NCBI GenBank assembly: GCA_040397175.1 | Contig: JBBAWM010000003.1 | Coordinates: 147,599 to 211,598 of the forward strand | Length of the DNA stretch: 64,000 nt | Origin: Candidatus Limnocylindrus sp. | Lineage (GTDB): Bacteria; Chloroflexota; Limnocylindria; Limnocylindrales; Limnocylindraceae | Reading direction: 5' to 3' | In this document: positions 1 through 64,000 of the stretch, one piece after another | How positions within the stretch are numbered: the first letter of the stretch is position 1 | Layout of the letters: the number at the start of each line of letters is the position of its first letter | Position numbers and translations under genes: made by a program | Notes under the pieces: model-generated | Seen by the model: the letters and a program-made list of their open reading frames with translations, nothing else | Databases searched by the model: none | Told to the model about the DNA's origin: nothing

Positions 1-194
1 CGAGGTGGCTGAAACGCTCGGCGCTGAGCTCGGCCTGTTTGATCCGCGACATTCGGTACACGTTGTTGATGCAGAGGAGCAGGGCCAGCGCTTGCGTTAC
101 GGCGTCATACCGGTGCCTGGAGAGCGACGGGTGTGGGGCCTAACCGCGCGCCTGCTCTGCGAACTCGCCTCGCGACTCGCGCAGGTCTAACCCC

Positions 195-1379
195 CTACGC
201 GCTACGACGTCGCGGTCCTGGTGGTGCAGGGATCGGCGCGCTGAAATCACTTGGCAACGCGCCTTGCTCTGCAAGACGACGAATGACAAAGCCGTAATAC
301 TCGTCGACCGATGCGCCGACACGATCCCAGGTGAAGAGCTCCGAGCGCTCGATTCCAGCAGCGCTCAATCGGGCCCGCAGCTCTGGATCGCGGATCACGC
401 GCCACAGCGCATCGGCCAGCGCATCGGCATCGGCGGGCGGCACAAGAATGCCATCACGCTCCCGACGAACGACAGCGCGATAGCCGTGGATGTTGGAGCA
501 GATGACCGGGGCGCCGGCTGACATTGCCTCAAGCAGCACGATACCGAACGACTCTCTCCCGGTCGCTGGTGAAACGAAGACATCTGCAGTCTTGAATAGC
601 TGTCGCTTCTCATCGTCGCTTACGCGCCCAAGGAACTCGACGTCGTTGAGCTGTCGCGTCAGCACGTAGCGGCGCGCCTCACGTTTACCGGGTCCACTGC
701 CAACGATGAGGAGGCGCACTCGCTCGCCGCCGACCTGCATCTTTCGGATGGCTCGCAAGAGGTGTATCAAACCCTTGCGTGGTTCCATTCTCCCGACAAA
801 GAGCACGTTTGGAACACCGTCGCGGTATCGGGCGATCGGCACTGCGGTGCGATACCGACTCGGCTCGACGCCGTTTGGCACGATCTTGTATTCACTTGGA
901 AAGGAGCGACTGATGAAGTGTCGCGCTGCGGGGCTCACCGCGATGCGCCCATGAAGTCGGTTCGCGTAGTCGCCCATCACGCGCCGACCAAACTCGTAAC
1001 TCAGTGAGAGTCCGCCGAACGCATGGAAGGTACCGATGTTGACGGACTTTGAAAGTGTGAGCAGGACAAGGCTCAGGAACGGCACGAATGGCTCGTGGAA
1101 ATGAAGCACGTCAAATTTTTCGCGCTCCAGTAGCTCACGCACCTGACGCAAATAGGTTGGGCTGAGGGTGATCGTTCCCATTGAGCCATTGAATGGGACA
1201 CTGAATCCCTTGCCGATGCGAATCACATCCCCCTCAGACGCCTTCTGTAGGCCGTGGCTGCTGGTGATGATGCGTACGTCATGGCCGCGAGCGCGAAGGA
1301 CACGGTAGAGGCTACCAACGTGATCGTTCACGCCGCCCGGCATCGGGTAGACGTACGGAGTGACGAGGCCGATCTTCAC
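195..1379 (-). CDS. GT4 family glycosyltransferase, PimA-like (GDP-mannose-dependent mannosyltransferase candidate)
   Basis: 394-aa ORF with GT4 hallmarks (HFHEPF...; FVGRMEPRKG; EAMSAGAPVI C-terminal nucleotide-sugar binding motif). Last gene of the coupled operon; 4-nt overlap with the upstream PHP gene. Confidence 0.8.
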   Translation of the reverse strand: MKIGLVTPYVYPMPGGVNDHVGSLYRVLRARGHDVRIITSSHGLQKASEGDVIRIGKGFSVPFNGSMGTITLSPTYLRQVRELLEREKFDVLHFHEPFVPFLSLVLLTLSKSVNIGTFHAFGGLSLSYEFGRRVMGDYANRLHGRIAVSPAARHFISRSFPSEYKIVPNGVEPSRYRTAVPIARYRDGVPNVLFVGRMEPRKGLIHLLRAIRKMQVGGERVRLLIVGSGPGKREARRYVLTRQLNDVEFLGRVSDDEKRQLFKTADVFVSPATGRESFGIVLLEAMSAGAPVICSNIHGYRAVVRRERDGILVPPADADALADALWRVIRDPELRARLSAAGIERSELFTWDRVGASVDEYYGFVIRRLAEQGALPSDFSAPIPAPPGPRRRSA

Positions 1380-2203
1380 TTGTGCTTCACCGGTCGTCGG
1401 TGACTATGTGGGTAGCCAAGGTCACGTCCGTGTCGCTCACCACCGAGTGTCCAGATTGGACGGGTGACGCCGCGGACGTCTTGTCCGAGGCCGATGAGAT
1501 TACGCAACATTTGTCGGGCGAAGATAGCCGGGCTCTCCAACATGGTGTGGTCTTCGCCCTCGCCTGGCGCCACCGTGCCGGCGAGGATTGCGCGACGGAG
1601 CGCGGCAGCGGAGCGACCAGGGAAGGTGGTGTAGACACGCCCAATCGCCTCGAGCACATGGGCGTCAGAGGAGCCTACGCCAGGAAGTCCCAGCTCCTTC
1701 GCCAGCCGCTGTACCCGGGCACGCGGAAAGGTGCCGAAGATCGTGGGGTTGACGGTCTCCAGGGCGTCGGGGCGGCAGGCTGGATCGCGATCGTTTGCCA
1801 CGGCCCGCAGTGCCCCCGCCTGGGCGCAGAGGGGGTGCGGGAAGAGCGGGTGGGCCGGGATGGCGATTCCGCCCTGCTCGTGGATCTCGGCGATGGTGCG
1901 GCGAAGGGATCGAAGCGGGCGCACGCGCTCCTCGAGGAAGAGCCCAAGCACATGCCCCTGCAGCGTGGAGATCTCCTCGCCCACGATGACCTGCACGCGC
2001 AGCTTGCTCTTGATCGCCATTGCCTGTGCCGCCTTGGCTGCATCAATGCGGTCGTGGTCGGTAATGGCAATCACATCGAGTCGCGCCTCTTCGGCTCGCG
2101 CGAGAACCTGTGCAACACCGGCGGTGCCGTCCGATGCCATCGTGTGGATGTGGAGGTCGGCTCTCCCTTGCACACCACTAATCCTTCGCTTCGTTGGGCT
2201 CAT
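1376..2203 (-). CDS. PHP-domain metal-dependent phosphoesterase
   Basis: N-terminal DLHIHTMASDG motif typical of the PHP (polymerase/histidinol phosphatase) fold, with conserved His/Asp later (ITDHD, SSDAH). Start placed at ATG 2203 because it forms an ATGA overlap with the upstream gene's stop (2200-2202); the listed ORF extends to 2245. Confidence 0.75.
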   Translation of the reverse strand: MSPTKRRISGVQGRADLHIHTMASDGTAGVAQVLARAEEARLDVIAITDHDRIDAAKAAQAMAIKSKLRVQVIVGEEISTLQGHVLGLFLEERVRPLRSLRRTIAEIHEQGGIAIPAHPLFPHPLCAQAGALRAVANDRDPACRPDALETVNPTIFGTFPRARVQRLAKELGLPGVGSSDAHVLEAIGRVYTTFPGRSAAALRRAILAGTVAPGEGEDHTMLESPAIFARQMLRNLIGLGQDVRGVTRPIWTLGGERHGRDLGYPHSHRRPVKHK

Positions 2204-3096
2204 GGTTGTGGATCGTCCCAGATTGGATAGAAGAGCGTCCACCACTGTTCGGGAGCCTTGCTAATCAGCTCTTCGAATGCTGCGGCAACGCCCGAAAGCG
2301 CCACCCTCGTTCGCTCCATACGATCGCCGCGTTCTGGAATGCTCACCTGTCGAATGTAGCCCGTGTATCGACCCCCTGATTCACGAATCACCGCCGCCAC
2401 GAACAGCCGCGCGTTACTCTCTACGGCTAGCAGCCCTGGGCCGATCGGCAAGCGAGCGGGTGCTCCGAAGAGTGAGACAGGCACTCCACGCCCAACGATG
2501 TTTCGATCTCCGACAACGCCGACGATGCCCCCAGCGGCAAGTTCTGCGGCCATTGCTGCAGCGGCTCCCTGGGCCGGAATGATGCGCAGTCCGAGGCCCT
2601 CGCCACGAACGCGCAACATCCACCGCTGCAGTACCGGGTTGCGTAGCTCTTCCATTGGTGCGACTGGCCGCATGCCACTCCTGTCGGCGAGGATGCTGCC
2701 AGGAAGCTCGATCGCGCCGAAGTGTGCGGCGAGAAAGATCGCGCCACTCTTCCCGCGAACAAAAGCTTCGCGGACCGCCTCTTCGCTCTCAAGGCTCACG
2801 CGAGTTGCAATGATCGTTCGCGCATGTCGCGGCGCTCGTGCGGTTTCAATGTAGAAGCGTAGGTGATGTTCAAAGAGCAGCTGCACGCCGCGATCGAGCG
2901 CTCCCTTCGCCGGTGCTGTGCCGTCACGATACGTATAGACGCGAGCCAGGTTCTTTCGTGCGATTGCTGCGCGCTCGCGCAAGAGCCACGGACCGATATG
3001 CCCCCAGGCACGTGCGATCGACACCAAGATCGTTTCAGGGAGGCGAGAGATGAGCGACAGCATGCCAATGATGAGGTATCCAACGGCACTGCTCAC
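2200..3096 (-). CDS. Lysophospholipid acyltransferase family protein (LpxL/HtrB/PatA-like)
   Basis: 298-aa ORF with the LPLAT/HtrB-like pattern (FLAAHFGAIE...; GVVGDRNIVGRG). ATGA-type overlaps with both neighbours. In mycobacteria the PatA acyltransferase sits between pgsA1 and pimA. Confidence 0.7.
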   Translation of the reverse strand: MSSAVGYLIIGMLSLISRLPETILVSIARAWGHIGPWLLRERAAIARKNLARVYTYRDGTAPAKGALDRGVQLLFEHHLRFYIETARAPRHARTIIATRVSLESEEAVREAFVRGKSGAIFLAAHFGAIELPGSILADRSGMRPVAPMEELRNPVLQRWMLRVRGEGLGLRIIPAQGAAAAMAAELAAGGIVGVVGDRNIVGRGVPVSLFGAPARLPIGPGLLAVESNARLFVAAVIRESGGRYTGYIRQVSIPERGDRMERTRVALSGVAAAFEELISKAPEQWWTLFYPIWDDPQP

Positions 3097-4151
3097 GTTG
3101 CGTTCCCGATTCCGCGGCGTGTTGTCTCATGCGCCATCTGCGCTGCGACATCGGCAAGCTCGCGCTGCTTGGCAGCATTGGGCCAGAGTGGCTTGAAGCA
3201 GTTCCACTGCAGCGGTTCGGTGCGGATGAGCGCCTCCATCGCGGTTGCCGTCTCTTGCGTTGCACGAAGCTGAGAGGCTGGAGACCCGTCGCCAACGGTA
3301 ATTGGCGTGCCGAAGAGGATGCGGAACGATCCCGGAGCGTCGCGGCGAACGAAGAATGGCACGATCGGCGCGTTACCGCGTGCACTCAGCACCGCCGGGC
3401 CGCTCGGCAGGGTTGTCCAGCGACCGAAGAGTTGGCAGGGAATGCCGTCGGGCTTATAACCCCAGTCGCTGAGTAGCACGATGACGCCGCCGCGCTTCAT
3501 GGCGCCGAATACTTCGCGAATCGCCTTCCAGTCGATTACCTTGATCCCCCACGATGCACGGAGGCGACGCAGGAGCTCATACATCTCTGGAAACGCGCTG
3601 TCATCCGCAACAACGTTGACATCGTATTGTTTCTCTCCGAGTGCGGCGGCGCCGAGCTCATTGTTCCCAGCGTGGAACCCAACAAAGATCGCCGCTTGTC
3701 CGCGTGCGCGAAAATCGTCCATCAGTGTTGTTTGGGTGAGGTCTACCTCGGTGGCAATCTCAGCGAGCGACCGGCTCGGCAGCCGCAGTAGCTCTGCGGC
3801 ATAGCGTCCGTAGCTGCGGTAGTTGGCCAGGGCTCGCGCGCGAACGAGCCTTTCACTCCCTGGAAGTGGTCGCCCATCCGCATCGGCTACCCCGAGCACC
3901 ACCGCGGCGTTGCCATCGGCGATGCGCCGCTTGGCCGGCCAGAGGAGATAGGCGAGGGGCGCTACGGCGGAGAAGAGCGTCTCCGTGGGGCGTGGGGGGA
4001 GGAGCCCGATGACTCCCATCAGAAGGCGATAGCCGGCGTAGACGCTGCGCTCCCAGGCGCGGCGGGCGAGATAGCCAGGGGTGCGCTTTGGCACCTGGCG
4101 ACGGAGCGGCGAGGGGGTGGCTGCCCCCTGGGGCGGCTGTGGTTCGCTCAT
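3093..4151 (-). CDS. Second lysophospholipid acyltransferase family protein (LpxL/HtrB/PatA-like paralog)
   Basis: 352-aa ORF with the same LPLAT pattern (FVGFHAGNNELG; VLLSDWGYKPDG). Tandem with the previous acyltransferase, 4-nt overlap. Confidence 0.7.
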   Translation of the reverse strand: MSEPQPPQGAATPSPLRRQVPKRTPGYLARRAWERSVYAGYRLLMGVIGLLPPRPTETLFSAVAPLAYLLWPAKRRIADGNAAVVLGVADADGRPLPGSERLVRARALANYRSYGRYAAELLRLPSRSLAEIATEVDLTQTTLMDDFRARGQAAIFVGFHAGNNELGAAALGEKQYDVNVVADDSAFPEMYELLRRLRASWGIKVIDWKAIREVFGAMKRGGVIVLLSDWGYKPDGIPCQLFGRWTTLPSGPAVLSARGNAPIVPFFVRRDAPGSFRILFGTPITVGDGSPASQLRATQETATAMEALIRTEPLQWNCFKPLWPNAAKQRELADVAAQMAHETTRRGIGNAT

Positions 4152-4252
4152 TTGGGGAGTGTAGGGGAGAGCCGCCGCCCCCTTGCGGGGTGCGACGGCT
4201 CTCTCCAGTGTGAAGGCGGGACCGGCCGAGGCCAGCCTCTTAGCGGAAACGC

Positions 4253-5470
4253 TTAGGCGCGAACGGAGTTCAGCGACTCGGAGGTGGGGTACCCCTCCTT
4301 GGTCACCTGGGTTCCGTCGAGGACGCGATTGTCCTCACCGCGAATGAAGGCCTCGACTGCGGCGTGAGCGACATCGTCGCGCAGCTGCACTGGTGGGCTC
4401 TTCATGAAGTACGACGACGGCGCAACGAGCGTCCCCGCCAACTTGCGATCAAGGCCGAGCTTCGCGCAGCGAATAGCGTCCGTGATGACGCCGGCGCTGT
4501 TTGGCGAATCCCACACCTCGAGCTTCAGCTCCGCCGTAAGTGGCACGCCGCCGAAGGTTGTTCCTTCGAGGCGAATGTTTGCCCACTTTCGGTCAAGGAG
4601 CCACGGCACGAAGTCCGACGGCCCAACGTGCACCTGGTTGTCACCAAGCTGCTCGTCGAGGATCGAGGTGACTGCGTTGGTCTTGCTGATCTTCTTGCTC
4701 TCCAGTCGATCGCGCTCCAACATGTTCTGGAAGTCGGTGTTGCCACCGAAGTTCAGCTGATAGGTGCGGTCGAGCTGCACGCCACGATCGGCGAAGAGTC
4801 GAGCAAGAACGCGGTGCGCAATCGTTGCGCCCACCTGGCTCTTGATGTCGTCTCCGACGATTGGCAGGCCCGCTGCGGCAAACTTCTTCTGCCACTCTGG
4901 CTCACGACCAATGAAGACTGGAATTGCGTTCACAAACGCACATCCGGCCTTGATCGCCTGCTCAGCGTAGTAGCGAATTCCCTCTTCGCTGCCGACCGGA
5001 AGGTAGGCAACGAGCACGTCAACCTTGCGCTCCTTGAGCACGGCGGCAACGTCCACAGGCTTCTCTGGCGACTCGATCACCACGTCCTTGAGGTACTTGC
5101 CGATGCCGTCGAGCGTTGGTCCACGCTGAACGATCACGCCGGTGGTTGGGATCTCCTGGAAGGTCCAGGTGTTGTTTGGCTCTGCGCCAAGCGCAACCGA
5201 GAGATCCTTGCCAACCTTGGTGACGTTGACGTCGAACGCCGCAACGTAATCAAGATCGCGTACGTGATAGCCACCAATGTCGACGTGCATCAGTCCTGGG
5301 ACCTTTGCATCATTCGCCACGTCGGCGTAGAAGTAGCGGCCCTGCACCAAGCTGCTGGCGCAGTTGCCGACGCCCGCGATTGCGACGCGGATCGGATTCG
5401 TTGCCTTGATCGGCGTCTTAGGCGCCGGTCGGGCGTTCCATTGGGCGCGAGGCCCGTTCATCTCTACCAT
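4253..5470 (-). CDS. ino1: myo-inositol-1-phosphate synthase
   Basis: Strong MIPS signature ([16 protein letters not shown] Rossmann/NAD motif, conserved core through the C-terminus). The listed ORF (to 5809) has a 113-aa low-complexity N-terminal extension overlapping the upstream gene. I place the start at ATG 5470 (MVEMNG...), which is preceded by AGAAAGGGG. Confidence 0.85.
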
Positions 5471-5591
5471 TTTTCCTGTTACCCCTTTCTCTGTCGCCTT
5501 CGCGACCTTTCCGCTTTGCGAGCTCACACCTGTGAGTCCGCCTTCACTAACCGCCCGTTTCACGCCAGGCGGCGAGCATTCATTTGGCGCG

Positions 5592-6278
5592 CTATGCGCG
5601 GCGCCTTGCCGTTGCCAACGCGGCGCGAATAAACAGAATTCGCTGCAACACGGTGACGGCTGAGAGTGCGACGATGATGAGGAGCGCATAGAGCAGGTAA
5701 CTCCGCTCGCCGGTGAGGCCGGCGGAGAGCAGGCCGAGGATGAGGAGCGCCGCGCGCTCGGCGCGTTGCGCGATGCCACCATGTGCCGAGACGCCGAGGC
5801 CCTCGCCACGCGCGCGCACGTAGCTCACGAGCGAGCCGATGCCGAGCGCCAGCGCAGCGGCAGTCCCGATCTGAACGTCACCGAGAACTGCGGCGCTGTA
5901 GACGATTCCGGCGTAGATCGCCGCCTCTGCGGCGCGGTCGAGCGAAGAGTCGAAGAAGGCGCCGAATGAAGTGACGCGATTCGTTGCGCGAGCGAGTGTG
6001 CCATCAAGGCCATCGAAGAGCGTGCCAGCGATGAGGATGCCCGCTGCGATCGTCCAGTTGCCAAGGGCGACCTGCGCCGTTGCGATCAACACGATGCCAA
6101 AACCAACAAGGGTGAGCGCGTCGGGCGAGAAGCCGATCCGCCCGAGCAGCAGCGCGATCGGCTCACCGATGCGCTTGATCTTGCTGCGCTCCGTGGTGGT
6201 GAGGAGGCTCCCCTCCGTCACACGCTTACCGCTGGTGCGCTTACCGCTGGTGCGCTTCGTGATCGTGCGCTTGGCCAC
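5592..6278 (-). CDS. CDP-alcohol phosphatidyltransferase (phosphatidylinositol-phosphate synthase-like, PgsA1-type)
   Basis: DG(x2)AR(x8)G(x3)D(x3)D motif ([10 protein letters not shown]...GAFFDSSLD) and multiple TM helices. Adjacent to ino1. Contains a 15-bp tandem duplication encoding [10 protein letters not shown]. Confidence 0.8.
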
Positions 6279-6280
6279 GG

Positions 6281-6709
6281 TTACGCCTCCTCGCCACGCA
6301 CGGCGTCGACGAGGGGCGTGGCGCTCGGAAGCGCTTGGGCTGGGGCGATCCAGGCGGTGGGGTCAGCGATGCCAAGGGCAGAAAGCATCAGGGCGTGCCC
6401 TTCGGCGATGGTGGCGGTGCGGAGCGTGCAGATCGATTCGCGGCCAGAGCGCTCCGTGGTGACGAGGCCGGCGGCGCGAAGGCGGCGCAAGTGCCACGAG
6501 ACCAGCGGCTGCGAGAGTCCGGTGAACTCGATCAGCTCGGAAACAGTGGCTGGGCCAACGGCTAGGCGGCGCACCACCTCGAGGCGGTTGGTATCGCCGA
6601 GGGCGCGATGCACGCGGCGCGCCGCCTCGATGACGTCGCGCTCCCCCGCAAGGCGGGAGACGGCGGCGCCCGTGGCGGCCGGGAGTGCGGAGACGTGCTG
6701 TGCGCTCAT
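6281..6709 (-). CDS. ArsR/SmtB family transcriptional regulator
   Basis: Winged-HTH signature (LGDTNRLEVVRRL...VSELIEFTGLSQPLVSWHLRRLRAAGLV). First gene of the operon; 2 nt upstream of the pgsA-like gene. Confidence 0.8.
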   Translation of the reverse strand: MSAQHVSALPAATGAAVSRLAGERDVIEAARRVHRALGDTNRLEVVRRLAVGPATVSELIEFTGLSQPLVSWHLRRLRAAGLVTTERSGRESICTLRTATIAEGHALMLSALGIADPTAWIAPAQALPSATPLVDAVRGEEA

Positions 6710-6724
6710 AGGAGCGGAAGTTTA

Positions 6725-6745
6725 TATGAATTCCCGCTGATGCGA
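6725..6745 (-). promoter_or_regulatory. Candidate promoter (-10-like TATAAA element) for the arsR-led inositol-lipid operon
   Basis: AT-rich TTCATATAAAC on the minus strand 12-20 nt upstream of the ArsR ATG, in an otherwise GC-rich context; a short or absent leader is implied. Confidence 0.3.
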
Positions 6746-6782
6746 CGCTGAGGGGGCGTGGCGGGGAGCCAAGATTGTTACA

Positions 6783-6796
6783 CCCCTCGCGGGGCG
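6783..6796 (-). terminator. GC-rich hairpin (CCCC-GCGA-GGGG) immediately downstream of the nuoN stop
   Basis: Perfect 4-bp G/C stem with a GNRA-type tetraloop directly after the nuoN stop (6801-6803), followed by a U-containing tract on the minus strand (UGUAACAAUCUUGG). Confidence 0.4.
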
Positions 6797-6800
6797 CGGC

Positions 6801-8240
6801 CTACTTGGCGAGGGCCTGAACGACCGCCTCGATGATCGGGGTTGGAGCGAGTCCGAGGGCCACCGTGCCAACGGCGGCGAGCAGCAGGCCAGCGCGCAGC
6901 ATTGGCCCCTCGGCCACCTGGATTGCGGGCTCCGCTGGGTCGCGCATGAAGAGATAGACGATGACGCGCAGGTAGTAGAAGGCGGCGATCGCCGCGTTGA
7001 GGACTGCGATCACGGCGAGGATCGTGGCCGGCCCGCCCGCCTGTACCGCGGCCAAGATGACGTAGGTCTTGGCGAAGAAGCCAGCCGTCGGCGGAATGCC
7101 GGTGAGGCTCAACAAGAAGATCGTTGCCAGGAGCGCCATGCGCGGATGCTTGCGGCCGAGGCCCGCGAGATCCGAGAGCTGCGTGGTTGCGCCCGGTCGG
7201 CCCTGTAGCGCGGTGAGGAACGCAAAGGCGCCAAGATTCATGAAGGCGTACGCCGCAGTGTAGAAAAGCACACCAGCAATTCCTGCAGCTTGGCCTGCGC
7301 CAGCGGCGACGATGCCCACCATCAGATAGCCGGTGTGTGCGATCGATGAGTAGGCGAGCATGCGCTTCACGTTGCTCTGCGTGAGGGCTACGAGATTGCC
7401 AAGCGTCATCGTTGCCGCAGCCAGCACCACCATCACGGGAATCCAAAGTGCGGCGAGTGGCGCTAGGGCAATCACGAACAGTTTAATGAGGAGTACGAAC
7501 GCACCAACCTTCGGTCCAACCGAGAGGTAGCCGGTGATAGGCGTTGGCGAACCTTGGTAGGCGTCTGGTGTCCAGTAGTGAAACGGCACCGCTGCAATCT
7601 TGAACGCCGAGCCGGTGGTGATCAGCGCGAGCGCGACAGCGAGGCCAGCACTTGCGTTGCCCGATGCCAGCGTCGTTGCAATGCCGCTGAGGGAAGCGGT
7701 CCCCGCAACGCCCCAGAGCACCACGATGCCGAAAAGGAGGATGGCGCTGGAGAAGCTGCCGAGGAGAAAGTATTTCACCGCACCTTCGGTACTGAGTGGA
7801 TCACGCTTTGCGTATCCAGCAAGAACGTAACCCGGGATCACCATCAGTTCCAAGCCCACAAAAAGCGTGACGAGGTCGGTCGCGGCGCCAAGCAGAATGG
7901 CGCCAGCAAGGGCGAAGAGGAGCGTTGCGGCAAGTTCGGCAGTTGGATACTTGCGCACCGCCAGATACGCCGGCGCAATCAACAACGTGATCGCAACGAT
8001 CGAGATTCCGAGGAGACCGAGGAATGCGACGAAGGGCCCCGCAACATAACTGCCGCCTAGCGCACTCGCGCTGCTGCCGCCCTGATTAATGAGCAGTGCG
8101 GCAGTTGCGCCGAGTGCGGCAAGCGCGACGGCAACTGGCGCGTGATTACGATTCGGTGTGATCATGTCGCTCACCAACACCGCCATGGCGCCAACGATCA
8201 CGGTGATCAGTGGCGTAAGGGTGAGGAGGTCGTTGTTCAT
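6801..8240 (-). CDS. nuoN: NADH-quinone oxidoreductase subunit N
   Basis: 479-aa polytopic antiporter-like subunit; position and sequence typical of NuoN. Confidence 0.9.
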   Translation of the reverse strand: MNNDLLTLTPLITVIVGAMAVLVSDMITPNRNHAPVAVALAALGATAALLINQGGSSASALGGSYVAGPFVAFLGLLGISIVAITLLIAPAYLAVRKYPTAELAATLLFALAGAILLGAATDLVTLFVGLELMVIPGYVLAGYAKRDPLSTEGAVKYFLLGSFSSAILLFGIVVLWGVAGTASLSGIATTLASGNASAGLAVALALITTGSAFKIAAVPFHYWTPDAYQGSPTPITGYLSVGPKVGAFVLLIKLFVIALAPLAALWIPVMVVLAAATMTLGNLVALTQSNVKRMLAYSSIAHTGYLMVGIVAAGAGQAAGIAGVLFYTAAYAFMNLGAFAFLTALQGRPGATTQLSDLAGLGRKHPRMALLATIFLLSLTGIPPTAGFFAKTYVILAAVQAGGPATILAVIAVLNAAIAAFYYLRVIVYLFMRDPAEPAIQVAEGPMLRAGLLLAAVGTVALGLAPTPIIEAVVQALAK

Positions 8241-9748
8241 TGTCCCACCGTACTAATTGCTGACATGAGGAACGTTTGCACGCTCTGTGCAAACAAACTC
8301 GTCAGGATCGTTGGCATGACGCCAAAGACAACGATCATCGCAGCGAGTGGCGCAAGGGTGAGGATCTCGGTTGGTGTGACATCGGTGAGGTGTGAACCGA
8401 GCCCCTTCAAGAACGGCGAGAGTGGGCCAGTGAAGACGCGCTGGTACATATAGAGCAGATAAACAGCGGCAAGGATCATGACGAAGGTAGCGGCGCCAGC
8501 CACCATTGGATTGGCGATGAATGCACCGAGAAGCACCAGGAACTCGCCGGCAAATCCGGAGAGACCAGGTAGGCCAACGGAGGCGAAGAGGAAGAAGCCG
8601 AAGAGTGCCGCGTAGACGGGAGTGCGCACCGCCCAGCCGCCCATCTTCGCGATCTCGCGATCGTGTGTGCGCTCATAACCGATTCCGACGAGCAAGAAGA
8701 GTCCGCTCGTAATCAATCCATGGTTGAGCATCTGCAGGATTGCTCCGTCAACGCCCTGCTGGTTGAAGGTGAAGATGCCGAGTGTGACGAAGCCCATGTG
8801 GCTTACCGAGCTGTAGGCGATGAGCTTCTTTAGGTCGGTCTGCACGATCGCCACGAGCGCGCCGTAGATGATGGCGATCACCGACAGAACGATCATGAGT
8901 GGCGCAAAGAGGTGCGCGCCATCGGGGAAGAGCGGGATCGCGAAGCGAATGAATCCGTAGCCGCCAAGCTTCAGCAGCACGCCGGCGAGGATCACCGAAC
9001 CTGCGGTAGGGGCCTGCACGTGGGCGTCGGGGAGCCAGGTGTGGAACGGGAACATCGGCACCTTAATGGCGAAGGCGAGCGCGAATGCCGCGAATCCGAG
9101 GATCTGCAGCGTTGGGTCGACGATCGTGCCCCGCAGCGCGATCAGGTCGAACGCTCCTGCCCACGAGCCGGTGACGGCCTGGTGGCTGAATGCGGTAGCC
9201 AGGATCGCCACGAGCATGAGGAGTGAACCGACAAGCGTGTAGAGGACGAACTTGATCGTCGCGTAGATGCGGTCGGCGCCGCCCCAGATGCCGATGATCA
9301 GATACATCGGAACGAGAACGATCTCCCAGAAGATATAGAAGAGGAAGAGGTCGAGCGACAAGAAGACGCCGAGCATGCCAGTTTCGAGGATCAGGAAGCT
9401 AATGAAGTACTCCTTCACGCGCGTCTGAATTGGCCCGAAGCTCGCAAGGATGCAGATCCAGCTGAGCAGTGTCGTCAAGACGACGAGCGCGCCAGAGAGC
9501 CCATCCACGCCAAGGTGATACGTGATGCCGAACGACGGAATCCACGAAAGCTGCTCGCTGAAGGCGAACTCGCCACCTTGTGCGCGAATTCCCAGCAGCA
9601 TACCGAGACTCAACACAAAGGTGACAAGCGAAGTAGCCAATGCGGCGAAGCGGACCACGCTCGGTCGCGATGACGGCAGTAGTGCGATGCCGAGCGCACC
9701 GAGGAGGGGCACGAAGATGATCAACGAAAGGATCGGCACGCCACTCAT
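8237..9748 (-). CDS. nuoM: NADH-quinone oxidoreductase subunit M
   Basis: 503-aa antiporter-like subunit, 4-nt overlap with nuoN. Confidence 0.9.
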   Translation of the reverse strand: MSGVPILSLIIFVPLLGALGIALLPSSRPSVVRFAALATSLVTFVLSLGMLLGIRAQGGEFAFSEQLSWIPSFGITYHLGVDGLSGALVVLTTLLSWICILASFGPIQTRVKEYFISFLILETGMLGVFLSLDLFLFYIFWEIVLVPMYLIIGIWGGADRIYATIKFVLYTLVGSLLMLVAILATAFSHQAVTGSWAGAFDLIALRGTIVDPTLQILGFAAFALAFAIKVPMFPFHTWLPDAHVQAPTAGSVILAGVLLKLGGYGFIRFAIPLFPDGAHLFAPLMIVLSVIAIIYGALVAIVQTDLKKLIAYSSVSHMGFVTLGIFTFNQQGVDGAILQMLNHGLITSGLFLLVGIGYERTHDREIAKMGGWAVRTPVYAALFGFFLFASVGLPGLSGFAGEFLVLLGAFIANPMVAGAATFVMILAAVYLLYMYQRVFTGPLSPFLKGLGSHLTDVTPTEILTLAPLAAMIVVFGVMPTILTSLFAQSVQTFLMSAISTVGQ

Positions 9749-11694
9749 CCCGCGAGCACCAGGTACGCGGCGGCAATCGCCACGAGTCCGAAGGCAATGC
9801 CGAGGGCGTAGTTCTGCACGCGACCGGTTTGGATCTGTCGCAGCCCACGGCCACCACTCGAGGTCAGTGTCGCAACACCATTGACCGTGCCGTCAACGAC
9901 GCGACGGTCGAACCACCAGAGCGCATTGGCAAACTTTCGGCCGAAGCGCACGAAGACGAGATCATTTAGGTCATCGAAGTACCAGCGGTTGCGACTGCCG
10001 TCGTAGAGCGGCTGCAAGCGCCTAGTCACACCGCCAAGGAACGCGCCGTTATCGTCGCGGAAGAGACGCACGCCGATCACGGTACCGATTGATGCAACGG
10101 TGACGCTTGCGAGCATCAGGAGTCCATCGATACCGAAGAGCGTCCACGCCTCATGTTCGTGCGCAAGCATGGCAATCGCCGGATGGAAGATCGGCTCAAG
10201 TCCGCCGACCAAGATGCCGTTGGCGAATGGGAAGCCGAGCGCTGCGCCGATTGCGATCGATGGCACGGCCAGAATGATGAGCGGTACCGTCATTGTCCAC
10301 GGCGACTCGTGCACATGCGACTCGTCGTGCACGCGGCTCTTCCCCCAGAAGGTGAGCCCCATCAAGCGGAACATATAGAAGGCGGTCATGCCGGCAACAA
10401 CCATCCCGACGAGCCAGACCCACGTGAAACCAAACTTGAACGCTTCGCCGAGAATTTCGTCTTTTGACCAGAAGCCAGCGAGTGGCGGGAGGCCCGCAAT
10501 CGCAACGGTGCCGACCAACATCGTGGCGTACGTGATCGGAATCTTGCGCCAGAGTCCGCCCATCTTCGTCATCTCTTGTTCTCCATCAACGGCGTGAATC
10601 ACAGAGCCTGAGCCAAGGAAGAGGAGGCCCTTGAAGAATCCGTGCGTGATGAGGTGAAAGATCGCCGGAACCCACGCACCGACACCGAGCGCGGCAAACA
10701 TGTAGCCAAGCTGTGAGAGCGTGGAGAAGGCGAGGACGCGCTTGATGTCAGTCTGCGTGAAGGCAATGGAGGCGGCAAAGATCGCGGTAAAGATGCCGAT
10801 TCCGGCAACGATGAGCATCGCGTCATGGCTCGCGGCGAAGAGTGGGCTCATGCGTGCGACGAGATAGACGCCAGCGTTCACCATCGTTGCCGCGTGGATG
10901 AGGGCGCTCACGGGGGTTGGCCCCTCCATGGCGTCCGGAAGCCACACATGGAGTGGGAACTGAGCAGACTTACCAACGGCACCACAGAATATCAGCAGGG
11001 CGATCACGGTTGCCGCGGGGCCAACGAGTGCTCCCGCCTCGACGCCGGCGAGCACCGTGTGAATGTCAAGTGAGCCGAAGACCACCACGAGGCCCATCAG
11101 GCCGAGGGCGAAGCCAACGTCACCAACGCGGTTCGTAATGAAGGCCTTCTTGGCGGCGAGACCTGGCGCGGTCTTGGTGTACCAGAAGCCGATCAGCAGA
11201 TACGAGGAGAGGCCAACGAGCTCCCAGGCGGCGAAGACGACCAAGAGGTTATCGGCGAGAACGAGTAGCAGCATCGAGAACATGAAGAGGTTCAGGTAGG
11301 CGAAGAAGCGCCAGTAGCTGTCGTCATGGCTCATGTAGCCGACGCTGTAGAGGTGTACCAGGGCGCCGACCGTGGTCACCACCAGCAGGAGAGCGCCGGT
11401 AAGGGCGTCAACGTGTAGGCCGAGCCCGAAGCTGAGGTCGCCCGAGGCGATCCAGGTGAAGAGCGGCATCGAGGCACCCCCCTCGCCGAGGCCCCCGGTG
11501 AGAGCTGGGATCGCCAGGCTCATGGCCAGCGCCCACGTAACGACGATCGCGCCGAGCGGCACCAGGTGGGCCATCTTGCCGAGTCGGCGTCCAAGTGCCG
11601 CCGTAAAGGCGAAGCCGATCAGCGGGAGCAGGAGGAGAAGTGGAGCGTATCCCGGCAGGGCCGCCACCTCCATCACCGGATCAATAGGTGTCAT
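9745..11694 (-). CDS. nuoL: NADH-quinone oxidoreductase subunit L
   Basis: 649 aa, antiporter-like with the long C-terminal extension typical of NuoL. Confidence 0.9.
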   Translation of the reverse strand: MTPIDPVMEVAALPGYAPLLLLLPLIGFAFTAALGRRLGKMAHLVPLGAIVVTWALAMSLAIPALTGGLGEGGASMPLFTWIASGDLSFGLGLHVDALTGALLLVVTTVGALVHLYSVGYMSHDDSYWRFFAYLNLFMFSMLLLVLADNLLVVFAAWELVGLSSYLLIGFWYTKTAPGLAAKKAFITNRVGDVGFALGLMGLVVVFGSLDIHTVLAGVEAGALVGPAATVIALLIFCGAVGKSAQFPLHVWLPDAMEGPTPVSALIHAATMVNAGVYLVARMSPLFAASHDAMLIVAGIGIFTAIFAASIAFTQTDIKRVLAFSTLSQLGYMFAALGVGAWVPAIFHLITHGFFKGLLFLGSGSVIHAVDGEQEMTKMGGLWRKIPITYATMLVGTVAIAGLPPLAGFWSKDEILGEAFKFGFTWVWLVGMVVAGMTAFYMFRLMGLTFWGKSRVHDESHVHESPWTMTVPLIILAVPSIAIGAALGFPFANGILVGGLEPIFHPAIAMLAHEHEAWTLFGIDGLLMLASVTVASIGTVIGVRLFRDDNGAFLGGVTRRLQPLYDGSRNRWYFDDLNDLVFVRFGRKFANALWWFDRRVVDGTVNGVATLTSSGGRGLRQIQTGRVQNYALGIAFGLVAIAAAYLVLAG

Positions 11695-11697
11695 GGG

Positions 11698-12018
11698 TTA
11701 CTGCCTCATCGTGTCGTACTCGTCGACGAGCGGCGTCTTTCGGTTGCGGAAGATGGCGATCACGATCGCCAGGCCAACGGTGGCCTCTGCCGCCGCCACG
11801 GCGATGATCAACAGCGCGAAGGCTGCCCCCTGCCCCGCGAGCGACGGGATAAATGCGCCAAAGGCCAATGCGGCAAGGTTCACGGCGTTCAACATCAGTT
11901 CAATGCTCATCAGCATGCTGATCGCATTTCGTCGCGCGAGGAAGCCGAATGATCCGATGGCAAAGAGCATCCCCGCGAGAACGAGGTACGGCTCGAGGTG
12001 CCCAGCGATTTGGCTCAC
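11698..12018 (-). CDS. nuoK: NADH-quinone oxidoreductase subunit K
   Basis: 106 aa with three TM helices; SIELMLNAVNLA motif. Confidence 0.9.
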   Translation of the reverse strand: MSQIAGHLEPYLVLAGMLFAIGSFGFLARRNAISMLMSIELMLNAVNLAALAFGAFIPSLAGQGAAFALLIIAVAAAEATVGLAIVIAIFRNRKTPLVDEYDTMRQ

Positions 12019-12575
12019 TGCGCCTCCTCGCCTACTTCATCAGCCTTCGGCTCCATCGCGAGGTAGAGGCCCCCGATCACGGCGGCAAGGATGAGCACGC
12101 TCGCGATCTCAAATGCAAGGAGATATGGGCCAAAGAGTGCCGCAGCAACGGGCGCGGTGCCCGTTGCAGCAGGCGTATCCGTGAAAACGGTGGAGCCCCA
12201 GTTCGTGCTACCGAACGCGAGGCCAAAGAGCACGGCGAGCAGCACAGCGGCAAGTGCTGCCGGCGCGACCTGCGTTTGGAAAGCAAGCTTCACCGGCGCC
12301 ACCTTTGTCTGTGTGAGCATGATCGCAAAGAGAATCAGCACGCTAATTGCACCGATGTACACCAGTACCTGCGCGCCAGCAACGATGGCTGCGCCCAACA
12401 TCACGTAGATGCCCGCAAGTGCGCCGAGGGTAAGGATTAGGAAGAGGCCACTCTTAATGATGTCGCGGCCAAAAACGACGGCGAACGCTGCAGCGAGCAC
12501 CACGCCGCTCAGAAGTAGGAAGAGAACATCCGACCACCCGAGCCCAATAAACGGGATGACGTCGGGGAGCGGCAT
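12015..12575 (-). CDS. nuoJ: NADH-quinone oxidoreductase subunit J
   Basis: 186-aa membrane subunit positioned between K and the N-module genes. Confidence 0.85.
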   Translation of the reverse strand: MPLPDVIPFIGLGWSDVLFLLLSGVVLAAAFAVVFGRDIIKSGLFLILTLGALAGIYVMLGAAIVAGAQVLVYIGAISVLILFAIMLTQTKVAPVKLAFQTQVAPAALAAVLLAVLFGLAFGSTNWGSTVFTDTPAATGTAPVAAALFGPYLLAFEIASVLILAAVIGGLYLAMEPKADEVGEEAQ

Positions 12576-12578
12576 CGT

Positions 12579-15125
12579 TTACTTCCGCAGGCTTTGTGGC
12601 AGCACAGGAAGCTGTCGGGCTGGATCGTGACGTCGCCCAGCGACGGTGTTCTCCCAGTTGGCTTCACCACGAATGAATGTTGCCTCTGATGTGCGCTCCA
12701 GCTTTGATAGGGCGATGAGGTCAATCATTGGCTCGCTGCGGTCGGTGTGCGCAAGTTCAAAGTCGAAGCCGCTGCGGAGCGCGTCATATGGACAGGCGTC
12801 AACGCAGATGCCGCAAAGGATGCAGCGAGACTCATCAACTTCGTATTTGGTAAGAATTCGTGGCTTCGGCATCAGCGCGCCAGTTGGGCAGGTTTCTGCA
12901 CAGCGGCCACACGAAACACACGGTGATTCATTGAGGCTCATGTCGAGCGGCGTGGTGACGAGCGTGTCGAAGCCGGTACGCATGAAGTCGTAGCAGGCGG
13001 CGCCAACAACCTCGGCACACACATTGGCGCAACGGCCACAGTCAATGCAGCGTGATGGCTCGCGCAAGATGAACGCGTGTGAGTCGTCGCGCAGGTAGTC
13101 GTGGTTTGCTCCAGTCCAACGGTTTTCGGTAATGGAGCGGAATCCGGCGCCACCGTGATGGTCCTTCTCGAGCGTCTTAAGCGTGGTGCCGTATTCGATG
13201 CCGAGGCGGCGTAGATCGCAGAAGCCGATCGCTTCGCAGGTGCACTGCAAGCAGCGCGTGCTCTCGGCCATCACCTCGGGCTTGCTGTACGGAATCTCGT
13301 ATTGGATGTAATCGTTCTTGCGCTCTTCGGCTGGGAGTGCCTTCAGGCGCAGGCGTGGCTCCTTCACCTCAGCGGTGAACGGAACGATGCTCAAGAACTC
13401 TGGCTGAGGCTCGGCGAGTGTCTGTCGGTTGCGAATCTCCGAGAGGTCGAGCCCCTGCAGGTACGCATCGACGGCGTATGCGCAGCGTCGACCGTCGGCA
13501 ATCGAAGCGACGACGGTTGTTGCGCCGTTACGCAGGTCGCCGCAGCCGAAGACACCGTCGCGGCCAGATTGGAAGGTGACAGCGTCCGCCTTCATGCGGC
13601 CGTTCTTGGTGGTGGCGACGCCCTCTGCGCCAACGCTCGCCCAGGTCATATCGGGACCCTGGCCGATCGCCTTCAGGATGCGGTCGCACTCGATGATGAA
13701 TTCAGTGCCAGGAGCTGGCTCCGGTCGTCGGCGGCCTGATGCGTCGGGGGCGCCGAGCTGCATGCGAATGAACTCAAGGCCGATCACCTTGTTGTTCCCA
13801 TCGGTGACGACGCGGGTCGGCCCAGCCTGGAAGATGGCGCGTGCCCCCTCCTCGATCATCTCGTGCACTTCGTCGGCTGCTGGCATGTCCTTCATGTCGC
13901 GGCGGTAGACGAGGGTGACCTCCTTGGCCCCCTGGCGCACGCTCGTTCGTGAGCAGTCCATCGAGGTGTAGCCGCCACCGACCACGACGACGCGACTCCC
14001 CTCGTGGCCTGGGTAGGTGAGGCCGAGGGCAGCGGTGTGCAGGTAGTCGAGACCGTCGATGACACCGTCGGCGTCTTCGCCAGGAATGCCAAGGTCGTTC
14101 GTGTCGTAGCAGCCGATAGCAACGACGACGCCGTCGTAGCCCTGTGCCTTCAGGTCGGCAACGGTGAAGTCGCGACCGAGCATCTTGCCGCACTCAAAGC
14201 GGCCACCAAGTCGCGTGATCGACTGGTACTCACCGTCGAGCACTTCGATCTTTGGCAGTCGGTACTGCGGAATGCCGTAGCGCAACATGCCGCCTGGCTC
14301 TGGGTCTTTTTCGAAGACGGTAACGTCGTGGCCGGCAACAAGCAGGTAGTACGCCGCGGATGCGCCCGCCGGGCCTGAGCCGATGACGGCGACGCGCTTG
14401 CCCGTCTTTGGCTGCAGCTCGAATGGCACTGGTGGGTCGAGATCCTCGTCCCACATTGCCTTCAACACCTGGTCGCCGGCGTAGCGATGGCTATCACGAA
14501 TCGCGATGGCCTCGTCGACCTCGTCTCGACGGCAGTGATCCTCGCAGGGCGCTGGGCAGACGCGGCCAAGGATGCTTGGGAATGGAATGGTGCGCTTGAA
14601 GATGCGTGCCGACTCGCGGAACTGCGATTCTGCGTTCGCCTTCAGGAATCCAGGAATGTCGATGTGGCTCGGGCACTTGTTCTGGCACGGTGGCAAGCAG
14701 TAGGCGTTGTGGTCGCTGAAGATCAGCTCAAGGTTGGTGCGGCGAATCTCGCGGATGCGATCGGTCTGCGTTGCTACGACCTGCGCAGGCTCCGCCTTTG
14801 CGGAACAACTGATGGATGGTTGATCGCACCCTTCAACATCCACCACGCACATGCGGCAGGCGCCGAATCCTGGAAGCTTCGGGTCGTAGCAGAGCGTTGG
14901 CACCTCGATACCGTTTGCGCGGCAGACTTCCAAAATGGTCTGCCCTTCGAATGCTTCAAACTTCTGCCCGTCGATCTCGACGTAGAAGGTTGGTGTGCGC
15001 TGCGGTCGCTGTGGGCTGCGTGTGGTGAGCAGCTTGTCGACGGCGACCTCTGCCGACGGCGCAGGGGTGATCGCGCGCGATACAGGTGTTACTGCGCTTA
15101 CCGGTCGATCAATCAGGTCGGCCAT
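12579..15125 (-). CDS. Multidomain Fe-S flavoprotein: NuoG-like N-terminal [2Fe-2S]/[4Fe-4S] domain + GltD-like FAD/NAD(P) oxidoreductase + C-terminal 2x[4Fe-4S] (NuoI-like) domain
   Basis: N-terminus matches the NuoG/Fdh/hydrogenase 2Fe-2S ferredoxin domain (CYDPKLPGFGACRMCVV; H-x3-C-x3-C-x3-C). Middle has two Rossmann motifs of glutamate-synthase-small-subunit-like enzymes (VAVIGSGPAGASAAYYL; VVVVGGGYTSMDCSRTS). C-terminus has two CxxCxxCxxxCP motifs, and the last ~45 aa resemble the NuoI C-terminal half (RCILCGICVDACPYDAL...FDFELA). Confidence 0.7.
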   Translation of the reverse strand: MADLIDRPVSAVTPVSRAITPAPSAEVAVDKLLTTRSPQRPQRTPTFYVEIDGQKFEAFEGQTILEVCRANGIEVPTLCYDPKLPGFGACRMCVVDVEGCDQPSISCSAKAEPAQVVATQTDRIREIRRTNLELIFSDHNAYCLPPCQNKCPSHIDIPGFLKANAESQFRESARIFKRTIPFPSILGRVCPAPCEDHCRRDEVDEAIAIRDSHRYAGDQVLKAMWDEDLDPPVPFELQPKTGKRVAVIGSGPAGASAAYYLLVAGHDVTVFEKDPEPGGMLRYGIPQYRLPKIEVLDGEYQSITRLGGRFECGKMLGRDFTVADLKAQGYDGVVVAIGCYDTNDLGIPGEDADGVIDGLDYLHTAALGLTYPGHEGSRVVVVGGGYTSMDCSRTSVRQGAKEVTLVYRRDMKDMPAADEVHEMIEEGARAIFQAGPTRVVTDGNNKVIGLEFIRMQLGAPDASGRRRPEPAPGTEFIIECDRILKAIGQGPDMTWASVGAEGVATTKNGRMKADAVTFQSGRDGVFGCGDLRNGATTVVASIADGRRCAYAVDAYLQGLDLSEIRNRQTLAEPQPEFLSIVPFTAEVKEPRLRLKALPAEERKNDYIQYEIPYSKPEVMAESTRCLQCTCEAIGFCDLRRLGIEYGTTLKTLEKDHHGGAGFRSITENRWTGANHDYLRDDSHAFILREPSRCIDCGRCANVCAEVVGAACYDFMRTGFDTLVTTPLDMSLNESPCVSCGRCAETCPTGALMPKPRILTKYEVDESRCILCGICVDACPYDALRSGFDFELAHTDRSEPMIDLIALSKLERTSEATFIRGEANWENTVAGRRHDPARQLPVLPQSLRK

Positions 15126-15127
15126 GA

Positions 15128-16387
15128 TCAGCTCCGTCCGCTTGTTGGTGTTGCCGCCGATGCGGCAATGGCAGGTCCAAACTCAGAGGCAAAGTATCGC
15201 ACCCCCGTCAGGAGCGGGCTTGGCGCCAGCGCTTCATGTGCACAGAGGGCGCTATCGGTCACATCGGCGGCGAGCTTCTGCAGCCGCTCGGCATCGGCAG
15301 GGCCGGCCAGCCCATCAACAAAGCGCTGGCCGATCTCAGCGAGTCGGCGCGTGCCGATTCGGCACGGAATCGTCTTGCCGCACGCCTCGTCAGCGCACCA
15401 GCGCGTCAGCATGGTGGCAAGCTCTGGAATGGCGACGGAGTTGTCGAGCGCCAGGAGTGCGCCTGAGCCTATATGTGCGCCGACACCCTTGAGCCCTGCG
15501 CCGCTGTACGGCGTGCCGCCAAAGAGGTTCGCTGGAATGAATCCGCCCGTTGGCCCACCAACGAGCAGCGCCTTGATACGTGCGCCACTGGCAGTGCCGC
15601 CCGCCGCCGCGAGGATCTCGTTGAGTGGCGTGCCAGTCGGCACCTCAAGGACGCCAGGGTTTGCGACAGAGCCGCTGATCTGCACGAGCACCGTTCCCGG
15701 CTGTGCCGTGTCACCGATCTGCGCAAAGGTCGCAGCGCCGTTGCTGAGGATCCATGGCACCGCGGCGAGGGTGGCAACGTTGTTCACGGCAGTTGGCTTG
15801 CCGAGGTAGCCGATCTCAGATGGATATGGCGGTGTCTGCTCTGGCTGGCCGCGCTTGCCGGCCAGCGCCTTCATGAGCACCGTCTCTTCGCCGATCATGC
15901 TGGAGCCCTGGAGCGGGCGGACAGTGATGATCAGCTCGCGACCGGTGCCGAGCAGCGATGCGCCGAGGATCCCCTCGCGTTCGGCGTTGGTGATCACCGC
16001 TTCGAGTCGCTTGATCGCTTCGGTGTACTCGGCGCGCACGGCGATGAACGCTTCGCGGGCGCCAACGGTGAGGGCGGCGATGGCGAGCCCTTCCACGATC
16101 CCTTGTGGGTTCTCCTCCATGAGGAGTCGGTTGGTGAAGACGGCGGGGTCAGATTCGTAGCCGTTCGCCACGGCGTAGTGCTGGCTTGCTGGTTCGGCGG
16201 CGGTCGCCTGCCACTTCGCTCCGGTCAGGAAGCCGCCGCCGCCGCGACCACGCAGGCCGGCGGCGATCAGGGTTGCGGTCGTGCTGGCGGCTCCTGCCGC
16301 AGCGGCGGCGCGGAGTGCCGCCCACGGCTCGGTCGGTGCCGCGAACAGGAGTTGGCTCCAGCCCTTCGGGGCGTTCAGGCGCCTCAT
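15128..16387 (-). CDS. nuoF: NADH-quinone oxidoreductase subunit F (51-kDa, FMN/NADH-binding)
   Basis: GLRGRGGGGFLTGAKW (FMN site), VNNVATLAAVPWI, and a C-terminal 4Fe-4S N3 cysteine motif. Confidence 0.85.
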   Translation of the reverse strand: MRRLNAPKGWSQLLFAAPTEPWAALRAAAAAGAASTTATLIAAGLRGRGGGGFLTGAKWQATAAEPASQHYAVANGYESDPAVFTNRLLMEENPQGIVEGLAIAALTVGAREAFIAVRAEYTEAIKRLEAVITNAEREGILGASLLGTGRELIITVRPLQGSSMIGEETVLMKALAGKRGQPEQTPPYPSEIGYLGKPTAVNNVATLAAVPWILSNGAATFAQIGDTAQPGTVLVQISGSVANPGVLEVPTGTPLNEILAAAGGTASGARIKALLVGGPTGGFIPANLFGGTPYSGAGLKGVGAHIGSGALLALDNSVAIPELATMLTRWCADEACGKTIPCRIGTRRLAEIGQRFVDGLAGPADAERLQKLAADVTDSALCAHEALAPSPLLTGVRYFASEFGPAIAASAATPTSGRS

Positions 16388-17205
16388 GCGGCGTACCTAC
16401 CAGCGAGGGCGGCGGCCCAGCTGGCGGCATTCTTGGCGCTGAGGTCGCGCTGTGGCTCACCATCAATGACCACGAGTGGTGACGGCGCATCGGGCAGGTG
16501 GTTCGGGAGCGACTCAAGGCGCAGGTTGCTCCATGGGATCGCCCGGCCGAACTCGGTGCCGAACTCATAGCTGAGGGTGCCCATCACCGAGCCTGCTCCT
16601 GAGACGAGGCAGTTGGCGCAACGGCAGACCGAGATGGAGCGGGTTACCCCGGGCTCGAAGGCAAGGTGCTTATAGAAGGTGGCGGTGCCGTACACCATGG
16701 CGTACCAGGCGCCGGTCGCTCGGCTGACGCGCTTCAACGCATCAACGGGAAGGTAGCCGTACGCCGCCTGAATCGCCTCCAGGATGGCGAGCATGTGATG
16801 CGGGTCGTAGTCGTGCGCTTCAAGAATCTCGTCGACCCTTGCAATGTTGATGGTCGCCCCAGTTGCCGCCGCCGCGTCGGAGACGGTTCGACCGGAGCGG
16901 CGCATCGCCGACTCTTCACGACGTTCGGCGTACTGCTCGGCGGGGCCCCAATGCACGGCAAAGCGACCCTTCGTGTCGGTGCCGCCCATGTCAATGCACT
17001 CAATCGGGCAAGCCTGCGCGCACTGGAAGCAGGTCTCGCACTTCAGCGTGCCGTGTTCGTCGGTAACGAGTTCGAGTCGGCCGCGGTTTCGCGGTGCGAT
17101 GTCGGGCTTCACCTCTGGGTAGAGCACCGTCCGCTTCGGTTGGAAGAAGCGCGTCAGCGTGAGACGCATCCCTGAAACGAGCCCAGCGCCAGGAATTCGC
17201 GGCAT
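16384..17205 (-). CDS. Fusion protein: NuoI-like N-terminal half (one [4Fe-4S] motif) + NuoE-like (24-kDa thioredoxin-like) domain
   Basis: N-terminal RTVLYPEVKP...RNRGRLEL...CETCFQCAQACPIE matches NuoI up to the first cluster, with no second CxxCxxCxxxCP. The C-terminal half matches NuoE (LAILEAIQAAYGYLP...YGTATFYKHL...CRCANC), but the second Cys pair of the 2Fe-2S site appears to be missing. Start set at ATG 17205 (GGGAGG 7 nt upstream, abutting the nuoH stop); the listed ORF extends to 17277. Confidence 0.65.
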   Translation of the reverse strand: MPRIPGAGLVSGMRLTLTRFFQPKRTVLYPEVKPDIAPRNRGRLELVTDEHGTLKCETCFQCAQACPIECIDMGGTDTKGRFAVHWGPAEQYAERREESAMRRSGRTVSDAAAATGATINIARVDEILEAHDYDPHHMLAILEAIQAAYGYLPVDALKRVSRATGAWYAMVYGTATFYKHLAFEPGVTRSISVCRCANCLVSGAGSVMGTLSYEFGTEFGRAIPWSNLRLESLPNHLPDAPSPLVVIDGEPQRDLSAKNAASWAAALAGRYAA

Positions 17206-17207
17206 AA

Positions 17208-18548
17208 CTACCTCCCCGCAATCAGCACGGCGAACGCCGTGGCAAAGATATTGAGCAGTGATGCGGGCAGCAGCCACTTCCAGGCGAAGCCCATCAGCTG
17301 ATCAATGCGTGCGCGCGGGAGCGTGCCGCGCATCCAGACGAAGGTGAAGACAAGCGTGAACGTCTTGATCAGGAACCAGATCAGGCTTGCTACGGGTGGC
17401 AGCATCACGTACGCCCACAGGCCGATGGCCGCCGTTGATACCGCGCCGAAGATCAAGAACCCACCGATCAGTGCCTGCCATCCTTTCACGCGCGTACTCG
17501 CGAACCAGAGGGGCGCGGCGAAGAGCAACGTGCCAAGTACCGGCGCGATGCCAGCGAGCAGCGGCAGCCCAATGCCGAGCGCACTGAGATTGATCAGGAT
17601 CTGCGGATGGAGGTCAATATGGATTGGCGGGTTGGATCCGCCAAGGAATACGGCGCTGAAGAGTGCCGAGACGATGAAGACGTTCACGTACTCCGCGAAG
17701 AAGAAGAAGCCGAAGCGCATGCCGGAATACTCGGTTGCAAATCCGGCGACGATCTCTTGGTCGGCCTCGGCATTGTCAAATGGTGTGCGGTTCGCCTCGG
17801 CGGTGATGGCGATGAAGAAGATGATCGCCGCGAGGGGCTGGCGGAAGATGAACCAGTCGAGGAACGAGCCGTCTTGCGCGGCAACGATCTTCGGCAGTGA
17901 GAGCGTGCCGGTGAGGATCACGATCCCCACAACCGAAAGTGTGAGTGGAATCTCGTAGCTGATCGCCTGCGCTGCAGCGCGAATGCCGCCGAGCAGCGAG
18001 TACTTATTGAACGACGACCACCCGGCCATCATGAGGCCAACGACGCTGAGTCCACCGATGGCAAAGAAGTAGAGAAGCCCAAGCTCAAAGCCCATGCTCG
18101 TAAGCTCTGGCGCAAACGGGATCACGAGGAGCGTCATGAAGCTTGCGAGATAGACAACGACTGGCGCGAGCGTGAAGACTGGAACATCGACGCTCGGTGG
18201 CGTGTAGTCCTCTTTCATCAACACTTTAAGGCCGTGCACCACGCTCATCACGGCACCGGCTGGGCCGATGCGGTCGGGCCCAATGCGCAGGTTCATGAGC
18301 GCAATGATCTTCATCTCCATGTAGATCAGCAGGAATGCGACTGGAACAGAGATCAAGAATGTGATGACGGATGCTGCAAGGAAGCGCACGATCGGCAAGT
18401 TTGCGCCGATGGTTGCGGCGATGGCACCACCAAATGTGGCCAGCAGTACGGTCGTCAGCGCGCCGCCAATGGCGAGCACGGGTAGCAGCACGGCGAGTAC
18501 CCGGCCCGCTGGTGTGAGGCGGTTCCAGGCCATCGATGCGCCGCTCAC
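17208..18548 (-). CDS. nuoH: NADH-quinone oxidoreductase subunit H
   Basis: 446-aa polytopic protein with the NuoH/ND1 pattern. Confidence 0.9.
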   Translation of the reverse strand: MSGASMAWNRLTPAGRVLAVLLPVLAIGGALTTVLLATFGGAIAATIGANLPIVRFLAASVITFLISVPVAFLLIYMEMKIIALMNLRIGPDRIGPAGAVMSVVHGLKVLMKEDYTPPSVDVPVFTLAPVVVYLASFMTLLVIPFAPELTSMGFELGLLYFFAIGGLSVVGLMMAGWSSFNKYSLLGGIRAAAQAISYEIPLTLSVVGIVILTGTLSLPKIVAAQDGSFLDWFIFRQPLAAIIFFIAITAEANRTPFDNAEADQEIVAGFATEYSGMRFGFFFFAEYVNVFIVSALFSAVFLGGSNPPIHIDLHPQILINLSALGIGLPLLAGIAPVLGTLLFAAPLWFASTRVKGWQALIGGFLIFGAVSTAAIGLWAYVMLPPVASLIWFLIKTFTLVFTFVWMRGTLPRARIDQLMGFAWKWLLPASLLNIFATAFAVLIAGR

Positions 18549-19756
18549 TTGTCAACTCCGCCCATGACTGGGTCGAGGCTGGCCATCACCGCCATTGTGT
18601 CGGCGATGAGGTTCCCCCTGGTGAGCGGCCCAACAAGTTGTAGGTGCACGAATGACGGGTCGTGGATGCGCATGCGGAACGGCTGGTCGGTGCCATCGCT
18701 AATTGCGTAGGTGCCGTACACGCCACGTGGCCCTTCAGCGGCACCGAATGCGCGGCCAGGTCGCGGGCGCAACAGTCGTGGCAGCTTCGCCATCACTGGT
18801 CCGTCGGGCATCTCGTGAAGCACCTGGTCGATGATGCGGATCGACTGCTTGATCTCGTCCATGCGAACGAGGTAGCGCGCCAGCGAGTCGCCCTCGTCGC
18901 GGGTTGGCACGTCGAACTCCAGCTCTGGGTAGACGAGATAGGGGCGGTCGCGGCGCAGGTCGAACGGCACGCCGCTCGCTCGTAGGTTCGGACCGGTCAC
19001 GCCCATCTTGAGCGCTGTCTTTGCATCGAGAACGCCGAGGCCACGGGTGCGGCGCACGAAGATCTCGTTCTCGTTGATCAGGGCCAGGTTGGAGTCGATC
19101 TGCGCCGCGGCGCGGCTCATCCACGTGCCGAGGCGGCTCATGAACTCGTGGTTCAGGTCGCCGTTCACCCCGCCGATTCGGTAGTAGTTGTAGAGCAGCT
19201 TCTGTCCGGTGAGGGCGGCGAGCATGTCGACGATCTCGTCGCGCTCGATGAAGGCCCAGAGGATCGGCGTGATGCCGCCGAGGTCGAGCGCCATCCAGCC
19301 CTGGAAGAGGGTGTGGCTGGCGATGCGGTTGAGCTCCATCGTGAGCACGCGGATGTACTGCGCACGGAGCGGCACCTCAACATCCATCAACTTTTCGAAA
19401 GCGGCGACCGGTGCAGCCTCACAGAAGAGTGACGCCACGTACTCAAGCGGATCGGTGTAGCAGATCGCCTGGTGGTAGTCGGCGTTCTCGCAGAGCTTCT
19501 CAACGCCGCGATGCAGGTAGCCGAGCACCGGGTCAAGGTCGACCACTTTTTCACCGTTCACCTTGATAATCACGCGCAGCACGCCGTGGGTTGAAGGGTG
19601 CTGTGGACCCATGTTCACGAACATCTCGCCTTCGCGCAACGTGAGGAACTCCGCCTGTCGCTCTGTCTGTGGGATCGGCGCCGGTTCGTACCACGTGGAC
19701 TCCGCGGGAATCGCTACGCGTGGATCATCGAGCGATGGGCGCATCTGCTGCGTCAT
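18545..19756 (-). CDS. nuoD: NADH-quinone oxidoreductase subunit D (49-kDa)
   Basis: 403 aa; conserved NuoD core (...HRGVEKLCE...) and position after nuoC. Confidence 0.9.
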   Translation of the reverse strand: MTQQMRPSLDDPRVAIPAESTWYEPAPIPQTERQAEFLTLREGEMFVNMGPQHPSTHGVLRVIIKVNGEKVVDLDPVLGYLHRGVEKLCENADYHQAICYTDPLEYVASLFCEAAPVAAFEKLMDVEVPLRAQYIRVLTMELNRIASHTLFQGWMALDLGGITPILWAFIERDEIVDMLAALTGQKLLYNYYRIGGVNGDLNHEFMSRLGTWMSRAAAQIDSNLALINENEIFVRRTRGLGVLDAKTALKMGVTGPNLRASGVPFDLRRDRPYLVYPELEFDVPTRDEGDSLARYLVRMDEIKQSIRIIDQVLHEMPDGPVMAKLPRLLRPRPGRAFGAAEGPRGVYGTYAISDGTDQPFRMRIHDPSFVHLQLVGPLTRGNLIADTMAVMASLDPVMGGVDK

Positions 19757-19758
19757 CG

Positions 19759-20310
19759 CTACGCCCCTGGGCTCTTGCGCAGCAGGGTTGCTGCGGTTGC
19801 GTCGGCCGGTGTTCCGGCGCGCTCCATGTTTCGCACACCAGCGGCGGGTGAGCGCGATGCATCGTCGGCGAGATAGAAATCTTTGCGCAGCGGGAAGCTG
19901 CGGTAATCGTCTGGCATGTAGATGCGACGCAGGTCGCGATTCCCCTCAAAGATGATCCCAAACATGTCGTAGGCCTCGCGCTCCATCCACTCGGCGCCTG
20001 GCCACAAGAATGTTGCCGACGCAATGCGCGGCGCGGTGCGATCGAGTCCTGGAACAATGACGCGAAGCCAATCACCACTCGTTGACGAAGAGAGGTGGTA
20101 CACAACTTGCATCTCTTCGCCGGTGTCGACACCGCACAGGTCAATCAGCATTTCAAATCGAAACGCAGGGTCATCGTGCAACAATCGCAACGTATCGGTG
20201 GCATCGGCAAGCGCAACGCGAATCTCACTCTCGTCATATCGCTGGCGCACCGGTGTGAGGAGTCGCTCGCCAAACTTCTCTTGCAGCAGTGCGGCGAGAC
20301 GGCGATCCAC
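19759..20310 (-). CDS. nuoC: NADH-quinone oxidoreductase subunit C (30-kDa)
   Basis: 183 aa, NuoC-like; placed between nuoB and nuoD. Confidence 0.9.
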   Translation of the reverse strand: MDRRLAALLQEKFGERLLTPVRQRYDESEIRVALADATDTLRLLHDDPAFRFEMLIDLCGVDTGEEMQVVYHLSSSTSGDWLRVIVPGLDRTAPRIASATFLWPGAEWMEREAYDMFGIIFEGNRDLRRIYMPDDYRSFPLRKDFYLADDASRSPAAGVRNMERAGTPADATAATLLRKSPGA

Positions 20311-21039
20311 TTAGATCCCCTTCGGAACTGTTGGCCCGATCGCGCGCTCTGGCCAGTGGCCGCGGCGATCTTTTACCAACTGCTGCAACTTCATCATTCC
20401 GTAGATCAGACCCTCTGGGCGCGGCGGGCAGCCAGGAATATATACATCGACCGGCATCACGCGATCGATTCCTTGGACCACGGAGTAGCTGCGCTTGTAG
20501 CGTCCGCCAGAGCAGGTGCAGTCGCCCATCGCAACGACCCATTTTGGTTCAGGCATCTGCTCCCACAAGCGAATCAGTGGTTCGGCCATTTTTGTTGTCA
20601 GTGTTCCGGCAACGATCAACACGTCGGCCTGACGGGGGCTGGCGCGGAACGGGAACATGCCCCAGCGGTCGATGTCGTTCTTCGGTGTTGCGGTCGACAT
20701 CATCTCAATTGCGCAGCAGGCGAGACCAGAGAGCAGTGGCCACAAGCTGTTTGCGCGAATCAGATCGAGTACGACGTCGGCCTTCGTTGGAATCGCTGCG
20801 AGGGCACCGCCCCAGCGCGCATCATCGACACGACCGTCACCGGTTGCGTCGTAGCGCGCGAGCTCAAGATTTGGATGCGCCTCGAGTGGTAGCCCGCCGT
20901 ACGCGCGTGGATCATCGGTGCTCCACAGTGTGTTGCCAACGGTTGCCGGCGACTGAATGCTGCCGTCTGGCTGCACTTCAGGCAGGTTGCTGAACTTTGG
21001 GTCGCGCGTTATCGCCATGAGAGGACCCCCTTGCGCCAT
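20311..21039 (-). CDS. nuoB: NADH-quinone oxidoreductase subunit B (20-kDa, N2 cluster)
   Basis: CCAIEMM...GDCTCSGG...PGCPP cysteine motifs of the N2 cluster. Has an N-terminal extension overlapping nuoA, so the true start may be internal. Confidence 0.9.
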
Positions 21040-21365
21040 GCATGCGCGAGGCCAACAAGGAGCACGCCGATGAAGATCGCCATGGAGATCAGGCCGTCCA
21101 TCAAGAGCACCTTGAAGTTCAGTGCCCAGATGTAGATGAAGACGATCTCAACGTCGAAGGCGACGAAAAGGAGTGCGTACAGATAGAAGGAGAGACCGAA
21201 GCGCCCGTGCGTGTCGCCGTACGTGTCGATGCCAGACTCGTAGGGGACCTGCTTGCCGCGGCTGCCGCGCGTGCGGTGGGAGATCAGCCAAGCGAGGCCG
21301 ATGGTAAGGAACACGAAGGAAGCACCTGCGCCTGCGAAACCGAGGACGTACCAGAGTCCGGTCAT
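21009..21365 (-). CDS. nuoA: NADH-quinone oxidoreductase subunit A
   Basis: 118 aa with three TM helices; NuoA/ND3 family; first gene of the nuo cluster. Confidence 0.9.
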
Positions 21366-21437
21366 GAAACTCCCCCGTTCGATCCATCGCCCCGGCGCGT
21401 ACCCCGTAGCGGGGGCTCGGGTGGCTACGCCCAGATT

Positions 21438-22619
21438 CTAGACGAGGGGGCGATTCGGAGCCGCCGTTCCTGGGAGTGGCGATGTGGGGTCGGCGAGGGC
21501 ATTTGCCCCTGGGGAACGCCCCGCCACAAACAGTTCCACGGCAAATCCGCCCATGCGGCGAGGATCCATCAGTTGGGCGAGTGCGGAGCGTAGGGCGATC
21601 GCCGCCTCAAGGGTTGCCGTCGGCCCGGTGCGGGTTCGGGCTACCTCGCCGTCGACCCCCGCCGTTGCGAGAAACCTGGCCTGGTTCGTGCTGGACACGT
21701 GGCGGAGCCCACCTCGTTCCGCCGCAGCCCGAAGCAGGGTGAGGTCCACATGGGCGGTCAGGTCGCGGCCCCCCGGCTCGCCGAGGAGGTCGGCGGTTGC
21801 TCGGTGCCCCTGGTAGGCGAGGGCGGTACCGGCCATTCGGCTGGCGGGGTCCCGCAGGGTAGCCCCCTCACGGCCGTAATCAAGCACGAGGACGACCCCC
21901 TCGGTGAGCTCGCCCCCGAGCGTGGCGGCCCAGTCGGCCGTGGCTGGCGAGATCTCGGCGAGCTGCCCTTCGGCGAGCGGCGGCCAGCCAGCCATCAGGG
22001 AGGCGAGCCGCTCGGCGACCTCTGGGTCAGGGGCCACTTCAATCCACGTGAGGGCATTTGTTACAGGATCAACGGCCACGCGACGCTCGGCGAAGCCGCC
22101 CGGGGCGGCGGCGCGGCCGACCACGATGTGAAAAGGGAGGGCGTCGGCAAACTCATTGGCGACCACGATCCCTGCGGCGGGTGGGCTGCTCGCTGCGATG
22201 AGCGGCGGCCCCCCACCGGGTCGGGCCCCCAGTGCCGCCGTCAGGTCGGCCAGGCGGTATGGATTCGCCTCGCTCACCGAGACCTCCAGCACATCCAGTA
22301 GGGGGTGCCCTTCGCGGGCGAGGTGGTCGAGTGCTGCCAGCAGCAGGGTCCCCTCGCCAGCGCCGTACTCACGCCAGCGAAACTGCGTCGGCCGACCGAG
22401 CCGATCCCATGTTGCGGCGGCGAGTTGGGCGATGGCGACGCCAAGGAGTGGGTGCAGCTCTGGCGCGGTCATGAAGTCGCCGCTGCGGCCAGCCCGACGC
22501 TGCACCGTTGCGTAGTAGCCGAGCTCGGGCTCAAGGAGGGCGCGCTCCATGAAGCGCGCAAAGCTGATGGAGCCCTGCCGTTGGGCCTCTTCACGAATGA
22601 GCCGTTCGACCTCTTCCAT
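21438..22619 (-). CDS. MidA/NDUFAF7-family (DUF185, COG1565) SAM-dependent methyltransferase
   Basis: Family motifs present: ISFARFMERALLEPELGYY, GDFMTAPELHP, EYGAGEGTL, VANEFADALPFH. Start set at internal ATG 22619 (MEEVERL...), because the longer ORF would overlap the divergent folK start. Lies 72 bp upstream of nuoA. Confidence 0.8.
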   Translation of the reverse strand: MEEVERLIREEAQRQGSISFARFMERALLEPELGYYATVQRRAGRSGDFMTAPELHPLLGVAIAQLAAATWDRLGRPTQFRWREYGAGEGTLLLAALDHLAREGHPLLDVLEVSVSEANPYRLADLTAALGARPGGGPPLIAASSPPAAGIVVANEFADALPFHIVVGRAAAPGGFAERRVAVDPVTNALTWIEVAPDPEVAERLASLMAGWPPLAEGQLAEISPATADWAATLGGELTEGVVLVLDYGREGATLRDPASRMAGTALAYQGHRATADLLGEPGGRDLTAHVDLTLLRAAAERGGLRHVSSTNQARFLATAGVDGEVARTRTGPTATLEAAIALRSALAQLMDPRRMGGFAVELFVAGRSPGANALADPTSPLPGTAAPNRPLV

Positions 22620-22653
22620 GCAGTAGATCCTACGCGGCGCTACCGTCGGGCAC

Positions 22654-23244
22654 ATGCGTGACCTCGTTGTACACCTAGGGATCGGGGCAAACCTTGACGA
22701 CCCTGTGGCCACACTCGCCGAGGCGGTCGTTGCGCTCGCGCACATTCCGGGCTGGAGCCTTGAGCAGGTCTCACCGCTCTATCGCACCACCCCAGTCGGA
22801 CTTGTTGATCAACCGGAGTTCTTCAATGCCGCGATTCGTCTGCGCGTTGCACTACCCGACGAGCCAGCTGCGGCGGCGGTTGAGGTGCTCGTGCGCGTGA
22901 AAGAACTCGAACGCCTCTTCGGGCGAGTGCCAACAGTACGGTTCGGACCGCGCCGTCTCGACATTGACATCATCGCTATGGAGAACATCGCGGTCGTGCA
23001 TCCGCGCCCACTCGGCACAGAGCCAGATGGCGCCGATAGCGATCGGCCCCTCGTTGTTCCACATTCTGCGGCAACCGAACGCCTCTTTGTCTTAGCGCCA
23101 CTCGCCGACATTTCACCAACGCTCAAGGCACCAGGCTGGTCGGGAACAGCGCGTGAACTGCGTGATGTACAACGAGGTCGTGAGGGCGATGCGGCGGCGC
23201 TCTGCGTTGGCGCGTGGGACCAGGCGGCGCTGCGCTGGGTGTAG
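22654..23244 (+). CDS. folK: 2-amino-4-hydroxy-6-hydroxymethyldihydropteridine pyrophosphokinase (HPPK)
   Basis: GPRRLDIDII...HPRPL...ERLFVLAPLADI motifs characteristic of FolK. Confidence 0.85.
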   Translation: MRDLVVHLGIGANLDDPVATLAEAVVALAHIPGWSLEQVSPLYRTTPVGLVDQPEFFNAAIRLRVALPDEPAAAAVEVLVRVKELERLFGRVPTVRFGPRRLDIDIIAMENIAVVHPRPLGTEPDGADSDRPLVVPHSAATERLFVLAPLADISPTLKAPGWSGTARELRDVQRGREGDAAALCVGAWDQAALRWV

Positions 23245-23248
23245 CGCG

Positions 23249-24658
23249 TTAGCGGCGGTAGTGCCGCCGGCCAGTGAACACCATGGCGATGCCGTGACGA
23301 TCGGCGATCTCAATCGCCGCCGCATCACGACGTGAGCCGCCCGGTTGAACAATGGCGGTGACGCCAGCTGCCGCGGCTGCGGCTATGCCCTCGGCAAATG
23401 GGAAGTACGCATCGCTTGCGAGCACTGCGCCGCGTGCGCGCTCCCCCGCCTGGTTGAGTGCAATGTCAACGGCAACGCGCCGGTTCACCTGGGCCGCACC
23501 AATGCCAAGCGTCGTAGCGCCGCGCGCAATTACGATCGCGTTTGATCGAACATGTCGAACGACGCGCCATGAGAAGAGGAGGTCGGTGAGTTCGTCGAGC
23601 GTTGGGCGACGTTCGGTGACGACACGTAGTTGCGAGCGTTCAATGTTTCCCGTGTCGGCAGTTTGTAAGAGCACTGCACCACTGACGCCGATCATGTCGA
23701 ACGCTGTCGCACAATGTGAAGGGTCGATCACCACGCTCAGATCTGGCCGCGTGCGCAGCGTCTCTGTAGCGCCATCATCCGCAAGGGCTGGCGCGAGCAC
23801 CGATTCGAATGTTCCCGCGGCAATCACCGCCGCAACGCCACGATCAATCGGAACGTTCAGCACGATCGTTGAACCGGAGCTGGCCGCTGGATCTGTCTCA
23901 ATTGCGCGAGTGAGCGCGCCAAGCGCTGTTTCGGCGGTTGCCACACCGATTGGGTCCGTGTGACGAATCAACGCAACACTTGGCGTTGGTAGGTCGGCAA
24001 CGAGGCGTGCGCCAGCGTCAAGGTCGAGGAGGTCGTTGAGGCTTGGCTCTTGCCCTTGCAACACTCGGGCGCCCATGATCCCCGCGGCGGCGCTGTGCAC
24101 GCGTCGGTATGCCGCTGCGGCCTGATGCTGATTCTCGCCGTGCCCGAAGGTGCGAATGCGCTCCAGCACGATCACGTCGCGAGCGGGCATCCCACTCTCG
24201 CTGTCGCGCGCCAGCGGGGCAACATGCGCCGCGATGGCGAGTGCCGCTGCTCGACGCAACTCGCCTCGTACTGCGGCAAGGTTCCCTGCGGGTCCAAGGT
24301 CGGAGGCGAGGTCACCGGTTGCCGTTGGGTCGACGACGATCAGTGGCCCGCTGTCCGCGGCAAGGAGCGCGCGCGTGATGGCGAGGATCGTCGCGGGTGG
24401 CGCCTCGGCCCCCGCTGGCGCGATCAGGAGGTCGGCGCTGGTGAGGCTTGCCGCTGCCCCGTCAAGCGACGCCGCGTCGGCATGTTCAGTGACGCTGATC
24501 CGCTCGGCCCGAAGGTGCGGGGTGGCCGGGCCGGCTTCGATCGTGGCCCCACGGGCGGCAAGGGTCGCCAGGAACGGCGTCAGCCCCGCCAGGGCGGGAC
24601 TCTCGGGGGAGATCAATAGAAGGACGCGCATGCTCCTGATGGTGGCATACTCGCTCAC
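23249..24658 (-). CDS. PurH-like protein: intact AICAR transformylase domain, degenerate N-terminal IMP cyclohydrolase/MGS-like domain
   Basis: C-terminal ~300 aa carry AICARFT motifs (FGHGENQHQAAAY; RHVRSNAIVIARGATTLGIGAAQVNRRVAV; QPGGSRRD...HGIAMVFTGRRHYRR). The N-terminal ~160 aa align in pattern with the MGS-like domain but lack the SDK/TGGTA/KTLHP catalytic motifs. Confidence 0.65.
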   Translation of the reverse strand: MSEYATIRSMRVLLLISPESPALAGLTPFLATLAARGATIEAGPATPHLRAERISVTEHADAASLDGAAASLTSADLLIAPAGAEAPPATILAITRALLAADSGPLIVVDPTATGDLASDLGPAGNLAAVRGELRRAAALAIAAHVAPLARDSESGMPARDVIVLERIRTFGHGENQHQAAAAYRRVHSAAAGIMGARVLQGQEPSLNDLLDLDAGARLVADLPTPSVALIRHTDPIGVATAETALGALTRAIETDPAASSGSTIVLNVPIDRGVAAVIAAGTFESVLAPALADDGATETLRTRPDLSVVIDPSHCATAFDMIGVSGAVLLQTADTGNIERSQLRVVTERRPTLDELTDLLFSWRVVRHVRSNAIVIARGATTLGIGAAQVNRRVAVDIALNQAGERARGAVLASDAYFPFAEGIAAAAAAGVTAIVQPGGSRRDAAAIEIADRHGIAMVFTGRRHYRR

Positions 24659-24713
24659 ACAAACCCAGACGCTGTTGTGCTGGGTGAACTAAAACCTAGC
24701 GAGTGAGGACAAG

Positions 24714-25127
24714 ATGTTTCGTTGGCCTTGGGAGTATCTCTTCACCGTCCTGAACGCCGATCTTGGAACGTTCTACACACCGTTCTGGATTGCAAACCTC
24801 GTGCTCTTCCTTGCAACGATCCTGGTCTACTCGTTCGCGACCCGCGGCAGCCGCGGCCGTGGGGTCATCGGCGACGAGTGGGAGTACATCCTGTGGATCA
24901 GCCTCGGCACCTTTGGAATGAACCTGGTCTACGCCGCGTTCCAGTGGTACGGCCTCTTCCCCATTGCGACCACCCTCGTTGGGCTCCTCGCCCTCCGCGA
25001 TACCGTCACGAAGCGCTTCCCCCCACTCCTCGCCGCGGAGGCTGATCATGCCGCACTCCTGCGCACGCGTCGCCAGGTGGCCGACGGTGTTGAGGCGACC
25101 ATTCGCCCAGCCAACCGTCGCGGATAG
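24714..25127 (+). CDS. Hypothetical small membrane protein (3-4 predicted TM helices)
   Basis: 137-aa ORF with GAGGA 5 nt upstream of the ATG and hydrophobic segments; divergent from the purH-like gene; no recognisable family. Confidence 0.4.
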   Translation: MFRWPWEYLFTVLNADLGTFYTPFWIANLVLFLATILVYSFATRGSRGRGVIGDEWEYILWISLGTFGMNLVYAAFQWYGLFPIATTLVGLLALRDTVTKRFPPLLAAEADHAALLRTRRQVADGVEATIRPANRRG

Positions 25128-25136
25128 CCCTTTAGT

Positions 25137-25544
25137 GTGCGCAGCTGCGCACGGCACGAGTGCATGAACATCCGCAGGTTTGGCCCCGGCCATCGTCGTG
25201 CAGACCGCGCTGCGGGCTCACAAGGCGTTCTCAGTAGCGCGATCTTCTCGAACGACGTTGCGCAAATTACGGAATTCACCGTCACGCCCGGTGGCACGTA
25301 CGGCCCACTTCGTAGTGCTGGTGATGTGGTTCTCGTCGTGATTGAGGGGGGCGGCTGGATCACCGCGCGTGAAACGCAGGTGCATCTTGCCGCCGGTGAG
25401 TCGCTGCACCTTGAACGACTAACGCCCTATAGCGTGGCGGCTCGTGAGTTGCCGCTACGCGCGATCCTCATCGAACTTACTTCGCACGACCTTGCCGAGC
25501 CGGCTCGCACCATAGGCGCCAGCGGCGGCGGCGAGCAGGAGTAG
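25137..25544 (+). CDS. Hypothetical cupin-like small protein
   Basis: 135-aa ORF 9 nt downstream of the preceding ORF. The central segment (GGTYGPLRSAGDVVLVVIEGGGWITARETQVHLAAGESLHL) resembles a cupin beta-barrel. Its 3' end overlaps the convergent giant GT-C gene by 90 nt, so start and reality are uncertain. Confidence 0.35.
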   Translation: MRSCARHECMNIRRFGPGHRRADRAAGSQGVLSSAIFSNDVAQITEFTVTPGGTYGPLRSAGDVVLVVIEGGGWITARETQVHLAAGESLHLERLTPYSVAARELPLRAILIELTSHDLAEPARTIGASGGGEQE

Positions 25545-28500
25545 CGCACCAACGACGAGCGTCGCGCTACTGACGAGCGCGGTTTCGCCGGGCTTCTCGA
25601 GCGTGACTCCAAATTGGAATGGCCATGTCCATGTTGGCAATACGCCCTGATACCAATTGTGTATGCCGGTAGGGAGTGGCAGCGCCGACCAATTCGGATA
25701 CCAGATGAGTGCGATAGTGGCGATGCTACCGAGTGCGACGGCGAAGATGCGACGTGGGTCACGTGCGCTGAGGATGGACCATGCCGCCACCGTTGCAGGC
25801 ACGAGCGCAATCGCGCCGATGAGTGGGCCCGGTGTGCCAAATCCTCCAGAGAGACAGACCTGACTCTCGGGATACACGCTGGCGACACCTGCGAGTGCGC
25901 AGAGTGCACCTGTTCCCATCCAGAGCACCGGCGCAGCGAGGACCGCGCAAGCCCCACCAACCCTCACGATGTGCGCAGCGCGCGGCGATCCTGCACGTAG
26001 ATCGGCCAACAGAAGGGCGAGCCCTATCAGTGCAATCTGTGATGTTGGGTAGTAGTGATATTGGAATGCGGCACGATCGATACGCGCCCACGGTAGCCAA
26101 AGGGCAAGTCCGAGCACGAGGACCGAGGTGAGGCCCCAGCTTCTTCGGCGCCACGCTTCTGCTGCAAGCCAGAGCGCGCCGCCAATGCTGAGGATGCGCG
26201 AGAGCACGTTCCCGCCGTCATACACCGCGGCGGTCCAGGAGCCGCCACCGGCGGCAAAACTCGATTGGAAGAACCAGACCGGCTTTAAGTCGAGTGGCCA
26301 CGCCCACCAGGGTGAGCTGGCGGCATGCGCAACGCGAAGGGTGTCGTGATAGCGATACATCGACGACGTGAGGTCGGCGAGCGTCTGCCCCGCGTTGCCG
26401 ATCGGCCACCCCGCAACGATCTGGTTGCCGAGCGCGGCCCACGGCAGGTAGCTCGCGATATAGATACCAACAGGGAGAGCCGCGAGCGTAAAGAAGACGA
26501 GTGTTGCCTCACCTGGAAGGGAGAGGAGGGCGAGAAGCGAGCGTGGCGTTGCATCGCGTCGCGAGATGCCGCCGGCGCGAACGGTGGCGGCTCCCGTCGC
26601 CGCGAGGAGGACCACCATGACAGCGAAAAACGGCAGGTTTGGGATACGTGTGGAGCCGTCGACGACCGCGAGTGCCGGCGGAATTAAGGCGCCACCGAGC
26701 AGGGCGAGCCCACCCACAACCAAGAGTCGCCCGGGCGCCGTCCGCGCGAGCCACATGATTCCGAGACCGAAAATGCCGTAGAGGGCCACCCACTTGCTCG
26801 CAAGGGCACCGCCGAGCAGAAGTCCAGCGCCGATGAGAAGGAGCCCCCCAAGAAGGGCGCCGCGCACGCGGCCCTGGAGCCACGCCACGAAGGCGACCGC
26901 GCCGCCGAGTAAGAGGGCAAGAAGGTACACATCGTTCATGCCGATACGGCTCTGCACGAACCCCGCACCATCCAGGAGGGCGAGCACGCCGACCAAGGCA
27001 GCGACGTCGCGGCGCTCAGTGAGGAGTCGCGCCAAGAGAACCAAGAGGGCTGCGGCGAGCGCGCCAGCGATCACCCCTGGCCAGCGCCAGCCGGCCGCAA
27101 GGTCACCAACGTTCACCTGCGCCATTGCGCCCGATGGCGCGGCGAGTAGCAGCTCTCCGCTGCCACCATCTGCGCGTTCGCCAGAACCATCAAGTGCCGC
27201 ACCGCTCGAACCGAGTGTCAGCGCATCGATTCCCACCGCGACATCAGCAAAACGCGCGTTGCCGTTGGGCTCTATGGTCCACAGCGATGCGCCGGCATCG
27301 TTCGGTCCAGGTGCCACCACGTGCACCATGCGGCTCGCGTCGCTCGGCACGATCGCCGTGGCACCCGGAATGGTGATCTGCGAAAGCAGGGTCGTGCTCT
27401 CGCCCCCAGCGACATAGACAAGCACCGCGTCACGCCCCGCAACATAGAGGCGAGGCGCGTCGAACCAGCTAACAGCGACAACAGCGCCTGCTCCTCCGTC
27501 AATCGACAGGAGTTGCGGGCGAGACAAGTCGTGCGCCGCATAGCTCGTGAGGCCAGCGCTACTCGTGACGAACAACACCTCGTCACCCTTTACCGTCACT
27601 GCAACAGCAGTTGAGCCACCGGTAAGCGGCGCGCTTGAGAGCAGAACCCCGTCACGAAGGATCTCAACTCGATCACGTCGAACGAGTGCGACACGATCGT
27701 CAGCCAGCGGCGCAATGCCGTACACCGCACCTCCTGTGGACGCCCAGGTGCGTAGGCCAATCGCACCGCCCGCTGTTGCCGTTTCTGGGTCAACTGAAAA
27801 GATCGTGCCGTCTCCCGTCGCCCCCCAAAGAGCACCGTCGTGCGCTGCAACAAGGTGCAAGACGTCGCGCACTGGGAGCGCGCCGACCACCGCTCGACTT
27901 GACGCATCAATCACGCTGATCTCGTTGGGACCCGCAATCCATATCCGCCCTGGGTAGCGCGCACCTTCGGGCCGTGCGGCGATTGCGCCAATACTCGTTG
28001 GGTATGTCGTGTGCGCATCGACGCGCGGGGCGCCGAACACTTCAATTCCAAGGGCGATGAGGTACTTCGCGAGATGTGGATGTGTGTATTCGTAGATCGC
28101 ATGCGGTTCGCCGTACTTCCAATCTTGCATGAACTCTGTTGCGGTACGCACGTGATACACCTCATCAAACTGGAAGTGTGTCGGTTCACCAACACGCCAT
28201 CCACGGAGCGAGAGTGCGCTAATGGTCACGAGAACCAATAGCCAGAGGTCTATCCGCGTTAGTGCTCGGCGGGGTTCGGGCTTCGCTGCAACAACCCGTC
28301 TCGGCACGGCGTCCACTCGTTTGCGTTGCGGTGCGGCTGTTCGCTGGCGCCCGCTTCGCGATTCGGACGTGTGTGCCAGCCATACGGCACCAACCAGCGT
28401 TGCAGTGATCGCAGCGGCAACGAGCGTCACGGCGACTGGTGTGTGCAGCGCATCGGTAATGGCGCCGAGGTTTGGAAGACCCTCGTTCTGAAAGTAGGCG

Positions 28501-29639
28501 ATGGTGAGTACACCCCAACTATTGGCTAGGAAGGCGAGAGAGGTTGCGAGCGCAATCCAGCGCCAGGCGGGTCGAGCTGCGGCCAGCGCGATCGTGAGAG
28601 GAATTGCGGGGAAGAGATATCGCTCGTGCACGCGCGTCGGGAGGACAAAGAATGCAATGGCGAGGATTGCGGCCGCGGTCACGGTTCGAAGCGCGGTGTC
28701 GCGTCGCACGTATCGCATGGCAGCAAGGACGGCGGCGGCGATTGCGGCGGTGCCGATTGCCACACCGGGGATGCCGATCAGCGGGAGCGGGTCGACGTCG
28801 GATGCCCACCCAGTTGCATCAGCGACTGCTCGTCCTCCGACCGCGACGAGTGCCCACGGGTTCCACGCATTCACCGAGAGGTACGGATAGCCGCCGGCCG
28901 CCTCAGCGATCTTGGTTAATACGTCGGGGAGCGTGAGTCCAAACGGTAGAGCGGCGATGGCGATGGTGGCTGCACCAGCGAGACCCGCGACAACGAAGGC
29001 CCATGGTTCGCGCGCCGATCGCGCCCGCACGAAGGCGACGACGCCAATGATCGGAATCAAGATGCCGAACTGCGGCTTCAGCACCGCAGCGAGGGCGGCG
29101 AGGATCGCACCCTGAACGGTCTTACCCCTGATGAGTGCTGAGAGCGCAAAGAGGATGGTGACCGTTCCAACGGCGTCAACTTGCCCCCACACGGCCGAGT
29201 CGAGCCAAACCATCGGTCCGATCGCCATCACAACCGCGGCGACGAGCTGGCTTCGGCGCGATGCGCCCAAATCGGCGGCGAGCCGGACGGTTGCAAGCAC
29301 GAGCAGCCCATCCGCAAGGATTGCTGGAAGCTTGATTAGTGCCCCTGGGTCAGTGCTACCGGTCACGAGTGCGCTCAGCGAACCGAGCGCCCAGAGGATC
29401 CATAAGTAACCGGGGAGATAGTCCACATAGATTCCCCGCGTGTAGAAGCCCCACGGCCCTCGGCTCGCTAATTCAGAGGCCCACGCTCGGAATGAGTGTA
29501 GGTCTGCGCTAAATCCTGCCTCTGGGGGGAGTGCCGCGTATGCGATGATCAGCCGCAAGAGAACGCCGAGCGCAGCGATCAGCGCAATTGTGCGGAGGTT
29601 GACCGGTTCGGCTGATCGACGGGTCGTCTGAGAGGTCAT
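25455..29639 (-). CDS. Giant polytopic GT-C glycosyltransferase: two tandem PMT/ArnT-like (GT39/GT83-type) modules with a ~300-aa beta-propeller-like soluble insertion
   Basis: 1394 aa. N-terminal module (aa 1-470) has an ArnT/PMT_2-like loop-1 region (SADLHSFRAWAS...YVDYLPGYLWILW...KPQFGILIP) and many TM helices. The second module begins with a canonical PMT motif (FDEVYHVRTATEF...EPHAIYEYTHPHLAKYLIALG), then a soluble repeat-rich region (aa ~560-850), then more than 12 further TM helices to the C-terminus. Confidence 0.75.
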   Translation of the reverse strand: MTSQTTRRSAEPVNLRTIALIAALGVLLRLIIAYAALPPEAGFSADLHSFRAWASELASRGPWGFYTRGIYVDYLPGYLWILWALGSLSALVTGSTDPGALIKLPAILADGLLVLATVRLAADLGASRRSQLVAAVVMAIGPMVWLDSAVWGQVDAVGTVTILFALSALIRGKTVQGAILAALAAVLKPQFGILIPIIGVVAFVRARSAREPWAFVVAGLAGAATIAIAALPFGLTLPDVLTKIAEAAGGYPYLSVNAWNPWALVAVGGRAVADATGWASDVDPLPLIGIPGVAIGTAAIAAAVLAAMRYVRRDTALRTVTAAAILAIAFFVLPTRVHERYLFPAIPLTIALAAARPAWRWIALATSLAFLANSWGVLTIAYFQNEGLPNLGAITDALHTPVAVTLVAAAITATLVGAVWLAHTSESRSGRQRTAAPQRKRVDAVPRRVVAAKPEPRRALTRIDLWLLVLVTISALSLRGWRVGEPTHFQFDEVYHVRTATEFMQDWKYGEPHAIYEYTHPHLAKYLIALGIEVFGAPRVDAHTTYPTSIGAIAARPEGARYPGRIWIAGPNEISVIDASSRAVVGALPVRDVLHLVAAHDGALWGATGDGTIFSVDPETATAGGAIGLRTWASTGGAVYGIAPLADDRVALVRRDRVEILRDGVLLSSAPLTGGSTAVAVTVKGDEVLFVTSSAGLTSYAAHDLSRPQLLSIDGGAGAVVAVSWFDAPRLYVAGRDAVLVYVAGGESTTLLSQITIPGATAIVPSDASRMVHVVAPGPNDAGASLWTIEPNGNARFADVAVGIDALTLGSSGAALDGSGERADGGSGELLLAAPSGAMAQVNVGDLAAGWRWPGVIAGALAAALLVLLARLLTERRDVAALVGVLALLDGAGFVQSRIGMNDVYLLALLLGGAVAFVAWLQGRVRGALLGGLLLIGAGLLLGGALASKWVALYGIFGLGIMWLARTAPGRLLVVGGLALLGGALIPPALAVVDGSTRIPNLPFFAVMVVLLAATGAATVRAGGISRRDATPRSLLALLSLPGEATLVFFTLAALPVGIYIASYLPWAALGNQIVAGWPIGNAGQTLADLTSSMYRYHDTLRVAHAASSPWWAWPLDLKPVWFFQSSFAAGGGSWTAAVYDGGNVLSRILSIGGALWLAAEAWRRRSWGLTSVLVLGLALWLPWARIDRAAFQYHYYPTSQIALIGLALLLADLRAGSPRAAHIVRVGGACAVLAAPVLWMGTGALCALAGVASVYPESQVCLSGGFGTPGPLIGAIALVPATVAAWSILSARDPRRIFAVALGSIATIALIWYPNWSALPLPTGIHNWYQGVLPTWTWPFQFGVTLEKPGETALVSSATLVVGALLLLAAAAGAYGASRLGKVVRSKFDEDRA

Positions 29640-29673
29640 CTGCCGAGTGTAGCCGTGAAGGGGGTTGCGGAAG

Positions 29674-30423
29674 GTGCCACTGCCAGAGCTCTCCCTCTTC
29701 TTCCCGTGTCATAACGAGGCCGATAACCTTGATGCACTGGTTGCCGATGCACTTGTCGCACTACCTGCCCTCGCAACTACCTATGAGGTCATTCTTGTCG
29801 ACGATGGCTCGCACGACGATACAGCCCGCGTGGCCGGTCGCCTCGTAGAGCGACATGGCAGGCTCGTTCGTTTGATACGCCATGAGGTCAATCGCGGATA
29901 CGGCGGCGCGCTGCGCTCGGGCTTTGCGGCGGCACGGTACGCCAATCTCGCCTATACCGATGGGGACCGTCAGTTCCGTGTGGCTGATCTTGCACGACTC
30001 GTCGAGTGCGCCGAGGCTACCGACTCACCCGTAGTGATCGGGTATCGACTGCAGCGCGCCGATCCGCCACTGCGCCTCATCTATGCCACGTTCTACCGTA
30101 TTGCGAATCGTATCTGGTTCGGACTGCGCGTCCGCGACGTTGACTGCGCCGCGAAGCTCTTTCGTCGTGATGCGCTGCAGGGAATCAGCGTCCACTCTGA
30201 CGGAGCATTTTTCTCTGCAGAGCTTCTCATTCGCCTGCGCGTTGCTGGAGTAACGATCGACGAGGTTGGTGTGCCGCATTATCCGCGTACCGCCGGATCG
30301 CCAACCGGTGCGCGTCTCTCGGTGATCGCGCGAGCGATTCGCGACTTCTGGTCGCTGCGGATTGGCCTTTGGGTGAACCGTGCTCAAACGCTTTCGCGGG
30401 GTCGCGCCCTGTTGGGCGATTAG
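29674..30423 (+). CDS. GT2 family glycosyltransferase, polyprenyl-phosphate mannose (PPM/DPM1-like) synthase candidate
   Basis: DPM1/Ppm1-like pattern (LSLFFPCHNEADNL; EVILVDDGSHDDT; NRGYGGALRSGF; YTDGDRQF; DVDCAAKLFRR). Divergent from the giant GT-C gene. I favour the GTG start at 29674 (GAAGGGGG 10 nt upstream); the ORF track lists TTG at 29665. Confidence 0.7.
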   Translation: MPLPELSLFFPCHNEADNLDALVADALVALPALATTYEVILVDDGSHDDTARVAGRLVERHGRLVRLIRHEVNRGYGGALRSGFAAARYANLAYTDGDRQFRVADLARLVECAEATDSPVVIGYRLQRADPPLRLIYATFYRIANRIWFGLRVRDVDCAAKLFRRDALQGISVHSDGAFFSAELLIRLRVAGVTIDEVGVPHYPRTAGSPTGARLSVIARAIRDFWSLRIGLWVNRAQTLSRGRALLGD

Positions 30424-30425
30424 CG

Positions 30426-30914
30426 CTATTGCGCCGTCGGTGGCTCCTCGCCGTCAAGTGAGTTGACAAAGTCGCGGAAGAGCGAGAGGCGCTCCTCTTC
30501 GGCGGCTTCCGGAACGATCCCCTCTGCCGAGAGCAGCTCTGCTGCGATGAAGATTGGCGCCTCGGCGCGCAGCGCCAGTGCAACTGCGTCGCTCGGTCGC
30601 GCATCGAGCTCAGCCTCTTCGCCACTTGGGGCAACCATCATCATTCGCGCGCGGAACGTCTCTTCGCGAACCTCGGTGATACGCACCTCGCGCAGCGTTG
30701 CCCCGAGCGCGCGGATTGCGCGAAGCGCTGTGTCGTGAGTGAGTGGGCGTTCTGGCGTAATGCCTTGCAGGTGGTAGGAGATGGCGCTCGCCTCGTTGGG
30801 CCCAATCGGAATGGGAAGGTAGCGCGCCTCTTCAGCGTCACGAAGTAGCAACACATGCGTTCCAGAGATCATCTGGATCCGCACCCCTTCCACCACCGCG
30901 CGTCGTAGTTCCAT
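30426..30914 (-). CDS. Bifunctional nuclease (BFN) domain protein, DUF151 family
   Basis: LPIPIGPNEASAI...PLTHDTALRAI...DARPSDAVALALR match the DUF151/BFN family. Confidence 0.7.
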   Translation of the reverse strand: MELRRAVVEGVRIQMISGTHVLLLRDAEEARYLPIPIGPNEASAISYHLQGITPERPLTHDTALRAIRALGATLREVRITEVREETFRARMMMVAPSGEEAELDARPSDAVALALRAEAPIFIAAELLSAEGIVPEAAEEERLSLFRDFVNSLDGEEPPTAQ

Positions 30915-30932
30915 CGCCCTATGATCGCACGC

Positions 30933-33419
30933 TTACGGTGTGGGAATCGGCGTCTCAATGATCGGATCAGGGGTTGGCCCAACGCTCGCGCCAGGCTCCT
31001 GTGTCACTGGCACGCCGAGTACGGCGCTGCGAACGCGTCCCGCTTCCGCCCAGATAAACGTCGGCGCGCCGCCGTCGGCGGCGGGGAGGATGTATCCGCC
31101 AAGGATCTCGCCGACGGGATCAGCCCCATCGCCAATGACGTACTGCGCGAGCATCGCGCCAGACGTCGCCTTGGTGTACGCGATCACTCGATGGGCGCTG
31201 CTGTCCCAGACATAGATGACCCCCGTTCGGCTCGCCCCTGCGGACATCACCAGCGTTGGGGTTAGGAGGGGGCGGAGAAGCTCGTCACCGATATCGGCTG
31301 GGGCCCAATCGTCTGGCGCCCCGCCGGAGTAGCGGCGCAGGGTGCCGGCGCTCGTCATGTACACATCGCCGTCGATGGCGATGCTGGTCATGGTGCCCAG
31401 TGACATCGGGTTGATTAGATACGCCGTTGGAGTCGCGGGGTAGCCCGTTCCGTCAGGGGCCGGCTGGTATCGCAAAATCTGCCGAGCAGATGGGTCGACC
31501 ACATAGAGCCGATAGAGCCCGGTCCCTGGATCTGCCGCGAATCCGACGATCGCCCTCACGTCGCTCCCCCAGAGTTCGCCGTCGCGAACCCGGAGCTTCA
31601 CCAACGTCCCCTTACCAGCCTTGTCGGAGGGGCGCCAGCGCCAAAGGTTCGACGAGGCGTCAAACACCACAAGGTCGGGCCCTGCGGCGGTCAGCAGGAG
31701 TGCGCGCCCGGTGCGCGTGCCGTAGAGATCAAATCCTGGCTGATACACCACGGTTGCTCGACCGAGACCAGCATCAATCCGATACACCGCGCCTGTCACC
31801 TTGTCGATGACATACGGCAGACCGTCTGGCCCCTGAACCAGCGCCTGGATCTCAACACTTGCGCCCGCCGCTTGGAAGTCGAAGAGTGTGATTGGGGTGG
31901 TGACGCTGACAAGGAAGATCTTATTCAGTGTCTCTGTTGCCTCTGCGCGGAGCGACGTGATCTGGGCGATCGACCCGCCACCGGCCTCTGCAAGGTTGAG
32001 GTTTGCGACGGCGGCTAGTAGGAGGCTCTTCACCCGTGATGGATCGTTGACGAGAAGGTTGGTTTGGGGGTCGAGCGCCTCGGTAATGCTGATCTCTGCG
32101 CTTCGTAACGCCTCGCGTGCCTTCGCCACAGCGTCCAACTCTGGCGCAGTCCCGTTTAGCACCAGCGCTGTTGCGCCACCAACGCCCGCAATAAGGACCG
32201 CAGCCAAGAGGAGTGCCGCCGAGCGGCGTCGGCGCAGACGTTGTACCTCGTGTTCCGCCTGTTCGTCGCCGCCCTTCGCTGCGCGAAGCGTTGGTTCGGC
32301 TGGGGTGATGGTTAACCAGGGTGCACGGCGTTCAATCTCATTGGCGACGCGCGCAACAACCCGCTGCAACAACGATGTTGAGGTTGCTGCGCGTTCACGC
32401 CACGACCGCTCTACCAGTGGCTCGGCCACACTGCGGTGTTCTGCTCGCAGTCGCGCCTCCGCGCGCGCAGTCTCTTGTGCGGCTCGCACCGCATCGCTCG
32501 TGCGCTGATCGCGCGCGAGTGGCGGCTGGCTCTTCCCTCGCGCGCGCGCCTCCGCTCCACTTCGCGCGCTTGGGCGACGTGCGTCGATAACCGCTTGTGC
32601 CGCTGTGTCGATCGGTTCGTATGGTGGCGTGTGTGCATCCGGTCGGTTCGGGTCGGCTTTCGGCGCAACTGGTTTTGCAGCAGAGATCCTCGCCTCGCGC
32701 TCAAGGTTCCCCTCTTCCCAGCGTGCGCGCGCGTTGACCTTTGCCGCTGCAACCGGGTCAACAGGAACGTTGAAGAGCGTCTCCGCCTCGGGCATTGCTC
32801 GCGAAAGCGTGGTTCGCACTGGCAGGAGCACCTCGAGGAGCACCGCCGGATAGGCGAGTGGCGCGAACGAACCGCTCGCAGGCGTGTGCGTTTTTACTGC
32901 AAGCTTCGCCTCTTCTGGCGTAGCTGCCAACGCAACACGGTCGCCCGGCCCCATCGCGAGTCGCGTCGTGGAAATGCCACCGCGCTCGAGCGTGCGTGAG
33001 GCCGCACCAGGTGCTTCGTCGGGCAACATGATTGTTGTTATGCGGCCATCTGTTGTTCGACGCGCAGCAACCGCCACGCCGCTCGTGCGCGCAACGAGTA
33101 CCTCGCTGCGCGAGAGCGCGACGAGCCCAACCGCAACACTCTCACCAAGCCGTTTTTGTGCCGCGCTGAGCGCGCGGCGCGCCCGCTCGGCGGGACTCGC
33201 TGAGGCATCGTTGTCAAAGAGGTCCAACGTTTCGGTTGCGGCTCTCTGGAGCTGTTCCGCCGTAGCGCCAGTGAGGCGGATGAGTGCGGCGCGTGTGCCG
33301 AGCATGCGCTCTTCAGACGGCCCCTTCGGTGTGCGCGCGAGTAGAAGCCAGCCCGCGCCAAACGCCGGTTCGGCCGCTGTGAGTACCGCGGGGTGAATGG
33401 TTTGCTCTGCGTGGTCCAT
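30933..33419 (-). CDS. Large membrane-anchored protein: N-terminal PP2C-like (probably degenerate) domain, Arg/Ala-rich linker, single TM, C-terminal beta-propeller-like domain
   Basis: 828 aa. The N-terminal ~190 aa show a PP2C-like pattern (GLVALSRSEVLVARTSGVAVAARRTTDG...MGPGDRVALAT) without clear metal-binding Asp residues. One hydrophobic helix (SAALLLAAVLIAGVGGATALVL). The C-terminal ~420 aa are repeat-like beta-strand-rich sequence. Confidence 0.55.
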   Translation of the reverse strand: MDHAEQTIHPAVLTAAEPAFGAGWLLLARTPKGPSEERMLGTRAALIRLTGATAEQLQRAATETLDLFDNDASASPAERARRALSAAQKRLGESVAVGLVALSRSEVLVARTSGVAVAARRTTDGRITTIMLPDEAPGAASRTLERGGISTTRLAMGPGDRVALAATPEEAKLAVKTHTPASGSFAPLAYPAVLLEVLLPVRTTLSRAMPEAETLFNVPVDPVAAAKVNARARWEEGNLEREARISAAKPVAPKADPNRPDAHTPPYEPIDTAAQAVIDARRPSARSGAEARARGKSQPPLARDQRTSDAVRAAQETARAEARLRAEHRSVAEPLVERSWRERAATSTSLLQRVVARVANEIERRAPWLTITPAEPTLRAAKGGDEQAEHEVQRLRRRRSAALLLAAVLIAGVGGATALVLNGTAPELDAVAKAREALRSAEISITEALDPQTNLLVNDPSRVKSLLLAAVANLNLAEAGGGSIAQITSLRAEATETLNKIFLVSVTTPITLFDFQAAGASVEIQALVQGPDGLPYVIDKVTGAVYRIDAGLGRATVVYQPGFDLYGTRTGRALLLTAAGPDLVVFDASSNLWRWRPSDKAGKGTLVKLRVRDGELWGSDVRAIVGFAADPGTGLYRLYVVDPSARQILRYQPAPDGTGYPATPTAYLINPMSLGTMTSIAIDGDVYMTSAGTLRRYSGGAPDDWAPADIGDELLRPLLTPTLVMSAGASRTGVIYVWDSSAHRVIAYTKATSGAMLAQYVIGDGADPVGEILGGYILPAADGGAPTFIWAEAGRVRSAVLGVPVTQEPGASVGPTPDPIIETPIPTP

Positions 33420-33434
33420 ATGGTGAGAATACGC

Positions 33435-33776
33435 TCAGTCTTGTTCGCCGCTTGGGGGCGCAATTCGTACTGTGAGGCCGAGTGAACGTTCGCCGCCTGG
33501 CCGCTCACTAAAGGCCCGCGCAAGTTCTGCGCCGCGAAGGTGCAGCTCCTGTGCCGCTACCGGGTTCTGCGCTTCAACAATGAGCCGGCCGCGCTCGATG
33601 GCAACGAGGTGGGTGTCGGGGGCGAGGTGGGGGGCCACTTCACGAAGGAGATCGCTGAAGGCGCCCATGGTGCGGGCAAATCGCAGCTCCTCTTCGAAGC
33701 CGAGGGCGCGTGCCGCTTCAGGGAGCAGCCCTGCCAGCCCCTCTGGCCGCCCCTTCCGCGTGCGCTTGGTGCTCAC
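33435..33776 (-). CDS. DUF721 family protein (DciA-like, candidate replicative helicase loader/operator)
   Basis: 113-aa basic protein immediately downstream of recF, the conserved position of DUF721/DciA in many bacteria; 4-nt overlap with the recF stop. Confidence 0.6.
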   Translation of the reverse strand: MSTKRTRKGRPEGLAGLLPEAARALGFEEELRFARTMGAFSDLLREVAPHLAPDTHLVAIERGRLIVEAQNPVAAQELHLRGAELARAFSERPGGERSLGLTVRIAPPSGEQD

Positions 33777-34927
33777 GCGGCCACCGCGCTGCCGTGTGGG
33801 CTGCGCCGAATCTCGCGTGGCTGCGCGCGCGCGACGAGCCCAGGAGCCAGGTCATCGAGTGCGGTCGCCGTAATGATGCTCTGCGGGAGCGCGGCGATGC
33901 GCGCCACGAGGTGCTCACGGCGTTGCGGGTCGAGCTCAGAGAATGCGTCGTCGAGAAGGAGTACCGGTGGGTGGCCATGCTCATCGGTGAGGAGCGTGAT
34001 CTCGGCGAAGAGCAGTGCGAGGAGGAGGCTGCGCTGTTGTCCGCGCGACGCCGTTGGGGCGATGTCGCTCCCTCCGACATAGAAGGCGATGTCGTCGCGG
34101 TGCGGGCCAACGAGTGTGTATCCCTGATACCCCTCTGCCTCCGCGGTTTGGTCAAACGATTGCGCCAGCCGCGTGGCGCACTCGCCCGCGGACTCATCCG
34201 GGCGGTACTCCTCACGCGAACGATAGTGGGTCTCGAGGGCGGCCTCGCTCGGCGCGACTTCACTGTGGGTTGCTGAAAGCACCGGGGCGAGTGCGGCGAG
34301 AAGGGCGAGGCGGCCAGCGACCACCTCTGACCCGGTCGTGATGAGCATCTCGGTCCATGGGCGCATCTCGCTCGCGATGGCGCGCCGCGCAGCGCCGTCG
34401 ACCTCGAGCGCATCTTTCAACAGCCGGTTGCGTTGGCGAAGCGCGCGCTCGTAGCGTGTCAGCGTAGCCTCGTACCCGCGCTGCCACTGCGATGCAACGC
34501 GGTCGAGCAGTCCGCGGCGCACGGCTGGCGCACCAACAACGAGGCCAGTCTCCTCGGGGACGAACGCAGCGACTCGCAGCCGTTGACCGAGCGCCGCGGT
34601 GGTGCGTGGAGTTCCGTTCAGGAGATGCTTCGCACGCCCCGCGCGCGAGATCTCAACACCAAGTGTTGACCGCGCAAGTGTGTCGGCCGGGTCGGCACCG
34701 TCATCGCGTACCGTCACCGTGATCGATGCCTCGTCGCCATCACCTGCGATTACTTCGCGCAGCGCACCCGCCCGGTGTGAACGGCCAGTCGCCGCAATGA
34801 TGCACGCCTCGAGGATGGTGGTCTTCCCTGCGCCGTTCTCGCCCCAGAAGATGTGTGTTCCTGGCGCCAGCGCGACGCTCCCGTCGGCCCAGCTTCGAAC
34901 CTGGTGGAGTCGAACACTCTCAATCAT
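33773..34927 (-). CDS. recF: DNA replication and repair protein RecF
   Basis: Walker A (GENGAGKTTILEA), ABC signature region and Walker B (LLLDDAFSELD). Confidence 0.9.
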   Translation of the reverse strand: MIESVRLHQVRSWADGSVALAPGTHIFWGENGAGKTTILEACIIAATGRSHRAGALREVIAGDGDEASITVTVRDDGADPADTLARSTLGVEISRAGRAKHLLNGTPRTTAALGQRLRVAAFVPEETGLVVGAPAVRRGLLDRVASQWQRGYEATLTRYERALRQRNRLLKDALEVDGAARRAIASEMRPWTEMLITTGSEVVAGRLALLAALAPVLSATHSEVAPSEAALETHYRSREEYRPDESAGECATRLAQSFDQTAEAEGYQGYTLVGPHRDDIAFYVGGSDIAPTASRGQQRSLLLALLFAEITLLTDEHGHPPVLLLDDAFSELDPQRREHLVARIAALPQSIITATALDDLAPGLVARAQPREIRRSPHGSAVAA

Positions 34928-34958
34928 TGCGGCGCCGCGCGTTCGCGAGCGGTGCGGA

Positions 34959-36074
34959 TCAGGAGGGTGTGCGCACCGGCATCACAACGTGCAGGTAGTC
35001 GCGACCGTCAAGCGGGCGAAGCAACCCGGGTGCGACGGGGCCGGTGAGCTCGAGTGAGAATTGATCAGCCTCGACGCGCGAGAGCACATCGACAAGATAT
35101 TTCGCGTTGAATGCGATCGTTGTTCCCTCGCCTTCAACCTTCGCCTCGATGTGCGCTGCGTGATCACCAACATCCGCCGCCGCAGTGATGTCAATGGCGC
35201 CGCCGCCCGTGGTGGTGATGGCGAAGCGCACGATGTGCGCAGACGCATCAGCAACAACCTGCGCTAGCTTCACCGCTGAGAGGAAGCTATCTCGGTCGAG
35301 CGTCACCTTGGTGGTGTGGCTCGTTGGTACGACCTGCTGGAAGTTTGGAAACTGCCCCTCAATCAGTCGGCTCACTAGCATGGTGTCACCGAGCTTGAAC
35401 TGCAGCTGGTTCTTTGTTGCGGTGTACGTGATCTCCACAAGATCGTCGACATCAGAGAGAAGGCGCAGCAGCTCCGCATAGGAGCGGGCAGGCACGATCA
35501 AACTTGTCTCGGGCGCCGCCTCTGCAAGCGGTGCCCCGGCGACGGCGATGCGGTAATTGTCTGCGGCGGCGAAGGTTGCCTTCTCACCCGTGAACTTTGT
35601 TAGCACGCCGGTGAGGATCGGCCTCGCCTCATCGCCCGCGGCGGCGAAGACGGTTGACTCAAGCGCGGCCTTCAGCGCCTTCTGCGTGATGCGCGCTGTT
35701 GGCCGCTCTCCGGCGGCGCCCACTGGCGGGTAGTCGTCGGCTGGTGTCGCGCGAAGGTGGGAGGCGTTGCGACCACACTTGATCTGCGCGCGGCCGTCGG
35801 CGAGGAGCGAAAGGTCGATCTTCTCGTTCGGGAGGCCGTTCACAACGTCGGCAAGGAGCCGGGCCGGGATGGTGGTGGAGCCCTTCTCCTCAACCTTCGC
35901 CGGAACCCAGTGGGTGATGGCAATGTCAAGGTTTGTGGCGACAAGGCGAAGCCCGCCATCCTCAGTGCCGAGGTAGACGTTCGACAGGATCGGCAGCGTG
36001 TTGCGGGTCGCCACGGCGTGGCCAACGATGGCGAGACCGCGGGCAAGGTGATCCTGGATTACCGAGAGCTTCAT
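34959..36074 (-). CDS. dnaN: DNA polymerase III beta sliding clamp
   Basis: 371-aa DnaN three-domain pattern. Start set at ATG 36074 (MKLSV...; GGAGG 5 nt upstream); the ORF track starts 4 codons earlier at a GTG. Confidence 0.9.
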   Translation of the reverse strand: MKLSVIQDHLARGLAIVGHAVATRNTLPILSNVYLGTEDGGLRLVATNLDIAITHWVPAKVEEKGSTTIPARLLADVVNGLPNEKIDLSLLADGRAQIKCGRNASHLRATPADDYPPVGAAGERPTARITQKALKAALESTVFAAAGDEARPILTGVLTKFTGEKATFAAADNYRIAVAGAPLAEAAPETSLIVPARSYAELLRLLSDVDDLVEITYTATKNQLQFKLGDTMLVSRLIEGQFPNFQQVVPTSHTTKVTLDRDSFLSAVKLAQVVADASAHIVRFAITTTGGGAIDITAAADVGDHAAHIEAKVEGEGTTIAFNAKYLVDVLSRVEADQFSLELTGPVAPGLLRPLDGRDYLHVVMPVRTPS

Positions 36075-36386
36075 CTGTTCCTCCACATATAGGTTCCCCC
36101 TCTAGGGTAATAGTGTCTTAGTTGTTTTATCTCGTCGTCACCGTATTCGTACTGTGGGCAGCGTGGAGAGCCGTGCTCACCTTCGCACAAACAGGCCGTG
36201 GGAAGGACCCCCCTCCTAGGTGGAGAACCCCCACCCGGCCCCCTGCGGCACCCTTACAGCTGGGGAGACAGTGCGGAGAACCAGACCAGGTTACCCACAC
36301 CCCTCTTCACACGCCCCTCGAAAAACCCCCACGAAACCACACAGGAACGGGTGTTATCCACGAGATTTCCACACCTCCGGGGGGCG
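36075..36386. other. Candidate chromosomal replication origin (oriC): DnaA-box cluster plus AT-rich unwinding element in the dnaA-dnaN intergenic region
   Basis: Several same-orientation DnaA-box-like 9-mers: TTATCCACG (~36352), TTACCCACA (~36291), ATTTCCACA (~36367), and weaker hits at ~36305 and ~36335. An AT-rich tract lies at 36105-36160 (TAGTGTCTTAGTTGTTTTATCTCGTCGTCACCGTATTCGTACTGTG) in a ~67% GC genome. The dnaA-dnaN gap is the classical oriC position in actinobacteria-like genomes. Confidence 0.6.
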
Positions 36387-37814
36387 TTATGGGCGAGCGG
36401 CAACCCCTTGCCCGAGACGAAGCAGGGCTTCGCGCAGCAGAGCAACCTCGCGGCGCAGCTCACCGTCGTAGCTCATCTCCCGTTCAATCTTGGTGCAGGC
36501 GTGGATGATGGTCGAGTGGTCACGCCCGCCCAGGGCTGCCCCGATTCGTACAAGCGAGGCATCGGTCTCCTCGCGAGAAAGGTATGCCGCAATCTGTCGC
36601 GGGGTCACAATTTCACGATCGCGCTTGGGGCCGCGAAGCTGCTCGACGGTGAGGCTGAAGTGCTCGGCAACCGTGGCGACCACCTGCTCCGGCTCAAGGA
36701 TGCGCTTTGGGTTCGGGTAGACGGCCTCGTTCAACACACGCGCCGCGAGCTCCATCGTGACCGGCATGCCACTCAGCCGCCCAACGGCGACGAGTCGCGT
36801 TAGCGCACCCTCAAGCTCGCGCACGTTGCTCTGCACGCGTCGCGCGACCTGCTCAACCACATCGTTCGCAACAATGACGCCACTCTCTTCCGCCTTCGCG
36901 CGCAAGATCGCAATACGCGTTTCGAGATCGGGCGACGAGATATCGGCGATGAGGCCCCACTCAAATCGCGAGCGCAGACGCTCCTCAAGCAGTGAGATCT
37001 CCTTCGGCGTGCGATCCGACGTCAACACGATCTGCTTCCCCGCGGAGTGCAGCGCGTTGAACGTGTGGAAGAACTCCTCCTGCGTGCGCTCCTTATCGGC
37101 AAGGAACTGAATGTCATCGATGAGTAACACGTCGATCTTGCGGAAGCGCGAGCGGAATGCTTCAGCGCCGCTCTGTTGAATGCTGGTGATGAATTCGTTC
37201 GTGAACGCCTCGCCGGTGATGTAGAGCACTTGGCGCTTTGGTGAGCGCTCGGCAACGGCGTTGCCGATGGCGTGCAGCAGATGTGTCTTACCGAGGCCGG
37301 TGCCGCCGTACAAGAAAAGCGGATTGTATGCGCCACCTGGTCGCTCAGAAACGGAGAGCGATGCCGCATGCGCAAGTCGATTCGCCGCACCAACAACGTA
37401 GGTCGCAAATGTGTAGCGAGCATTCAAGTTCGTTGCGCGCGCTGGTGCATCGCGATCAACAATGCGTACGCTCTCTTGTGGTGCGGTGACACGCGGCGCT
37501 GCATCGTTTGCAACAGCGCCCTTCCCCTTTCCGGCGAGGGCGCCGTGTGCGTCGAGCTCTGCGTCACTCACTACTTCAACAGAGAGCGTCACGCTATAGC
37601 CAACAACCTTCGCCATCGTTTGCGCGATTAAGGAGCGGTAGCGCTCATCAACCCAGTCCTTAGCAAAGCCCGACGGAACGCCGAGAACAAAGGTGGCAGT
37701 CGACTCATCAACACGAAGGAGTGCGGTGCGACGGAACCAGGTCTCGAAGGTGGCCTGCGAGAGGCTGATCTCCAGCTCTCCGAGGACTGCGCGCCAGACC
37801 TGTCGTCGATCCAT
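36387..37814 (-). CDS. dnaA: Chromosomal replication initiator protein DnaA
   Basis: AAA+ Walker A (GGTGLGKTHLLHA), Walker B (LLIDDIQF) and C-terminal DNA-binding domain IV. Start set at ATG 37814 (MDRRQVWRAVLGEL; AAAGGGGGGG 9 nt upstream); the listed ORF extends 32 codons further. Confidence 0.9.
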   Translation of the reverse strand: MDRRQVWRAVLGELEISLSQATFETWFRRTALLRVDESTATFVLGVPSGFAKDWVDERYRSLIAQTMAKVVGYSVTLSVEVVSDAELDAHGALAGKGKGAVANDAAPRVTAPQESVRIVDRDAPARATNLNARYTFATYVVGAANRLAHAASLSVSERPGGAYNPLFLYGGTGLGKTHLLHAIGNAVAERSPKRQVLYITGEAFTNEFITSIQQSGAEAFRSRFRKIDVLLIDDIQFLADKERTQEEFFHTFNALHSAGKQIVLTSDRTPKEISLLEERLRSRFEWGLIADISSPDLETRIAILRAKAEESGVIVANDVVEQVARRVQSNVRELEGALTRLVAVGRLSGMPVTMELAARVLNEAVYPNPKRILEPEQVVATVAEHFSLTVEQLRGPKRDREIVTPRQIAAYLSREETDASLVRIGAALGGRDHSTIIHACTKIEREMSYDGELRREVALLREALLRLGQGVAARP

Positions 37815-38110
37815 TCCGCAGCGCCCCCCTTTGTTCCGCTGGTGTGCGCCACCAACACTGCGGCAGAAGGGCGAAGCCGCCGAGGAGTCGGCGGTGCCAC
37901 CCTGGTGCAAGATTGAGTCTGTGCTGACCGGCTTATGCCAGCCCCTCCCACAGCCCCGGAAAAGAGACCAACCGACGGTGTGATGTCGTTCGGGTCCTTT
38001 GTGGGGAGGCGGAGAATAGCACCCGCGGCGCTTCCTGCAAGCCCAGGCTCACCCCGATTTTTGATACCCCCTAGGGGTATCTGGCTAAATCCCCGTTACA
38101 GGGGTCGGAA

Positions 38111-38140
38111 TTGACACCGCCGCCTGCGAGGAACGATACT
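38111..38140 (+). promoter_or_regulatory. Candidate sigma-70-type promoter for the rpmH-rnpA-yidD-yidC-jag operon
   Basis: TTGACA (38111-38116), 18-nt spacer, GATACT (38135-38140), about 118 nt upstream of the rpmH ATG. Confidence 0.35.
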
Positions 38141-38257
38141 TCCCCTCTCAGAACCGCCCCCTTCGCGGCCTGAGTAAAAACCAGGAAGAACCCCTCGGGG
38201 GCCACCGCCGACGAAGGCAACCGTGGCACTTGAGACCACCGGATCGGAGCGATACCA

Positions 38258-38392
38258 ATGAAGCGAACGTATCAGCCGAAGAAGCGCCAGCGGTTCCGCG
38301 AGCACGGATTCCGTAAGCGCATGTCGACAACGTCCGGCCGCCGGGTTCTTGCCCGACGCCGCGCACGTGGTCGCAAGCGCCTCACCGTCTGA
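38258..38392 (+). CDS. rpmH: 50S ribosomal protein L34
   Basis: Translates to [44 protein letters not shown], a canonical L34. Below the 60-aa cutoff of the ORF track. Divergent from dnaA. Confidence 0.9.
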
Positions 38393-38427
38393 TCAAGGCG
38401 GCGCGTACGCGCCCCAGGAGCATCGAC

Positions 38428-38766
38428 ATGTTGCGCACACCCTCCGACTTCGCCGCGTTAAGCGCCGCACCCGGCGTTACCACGCCGCTGCTTGGCGTTC
38501 GTCATCGCACCGTTGCGGCCACCGAGTCCACACCGTCGCTTCGTCTCGGCATTGCAACGAGCCGCAAGGTGGGGAACGCTGTGGTGCGTAATCGCATTCG
38601 CCGCCGACTGAAGAGCATTGCGCGCGAGCTTGCACCGCAGGTGCGCCCAGGCGCAGAGATCCTGATCGGCGTCCGCACTGCAGCGAGTACCGCAACCAGT
38701 GAAGAGTTGCGCGCCGCGCTCACCGAGTGCCTACGTCGTGCCCGACTCGTTGAGGTCTCGGCGTGA
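38428..38766 (+). CDS. rnpA: Ribonuclease P protein component
   Basis: 112-aa basic protein with the RnpA motif (SRKVGNAVVRNRIRRRLK); conserved position after rpmH. Confidence 0.85.
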   Translation: MLRTPSDFAALSAAPGVTTPLLGVRHRTVAATESTPSLRLGIATSRKVGNAVVRNRIRRRLKSIARELAPQVRPGAEILIGVRTAASTATSEELRAALTECLRRARLVEVSA

Positions 38767-38999
38767 ACGCGCTGCGACGCATCGCTGGTATTCCAGCGTA
38801 CGCCGGGACACTTTTGATTAAGGCATACCGCGTGGTGTTTTTTTGGCTCCCGTCGAGCTGCCGCTTCGAGCCGAGCTGCTCGCGTTACACAGAGGAGGCG
38901 ATCGTGAAGTACGGACTACTCAAGGGTTCATGGATGGGAGCGAAGCGCATTAGTCGCTGCTCCCCACTGAGCGCTGGCGGATTGGATCCGGTCCGATGA
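38763..38999 (+). CDS. yidD: Membrane protein insertion efficiency factor YidD
   Basis: 78 aa with CRFEPSCSRY motif typical of YidD; 4-nt overlaps with rnpA and yidC. Confidence 0.85.
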   Translation: MNALRRIAGIPAYAGTLLIKAYRVVFFWLPSSCRFEPSCSRYTEEAIVKYGLLKGSWMGAKRISRCSPLSAGGLDPVR

Positions 39000-40108
39000 G
39001 CCGCCAAACAGTGAAGGTGATTGCGCTCCTCGGCTTTGCGCTGCTCCTTGTCGCTGCGTGCACCAGCCCAATCCCGCATTCGGACCTGAAGCCTGCGACC
39101 CCGGGCGCCGATCCATTTAGCTTGCTGGCCTGGCTCTTTACGCCAATCTTCCAAGCGCTCTTCGTCGGCCTTGTCCTGCTCGATCGACTTACTGGTGATA
39201 TCGGTATCTCAATCCTTATCTTGACACTCGTCATTCGTGTGATCCTAATCTCGCCATATCGCAAGCAGCTGGTCTCGCAGAAGCGCACCCAACTGCTCGC
39301 GCCAGAGGTGGCAGAGATTCAGCGTCGCTACAAGGGCGATAAGGTCAAGATCCAACAGGCCCAGATGGAGCTCTACAAGTCGCGAGGCGTGAGCCCATTC
39401 GGCGGCTGTCTGCCAACGCTGTTGCAGTTCATCGTGTTGATTCCGATGTACACGGTGATCTCGAGCGGACTTACGAACCCAAACCCAACGGCAATGCTCA
39501 ACGTCTTCGGCTTTGACATCGGCAAGGCGATTGGCCTGGTGTGTGCAAACGGGGCACCCGCAGCGGGCTTCAACAAAATGGAGGCGTGCATTAGGTCGAC
39601 GGTGCCATGGCTCGGCGGCCTCGATGCCTCGAAGCCTTCCGTCATTGTGATTGCAGGCTTCGGCCTCTCAATCCTTGCGGTCATCAGTGCGCTGCTACAG
39701 GTCATTCAGACACGCATGACGATCAATCCGAAGGCACCAAAGAACGACACGACCGCAGGGGCACAGGGGCAGACCCTGGTCTTCCTGCCACTCATTTCGG
39801 TACTGTACGGCGGGATTCTTCCCGCCGGCCTGTTCATCTACTGGATCTCGTCCACGCTGTTCTCGATCGTTCAGCAGTACTTGATCCTCGGCTTCGGTGG
39901 GCTCTTCCCGCTCTTCGGCTGGACGCCCGCCTTTGCCGTTAACCATGCCCCGCGCTTCCCAGTCGCGATGCCGGAATCGGTTCCGGATGTTGCTGGGGAA
40001 GCGGTGGTTCCACACGAGCGAACGGAGCTCGACCGAGCCGCATCAGCGGCCGCCACGATCCGTTCGGCAAAGAAGCGCGACCGACATGGTCGACGAGGGA
40101 GTAAGTGA
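38996..40108 (+). CDS. yidC: Membrane protein insertase YidC/Oxa1 family
   Basis: 370-aa polytopic protein with the YidC conserved core (Gram-positive short form). Confidence 0.85.
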   Translation: MSRQTVKVIALLGFALLLVAACTSPIPHSDLKPATPGADPFSLLAWLFTPIFQALFVGLVLLDRLTGDIGISILILTLVIRVILISPYRKQLVSQKRTQLLAPEVAEIQRRYKGDKVKIQQAQMELYKSRGVSPFGGCLPTLLQFIVLIPMYTVISSGLTNPNPTAMLNVFGFDIGKAIGLVCANGAPAAGFNKMEACIRSTVPWLGGLDASKPSVIVIAGFGLSILAVISALLQVIQTRMTINPKAPKNDTTAGAQGQTLVFLPLISVLYGGILPAGLFIYWISSTLFSIVQQYLILGFGGLFPLFGWTPAFAVNHAPRFPVAMPESVPDVAGEAVVPHERTELDRAASAAATIRSAKKRDRHGRRGSK

Positions 40109-41016
40109 TGGCGAACGAGGGCGCATACCAGGAGTTCACCGGCAAGAGCGTTGAAGAGGCACTGAAGGGTGCTTGCGATGCGTTCAAGGTTGGCATCGGC
40201 GATCTCGACTTCGAGATCATCGCCCCAGGTTCACGTGGCGTACTCGGCATGGGTGCAGAGCCTGCCCGCATCGTTGCTGCGCCAATCAGCGCACTCGGCG
40301 GCGCCGCTCCGAAGCGTGCCGGCGAGTCAAGCCGCCCAGCACCAACACCAGCGCCCGTTCGCGAAGAGCGAGCGCCGCGCCCAGCGCCACGAAACGACGC
40401 ACCAGTAGCGCGAGCCGCTGCGCCACAGGCTGCAGGGCGTCCAGCGCCACGTGGCGATCGTGGGCCACGACCTGAGCGTGCACCGCGCCCGGAGCGCGCG
40501 CCACGTGAGGATCGCGAGCCACGAGAGCGACGCGAGCGCAGCGAGACAACGCCAGAGATGATCAGCGGCGGCAAGGAGATCCTTGAGACGCTGGTGAAGC
40601 ACCTCGGCTTTGAGGCTGAAGTCCGCGTCACCGGAGCAGGCGCTGACACCGTGTTGAACGTTGCCGGCACCTCACCAGAGGCGGTCGACGAGCTGAACAG
40701 CTTGATCGGCGGTCGCGGAGAGCGACTGCAGGCGATCCAGCATCTCGTGAACCTGATGCTCAGCCGCAAGATGGGCGAGTGGGCACGTGTCACCGTGGAC
40801 ATCGAGGAGTATCGAGGCCGACGTGAGGCACAGCTCCGCGCACTTGCGCGAAAGGCTGCAGACCGCGTCAAGGAGACCGGCCGCGCTGTTCAGCTTGAGC
40901 CAATGACAGCGCTAGAGCGCCGCTGGATTCACGTTGAGCTTCAGGAGATGGACGGTATCGCGACCGAGTCTGCTGGTGAAGAGCCAGAGCGCCGCGTGGT
41001 CGTGATCCCGGCGTAA
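40105..41016 (+). CDS. jag: Jag/KhpB-type RNA-binding protein (Jag_N, KH and R3H domains)
   Basis: Jag N-terminal domain (FTGKSVEEALKGA...), central Pro/Arg/Glu-rich repeat (RAPRPERAPRPERAPREDREPRERRERSE), C-terminal KH/R3H (VNLMLSRKMGEWARVTVDIEEYR...ERRWIH). Confidence 0.8.
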   Translation: MMANEGAYQEFTGKSVEEALKGACDAFKVGIGDLDFEIIAPGSRGVLGMGAEPARIVAAPISALGGAAPKRAGESSRPAPTPAPVREERAPRPAPRNDAPVARAAAPQAAGRPAPRGDRGPRPERAPRPERAPREDREPRERRERSETTPEMISGGKEILETLVKHLGFEAEVRVTGAGADTVLNVAGTSPEAVDELNSLIGGRGERLQAIQHLVNLMLSRKMGEWARVTVDIEEYRGRREAQLRALARKAADRVKETGRAVQLEPMTALERRWIHVELQEMDGIATESAGEEPERRVVVIPA

Positions 41017-41032
41017 CTCGGGAGGGGCCACC

Positions 41033-41587
41033 ATGCCGACAAAAGATCCAAAACGGGAGGCGCACTTCCCTGCAATCGAGAAGCGCTACGGCGAACCGAT
41101 GAAGCACTGGTTCGCAGTAATGAAGACCGTTGCAGGGAAGCGCTACCCGGAACAGATCGCTCACCTGCGCGAGAACTACGGATTCTCCCAGGCGCACGCC
41201 AATGCCCTCGTGCTCTTCTCGCGCGGCTCTCTCTCTTCACAACGGCATGCAACGCCGGCCGACTACTTTAAGAGCATTGATTCGCAGCAGGCGCGCACGA
41301 TGCGCGCGATCTTCAAGGTGGTGCGCACGAAATACCCAGAGCTGGAGTTCGTGATCGCGTACAACCAACCGATGCTGCGCAAGGGAACGCAGTATGTGCT
41401 CGGCGCGTCGGCACTAAAGAAGTACCTCCTAATCAACCCATTCAGCAAGTCGGTCATCGATTCCTTCGCCCCGAAGATGAAGGAACTCCGCGTGTTGAAG
41501 CACTCAATCACGATCCCCAACGACTGGGAAATCGACGAGCAGCTGCTGCTCGCGATGGCGAAGGCGCGCATTGCGGAGATTGCATAG
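41033..41587 (+). CDS. DUF4287 domain-containing protein (with C-terminal DUF1801/YdhG-like region)
   Basis: N-terminus matches DUF4287 (PAIEKRYGEPMKHWFAVM...YGFSQAHANALV). GC content (~57%) is noticeably below the flanking genes. Ends 29 nt from the tmRNA 3' end (convergent). Confidence 0.6.
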   Translation: MPTKDPKREAHFPAIEKRYGEPMKHWFAVMKTVAGKRYPEQIAHLRENYGFSQAHANALVLFSRGSLSSQRHATPADYFKSIDSQQARTMRAIFKVVRTKYPELEFVIAYNQPMLRKGTQYVLGASALKKYLLINPFSKSVIDSFAPKMKELRVLKHSITIPNDWEIDEQLLLAMAKARIAEIA

Positions 41588-41616
41588 CGCGCGCCGACGG
41601 CGCGACGGGTGAGAAT

Positions 41617-41992
41617 TGGTGGAGATGGAGGAGAGTCGAACTCCTCGTCCGAAAAGCCTTCCTTGAGACCACTACGAGCGTGTCCTGCGGTTTAGTCTAA
41701 GTTGAGGCGCTCCCACAGGCCGGATCGACCCTCAACCGAGATACATGTCCCTAAATCGGGCTTATGCGATGACTATGCGTCGCTCGTCATCACTGCAGCT
41801 TCGCTTTATGACGCTTCCACGACCCGCGAAGCGGGGGCCGCTTCCACGCTCACCGTACTGCCTTAGGCAGCGAGGGCGAGAGCAGGCTGGCGATTGCCAG
41901 TTACTTCTTTTTGCTACCGGTTTAACGAGGCCTGATAGCAACCTCGACTCGCGTTCCCAAGGTGCGGATCTCCGTCGAAACCACGCATCCCC
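41617..41992 (-). ncRNA. ssrA: Transfer-messenger RNA (tmRNA, SsrA)
   Basis: Minus-strand transcript begins GGGGAUGCGUGGUUUCGACGG (cf. E. coli GGGGCUGAUUCUGGAUUCGACGG) and ends with a tRNA-like ...GGACGAGGAGUUCGACUCUCCUCCAUCUCCACCA. Internal tag reading frame GGC AAU CGC CAG CCU GCU CUC GCC CUC GCU GCC UAA gives tag peptide (A)GNRQPALALAA. smpB lies immediately upstream. Confidence 0.85.
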
Positions 41993-42042
41993 AAGGGGGG
42001 AATGATACCGCGCGCGGATTGCGATTACTAGTGCGCGGAAGG

Positions 42043-42561
42043 CTACTCGCCGCGCTTCCAGTCGCCGAGCTGGCGCTCTGCCTCGCGGCGACCCTCGCGA
42101 TCAGCAATTGCCGCACGCTTATCGAAGGCTTTCTTCCCGCGACCGAGGCCGATTTCAACCTTGCAGCGACCGCGCGAGAGGTAGAGGCGCAGCGGGATCA
42201 GCGTGAGCCCCTTCGTCTTCACCTTGGTGCCAATGGCGATGATCTCGGACTTATGGAGCAAGAGGCGCCGCACCCGCTTCGGCTCGTGGTTCTGGCTTGC
42301 GGCACCGGGCCACTCGGCAATATGCATGCCGATCAGTCGACCCTCGCCCGCCTCGAGGCGCACGTAGGCATCGCCAATGTCGGCCTTGCCGGCGCGAATC
42401 GACTTGATCTCGGTCCCCGAGAGCACGACCCCCGCCTCGTAGTGCTCGACGATCTCGTACTCGTATGAGGCCTTGCGGTTTGAGGCGAGCGTGGTCCCCG
42501 AGGGGGGCGCCTTCGGCTTTGGGGCAGGGGAGGACGCCGTCTTGATGGGAGCCTTAGCCAT
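42043..42561 (-). CDS. smpB: SsrA-binding protein
   Basis: Core SmpB motifs (ASYEYEIVEHYEAGVVLSGTEIKSIR...LLLHKSEI...) with a Lys/Pro-rich N-terminal extension. Confidence 0.9.
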   Translation of the reverse strand: MAKAPIKTASSPAPKPKAPPSGTTLASNRKASYEYEIVEHYEAGVVLSGTEIKSIRAGKADIGDAYVRLEAGEGRLIGMHIAEWPGAASQNHEPKRVRRLLLHKSEIIAIGTKVKTKGLTLIPLRLYLSRGRCKVEIGLGRGKKAFDKRAAIADREGRREAERQLGDWKRGE

Positions 42562-42666
42562 TGCGGTACCTCCTCTCGAACAGGGTTGCCCTTCAGGGGC
42601 GTATCTGTAGGGTACGCGCCAACCGTGGGCAGGTGTATGTGCGGGGCGATGGAAGGGGGAGACGAG

Positions 42667-42694
42667 AGAGCCCCGGCCCGAAGGCCAGGGCTCT
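42667..42694. terminator. Stable GC hairpin with UUCG-type loop in the ctp/smpB intergenic region (candidate ctp terminator)
   Basis: AGAGCCCC-GGCC-CGAA-GGCC-AGGGCUCU nested inverted repeat; ctp (minus) ends at 42848 and smpB (minus) starts at 42561. Confidence 0.35.
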
Positions 42695-42847
42695 GCTCAC
42701 TTATTACCGCTCTCGCGGGTCAACTATGCGTTGACCTCGTGAGAGGCGGCGGTACAACTGTCATTAGACACTGCACACCACCTCCTTTCGTCTGCGGCGA
42801 AGGATACGCCCCCGTACGCCTAGGTGCAAGTACCGCGCGGTGAGCGG

Positions 42848-44062
42848 CTACTTGAAGGAGCCGAGCGCCGCGTCGAGCACCGGGTCGGCCGTCGAGCCCT
42901 CGGGGGCGGCGGCAACCGCTAGGTCTGGCGTCAAGCCGATCTTATGGATCCAGCGCCCGTTTGGGCTAAGCCACTTGGCGATGGTCAGCTTCAGGCCCGA
43001 GCCATCACTCAGGTTAATGAACGTCTGAACGACACCTTTCCCGAAGCTGGTCTCACCAACCAGCTTCGCCCGGCCGCGGTCTTGTAGGGCGGCGGCGAGA
43101 ATTTCACTGGCCGACGCGCTCCCCTTATTGATCAGCACGACAAGCTGAATTGAGGCATCGGTGGCGATCCCGCCCGCTTGCGCCGACGTGCTCTCACGAA
43201 CGCCCTTGCTGTTCTCTTCGATGTAGACGACGCCATCGCCGATGAACTCACTCGCAATCGAGAGCGCAGTAGAGAGATACCCACCCGGGTCATTGCGGAG
43301 GTCGAGCACAATCTTGTTTCCACCGGCATCGACGATCTTCTGCAGCGCGTCATGGAATTGCCCGGCGGCGATGTCTGTAAATTCATTGAGCGCAATGTAG
43401 TCAACACGATCTCCGGCAGCCGTCTGCAACTGCTTGGTGGTTACCGATGGCAGCTCAATCTTTGCCCGAACGATGGAAACATCGCGTGGCGCTGCGGTAC
43501 CCGTGCGAACGGTGATCACAACGGTCGTGCCTTCCGCGCCGCGCACCTTGAGCACCGCTTGATCAACGGAGAGGCCGGTCAACGCATCGCCATCAATGGC
43601 GAGAAACGTATCGCCACGCAGGATTCCTGCGGCGCGTGCAGGGGCACCCTCGATGGTGTTCGCAACGGTGAGGAGGCACGCACTGCTGATCGCCGTGCAG
43701 AGTTCGGCCGTAGGTGTGCGCAAGTCGATGACGGCGCCAATGCCGGTAAAGCTCCCCGAGAGGCCCTCTTTCATCGCGGCCATCTCTTCGGCGGTGAGGT
43801 ATTGCGAGTACGGATCATTGAGTGAGCTGACGAGCCCCTTGATGGCCCCATTGACGAGATCGTCGTTGGTCTCCGTCCCTACGTGCTGCTCTTGGATAAG
43901 GGTGAGCACCTCATTGAAACGTGCGAGATCAAGCGTGCTGCTCCCTTGCGGTGTCGTACTGGCACGCAGTCCAGCGTTATACGCGGCTACCGCAATGACG
44001 ACGGCGAGAAGGAGGCGTCCAGCTCGCGTGAGGAGCGGCGTTCCCGTTGGTGTGAGGCTCAT
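42848..44062 (-). CDS. ctpA: Carboxyl-terminal processing protease (S41 family, PDZ domain)
   Basis: S41 catalytic motifs (GGNKIVLDLRNDPGGY; NKGSASASEI; GETSFGKGVVQ) and a PDZ region. Start set at ATG 44062 (AAGGAG 8 nt upstream; signal-peptide-like MSLTPTGTPLLTRAGRLLLAVVIAVAA); the listed ORF has a 50-aa Arg-rich extension. Confidence 0.8.
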   Translation of the reverse strand: MSLTPTGTPLLTRAGRLLLAVVIAVAAYNAGLRASTTPQGSSTLDLARFNEVLTLIQEQHVGTETNDDLVNGAIKGLVSSLNDPYSQYLTAEEMAAMKEGLSGSFTGIGAVIDLRTPTAELCTAISSACLLTVANTIEGAPARAAGILRGDTFLAIDGDALTGLSVDQAVLKVRGAEGTTVVITVRTGTAAPRDVSIVRAKIELPSVTTKQLQTAAGDRVDYIALNEFTDIAAGQFHDALQKIVDAGGNKIVLDLRNDPGGYLSTALSIASEFIGDGVVYIEENSKGVRESTSAQAGGIATDASIQLVVLINKGSASASEILAAALQDRGRAKLVGETSFGKGVVQTFINLSDGSGLKLTIAKWLSPNGRWIHKIGLTPDLAVAAAPEGSTADPVLDAALGSFK

Positions 44063-44090
44063 GGTGATGCTCCTTCGCTGCGTGAGGCGA

Positions 44091-45014
44091 CTAGTCCAGT
44101 CGCCCTCGCAGAGAGAGTAGCGCCCCGAGCGCCCCAAGGCCCAGCCCGGCGGCGAGCACCGAGAGCGAGACCTGCCCGGCGAGGATCGCCGACGTTTGCA
44201 CTGGGAGGACACGGAAGAGGTTCAGCATGACGGCACCAATGCTGGCACCCAAGATGCCAAAGATAAAGAGGGTGATGAGCGCCCCGATGGCACCAATCGC
44301 TAGCCCCTCGAGAATGAAGGGGAGGCGCACCCAGGTCGCGCTGGCACCCACGATGCGCATGACGGCGATCTCGTCACTTCGCGCCAGGATGGCGAGTCGG
44401 ATGGCGTTGACGACCACGGCGAGCACCGCAAGCGAGAAGCCGATCACGATGATCAGTCCAACGATGCGCAGCGCACCCGTGATCGCCACGAGGTTCTCTG
44501 CGAGCGCGCGCCCATCGATGATGCGGCTGAACGAGGAGGCGGCTGTGATGGAAGCGAGGCCGTCCGCCACCCGTCCTGTGTCTGCGGGGTCATCGAGGGC
44601 AATCTCGTAGCTCGCTGGAAGGGGGTTCACGCCAAGGTTCCCCGTGAGGTCGGGCTCGCCGCGCTCCCTCAGCCGTACCTTAAAAGCAGCGAGCGCCTCG
44701 TCCGCACTCACATAGGTCGCCCCCTTCACCCCATCAATCGCCTCAATCTGTACCTGGATCGAGCGAGCCGCACTCTCGGTGACGGAGCTTTTTAGATAGG
44801 CGACAACCTCAACTTTTGAATCGGCATAGGAGAGCGCCGCATCAAGGCCCGCTCGAATAACGAGCACCGAGGCGAGCACCATGAGCATGAGCGTCATCGT
44901 TGTTGTGGCAGCAATGGTTGCGAGTCGATTACGAGAGAGCCCATTCGCTGCCGCCGAGATGCTTAGGCGAATCAGACGCCGGCGATGTGGATGACTATCG
45001 TACTGCGCGCTCAT
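44091..45014 (-). CDS. ftsX: Cell division ABC transporter permease FtsX
   Basis: 307 aa with four TM helices and a large extracytoplasmic loop; FtsX pattern; 1-nt overlap with the ftsE stop. Confidence 0.85.
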   Translation of the reverse strand: MSAQYDSHPHRRRLIRLSISAAANGLSRNRLATIAATTTMTLMLMVLASVLVIRAGLDAALSYADSKVEVVAYLKSSVTESAARSIQVQIEAIDGVKGATYVSADEALAAFKVRLRERGEPDLTGNLGVNPLPASYEIALDDPADTGRVADGLASITAASSFSRIIDGRALAENLVAITGALRIVGLIIVIGFSLAVLAVVVNAIRLAILARSDEIAVMRIVGASATWVRLPFILEGLAIGAIGALITLFIFGILGASIGAVMLNLFRVLPVQTSAILAGQVSLSVLAAGLGLGALGALLSLRGRLD

Positions 45015-45739
45015 CAGCCGACCCGGTGGTATGTGGCGTTTGCTTCGTCGCGAATAAGGCGTCCACCCTCGAGGCCGATCACGCGGCGACGCAGTGTGGT
45101 GACGATGTCAGAGTCGTGCGTTGCCACGAGCACCGTTACCCCCAGTCGATTGATATCCATGAGTAGCTCCATGATCTCCCAGCTGATCAGCGGATCGAGG
45201 TTCCCCGTTGGCTCATCGGCAATGAGCAGCTCAGGTTCACCAACGATAGCCCGCGCGATTGCGGTGCGCTGCTGTTCGCCACCAGAAAGTTCGGACGGGT
45301 AGCGATCGGCAAGTCGTGCCAAGCCAACAATCCGCAACGCGCGATCCGTCGCGGCTGCAACGAGCTCTGGCGCGGAGCCCGTGACCTCGAGGGCGAAGGC
45401 AACGTTTTCACGAACGGTTCGTCGCGGCAAGAGGCGGAAATCTTGGAAGATGACGCCGATCCGACGACGGAGCTTTGGCACGTCACCGCCAGAAAGGCGA
45501 TGGACCGGAAAGCCCGCGACATACACCTCACCTGCGGTTGGACGCACGTCGCGAACAAGGAGCCCAATCAACGTGGATTTTCCTGCGCCTGAAGGACCAA
45601 CGAGAAAGGCAAATTCGCCACGCTCGATTTTGAGGTTGACGTCACCCAGGGCGATGTGGCCACTTGGGTACGTCACAGAGATTCCCTGCAGATTGACGAC
45701 TGCGGGCTCAGTTTCAGCGTGGCTCATGCCGCTACTCAT
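45014..45739 (-). CDS. ftsE: Cell division ATP-binding protein FtsE
   Basis: Walker A (GPSGAGKSTL), ABC signature (LSGGEQQRTAIARA), Walker B (LLIADEPTGNLD). Confidence 0.9.
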   Translation of the reverse strand: MSSGMSHAETEPAVVNLQGISVTYPSGHIALGDVNLKIERGEFAFLVGPSGAGKSTLIGLLVRDVRPTAGEVYVAGFPVHRLSGGDVPKLRRRIGVIFQDFRLLPRRTVRENVAFALEVTGSAPELVAAATDRALRIVGLARLADRYPSELSGGEQQRTAIARAIVGEPELLIADEPTGNLDPLISWEIMELLMDINRLGVTVLVATHDSDIVTTLRRRVIGLEGGRLIRDEANATYHRVG

Positions 45740-45748
45740 CGGTTGATC

Positions 45749-46880
45749 CTACTCCTCATCCACGGTGCCGCCAGCGAGCGGTGCCCCGGTAGAGACACGT
45801 TCAAGTTCTGCAAGGATAAACGGATCAAAGTCACCGTCGAGAACGCCAACGGTGTCGGAGGTTTGCTGCCCCGTGCGGTGATCCTTGACCATTTGATAGG
45901 GGTGCAACACGTAACTCCGAATCTGGTTCCCCCAGCCGGCGGAGATCGTTTCGCCACGCACACGCGCCAATTCATCTTCGCGCGCGCGAATCTTGAGTTC
46001 GATGAGCTTACCGCGCAACATTCGTTCGGCTGTTTCGCGATTCTGCATTTGTGAACGTTGATTCTGGCTCGATACGACAGAGTTTGTTGGCAGGTGAGTG
46101 AGTCGCACAGCAGACTCGGTCTTGTTCACATGTTGGCCGCCCGCGCCACTGGAGCGATAGGTATCAACGCGAATCTCGTCCCAATTGAGCGTGACCTCGG
46201 CGTCATCTTCCACCTCTGGAATCACTTCAAACATCGCAAAGGTGGTTTGCCGCCGCTTCTGTCCGTCGAACGGTGAGATGCGTACCAAGCGATGCACTCC
46301 GCGTTCCGCACGTAACCAACCGAAGGCGTTGCGTCCACGAATCTCTAGGACGACGCTGCGGTAGCCGGCACCCTCACCCTCAGTGGAATCGACGATCTCG
46401 GTTGCGAAGCTGTGCCGCTCGGCCCAACGCATGTACGCGCGAAGGAGGATGGCGGTCCAGTCACACGCTTCGGTGCCACCGGCGCCGGCCTGAATGGTGA
46501 CGATGGCGTCGGCATCGGCGTACTCGCCGCTAAAGAGGAGCGAGGTGCGGGCCTTCTCGAAGTCACTCTCGAGAAGTGCGGCCTTGGTTGCAACCTCGTC
46601 TTGGAGCCCTTGATCGCCTTCTGATTCGGCCAGCTCGAAGAGTTCACCGAGGTCGCGAGCAGCGACAGTGAGCTCCCTCCAGAGGGTGATCTCCTCACGT
46701 AACCCCTCTGCCTCGCGAGCGAGTTTTCGTGCAACCCGCTGGTCATCCCAGAAGCCTGGGGCGAGCATCGCCGCTTCGATCTCGGCCAGGCGCGCCGTTT
46801 TTGTTACAGGGTCAAAGACGCCCCGAGGTCGCCTCGATGCGGCCGAGGAGGTCTCGCAGGGAGGCGGCGTCGACGCTCAC
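45749..46880 (-). CDS. prfB: Peptide chain release factor 2, translated via a programmed +1 ribosomal frameshift
   Basis: Main ORF (45749-46813 onward) has the SPFD and GGQ (SGAGGQHVNKTESAVRLTH) motifs but lacks the N-terminal ~22 aa. On the minus strand a short frame starting at GTG 46880 (MSVDAASLRDLLGRIEATSGRL) ends at CUU UGA C (46812-46817), preceded by an SD-like GGGG. Shifting +1 at CUU U reads in frame into the main ORF. Coordinates: join(comp 46815..46880, comp 45749..46813). Confidence 0.85.
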
Positions 46881-46934
46881 CCTGCACCCTCACCCAGCCG
46901 AACCGCGGCACCCACGGGGGACTCGCTGCTCACG

Positions 46935-49643
<2,709 letters not shown>

Positions 49644-49656
49644 CGCCGGCGGAGGC

Positions 49657-49890
49657 CTAGCGCCAGAATCCGGCGGAGTATCCGATCACCAAGATGCCGA
49701 AGGTGAGCGCGGCGAGCACAACCCAGAAGAGGGCACTTACCGGCTTGCTGGTCGGATTCATTTCAGGATTCTTCATTGGCGCGGCGTTCCATCGCGGGCT
49801 ACGGAGAGATGCGCGCCAGTCCACGTTCTTCTCTGGAGCGCGCGCAACGATTGCGCCGCGCTCATCGGGGCGATGGAGCTTCAGTGTCAT
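49657..49890 (-). CDS. Hypothetical small protein with C-terminal TM helix
   Basis: 77-aa ORF whose ATG overlaps the prs stop (ATGA-type coupling). C-terminal hydrophobic helix (VSALFWVVLAALTFGILVIGYSAGFW). No family assignment. Confidence 0.3.
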   Translation of the reverse strand: MTLKLHRPDERGAIVARAPEKNVDWRASLRSPRWNAAPMKNPEMNPTSKPVSALFWVVLAALTFGILVIGYSAGFWR

Positions 49891-50924
49891 CGTCGTGTCC
49901 GCTTCTCGCTCGATGGAACCGTTGAGACTGGCCCAGTCTGGTGTTCATCCCAGAAGAGCATCTCCTCAGCGGTCGCCGACTCCTTGCCGAAGAGGGCGCC
50001 GACCGATTCGCCAAGGTGAATGCGGCGGATGGCCTCGCCAAAGAGCGGCGCAGAGGAGAGGCGCTTGATCTTCGTGCTCTTTACGCCGATTGGTAGTGGG
50101 ATCGAGTCTGTCACCACTACTTCGAGCACGTTGCAGTTCTCGATTCGCTCAATTGCCGGACCAGAGAAGACGCCGTGTGTTGCACACGCGGTGACCTCGA
50201 TCGCGCCAGCTTCTTCGATCGCACGGACAATTTCGGTGAGGGTTCCCGCGGTATCGATCTCGTCGTCGACGATGACAACGCGCTTCCCCTTCACGTCGCC
50301 GATGACGTTGAGTACCTCGGCCTCGTCGTTGTTTCCTTCGCGGCGCTTCTCTACGATCGCGAGCGGCGCATTGAGCAGCTCGGCGAAAGTGCGTGCGCGC
50401 TTGGCAAAACCGAGGTCGGTGACAACCACGAGGTTTTCGGTGCCGCGCTGGCGCATGTAGTTCGATAGCAGATGCACCGCGGTGAGTTCGTCGACCGGAA
50501 CATTGAAGAAACCTTGCAGCTGACCCTGGTGCAGGTCAAGGGTGAGGATGCGGTTCGCGCCAGCAACCTGCAACATGTCGGCGACGAGTCGCGCCGTGAT
50601 CGGTACGCGCGGCTGATCTTTCTTGTCGGAGCGACCGTAGCCATAGTACGGAATGACGGCGGTGATGCGACCAGCCGAAGCGCGCTTGAATGCGTCGATC
50701 ATGATGAGCAGCTCCATGATGGAGTTGCTGACCGGGCGCGACGTTGGCTGCACGATGAAGACGTCTTTCTCGCGGGCGTTATCAAGAATCTTGACGAAGA
50801 TGTTCTCGTTGGCGAAGGCGAAGACCTCGGCCTTGCCGATCTCGCGTCCGAGATAGCGAGCGATCTTGGCCGCAAGTTCGGGGTTGGCGTTCCCCGTGTA
50901 GACGTCGATCGAATCTGCCCTCAT
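49887..50924 (-). CDS. prs: Ribose-phosphate pyrophosphokinase
   Basis: PRPP synthetase motifs (VTDLGFAKRARTF; VVIVDDEIDTAGTL) plus a ~30-aa C-terminal extension. Confidence 0.9.
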   Translation of the reverse strand: MRADSIDVYTGNANPELAAKIARYLGREIGKAEVFAFANENIFVKILDNAREKDVFIVQPTSRPVSNSIMELLIMIDAFKRASAGRITAVIPYYGYGRSDKKDQPRVPITARLVADMLQVAGANRILTLDLHQGQLQGFFNVPVDELTAVHLLSNYMRQRGTENLVVVTDLGFAKRARTFAELLNAPLAIVEKRREGNNDEAEVLNVIGDVKGKRVVIVDDEIDTAGTLTEIVRAIEEAGAIEVTACATHGVFSGPAIERIENCNVLEVVVTDSIPLPIGVKSTKIKRLSSAPLFGEAIRRIHLGESVGALFGKESATAEEMLFWDEHQTGPVSTVPSSEKRTRR

Positions 50925-50955
50925 CGCCGTCCTCCGCTCTCTGGACGGGTCACTC

Positions 50956-53631
50956 TTAGCGACCCGAACGCTTCTTCGGGGCTGGCTTCCCCTTTGCGAC
51001 CGGCTTTGTCTTTGCCGCTGGCTTCCCCTTTGATGGGGTGCCGCCCTTGGCTGTTGGGCGAGGTGCCTTCACAATCTTAGGAACCTCTTGGGCCACCTCA
51101 GGCTCCTCGTCATTGTCACCTGTGCCGTTGCGCTTCGCCAGACCCGTCCGGAAGGCGGCGATTCCAGCCACCTTGTCGCCCTCGCGCAGGGTCATCACGC
51201 GCACACCCTGGGCGCTGCCGTCCTTGCGAGTGGCGATGCTCTCGAGCTTGGTACGCACGACCTGCCCCTCGGCGCTGATCAAGATCACCTCTTCGTCGGC
51301 CTCGCTGACCTGACGCACGGCCACAACTGGGCCGGTCTTGCGCCCCTCGAGTGGGATCAGGCGGACGCCCTGGGTGCCACGGTGCTTGCGAGCGAAGGCG
51401 CCCACAGGGACGCGCTTCCCGTGGCCGGTCTCTGTAAGGACAAGGAGGTCGGCGCCAGGCTCCGCCACGGCCATGGCCACCACAAGGTCACCCTGGCGGG
51501 CGAGGCGAATACCGATCACCCCTCCAGCGGTGCGGCCCATGGCGCGCGCCTCACGCTCGTGGAAGCGGCAAATGCGCCCCTGGCGCGTGGCCATGACCAG
51601 GTCATCTTCGCCGGAGGTCTGAATCACTTGGGCAAGTTCGTCGCCCTTATCCAGGGTGATGGCGATGATGCCGGTGGAGCGCACCTTTTCGAACTGCTCG
51701 ATCGCCGTCTTCTTGATGATCCCCTTCTTGGTGGAGAAGGCGAGGTAGCTGCCCGGCGTGAAGCCGTTCAGGATGATCGTCGCCACTGGGGTCTCGCCCG
51801 ACTCCACCTGCACCCCTGGAAGGTTCACGATCGGAATGCCCTTGTTCTGTCGCGAGGCGTCAGGGATCTCGTGCACCTTGGCGCTAAAGCCGCGCCCCTT
51901 GTTGGTGAAGAAGAGGGCGTAATCGTGGGTGTTCGCCACCTGCAACGTGGCGACCGCATCCTCTTCGCGGGTCGTCATGCCGATCACACCCTTGCCGCCG
52001 CGATGCTGCTGGCGATAGGTGGTGAGTGGCTGGCGCTTGATGTAGCCGCGGCCAGAGATGGTGATCACGACATCTTCGTCGGCGATGAGGTCCTCATCAG
52101 ACATTTCGCGCGTCGCATCTTGGGCGATCTTGGTGCGGCGTCGGTCGGCAAACTTCTCTTTCAGCTTGGCGAACTCGTCGGAGATGATCTTCGAGATGCG
52201 GGCCGGCCGAGAGAGGATGTCTTCAAGCTCGGCAATGAACTTAATGACCTCAAGATACTCATCTTCAATCTTCTTGCGCTCAAGGGCGGCGAGGCGCGCA
52301 AGGCGCATATCGAGGATCGCCTGCGCCTGTAGTTCGCTGAGCTTGAAGCGCTCCATGAGTTGCGTGCGCGCAACATCGACGTCGGCTGCCGCGCGAATCG
52401 TCTTGATCACCGCATCGAGATTGTCGAGGGCGATCTTGAGCCCTTCGAGGATGTGGGCGCGCTCGCGCGCCTTCTTGAGTTCGTATTCGGTTCGGCGTCG
52501 CACGATGATGCGGCGGTGGTCGATGTGGTGCTGCAGCACCGACTTCAGTGAGAGGGTCTGCGGCTGGCCATCGACGAGCGCGAGCATGTTCATGCTGAAT
52601 GCAGAGCGCAGCGGGGTGAGCTTCAACAGCTTGTTGAGCACCTTATGTGGATTCGCATCTTTCTTAACTTCAACGTAGACGCGCATGCCGTCGCGGTCGG
52701 ACTCGTCGCGCAGGTCGGCGATGCCATCGAGGCGCTCCTCTTTGACGAGGTCCGCAATCTTCTCAACGAGCGATGCCTTGTTCACCTGGTACGGCAGCTC
52801 GGTGATGATGATCGCCGTGCGATCGCCACGCGACGCCTCTTCAAAGTGCGTCGCGCCGTCAACAACAACGCGGCCGCGTCCGTGCGCGTACATCTGTCGC
52901 ACCGCATCAATGCGCTCCGTTGCGCCAGTGAGTGGATTCTTAATGGTGTCGTAGCGATAGAGGATGCCGCCGGTCGGGAAGTCTGGCGCATTGACGTACT
53001 TGCAGAGATCGTCGACGGAGAGTTCAGGGTCAGCGATCAGGGCGATGGCGGCGTCGGCGATCTCGCCAAGGTTGTGCGGCGGAATGTTTGTCGCCATGCC
53101 GACGGCAATACCAGAGGAGCCGTTGACGAGCAGGTTCGGTAGGCGCGAAGGGAGAACGCCTGGCTCCTTCTGCGTGCCGTCGTAGTTCGGCGTGAAGTCG
53201 ACAGTTTCGTGATCGATGTCGGCGAGCATCTCACCGGCGATTGAGGTGAGGCGTGCCTCGGTGTAGCGCATCGCAGCGGCGGAGTCGCCGTCAACCGAAC
53301 CGAAGTTTCCTTGGCCATCAACGAGCGGATGACGCATGGAGAAGTCTTGTGCGAGTCGCACGAGTGCGTCGTAGAGGGCGCCGTCGCCGTGTGGGTGGTA
53401 CTTGCCCATCACCTCGCCGACGATGGCGGCGCACTTGCGATAGGCGGAGCCGCCAGAGAGGCCCATCTCGCCCATCGTGTACAAGATGCGGCGGTGTACC
53501 GGCTTGAGGCCGTCGCGAACGTCGGGGAGCGCGCGCGCCACGATCACGCTCATCGCGTAATCGAGATAGCTCGTTCGCATCTCGTCTTCGATGCGAATTG
53601 AACGGACGCTCACTCGTGCCTCGTCGCTCAT
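50956..53631 (-). CDS. gyrA: DNA gyrase subunit A
   Basis: 891 aa; N-terminal breakage-reunion domain with the active-site Tyr region ([10 protein letters not shown]), GyrA-box-containing beta-pinwheel C-terminal domain, and a Lys-rich tail. Confidence 0.95.
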
Positions 53632-53645
53632 GCTCTCATCGCCTC

Positions 53646-56491
<2,846 letters not shown>

Positions 56492-56506
56492 GCTCCCCCC
56501 TTGTTA

Positions 56507-57382
56507 CTACCTGGCGCCTACGGGGGTTCCGTTGAACACCCGGGCATCAAATTCCGCTGCAGCCTGCGCGTATGACTCAGCACCCGAGGTGCCTGGCGCG
56601 TAACTTCGAATGGCAATCCCGTGGCTTGGCGCTTCGGCCAAGCGTACCGAACGCGGCACGCGGGCCTTATAGACCAGCTCACCAAAGTGGCTCTCGACCT
56701 CACGCACCACGTCGCTGCCAAGTTTCGTGCGGGGATCAAGCATGGTCAAGAGGAGGCCATTCACCTCCAGGGCGGGGTTGAGGCGCTCGCGCACGAGGCG
56801 AATGGTGGCCATGAGCTGCGAGAGCCCCTCCAGGGCGTAGTACTCGCACTGCACAGGAACAAGTACGGCATCAGCGATCGCGAGGGCACTCACGGTGACC
56901 AGGCCGAGTGACGGCGGGGTGTCCACGAGAATTACCTCGACATCCCCTGCGGTGCGGAGGCCGACCGCAAGCTGGCGTTCGCCACTCTCGTCCCCGGTGG
57001 CCAGCTCAACGTCGATCCCGGCAAGGTCGGCCGAGCCCGGAATGAGCGTGAGGTTCGGAATCGAGGTCGGCTGGGCGAGCTCCGTCGCTGGTCGGCGCCC
57101 CACGAGGAGGTCGTAGGCGGTCGGCGCACCCTCTGGGAGGGTGAATCCGAGACCGCTGGTCAGGTTGCGCTGGGGGTCGAGGTCGACAACGAGCACACGA
57201 CGCCCTGCGTGGGCGAGCTCGGCGGCGAGATTGAGCACGGTCGTGGTCTTCCCTACCCCGCCCTTCTGGTTCGCACACACGATGATTGGCGCGTGGGATC
57301 CGGCAGGGTGCTGGACGGTGGTGTTCACGCGCTCATCGTAGCAGGAGGGGGCTACCGGGGAGTTCTGCCGGCCATGTTTCAC
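56507..57382 (-). CDS. parA: Chromosome partitioning ATPase ParA (Soj)
   Basis: Deviant Walker A (NQKGGVGKTTT) and ParA core. The ORF-track start at 57382 is a GTG and the true start is probably further downstream (e.g. GTG 57328), so the N-terminus is uncertain. Confidence 0.85.
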   Translation of the reverse strand: MKHGRQNSPVAPSCYDERVNTTVQHPAGSHAPIIVCANQKGGVGKTTTVLNLAAELAHAGRRVLVVDLDPQRNLTSGLGFTLPEGAPTAYDLLVGRRPATELAQPTSIPNLTLIPGSADLAGIDVELATGDESGERQLAVGLRTAGDVEVILVDTPPSLGLVTVSALAIADAVLVPVQCEYYALEGLSQLMATIRLVRERLNPALEVNGLLLTMLDPRTKLGSDVVREVESHFGELVYKARVPRSVRLAEAPSHGIAIRSYAPGTSGAESYAQAAAEFDARVFNGTPVGAR

Positions 57383-57390
57383 GTGGAACA
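57375..57390. promoter_or_regulatory. parS centromere-like site (ParB binding), 15/16 match to consensus
   Basis: TGTTTCACGTGGAACA versus consensus TGTTTCACGTGAAACA. Located in the parA upstream / parA-mreD divergent region. Confidence 0.6.
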
Positions 57391-57444
57391 GCGGGGGCCC
57401 GGCAGGGTGGTGCGCCGAGGCGGCTGCGGGAGTATCCTGCCGCT

Positions 57445-57924
57445 ATGAACAAGCGACTCGGCTACGTGCTCGGTATCGTGCTCGCCGCCCTCATCCAGGC
57501 ACGGCTCCTGCCTGAACTCGGCCTCGAGCGCGTGGTCAACCTCCCGGCCCTCCTCCTCATTGTTACAGCCTCGACGGATCGTCGCACGCTCGTCCTGGTG
57601 GCCGCGACCCTCGCGGGCCTCACGATCGACACCGCGCTCGTGCGGCCGCTGGGGCTAACGAGCCTGGCGATGATTGCCGGGGTGCTTGTTGCGAGCCAGG
57701 TTCGAGGCGCCGGGGATGCCCAGTTGATTCGGCGCATGGTCGCGCTCCTGATTGGCCTGGCGGCCAGCAACGCAGCGCTCTTTCTTCTCAGCGGTGGCAA
57801 TAGCGGCCGCCTCGGCGAGAGCACCCTCGCACTCGTGGTGAACCTTCTGGTCGGCAGCACCCTGGCATGGTTTGGACAGCGCCGGCGCCGCGGATATCAG
57901 TTCGACCAATCGCTCCGCGGGTAG
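57445..57924 (+). CDS. mreD: Rod shape-determining protein MreD (candidate)
   Basis: 159-aa polytopic hydrophobic protein immediately upstream of mrdA and rodA. Start set at ATG 57445; the listed ORF has an Arg-rich extension overlapping the parA promoter region. Assignment rests mainly on context and topology. Confidence 0.55.
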   Translation: MNKRLGYVLGIVLAALIQARLLPELGLERVVNLPALLLIVTASTDRRTLVLVAATLAGLTIDTALVRPLGLTSLAMIAGVLVASQVRGAGDAQLIRRMVALLIGLAASNAALFLLSGGNSGRLGESTLALVVNLLVGSTLAWFGQRRRRGYQFDQSLRG

Positions 57925-57933
57925 CGCACTAAC

Positions 57934-59856
57934 ATGACAACCCCTCAGGTTTATCCGGGTGGGGGCGGACCACGTGATCGCGAGGTTCGTCGTCGACGCC
58001 CGCTGCGATTCTTCGCCGCCGCGCTGATCATCCTTCTGACCTTCGGTGGCCTCGGTGGCCGGTTAATCCTCACGCAGCTCGGAGCAACGTCGGCAACGGG
58101 CGCAACGGGTTCGGTGGCACGTGGCCATCGCATCGTCGAAGAGCCCATCACTCCGGCGCGTGGCCTGGTGTACGACCGCAGCGGACGCGTGCTCGCAAAA
58201 AACATCGCGGTCTATGCGGTGCAAATTCGACCGGGCGATCTCTCACTCACTATTCGCGAGCGCGTCGTCAAAACGCTCGGAGAAATCCTGAAGATCGATC
58301 CCGTCTACATCATTACGCTGCTCGATCGAAGTACCGGTTCGCTCTGGGAACCGATTCGCATCGCCAACAATGTCAACGAGCGTGCGGCGCGGCTCATCAA
58401 TGAAGAGCGCTCCAGTCTTCCCGGTGTTGAGACCATCGTTGAGGCTCGACGTGTCTATCCGTTCGGAACACTCATCAGCCACATCGTTGGATACGTTGGC
58501 CGCATTGACGCAGTCGAAGCGAGCACCCTTGCGCCAGCTGGATACTCCGTCGTCGATTTCATTGGTCGAGCAGGCGTTGAGGCGAGCTACGAAGAGATGC
58601 TTCGTGGTGCGCCCGGCGTTCGCCAAGTCGAGGTCGATGCGAAGGGCCGTCTCGTTCGAGTTCTTGGAGTGACGAAACCACCCGTTGACGGTTTATCGTT
58701 AACACTCACCATCGACATTGAGGCGCAGCAACAGGCAACGACGGCGCTGGAGTGGGGACTCAGAAGCGCGGGAACGAAAGAGGGCGTGGTCGCCTCGATC
58801 AATCCACAGAACGGGGAGGTGCTTGCGATGGCCTCACTCCCAACCTACGACAACAATGATTTCTCGGCAGGGATCAGCAACGCGAAGTACCAGAAATATC
58901 TGGCGAATAAATTTTCACCACTGTTGAATCACACGGTCGGCTCATATTTTCCGCCAGGGAGTACCTATAAGCTGGTCACCTACTCCTGCGCTCTCAACAA
59001 CAACCTCGTCACACCAACGACACGCTTTGCCTCCACCGCATTCCTTGAGGTCGGCGGCGAGAAGTTTTATGAGTGGAATCGTGTTGGATTTGGCGGCTCG
59101 CTGACGCCCTCCGAAGCGTACTCATGGAGCTCCAACGTGGTGACCTTCCAACTCGCACGACTCATCAAGGTTGACCGACTCTCAGCGTGCGGCCGGCAGT
59201 GGGGCTTCGGTGCGCCGACGGGGATCGATCTCCCGAGCGAGATTTCTGGGCTCGTCCCCGATCAAACATGGGCGCGCGCCACCATCAACCGCGGCCTCTA
59301 CGACGCCGAGGTGTTGCAATCCGCGCAGGGACAGGGGTACGACTTGGCGACGCCGATTCAAGTGTTGAACGCCTTTGCTGCGCTCGCCAACAGCGGAACA
59401 CTGTGGAGGCCCCACGTGGTCCTTAGCGTCACGCACCCAGATGGCGCCGTTTCGCCCATCGCGCCCGTGGTGAATGCCACGGTCGGCATGAAGGAGTCCA
59501 CCTATCGCGAGATGCGGCTCGCTGGGCGCAAGATGGCGCTGAACCCCGGCCCATCGCAGGGAATCTATCGCATGCCCCTCTTCGTCTCGGCGAAGAGCGG
59601 GACCGCGCAATACGGCGTACGTGACAGCCTTGGGAGACTGCCGTTTCACAACTGGATGGGTGGATTTGTTGCGCCAACGGACGACTGGTCGAAACACGAT
59701 GCCACCTTTGCCTATGTCGTTTTCATGCATGGAACCAACACAGTGGGCAACGCGGCGAAAGAGGTAACGAAGTTTTATCTGCAGCTGCACTTCAAGCTCA
59801 CGCGGGACTATCGCACCGTAGGACTCTTGGCGCGCGGGAACCACTTCGGTGAATAG
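57934..59856 (+). CDS. mrdA: Penicillin-binding protein 2 (elongasome transpeptidase)
   Basis: N-terminal membrane anchor, PBP dimerisation domain, transpeptidase motifs STYK (SxxK), SSN and KSGTA. Confidence 0.9.
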   Translation: MTTPQVYPGGGGPRDREVRRRRPLRFFAAALIILLTFGGLGGRLILTQLGATSATGATGSVARGHRIVEEPITPARGLVYDRSGRVLAKNIAVYAVQIRPGDLSLTIRERVVKTLGEILKIDPVYIITLLDRSTGSLWEPIRIANNVNERAARLINEERSSLPGVETIVEARRVYPFGTLISHIVGYVGRIDAVEASTLAPAGYSVVDFIGRAGVEASYEEMLRGAPGVRQVEVDAKGRLVRVLGVTKPPVDGLSLTLTIDIEAQQQATTALEWGLRSAGTKEGVVASINPQNGEVLAMASLPTYDNNDFSAGISNAKYQKYLANKFSPLLNHTVGSYFPPGSTYKLVTYSCALNNNLVTPTTRFASTAFLEVGGEKFYEWNRVGFGGSLTPSEAYSWSSNVVTFQLARLIKVDRLSACGRQWGFGAPTGIDLPSEISGLVPDQTWARATINRGLYDAEVLQSAQGQGYDLATPIQVLNAFAALANSGTLWRPHVVLSVTHPDGAVSPIAPVVNATVGMKESTYREMRLAGRKMALNPGPSQGIYRMPLFVSAKSGTAQYGVRDSLGRLPFHNWMGGFVAPTDDWSKHDATFAYVVFMHGTNTVGNAAKEVTKFYLQLHFKLTRDYRTVGLLARGNHFGE

Positions 59857-60976
59857 GCTCGATTCGCCACTCGGCTCCGCACTTCGCCGCGTCGACTGGG
59901 TAGCCGCGGCCGCGGTGGGACTGCTGGCGCTAACCGGAGTCGGCATGGCCTGGTTAAATGCGCGGAGCTACGGCCAAGAGCTGCTCACGCCAAGTTCGCT
60001 CCTGGTGCGCTCACTCACCTGGACCCTGCTCTCCCTCGTTGTCTACAGCGTGACGACACTGGTGAACTGGCGCTGGGTGCGCACCTTTGCGTGGCCGCTC
60101 TACGCCGCGAACATCCTGCTACTCATCGTGACCCTGGTCTACGGTGTCGATTCCGGCGGAAACAATCGGGCGATCGCCATCTTCGGCCTTGCCATCCAGG
60201 CGAGTGAGCTGAGCAAGATCCTGACGCTCGTGGCGATCTCTACCGCACTGACGCGAGTCGACCGCACCAGTGGCGGAGTACAGGACCTCGTAATGGCGGG
60301 CGCCATCGTTGCCCCGCCGTTCCTTCTTGTGGTGGCCCAGCCAGACCTCGGCACGGCGTTGGTGCTCGTGGCGGCCCTCTTCGGCGCCCTCTATTTGGCC
60401 GGCGTTGCAACCCGTTGGGTTGCCGCCCTCGCCAGCCTCGCCGCGATCGGCGGTGCCCTGGCGTGGGTCGTGGTGCTGGCGGATTATCAGAAAGAGCGAC
60501 TCCTTGCCTTTATCGATCCTCGCGCCGACCCAGCGGGGCCGAAGTACCAGCTGCTTCGATCGCTCGAGGCGATCAAGGGGGGCGGTCTCTTCGGCGCAGG
60601 CGCCGACGGCACGGCAGACCTCACCCCGCTTCCCGTACAAGAGAGCGACTTTGTCTTTGCGGCCCTCGTCCGTGCGTTTGGTGCCATTGGCGGCCTCTTT
60701 GTCATCGTGCTGCTGGCCATCCTTGTCGGACGGCTCCTCTGGCATGCCTGGACCTCCCCCGACGAGTTCGGGGTGATCTTTGCCGGAGGGATGGCCACCG
60801 TCGTCCTCTTCCAAACGTTCGTGAACATCGGCATGAACCTGGGCGTCGCCCCGATTACGGGGATCACCCTCCCCTTTGTGAGCTACGGCGGAGCCTCTGC
60901 AGTCTCCCTCGCCTTCGGCCTGGCCCTCGTGCAGAGCCACCGTGTGCATGATGGGGGCTCATCGCCACTCATGTAA
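59849..60976 (+). CDS. rodA: Peptidoglycan glycosyltransferase RodA (SEDS family)
   Basis: 375-aa polytopic FtsW/RodA/SpoVE family protein; 8-nt overlap with mrdA. Confidence 0.9.
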   Translation: MNRLDSPLGSALRRVDWVAAAAVGLLALTGVGMAWLNARSYGQELLTPSSLLVRSLTWTLLSLVVYSVTTLVNWRWVRTFAWPLYAANILLLIVTLVYGVDSGGNNRAIAIFGLAIQASELSKILTLVAISTALTRVDRTSGGVQDLVMAGAIVAPPFLLVVAQPDLGTALVLVAALFGALYLAGVATRWVAALASLAAIGGALAWVVVLADYQKERLLAFIDPRADPAGPKYQLLRSLEAIKGGGLFGAGADGTADLTPLPVQESDFVFAALVRAFGAIGGLFVIVLLAILVGRLLWHAWTSPDEFGVIFAGGMATVVLFQTFVNIGMNLGVAPITGITLPFVSYGGASAVSLAFGLALVQSHRVHDGGSSPLM

Positions 60977-60989
60977 CAATGAGGAGCGG

Positions 60990-61018
60990 TTGACGCGGGA
61001 GAGCCCTGATCGTAGACT
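60990..61018 (+). promoter_or_regulatory. Candidate sigma-70 promoter of the rplU-rpmA-rpmE operon
   Basis: TTGACG (60990-60995), 17-nt spacer, TAGACT (61013-61018). Followed by an ~88-nt leader containing the inverted repeat CTGAC-N7-GTCAG before the SD AGGGGA. Confidence 0.45.
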
Positions 61019-61107
61019 TCCCCTCCCGCGACTGACCCGTCCGTCAGACCGCGACCGCCCAACAGGCGCCGCCTGTACGGCGCACAGACAGTAAGGACAG
61101 GGGAACC

Positions 61108-61653
61108 ATGTACGCAGTCATCGAGACCGGTGGAAAGCAGTATCGAGTGGAGCTCGGCAGCGAGCTGCATGTTGAGCTGACTGGCGCTACCCCAGGCAGC
61201 GAGATCTCGTTCGACCGTGTCCTTCTTGTGCGCACCGACTCCACCACGGAGATTGGCACCCCCGTTGTTGCTGGCGCCAAGGTCACCGCAACGGTGCTTG
61301 GCCAGGAGCGCGGACCAAAGACGATCAGCTTTAAGTATCGACCGAAGGCGCGCAGCCGCATCACCAAGGGCCACCGCCAGGAGCTGCACCTTATTAAGGT
61401 GACCGAAGTTGCCGTGAATGGCACGAGCGCAAAGGCGCTCTACGAAGCTGGTGCAGCAGATCGCGCCAAGGCACAAGTTGCCGCCGCCGCTGTCGCTGCC
61501 GATAAGGCGAAGGCCGACGCGGCAGTTGCCGCAACGCTGAAGGTTGGCGCGCCAGCCGAAGCGAAGGCCGCGAAGAAGCCTGCGGCAAAGAAGCCAGCAA
61601 CCGCAAAGCCAGCAGCGAAGAGCGCCGACACGTCGGCCGCTGACGCCGAGTAA
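61108..61653 (+). CDS. rplU: 50S ribosomal protein L21 with ~75-aa Ala/Lys-rich C-terminal extension
   Basis: N-terminal 103 aa are canonical L21 (MYAVIETGGKQYRV...KYRPKARSRITKGHRQELHLIKV). C-terminus is a low-complexity AKAAKKPAAKKPATAKPAAK tail. Confidence 0.9.
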   Translation: MYAVIETGGKQYRVELGSELHVELTGATPGSEISFDRVLLVRTDSTTEIGTPVVAGAKVTATVLGQERGPKTISFKYRPKARSRITKGHRQELHLIKVTEVAVNGTSAKALYEAGAADRAKAQVAAAAVAADKAKADAAVAATLKVGAPAEAKAAKKPAAKKPATAKPAAKSADTSAADAE

Positions 61654-61683
61654 CCCAGCGAACGCTGAGAGAAGGAGACCCCC

Positions 61684-61947
61684 ATGGCACACAAAAAGGC
61701 AGGCGGAAGTGTTCGCAACGGACGCGATAGCGCTGGTCAGCGCCTTGGCGTAAAGGTTGGCGACGGCCAGAAGATCAACGCTGGTGGCATCATCGTGCGA
61801 CAGCACGGCACCACCTTCGCCGCAGGGCGCGGCGTTGGCCTGGGTAGCGACTACACCATCTATGCAACCGTCACCGGTACGGTGAAGTTCGACCACGCGT
61901 CGCGCACGAAGAAGCGCGTCAACGTTGTCGCTTCACCAGACGCCTAG
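61684..61947 (+). CDS. rpmA: 50S ribosomal protein L27
   Basis: [24 protein letters not shown]... is a canonical L27. Confidence 0.9.
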
Positions 61948-61957
61948 AGAGTCGCTG

Positions 61958-62167
61958 ATGAAGCTAGAGATTCATCCCAAGTACAACACCATCGAAATTA
62001 CGTGCCTTGCATGCAGCACGAAGTTCTCGATCGGCTCAACGCGAACCAGCGAGCTCAAGACGGAAGTCTGCTCGAACTGCCACCCGTTCTTTACGGGCAA
62101 GCAGCTGATTCTCGACACGGCCGGTCAGGTCGAGCGCTTCCAGAAGCGCCTCGGTCGCTCGCGCTGA
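61958..62167 (+). CDS. rpmE: 50S ribosomal protein L31 (zinc-binding type A)
   Basis: MKLEIHPKYNTIEITCLACSTKF...CSNCHPFFTGKQ carries the CxxC...CxxC/H zinc ribbon. Start taken at the internal ATG of the listed 80-aa ORF. Confidence 0.85.
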   Translation: MKLEIHPKYNTIEITCLACSTKFSIGSTRTSELKTEVCSNCHPFFTGKQLILDTAGQVERFQKRLGRSR

Positions 62168-62172
62168 TCCCC

Positions 62173-63207
62173 ATGCGGCGCCGACTCGGCGTCGCTGCGC
62201 GAATCGCGCAGGATCGCTTCGCAGACGTTTCACGAGCACTGCACGCCGTATCTCTGAGCGCGCGCCCAACAAGCGGCGCAGCGTATGGCGGCCAGGCGTT
62301 GATCGACGGCATTCTGATGCGCGGCCCTACACACATCGGTGTCGCGCTACGTACCGTTGACGGCGGCATCGCCGTAACGTCAGAACCGATTGCCACTGGG
62401 CCAGTTCGTCGACGCCTCACCCGCCTTCCCGTACTGCGTGGCGCAGTAGTGCTGTGGGAGACCCTCGCCCTTGGTAGCCGCTGGCTGCTGCGCAGCGCCG
62501 ATGTATCGGCGGGCGATGAGTCGCGACCCACCGGCGGTACTGGTTCGATGATCGCAACACTTGCGGTCACGCTGTTGGTCGCCGTTGCGATCTTCAATGT
62601 GCTGCCAGCGATTGTTGCGTCAGCAATCGTGCATGCACTCGGCATCACGGCGCTGCTCGCAGAACGCGCGATTGATGGACTCCTGCAGGTGGGCATACTC
62701 CTCGGGTACTTGACTGCGGTTGGTCGCAGCAGCGACGTTGATCGAACCTATCGATATCACGGCGCAGAGCATCGCGCGATTCACGCGCTTGAGAACGGTG
62801 AGCCGCTCACACGCAGCGCGCTGTCACATTGGCCAACGGCACATCCACGCTGTGGCACGGAGTTCCTCGTTGTCGTCATTTTAGTGAGCATCGTGAGCTT
62901 CTCGCTGATCGGCAGACTTGATCCGATTCCAACGGTGATCAGTCGCATTGCGGGCATTCCGCTCGTTGCCGGCCTCGCGTATGAGATTCTGCGCCTGCTA
63001 GGTCGCTATCGAACAAACCCAGTGGCACGCGTGCTGGCGGCGCCAGGGATTGCCGTACAGCGCATCACCACGCGAAAGCCCGACGACGGCATGCACGACA
63101 TTGCGATCGTTGCGCTGGCCGCGGCGATCGAAGCCGAAGGCGGCGTGGTGCCGAGCGGTTCCGAGCGACCAACCTCCCGCGCACTGCAGCCGTTGACGGT
63201 GCGCTGA
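62173..63207 (+). CDS. DUF1385 family protein (YqhQ-like putative metal-dependent enzyme)
   Basis: [14 protein letters not shown]-terminal motif and the YHGAEHRAI motif of DUF1385; conserved position between rpmE and prfA. Start set at ATG 62173, just after the rpmE stop. Confidence 0.75.
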
Positions 63208-64000
63208 TGGCCGACGCTGTACAGCTCAACGCACGACTCGCGGCGGCGCTCAAGGCACGCGCCGAACTCGAGGCGCAACTGACGCTCCCTGAGGTGCTCG
63301 CCGATCACACGGCCCTCGCTCGCATCGGGCGCGAGCTGTCACGCACCGCACCGCTCGCTGAGGCGGGCGAGGCGCTCGCCGCCGCTCGCCGTCGCGTGAC
63401 CGATTCCCGCTCACTTGAGGCGGATCCAGGGGCAGACGCGGAGATGCGCGAGCTTGCCGCCACCGATCGCGCCGAGGCCGAGGTGATCGAGCGCGACATC
63501 CTGGAACGGCTCCCGGGCCTGCTCCTTGAGCCTGATCCGAACGACGGGCGAGACCTGCTGATCGAAGTGCGGCCTGGCGCTGGCGGCGACGAGGCGGGCA
63601 TCTTTGCTGGCGAACTCTTCCGCGCCTATCTGCGTTACGCGGAACGACAGGGGTGGAAGAGTGAAGTCGATGCGATCAGCGAAACCGGTGTTGGTGGAAT
63701 CCGTGAAGGGGTGATGGAGGTCTCTGGCGATGGCGCATGGGCCGCCTTTAAATGGGAGTCGGGCGTGCACCGCATTCAGCGTGTTCCTGCAACGGAGTCG
63801 GCTGGGCGCATTCACACCAGCACCGCGACGGTTGTCGTGCTTCCGGTCGTGACCGCGGTCGACCTGGTAATTCCTGACACCGACATTCGCATCGATGTAA
63901 AGCGCGCCTCGGGGAACGGCGGACAAGGCGTGAACACTACCGACTCCGCCGTGCGCATCACGCACCTTCCGAGCGGCATCGTGGTGGAGATGCAAGATGA
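63207..64000 (+). CDS. prfA: Peptide chain release factor 1 (5' portion; continues beyond window end)
   Basis: ATG at 63207 overlaps the preceding stop (TGATG). Translation gives ...[16 protein letters not shown]...[25 protein letters not shown] with the GGQ motif. No stop before the window end; not in the ORF track for that reason. Confidence 0.9.

Follow-up and report, generated by a model that had tools for sequence, protein, structure and literature searches.

A freshwater Chloroflexota bacterium and hundreds of its relatives encode a respiratory complex I in which the iron-sulfur subunit NuoI is split into two complementary pieces on separate polypeptides, each half being fused to part of a borrowed flavoprotein module. 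We suggest, with a probability of about 0.6, that the gene products assemble into one membrane complex, with the split NuoI restoring clusters N6a and N6b and tethering a module with an NADH (FMN) site and an NADPH (FAD) site to the quinone site; NADH and NADPH would then probably both feed the proton pump. No description of a split-NuoI arrangement was found in the searchable literature, and the complex should be of interest to complex I specialists.

In the window (the whole 64-kb stretch of DNA that was analyzed), the minus-strand gene order is nuoA-B-C-D-H-[NuoI N-half::NuoE]-F-[NuoG-like::GltD-like::ferredoxin::NuoI C-half]-J-K-L-M-N (Table 1), and the stop and start codons of neighboring genes overlap or lie 2 to 3 nt apart. 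Pfam assignments of nuoA, B, C, D, and H upstream of the three-gene cassette and of nuoJ, K, L, M, and N downstream confirmed the gene order proposed in an initial, sequence-only reading, which had placed the NADH-oxidizing genes between nuoH and nuoJ. The N2 motifs in the NuoB translation, including PGCPPRPE, are intact, and NuoD retains the quinone-site motifs GPQHPSTHG and DPLEY. NuoB carries an N-terminal extension of ~80 aa, its start codon being uncertain, and NuoH contains an insertion of ~90 aa that adds hydrophobic segments (NADHdh match at aa 61 to 438 against a 298-position profile; hydropathy scan). Hydropathy scanning detected no transmembrane segments in the three cassette proteins, referred to here as IE, F, and G, which fits a location in the peripheral arm.

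Table 1. Features of the nuo operon and its upstream neighbor, with positions in the window
Feature	Position	Strand	Basis
NDUFAF7/MidA-type methyltransferase, directly upstream of nuoA	21438..22745	-	Pfam PF02636, E=9.1e-35
nuoA	21009..21365	-	Pfam Oxidored_q4, E=1.6e-30
nuoB, cluster N2 subunit	20311..21039	-	Pfam Oxidored_q6 at aa 108-218
nuoC	19759..20310	-	Pfam Complex1_30kDa, E=1.1e-37
nuoD, quinone-site subunit	18545..19756	-	Pfam Complex1_49kDa; PDB match Nqo4 (2fug_4), E=8.6e-90
nuoH	17208..18548	-	Pfam NADHdh, E=8e-100
IE: NuoI N-terminal half, fusion aa 1-106	16888..17205	-	NF004536, TIGR01971, TYKY alignment
IE: NuoE-like thioredoxin-type domain behind NuoI N-half	16384..16854	-	Pfam PF01257, E=7.4e-18
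F: NuoF-like FMN/NADH subunit, 419 aa, minimal size	15128..16387	-	Pfam, TIGR01959
G: [2Fe-2S] NuoG/HydA-type N-terminal domain, aa 49-121	14763..14981	-	Pfam Fer2_4, E=7.7e-17
G: GltD/NfnB-like FAD + NAD(P)H domain, two [4Fe-4S] sites, aa 143-557	13455..14699	-	Pfam Fer4_20 + Pyr_redox_2
G: HydA/NuoG-type 2x[4Fe-4S] ferredoxin domain, aa 686-751	12873..13070	-	Pfam Fer4_Nqo3
G: NuoI C-terminal half, aa 756-848	12579..12860	-	TIGR01971, TYKY alignment
nuoJ	12015..12575	-	Pfam Oxidored_q3
nuoK	11698..12018	-	Pfam Oxidored_q2
nuoL	9745..11694	-	Pfam Proton_antipo_N, _M, _C
nuoM	8237..9748	-	Pfam Proton_antipo_M
nuoN	6801..8240	-	Pfam Proton_antipo_M

The IE open reading frame (16384-17277, minus strand) encodes 297 aa when counted from a GTG codon, but the ATG at 17205, yielding 273 aa, is the likely true start because a GGAGG site precedes it and homologues start at the same place. 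In the 297-aa version, the Pfam and NCBIfam models of NuoI match aa 33 to 107 only, end at about model position 85 (span, ~1 to 85), and give way to a 2Fe-2S_thioredx (NuoE) domain at aa 149 to 284; a NuoE fused behind half of a NuoI with one 4Fe-4S motif, as originally perceived, is therefore what the profiles describe. The NuoI half (E=2.2e-15 against NCBIfam NF004536, model positions 14 to 85 of 180) comprises an amphipathic N-terminus and the first CxxCxxCxxxCP motif (C56, C59, C62, and C66), the cysteines of which are invariant in 85/85 IE sequences. G (12579-15125, minus strand; 848 aa) had been interpreted as a NuoG-like N-terminus joined to a GltD-like FAD/NAD(P) domain, and the Pfam matches bear this out: C79, C90, C93, and C107 of the [2Fe-2S] domain are invariant, and the GltD-like domain aligns to StnC (8oh5_C) and 9bov_A and retains the GxGxxG and YRR motifs common to the NADPH-dependent StnC, NfnB, and GltD. 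The C-terminus of G holds three CxxCxxCxxxC motifs rather than the two first noted. Its supposed identity with the second half of NuoI applies to the third motif but not to the first two, which (C693-C703 and C736-C746, all cysteines invariant) align to the same two motifs of StnC and make up a separate, complete ferredoxin domain of the closed StnC type. The third (C768-C778, a CxxCxxCxxxCP motif in the last Fer4 match, aa 756 to 802) is unpaired within G and is accompanied by the FDFELA motif and a conserved tail; its cysteines are invariant in 56/56 G sequences.

IE and G thus each hold one odd, unpaired ferredoxin motif, and the two halves are complementary in that they match nonoverlapping parts of TIGR01971 (positions 1 to 64 and 71 to 117 of 121) and of plant TYKY (7ar7_I; residues 23 to 88 and 97 to 144, conditional E of ~1e-12 each), a pattern of coverage that upholds the proposed division of the NuoI cofactor sites over two polypeptides. 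In the 2x[4Fe-4S] ferredoxin fold, three of the cysteines that bind each cluster belong to one motif and the fourth belongs to the other, so the halves would have to associate in order to build N6a and N6b. An AF2 chimera of the two halves was of low confidence (pLDDT of 32 without an alignment and of 30 to 50 for the Fe-S parts with one). No other nuoI-like motif occurs in any of the six frames of the window, and since the CxxCxxCxxxC motifs number only four in total, there is no hidden, frameshifted second NuoI motif. G bears the only available NuoI second half and is accordingly very unlikely to be a free-standing enzyme, an alternative that the sequence-only reading had entertained.

The same fusions were present in 80/80 genome loci fetched, at 55 to 97% identity, a degree of conservation that excludes sequencing error, and a search matched 512 species genomes. 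The arrangement was found in every Limnocylindria locus examined, and the order A-B-C-D-H-IE-F-G-J-K-L-M is identical in all such loci long enough to show it. An origin in misassembly, frameshifts, or pseudogenes therefore has a next-to-negligible probability: the G gene is fragmented in some nanopore-derived MAGs, but intact fusions spanning this range of identities recur in dozens of independent assemblies produced with different technologies, the motif cysteines are invariant, and the alternative-frame motif is absent. These data confirm that the split NuoI is not an assembly artifact. Remodeled versions exist in Thermoleophilia, Ktedonobacterales, and unclassified contigs, and both NuoI halves occur together, with other domains reshuffled and the tail of the C-terminal half retained, in four further divergent lineages (L004, L005, L087, and L088).

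Sequence comparison places the E-F-G cassette nearest the Stn/Nfn-Bfu NADPH transhydrogenases and not canonical NuoEFG. G matches 9bov_A (E=1.2e-164), StnC (8oh5_C; E=2.6e-141 over G aa 49 to 780, an alignment that takes in the GltD insertion of the NuoG-like frame), and NfnA (9n5u_A); the best PDB matches of F are NfnB (9n5u_B; E=9.6e-88), HydB, and StnB, ahead of any complex I NuoF, and those of the NuoE-like domain are HydC, NfnC, and 9bov_C. StnABC (Sporomusa-type Nfn) and NfnABC (Nfn-Bfu; PDB 8oh5 and 9n5u; also 9bov) resemble the cassette in domain logic and in having three genes in the order E-F-G. The module between nuoH and nuoJ is not a relocated NuoEFG, as first supposed, but a Stn/Nfn-Bfu-related cassette. 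Every sequence-testable part of the earlier interpretation is otherwise supported; NADPH use and assembly we infer. StnABC and NfnABC are soluble, ferredoxin dependent, and bifurcating, whereas the Limnocylindria F has neither the N- nor the C-terminal Fe-S domains of the Bfu type (no B3/B4 domain) and is devoid of the B2-B5 cluster domains, two of the C1 ligands are missing from E, which bears the NuoI N-terminal half, and the C-terminal half of NuoI stands in G in place of the FdhF-like C-terminal domain of StnC. As the ferredoxin branch, with the ferredoxin-reducing clusters that bifurcation requires, has been lost in Limnocylindria, bifurcation is not expected. A complex of the electron-confurcating "Nuo-Bfu" kind, requiring reduced ferredoxin plus NAD(P)H for quinone reduction, is on these grounds highly improbable; such complexes were predicted by Schut et al. 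(PMC9304861), and the Thermoleophilia homologue has canonical NuoE cysteines and a full BfuB-type F (643 aa) carrying a [2Fe-2S] domain at the N-terminus and 2x[4Fe-4S] domains at the C-terminus, but F in the window and all Limnocylindria orthologues are without these domains, and substitutions affect both the ligands of the C1-type cluster and the Asp next to FMN.

The redox sites of E and F are themselves modified. Two canonical [2Fe-2S] cysteines are missing from the NuoE-like domain (AF2 pLDDT of >90), although its site is not reduced to C-x4-C, as had been thought, but keeps C194-x-C196-xx-C199 and a conserved His236. F consists of Complex1_51K, SLBB, and NADH_4Fe-4S domains and shows two conserved changes, Tyr in place of the Asp next to FMN (Asp-195 in Tsi NfnB) and Thr at the second cysteine position of the N3 motif (EACGKTIPC), by which the NADH/FMN site might be impaired. 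These features, with the flavin loop reading NGYESDP against NADEGDPG, the altered Asp being the residue said to stabilize the FMN semiquinone in Nfn-Bfu, and the NuoE thioredoxin domain wholly lost in some Chloroflexota relatives (P0283 and P0290), could indicate that in the same architecture the sole real donor is NADPH, which would enter at the GltD-type FAD domain, and that the NuoF- and NuoE-like proteins are catalytically dead assembly scaffolds. We consider this unlikely: the glycine-rich FMN loop, GEET, the KPT.VNNV motif, and three N3 cysteines of F are strictly conserved, a conserved, compensating His384 is present, and the Ktedonobacterales F combines a canonical N3 motif with the same Asp-to-Tyr change. 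Purifying selection as strong as that on F suggests that the flavin site is functional.

We therefore favor entry of both nucleotides into a single membrane-bound, proton-pumping complex I encoded by the operon, with ordinary Q and P modules (NuoA, B, C, D, H, J, K, L, M, and N). A Stn/Nfn-Bfu-type transhydrogenase cassette would have come to sit inside nuoI, so that motif 1, with the helix for docking to the membrane arm, forms the N-terminus of the NuoE-like protein and motif 2 the C-terminus of the StnC/PRK12814-like protein. Association of the halves would fasten the E-F-G flavoprotein module to the Q module. Electrons from NADH would pass through FMN in F and the N3-type cluster, and those from NADPH through FAD in the GltD domain and two [4Fe-4S] clusters, into the same Fe-S chain of G, and from there through its ferredoxin domain, the reconstituted and presumably occupied N6a and N6b, and N2 in NuoB to a quinone, probably menaquinone, the reduction of which would drive proton translocation. 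In Stn, an FAD-to-Fe-S-to-FMN wire has been demonstrated experimentally (PMC10482914); in that enzyme the branch past the ferredoxin domain leads nowhere, but here it would be the exit to quinone. That the closest characterized relatives, Stn and NfnABC, are NADH/NADPH transhydrogenases with both nucleotide sites wired together makes it conceivable, though quite improbable, that the complex is mainly a membrane-anchored transhydrogenase, exchanging NADH and NADPH over FMN, Fe-S, and FAD, or runs in reverse, with proton motive force and quinol producing NADPH: the ferredoxin-coupling branch, the source of energetic usefulness in those enzymes, is absent, the full proton-pumping membrane arm is conserved, as is the intact quinone site, and the sequence gives no clue to direction. 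Modules of the Bfu type are as a rule soluble, and in Ktedonobacterales the I'E-F-G genes adjoin nuoB only, with no membrane subunit genes nearby, as might be expected if a soluble Stn-like oxidoreductase were lodged in the nuo operon beside an 11-subunit complex I that obtains NuoI function from elsewhere or dispenses with it. Such a pair of enzymes is very unlikely, as the operon's only NuoI sequence is the two halves attached to the module, the fusions conserve both the N-terminal docking segment specific to NuoI and the FDFELA tail, the halves stay together in five lineages despite domain shuffling, and the genes are translationally coupled.

The single complex that we propose has in common with canonical 14-subunit complex I (Nuo/Nqo; Thermus thermophilus, PDB 2fug/4hea) all Q- and P-module subunits, intact N2 and quinone-site motifs, and NuoE-, NuoF-, and NuoG-N-terminus-like proteins, and downstream of NuoI it probably works in the same way. 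It differs in having NuoI as two pieces instead of one polypeptide, genes arranged as D-H-[I'E]-F-[G'I'']-J and not as D-E-F-G-H-I-J, changed ligand sets for N1a and N3, and a GltD-type FAD/NADPH domain but no molybdopterin-like domain of NuoG. The "Nuo-Bfu" complexes predicted in Geobacter, Deferribacteres, Planctomycetes, and Nitrospirae (PMC9304861) embody the same concept, a Bfu-type module serving as the complex I N-module within a nuo cluster; as described there, however, the module replaces NuoEFG, with no mention of a GltD domain or of a split NuoI, and its BfuB has bifurcation clusters; the criteria used there to search for BfuB would have missed the Limnocylindria F. NCBIfam PRK12814 ("putative NADPH-dependent glutamate synthase small subunit"; ~657 aa) has the same [2Fe-2S], GltD, and ferredoxin architecture, and G matches it at E=1.6e-162 (aa 49 to 705 on model positions 6 to 630 of 657) but falls below the family cutoff (542 versus 916 bits) and has ~95 additional C-terminal residues, which are the second half of NuoI. 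FpoF (F420H2 dehydrogenase) and NdhS/V/O (cyanobacterial NDH-1, ferredoxin docking) follow the same principle of another input device on an 11-subunit core, but FpoI and NdhI are intact NuoI homologues, and in neither system is the input module fused to NuoI halves. The methyltransferase gene preceding nuoA, also found there in three other loci (L001, L002, and L003), may encode an assembly factor and is only tentatively counted as a member of the system.

The nuo genes of the window form a single compact minus-strand operon, in which the stop and start codons at the H/IE, IE/F, F/G, and G/J junctions overlap or lie 2 to 3 nt apart. The sequence-only reading had placed genes of NuoE, NuoF, and NuoG type between nuoH and nuoJ, and the ORF listing together with Pfam and NCBIfam scans of the operon therefore confirms its gene order: nuoH is followed by IE (a fusion of a putative N-terminal half of NuoI with a NuoE-like domain), F (a NuoF-like protein), and G (NuoG-like, with a putative C-terminal half of NuoI). 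The ATG at 17205 in IE is preceded by a GGAGG site and is the codon at which homologues begin. All seven membrane subunits (NuoA, H, J, K, L, M, and N) are encoded together, and the Q module (NuoB, NuoC, and NuoD) is present, as judged by Pfam. NuoB keeps the N2 cysteines, with a GCPP motif seen in the translation, and the quinone-site motifs GPQHPSTHG and DPLEY of NuoD align with 49-kDa subunits; we take the quinone-site His and Tyr to be the equivalents of H38 and Y87 of T. thermophilus Nqo4. The GYLHRGVEK motif of NuoD is also present and presumably corresponds to the one that holds the NDUFAF7 target Arg in mitochondria.

Coordinates of the nuo operon genes in the window and of the domains of the G protein
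Feature	Position	Strand	Basis
nuoA	21009-21365	-	ORF; Pfam/NCBIfam scans
nuoB	20311-21039	-	ORF; Pfam/NCBIfam scans
nuoC	19759-20310	-	ORF; Pfam/NCBIfam scans
nuoD	18545-19756	-	ORF; Pfam/NCBIfam scans
nuoH	17208-18548	-	ORF; Pfam/NCBIfam scans
IE (273-297 aa)	16384-17205/17277	-	ORF; Pfam/NCBIfam scans
F, NuoF-like, 419 aa	15128-16387	-	ORF; Pfam/NCBIfam scans
G, 848 aa	12579-15125	-	ORF; Pfam/NCBIfam scans
nuoJ	12015-12575	-	ORF; Pfam/NCBIfam scans
nuoK	11698-12018	-	ORF; Pfam/NCBIfam scans
nuoL	9745-11694	-	ORF; Pfam/NCBIfam scans
nuoM	8237-9748	-	ORF; Pfam/NCBIfam scans
nuoN	6801-8240	-	ORF; Pfam/NCBIfam scans
[2Fe-2S] NuoG/HydA-type domain	G aa 49-121		Pfam/NCBIfam
GltD/NfnB-type domain (Fer4_20 + Pyr_redox_2)	G aa 143-557		Pfam/NCBIfam
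Fer4_Nqo3-type ferredoxin domain	G aa 686-751		Pfam/NCBIfam
Last ferredoxin motif and tail	G aa 756-802		TIGR01971 positions 71-117 of 121

Directly upstream of nuoA lies a PF02636 methyltransferase gene (21438-22745, minus strand), found at the same position in three Limnocylindria loci (L001, L002, and L003); the family is that of NDUFAF7/MidA, a mitochondrial complex I assembly factor whose methylation target is an Arg in the 49-kDa subunit. The N terminus of NuoB is extended by about 80 aa before the conserved domain (Pfam match at aa 108-218 of 242), and the protein is of similar length in L001 and L002 (247-251 aa). NuoH, at about 446 aa, exceeds the usual length by some 90-100 aa, with extra hydrophobic segments at approximately aa 316-350 and 357-379, ahead of the last conserved helix; this long form is kept within Limnocylindria, where the L001 and L002 proteins have 446-447 aa, and is absent from three loci of more distant homologues (L004, L005, and L088; 321-372 aa).

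No single polypeptide carries both of the CxxCxxCxxxCP motifs of NuoI: the first lies on IE and the second ends G, and the two segments are, on the strength of their sequences, the predicted halves of NuoI. Only the N-terminal part of IE matches NuoI models (NF004536 positions 14-85 of 180, E=2.2e-15); it carries a single CxxCxxCxxxCP motif (C56, C59, C62, and C66) and is followed by a NuoE-type thioredoxin-like domain (PF01257, E=7.4e-18), so that the half-NuoI with NuoE fused behind it, proposed earlier, is matched in both of its domains. TIGR01971 (NuoI/TYKY) aligns with the N-half at positions 1-64 (42.9 bits) and with the C-half at positions 71-117 (50 bits), each below the cut-off of 113 bits that applies to the whole protein, and the two halves together account for 111 of its 121 positions. 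When IE aa 1-106 joined to G aa 745-848 was searched against PDB sequences, plant TYKY (7ar7_I, 169 aa) aligned in two stretches, query 9-74 with TYKY 23-88 and query 119-166 with TYKY 97-144, which are contiguous in TYKY apart from an 8-residue loop; the same two-stretch pattern was obtained with Thermus Nqo9, E. coli NuoI, and mammalian NDUFS8. A single-sequence AF2 model of these two joined segments had a pLDDT of 32, too low to be informative; in a model of a 570-aa chimera aligned with 37 homologues of IE and 8 of G fragments, the NuoE domain was predicted at pLDDT >90, and confidence was low for the NuoI N-half (33-69) and the G part (30-45). To our knowledge, NuoI and its homologues (TYKY/NDUFS8, NdhI, FpoI, and hydrogenase-type relatives) have been described as single polypeptides.

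Fusions of this kind could arise from sequencing errors, and some long-read MAGs, but only these, contain broken G genes that look like assembly frameshifts. A six-frame scan of the 64-kb window, however, detected just four CxxCxxCxxxC motifs, of which one belongs to IE and the other three to G, with no frameshifted remnant of a second motif behind IE and no other nuoI. Over 100 cluster representatives match the IE fusion along its full length, with identities of 56-62%, and some of them are named Limnocylindrales. When one genome per GTDB species was scanned, at least 512 relatives were confirmed, the best 80 of which are all Chloroflexota MAGs; the closest among the matches listed are Candidatus Limnocylindrus, at 97% identity. 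The search of related genomes recovered the same arrangement, A-B-C-D-H-IE-F-G-J-K-L-M, in all loci of sufficient length, and every motif cysteine of IE and G, both NuoI half-sites included, is invariant among 85 IE and 56 G orthologues. Searching with the last 174 aa of G recovered short G fragments from broken gene calls and nothing else; these are informative on conservation but not on where the tail came from. Because the fusions are conserved across independent assemblies and no extra ferredoxin motif exists in any frame, we reject an assembly artefact and assign it a negligible probability.

Within G, Pfam and NCBIfam recognized both the NuoG-like N terminus and the GltD-like FAD/NAD(P) oxidoreductase that had been read from the sequence; the molybdopterin-like domain of canonical NuoG is absent (Pfam). 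Against solved structures, G aligned over aa 49-780 with 9bov_A (E=1.2e-164), StnC of the Sporomusa ovata Stn transhydrogenase (8oh5_C; E=2.6e-141), and NfnA of an archaeal NfnABC (9n5u_A; E=2.1e-138), and it has the architecture of BfuA of the Nfn/Stn type, a NuoG-like N terminus with an inserted GltD-like FAD/NADPH domain. NCBIfam PRK12814, a 657-aa [2Fe-2S]-GltD-ferredoxin family, matches aa 49-705 (E=1.6e-162), relative to which G has an addition of about 95 C-terminal residues from approximately aa 755. In the alignment, motifs 1 (C693-C703) and 2 (C736-C746) are the two motifs of the StnC ferredoxin domain and motif 3 (C768-C778) falls where StnC runs on into a formate dehydrogenase-like domain; G therefore bears one unpaired half-ferredoxin site, as does IE. 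The earlier likening of the C-terminal 2x[4Fe-4S] region to the missing NuoI half thus holds for motif 3 and its tail, which match TIGR01971, but not for motifs 1 and 2, which form the StnC-type domain. Motif 2 and the NuoI motif are 21 residues apart, a polyferredoxin-like spacing, and the top PDB match for this stretch is FwdF. G keeps the GxGxxG and GGG...YRR motifs common to the NADPH-dependent StnC, NfnB, and GltD proteins, and these motifs, together with family knowledge, suggest NADPH as the substrate of its GltD domain. An invariant His213 stands where StnC has Lys170, an unusual ligand of the FAD-proximal cluster (PMC10482914).

F comprises three Pfam domains only (Complex1_51K, SLBB, and NADH_4Fe-4S) and scores higher against NfnB (298 bits), StnB (296 bits), and HydB than against complex I NuoF (at most 242 bits). 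It aligns with only the core of NfnB and StnB and lacks the extra Fe-S domains of BfuB, namely, the N-terminal [2Fe-2S]/Zn site and the C-terminal 2x[4Fe-4S] of B3/B4. At the position of Asp-195 of Tsi NfnB, which adjoins FMN and has been proposed to stabilize the FMN semiquinone (PMC12018979), F has a conserved Tyr77. The canonical CxxCxxC...C N3 site of NuoF is not found; the motif reads EACGKTIPC, with a conserved Thr at the second Cys position and a conserved His384 two residues past the last N3 Cys. An enzyme oxidizing NADPH alone, with a dead F, might be read from this altered site, and we regard it as unlikely; F retains the FMN glycine loop and the GEET and KPT.VNNV motifs. In the NuoE domain of IE, the closest solved relatives of which are HydC, NfnC, and 9bov_C, neither the canonical four-Cys [2Fe-2S] site of NuoE nor the four-Cys C1 [2Fe-2S] cluster of BfuC is found, two Cys being missing. 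The earlier claim that only C-x4-C survives was correct as to C194 and C199 and the loss of the downstream CxxxC pair, but it overlooked C196 and His236 (one residue past the position of the first missing Cys), which are also conserved in the Limnocylindria clade; the domain may hold a 3Cys/1His cluster. Since the best matches of F and NuoE lie among Nfn, Stn, and Hyd proteins, the cassette belongs with Bfu-type enzymes and, among these, with the NADPH-linked Stn/Nfn-Bfu type.

Bfu-type enzymes and a predicted Nuo-Bfu class have been described by Schut et al. (2022; PMC9304861). In Stn, an experimentally supported path runs FAD -> C7 -> C6 -> C5 -> C4 -> C3 -> B1 -> FMN, and the clusters past the ferredoxin domain were described as a nonfunctional remnant (PMC10482914); in NfnABC, ferredoxin is reduced via C1 and the B3/B4 clusters of the NfnB C-terminal domain (PMC12018979). 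Upstream of NuoI, the system of the window resembles the nonbifurcating part of Stn/Nfn-Bfu, and downstream of NuoI it resembles canonical complex I. It differs from canonical Nuo14 in its split NuoI, the missing molybdopterin-like domain, and altered N1a and N3 ligands, and it departs from the Bfu family core in that clusters B2-B5 are absent and the C1 ligands and FMN-adjacent Asp are changed. In the predicted Nuo-Bfu, a BfuABC module inside the nuo cluster replaces NuoEFG with the other subunits unchanged; the module here likewise lies inside the nuo cluster, but it sits within nuoI, lacks the BfuB extras, and has a GltD domain, and PMC9304861 makes no mention of a split NuoI or of a GltD domain for its class. 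A ferredoxin-confurcating Nuo-Bfu is very improbable for the Limnocylindria clade, and the module appears to have given up bifurcation and retuned several of its clusters.

We favor, at a probability of roughly 60%, a single complex in which the split NuoI is the connector and both NADH and NADPH deliver electrons to quinone. IE would dock as NuoI does, via its conserved N-terminal segment; G would supply the second NuoI motif, so that N6a and N6b would form at the IE-G interface, which would lock the E, F, and G components onto NuoB/D. The entry points would be the FMN of F for NADH and the FAD of the GltD domain for NADPH, both donors would feed the Fe-S chain of G, and electrons would leave through its ferredoxin domain to N6a/N6b, N2, and quinone. 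Exchange between the two nucleotides, as in the Stn and Nfn transhydrogenases, or a reverse-running mode has a small share of the probability, to be set against the kept quinone-site motifs and the complete set of membrane subunits.

Distant IE-type fusions (about 30% identity), obtained by exhaustive and profile searches, keep the split while the rest is reshuffled. In L004, an unclassified contig, nuoH and I'E (I' being the NuoI N-half) are followed by a 1,048-aa [2Fe-2S]-NuoF-GltD fusion, a 265-aa HoxU-like protein with a NuoI C-half end that reads SCIYCGLCVESCPHDALETGSDYELA, and nuoJKLMN; the alternative domain arrangement, with GltD at the C terminus of the [2Fe-2S]-NuoF protein, spans L004:2076-6023. 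L005, also an unclassified contig, has nuoD, nuoH, I'E, F, and a StnC-like G-type gene that is truncated at the contig end and contains the NuoI C-half motif. A Thermoleophilia MAG (L088, GCA_052139595.1) has a full operon with canonical NuoE cysteines, a G ending in the NuoI C-half, and a 643-aa F (L088:10758-12689) with the N-terminal [2Fe-2S] and C-terminal 2x[4Fe-4S] typical of bifurcating BfuB; this form is a candidate for the ancestral, possibly ferredoxin-coupled state, and for it a ferredoxin-confurcating Nuo-Bfu is plausible. In a Ktedonobacterales MAG (L087, 9467-14454), a nuoB-like gene, I'E' (NuoE cut down to its helical part, with the thioredoxin-like domain lost), an F-like gene, and a G-like gene with the NuoI C-half form a four-gene cluster with no membrane nuo genes within 10 kb. 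Two separate enzymes might be imagined from such a cluster, and we consider this remote; the N-half and C-half co-occur in five divergent lineages, even where GltD shifts from G to F, which is the strongest comparative argument that they would function together. Genes for aldehyde:ferredoxin oxidoreductase and POR lie near the split-NuoI operon of L088, and 228-aa and 246-aa "ferredoxin" families from the context of L087 are abundant in metagenomes.

Taken jointly, and at somewhat less than even odds, these features may represent a second way, independently evolved, of joining a pyridine nucleotide dehydrogenase to the 11-subunit complex I core: a Stn/Nfn-Bfu-type operon would have integrated inside nuoI, so that the universal 2x[4Fe-4S] connector is built from two polypeptides and also anchors the input module covalently. 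The resulting natural complex I would pump protons, have distinct sites for NADH and NADPH, and show His ligation at the N1a- and N3-equivalent and FAD-proximal clusters; it would be widespread among abundant Chloroflexota of soil and fresh water and would occur in Actinomycetota (Thermoleophilia) as well. In the full-text literature covered, from which most subscription journals are missing, we found neither a split NuoI nor an N-module with a GltD domain described for a nuo operon, and an earlier description is possible. Automatic annotation mislabels the genes: the proteins are named HndA, formate dehydrogenase subunit gamma, ferredoxin, hypothetical protein, or 4Fe-4S binding protein, and the arrangement thus goes unrecognized. 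If true, a natural split NuoI fused to an input module would indicate the extent to which the complex I electron wire can be reengineered, and a separate route of N-module recruitment would be relevant to the old question of how NADH oxidation came to the 11-subunit ancestor. The enzyme would also be a natural NADPH-oxidizing, energy-converting complex I; we know of NADPH-oxidizing complex I only through mutagenesis of E. coli NuoF. Limnocylindria abound in both lakes and soils, and models of their NAD(P)H economy and respiration would need revision.

Elsewhere in the window, all on the minus strand, an 828-aa ORF at 30933-33419 had no Pfam match at E<=1e-5, and a 1,394-aa protein at 25455-29639 gave weak PMT (protein O-mannosyltransferase) matches only, in its C-terminal part. 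Downstream of nuoN, genes at 195-5809 for a myo-inositol-1-phosphate synthase, two lipid A-type acyltransferase homologues, a PHP-domain protein, and a GT4 glycosyltransferase resemble a phosphatidylinositol-mannoside-type glycolipid cluster. A full-length tmRNA gene lies at 41617-41992 (Rfam RF00023, 119 bits).

Follow-up and report, generated by a model that had tools for sequence, protein, structure and literature searches.

Eukaryotic protein O-mannosyltransferases (PMTs), the streptococcal Pgf system and a mycobacterial Pmt complex each resemble in part the locus analysed here. In eukaryotic PMTs the MIR domain, a β-trefoil, lies in the TM7–TM8 loop. The Pgf system consists of a GT2 enzyme, PgfS, and two GT-C enzymes, PgfM1 and PgfM2, both of which are fed by the GT2. 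The closest counterpart is mycobacterial: in a July 2026 preprint with partly prediction-based claims, Pmt (Rv1002c) co-purifies with a GT87-like protein (Rv0051/ML2687c) and with a periplasmic β-propeller (Rv3212/ML0810c) modelled above the active site, and the complex also contains the DivIVA-like Rv1209 (bioRxiv 10.64898/2026.07.15.738315). The GT87-like partner lacks catalytic residues and is described as non-catalytic. The same work reports GT39 enzymes fused to GT87 in Paenibacillus (UniProt V9WAU2). Residues shown to be essential in the Mycobacterium tuberculosis PMT are D74, D176 and, in the fifth external loop, R441-x2-Y444 (PMC12331936). PimE, of family GT87, elongates the O-mannose of mycobacterial glycoproteins (PMC12757957); its catalytic Asp, D58, is at the tip of JM1, while K195 and H322 hold the donor phosphate, and PimE, ALG6, ArnT and PglB are all classed as GT-C_A (PMC12041525).

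The window, i.e., the whole stretch of 64,000 nucleotides of a Candidatus Limnocylindrus contig (Chloroflexota), encodes a protein that looks like the three mycobacterial-type parts in one chain. It comprises an N-terminal GT-C module (N-module), a linker, and a C-terminal PMT module in which a propeller is inserted (Table 1).

Table 1. Features of the fusion gene and of its divergent neighbour (positions in the window)
Feature	Position	Strand	Remarks
Whole fusion gene	25455..29639	-	1394 aa; stop codon 25455-25457; basis: ORF, full-length homologues, conserved fusion
N-terminal GT-C module, ALG6/GT87(PimE)-like	28368..29639	-	aa 1-424
Putative catalytic Asp46	29502-29504	-	N-module
DYLPGY	29406-29423	-	N-module
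Lys188	29076-29078	-	N-module
RVHERY	28617-28634	-	N-module
Arg/Lys-rich linker	28266..28367	-	aa 425-458; probably cytoplasmic and flexible
PMT TM1 and first extracytoplasmic loop	28026..28265	-	aa 459-538
Asp492-Glu493 motif	28161-28166	-	within FDEVYH, aa 491-496
HPHLAKY	28062-28082	-	aa 520-526
Seven-bladed β-propeller in PMT loop 1	27111..28025	-	aa 539-843; model and fold searches
PMT TM2 to C-terminus	25458..27110	-	aa 844-1394; includes MND903, SSPWWAWP, RIDRAAF
GT2 gene, likely polyprenyl-phosphate-sugar synthase	29665..30423	+	divergent; possible alternative GTG start 29674

Distribution and Integrity of the Fusion Gene

The fusion gene is uninterrupted from its ATG to its stop codon. 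Over 95–100% of its length, the protein is matched by more than 100 protein clusters, which agree with it in size (about 1380–1416 aa) and show 54–99% identity. Among the 82 related loci, which come from Limnocylindria MAGs throughout, the N-module and the PMT module share one stop-to-stop frame in 74 (66 complete, 8 truncated by a contig end). The modules are in different frames in three loci (L001, L050, and L070), and in another (L082) they are parted by an in-frame TAG that falls in the equivalent of the linker. In the split cases that were resolved (n = 4), the N-module and PMT genes are still direct neighbours; these four lie on very large contigs (0.3–1.2 Mb), which we suspect to be long-read assemblies, where indel errors are frequent.

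The few split relatives are what one could invoke in favour of an artefact, i.e., of two or three ordinary genes merged by misassembly, by an overlooked stop codon or by a frameshift. The continuous frame in loci of independent assemblies and the constant length of the protein clusters make this exceedingly improbable, and for practical purposes it is already refuted. A chance reading frame or a chimeric assembly is likewise excluded, because conservation at the protein level spans dozens of independent assemblies. The 1394-aa fusion protein is real and conserved in freshwater Chloroflexota. The earlier note on this DNA, which had read the gene as an apparent fusion, is thus borne out by the shared frame, and the homologue search recovered the same fusion.

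Two proteins appear to consist of PMT and propeller only. One of them (P0248, 1217 aa) has an N-module directly upstream in another frame, so that a frame change explains how gene calling arrived at this architecture; the second is P0247 (1223 aa). P0132, P0151, and P0143 look like stand-alone N-modules but are fragments of the fusion locus on very large contigs. P0204, at L085, is a true stand-alone relative; its neighbours are a PMT_2 GT-C gene and a flippase resembling GtrA.

The PMT Module and Its Propeller

The C-terminal module is a PMT (GT39) module on the evidence of sequences and profiles, because only propellers are among the matches listed in fold searches with this module. Pfam PMT (PF02366) reaches 40 bits, above its cut-off of 22.7 (E = 4.3e-10); the insert divides the match in two, and its best stretch is aa 851–965. 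PMT_4TMC (PF16192) is below its cut-off in the window protein (28.2 bits against 32.4, aa 1088–1214) and is given for most homologues in a precomputed Pfam list. A family profile matches Pmt4, Pmt1, and Pmt2 in the PDB across the DE loop, the TM block and the EL4 motif (E = 1.7e-6); its alignment with Pmt4 pairs FDEVYH with FDEV and also takes in the PMT_4TMC region. These structures, like ALG6, are reached only by family profiles, the PDB search with the single sequence giving no match.

Conservation is among the highest in the region of aa 459–538, where D492 and E493 do not vary in 36/36 homologues. These two residues of FDEVYH are placed immediately ahead of a helix of the model (aa 491–509), as the Asp-Glu motif of PMTs precedes helix HH1. 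Downstream, the SSPWWAWP motif and the β-hairpin after it occupy aa 1108–1140, RIDRAAF spans aa 1186–1192, and D903, R1189, and F1192 are invariant among homologues. D492/E493, D903 (in MND) and R1189-x2-F1192 resemble the essential residues of the M. tuberculosis enzyme, the equivalence of D903 and of R1189–F1192 being by pattern only. The module would probably transfer sugar in a manner dependent on Asp492–Glu493.

The insert is a 305-aa, all-β domain, with the next TM helix at about aa 847. The predicted structure and fold searches agree on a propeller of seven blades. It belongs to no detectable family and has no similarity to the neighbouring 828-aa protein; weak profile matches are with the propellers in hybrid two-component sensors of Bacteroides, domains that bind glycans. 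Because it is inserted into the same loop as the DE motif, the propeller should cover the PMT active site, a position that, like the packing of the two modules, is deduced from loop topology only.

The N-Terminal Module and the Linker

The model of the N-module has high confidence and an ALG6-like fold, with the putative catalytic Asp starting the first loop helix; its closest structural relatives are ALG6, ALG3, GPI-MT-I, PIG-U, and PimE. A family-profile alignment places D46 on the catalytic Asp of ALG6. D46, K188, and RVHERY are invariant in 33/33 fused homologues, at identities down to 38%, and at least 90% conserved across 70 homologues overall; H338 is also invariant. D46, K188, and H338 occur in the same sequence order as D58, K195, and H322 of PimE and match them in kind. 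The module may therefore be catalytically active. It differs from PimE (GT87) and ALG6 (GT57) in being covalently attached to a PMT and in remaining below threshold in both Pfam families: for ALG6/ALG8 (PF03155) the isolated module scores 23.7 bits and the full protein 20.4 against a gathering score of 25, and for GT87 (PF09594) the module is also below the gathering score.

The linker that follows has 11 Lys/Arg in 34 residues, has pLDDT below 50 at residues 441–455, and is the least conserved region of the protein.

Hence, the picture drawn in the earlier note of two GT-C-fold modules in one polypeptide agrees with the profiles and models. This includes the PMT family of the second module with its loop-1 Asp-Glu, the quoted FDEVYH and HPHLAKY motifs, and the soluble repeat domain of about 300 aa in a loop other than that of MIR, which is the propeller preceding the next TM helix.

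Genomic Context

The GT2 gene lies 25 bp upstream of the fusion gene in divergent orientation, and in 62 of the 63 loci having a GT2 match it likewise precedes the fusion gene on the other strand. Its product matches Pfam Glycos_transf_2 (E = 5e-22), and its PDB sequence matches are ArnC, the GtrB-like sll0501, and the Dol-P-Man synthase of Pyrococcus furiosus. NCBIfam matches to PpgS, ArnC, PgfS, and Dol-P-hexose transferase are all under cut-off, so that sugar specificity is not assignable from them, and mannose or another hexose is the presumed donor sugar. The GT2 likely supplies the lipid-linked donor to the fusion protein, and the polyprenyl-phosphate-sugar donor assumed earlier is plausible because this gene adjoins the fusion gene. 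Downstream of the fusion gene, a membrane ORF of 137 aa (24714-25127) lacks any Pfam match, and hence the surroundings of the gene yielded no GtrA-like flippase. A scan for promoters and terminators gave nothing exceeding shuffled expectation.

The window also contains, at 195-6278, a cluster resembling those for phosphatidylinositol mannosides (PIM): a GT4, a PHP protein, two acyltransferases, an inositol-1-phosphate synthase, and a PIP-synthase-like gene. Both acyltransferases have PIM acyltransferase as best NCBIfam match. The cluster is about 19 kb from the fusion gene, beyond the nuo genes; in about 35 Limnocylindrales loci it follows that gene downstream at a distance between a few hundred bases and about 1.7 kb.

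Discussion

We give a probability of roughly 0.6 to the reading that this Limnocylindria bacterium has, in a single chain, a protein O-mannosyl (O-hexosyl) transferase machine, with the biochemical function and membrane topology predicted from its parts. The GT2 would load a sugar on polyprenyl phosphate at the cytoplasmic face, and the lipid-linked sugar would then be flipped. At the outer face, the PMT module would move it, by means of Asp492–Glu493, to Ser/Thr of exported proteins, the probable acceptors, which the propeller above the active site may select or present. The N-module, on its flexible cytoplasmic linker, would pack beside the PMT module as an obligatory GT-C partner. Because it retains the putative catalytic Asp/Lys/His set of ALG6 and PimE, it may also extend this first sugar by adding the next, as PimE does on mycobacterial mannoproteins. 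Two consecutive transfers by one enzyme are thus possible. The full version, in which both GT-C modules are active, the propeller capturing the exported protein, the PMT site attaching the initial sugar and the ALG6/GT87-like site the following one, both from lipid-linked donor made by the GT2, is a tentative proposal that we would not favour over its negation.

The N-module could instead be a non-catalytic scaffold or acceptor recruiter within the same PMT holoenzyme, which would then carry out one glycosyl transfer only. This is a live alternative because the GT87-like partner ML2687c/Rv0051 acts non-catalytically in the mycobacterial complex, and a like role is given to Pmt2 in the yeast Pmt1–Pmt2 pair (both in bioRxiv 10.64898/2026.07.15.738315). 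We nevertheless regard it as quite improbable, since the invariance of D46, K188, and RVHERY is not what a dead enzyme would show. A further alternative concerns the acceptor. One or both modules might extend a PI-anchored, PIM- or lipomannan-like glycolipid in the outer leaflet from a polyprenyl-phosphate-sugar donor, in parallel with PimE and the Mpt enzymes of Actinobacteria, in which case the propeller would bind the growing glycan. The PIM-like cluster is beside the gene in relatives, so that a glycolipid acceptor would fit too; moreover, lipid-linked glycans are substrates or ligands of all the closest structural relatives of the N-module, and the weak matches of the propeller to the Bacteroides sensors point the same way. 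Yet the cluster is convergent and not co-transcribed with the fusion gene, in the window it is also distant, and its NCBIfam scores are below the equivalog cut-offs. The protein also keeps the elements specific to the PMT acceptor groove, namely the EL4 motif with its β-hairpin and the R-x2-F pattern, and to our knowledge the GT39 enzymes characterised so far all glycosylate proteins. Both this assembly of a lipoglycan and its extension to the propeller seem unlikely to us, if deserving of attention.

Read as a protein O-glycosyltransferase, the window protein shares with the mycobacterial complex the association of a GT39 enzyme with a GT-C partner from the ALG6/GT87 side, here covalent or, in the resolved splits, adjacent. 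Both also have a β-propeller, which in the window protein is predicted from loop topology to lie at the PMT active site, the two propellers being compared by description. The three parts form one polypeptide in the window protein and separate proteins in mycobacteria; the propeller is a loop-1 insertion of seven predicted blades here and a separate membrane-anchored subunit of eight there; the N-module keeps putative catalytic residues that the mycobacterial partner lacks; and the hosts are Chloroflexota and Actinobacteria, respectively. V9WAU2 of Paenibacillus, compared by description only, likewise has PMT-family and GT87-family modules in one chain. The eukaryotic PMT dimers (yeast Pmt1–Pmt2, Pmt4) have in common with the window protein a PMT core with loop-1 Asp-Glu, a unit of two GT-Cs and a soluble cap. 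In the window protein, however, the partner belongs to a nonhomologous GT-C family and is no second PMT, a loop-1 β-propeller forms the cap instead of a luminal MIR domain, and identity to PMTs is low. Selecting or presenting acceptors, as suggested for the propeller, has also been proposed as the function of MIR domains and of the eight-bladed mycobacterial subunit. The streptococcal Pgf system, to judge from part of its description (bioRxiv 10.1101/2024.05.05.592596), also combines a GT2 lipid-sugar synthase with two GT-C enzymes and acts on Ser/Thr-rich extracytoplasmic protein regions, but its proteins are separate, its GT-Cs are of other families (PMT_2-type), and it has no propeller.

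Literature searches found no paper on Limnocylindria glycosylation, nothing on PI-mannosides in Chloroflexi or on fused GT-C enzymes beyond the papers cited, and nothing published on an actinobacteria-like envelope of glycolipids and glycoproteins in Limnocylindria, which the neighbouring inositol-lipid genes suggest.

Because gene fusions are strong independent evidence of joint function, this one supports the claim, at odds with the notion of a lone enzyme, that bacterial protein O-mannosyltransferases require both another GT-C protein as partner and a cap formed by a propeller. With this fusion, an organisation described for Actinobacteria reaches an abundant class of uncultured Chloroflexota from fresh water and soil, and the single-chain form is a potentially convenient cryo-EM target for the whole assembly. 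As the partner module keeps its putative catalytic residues, the fusion could reveal if O-mannose initiation is physically coupled to elongation; if both modules are active, the protein would be a self-contained O-glycosylation machine with two active sites. If the three-part assembly is indeed present in Chloroflexota (fused) and in Actinobacteria (separate), then the combination of a PMT, a second GT-C and a luminal cap would be ancient in Terrabacteria, and such an organisation might be the ancestral logic behind the eukaryotic PMT dimers with their MIR domains.

A Fusion Conserved throughout the Class

The giant gene starts at an ATG and is an uninterrupted ORF, in line with the 1394-aa protein described in the earlier note, which had also proposed searching for homologs with the same fusion. 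Such a search in 5.8 billion proteins finds more than 100 clusters of about 1380–1416 aa (95–100% query coverage, 54–99% identity), the named ones being from metagenome-assembled genomes (MAGs) of Candidatus Aquidulcis and Candidatus Limnocylindrus (class Limnocylindria, Chloroflexota). More distant relatives of 1700–1800 aa have the same layout. A scan with one genome per species gives at least 596 matching stretches, and the best 80 loci belong to Chloroflexota, with the exception of a few oddly labelled MAGs. When each module is mapped by tblastn onto 82 loci, the N-terminal module (N-module) and the C-terminal PMT module lie in one frame and one complete stop-to-stop ORF in 66 loci, and in eight more they share frame and ORF but are interrupted by a contig end. 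The modules are directly adjacent in separate ORFs in four loci, the N-module is absent from two, one arrangement (L064) is unclassified, and one locus has too little upstream sequence for judging the N-module. Hence, the fusion is real and conserved throughout the class.

Three of the four split loci (L001, L050, and L070) have a frame change, in L001 at about 7900–8000, and in L082 the modules are parted by a single in-frame TAG directly followed by GTG (9456–9461). All four lie on contigs of 0.3–1.2 Mb, and we suspect long-read assemblies, which are prone to indel errors. Either sequencing errors or naturally split genes may account for the interruptions.

A search with the isolated N-module does not list the fusions P0001–P0120 among its matches, despite their containing this module at up to 99% identity. 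The list therefore over-represents fragments, and stand-alone N-modules misleadingly seem many. P0204 is a true stand-alone relative (32% identity) from another organism (locus L085, 7001–13023). Its neighbors are a two-component system, a GtrA-like flippase gene, and a PMT_2/YkcB-type GT-C gene, the N-module's family being again paired with a second GT-C. The distant members P0111–P0120 and P0251–P0299 are far longer (1700–2390 aa), with extra, partly helical-looking sequence within the propeller region and added hydrophobic segments in the PMT module; locus L040 has a stop-to-stop ORF of 3237 codons.

Features of the window, of the giant protein, and of one related locus
Feature	Position	Strand	Remarks
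Phosphatidylinositol-mannoside (PIM)-like cluster	195–6278	minus	
GT4 glycosyltransferase	195–1379	minus	
PHP-domain protein	1376–2245	minus	
Acyltransferase	2200–3096	minus	best NCBIfam match PIM acyltransferase
Acyltransferase	3093–4151	minus	best NCBIfam match PIM acyltransferase
Inositol-1-phosphate synthase	4253–5809	minus	
PIP-synthase-like CDP-alcohol transferase	5592–6278	minus	
Giant gene	25455–29639	minus	1394 aa
Intergenic gap	29640–29673		
GT2 gene	29665–30423	plus	252 aa
Conserved 828-aa protein	30933–33419	minus	
recF, dnaN, dnaA	33773–37910	minus	
Polytopic membrane module (N-module)	aa 1–424		
Arg/Lys-rich linker	aa 425–458		11 K/R in 34 residues; low model confidence
One transmembrane helix and loop with two short helices	aa 459–538		FDEVYH (D492-E493) and HPHLAKY in loop
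Insert	aa 539–843		28 beta-strands
Remaining transmembrane helices	aa 844–1394		
Gap with TMEM260-like and ~480-aa genes	L001 3530–6539		also L044, L045, L048, and others

Two Modules of Different Families

The domains were delimited from the hydropathy profile and from two AlphaFold2 models. The positive-inside rule places the N-terminus and the linker probably in the cytoplasm, and the N-terminus of Mycobacterium tuberculosis PMT is cytosolic by experiment (PMC12331936). On this basis, the beta domain and the first loop of each module are expected on the outer side.

The C-terminal module matches Pfam PMT with 40 bits (cut-off 22.7), the match being split by the insert, and PMT_4TMC falls just under the Pfam threshold. 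Its family profile matches Pmt4 (E = 1.7e-6), Pmt1, and Pmt2, in alignments spanning the DE loop, a transmembrane block, and a motif conserved in external loop 4. Conservation within the module is highest in the two external loops, and D492/E493, D903 (MND), and R1189-x2-F1192 are invariant among aligned homologs. These resemble the essential D74, D176, and R441-x2-Y444 of the M. tuberculosis enzyme, and the model has a beta-hairpin after SSPWWAWP at the same place as that enzyme's EL4 hairpin (PMC12331936).

The earlier note had proposed two PMT/ArnT-type modules. Two GT-C modules are indeed present, the second being a PMT, but the first is from a different, ALG6/GT87-like family. Its comparison figures are 27.8 for yeast ALG6 (381 residues aligned), 27.1 for ALG3, 24.3 for GPI mannosyltransferase I, 23.0 for PIG-U, 20.9 for PimE, 18.0 for ArnT, and 17.0 for Pmt4. 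The Pfam scores are sub-threshold (Alg6_Alg8 23.7 bits and GT87 21.0 bits, both cut-offs 25), and no NCBIfam entry matches. A profile–profile comparison does not relate the N-module to the PMT core (best probability 7.5%, not colinear), ruling out that the modules are mutual duplicates or that the N-module is PMT/ArnT-type. Among PDB sequences, the sole match of its family profile is ALG6 (E = 0.008), with DYLPGY aligned onto LDYPPL, RVHERY onto QVHEKT, and D46 onto the Asp counted as D69, which we take to be the catalytic base. D46, D73, D110, K188, H338, E339, and R340 are invariant in 33/33 aligned proteins containing the module, down to 38% identity. They match in kind and order the base D58 of PimE and its donor-phosphate residues K195 and H322; in ALG6, the equivalent of D58 is likewise a catalytic Asp (PMC12041525).

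The insert, which has no Pfam family, gives weak profile matches to propeller sensors of Bacteroides hybrid two-component systems. It follows the second helix of loop 1 and precedes TM2, in the loop bearing the catalytic DE motif. It is the fastest-evolving region (22–71% identity), and the acidic E790, D799, and D817 of its last blades, adjoining TM2, are invariant.

Genomic Context

The GT2 gene is upstream of the giant gene and divergent from it in 62 of the 63 loci with a GT2 match. It resembles polyprenyl-phosphate glycosyltransferases (ArnC, GtrB-like sll0501, archaeal Dol-P-Man synthase, PpgS, and PgfS), and it is under every equivalog cut-off among its NCBIfam matches, so no sugar is assigned. 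The two genes are 25 bp apart, from the ATG to the TTG of the longest GT2 ORF, or 34 bp if GT2 starts at GTG 29674, about 9 nt past a GAAGGGGG stretch. A search for a sigma-70-like promoter there (29640–29673) was negative, a hint that the divergent transcripts are leaderless or overlap. In more distant Limnocylindrales the genes are 2–4.5 kb apart, and the gap commonly contains a TMEM260-like GT-C gene (Pfam E = 3.6e-22) and a gene for a roughly 480-aa membrane protein with no family match. Neither has a counterpart within the 64-kb window, and ancestrally the locus may have formed a larger island of GT-C glycosylation genes.

Beyond GT2 lie genes for a bifunctional nuclease and the 828-aa protein, then recF, dnaN, and dnaA, whose adjacency places the window probably near the chromosomal replication origin. 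The order recF, 828-aa protein, nuclease, GT2, giant gene is kept in the class. The 828-aa protein (28–88% identity), which adjoins the nuclease and GT2 genes class-wide, has no Pfam or NCBIfam match and no similarity to the insert. Its middle contains a hydrophobic segment, its C-terminal half looks repetitive, and its tail is rich in Pro and Thr; it might serve the glycosylation machinery as a partner or as a substrate. About 35 Limnocylindrales loci have the PIM-like cluster a short way downstream of the giant gene and convergent with it; a literature search found nothing on PI-mannosides in Chloroflexota.

Discussion

In mycobacteria, three proteins are reported to co-purify with Pmt: a GT87-family member without catalytic residues, modelled as a Pmt2-like heterodimer partner; a periplasmic eight-bladed beta-propeller, modelled directly over the active site and proposed to have a MIR-domain-like role; and a small DivIVA-like protein. 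In Paenibacillus, GT39 enzymes are fused to a GT87 enzyme (July 2026 preprint, bioRxiv 10.64898/2026.07.15.738315). Compared with the preprint's description, the giant protein most plausibly represents a fused version of this mycobacterial-type machine, with PMT, GT87/ALG6-like module, and propeller in one chain. It differs in host phylum, in its propeller, which is a loop-1 insert with seven predicted blades instead of a separate eight-bladed protein, and in its N-module, which keeps putative catalytic residues. The acceptor-recognition role that the earlier note suggested for the propeller now has a published parallel.

The preferred model, to which as a whole we give a probability of about 0.6, is that GT2 would make the lipid-linked donor, the PMT module would glycosylate Ser/Thr on exported proteins, the propeller would gate or present acceptors, and the N-module would be an obligatory partner, probably adding the next sugar. 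According to a 2025 review, PimE elongates O-mannose on mycobacterial glycoproteins, and other actinobacteria apparently do so with other GT87 members (PMC12757957). The N-module's relatives and the neighboring PIM-like cluster support a rival role in the assembly of PI-anchored lipoglycans, which we regard as unlikely. Slightly less likely still is an N-module that is purely a scaffold, as in mycobacteria, since its catalytic-type residues are invariant. That the fusion is an artefact is hardly credible.

The fusion is a variant of a recently described kind of complex, for which it provides independent evolutionary evidence. As a single chain, the giant protein could also be a target of structural studies.
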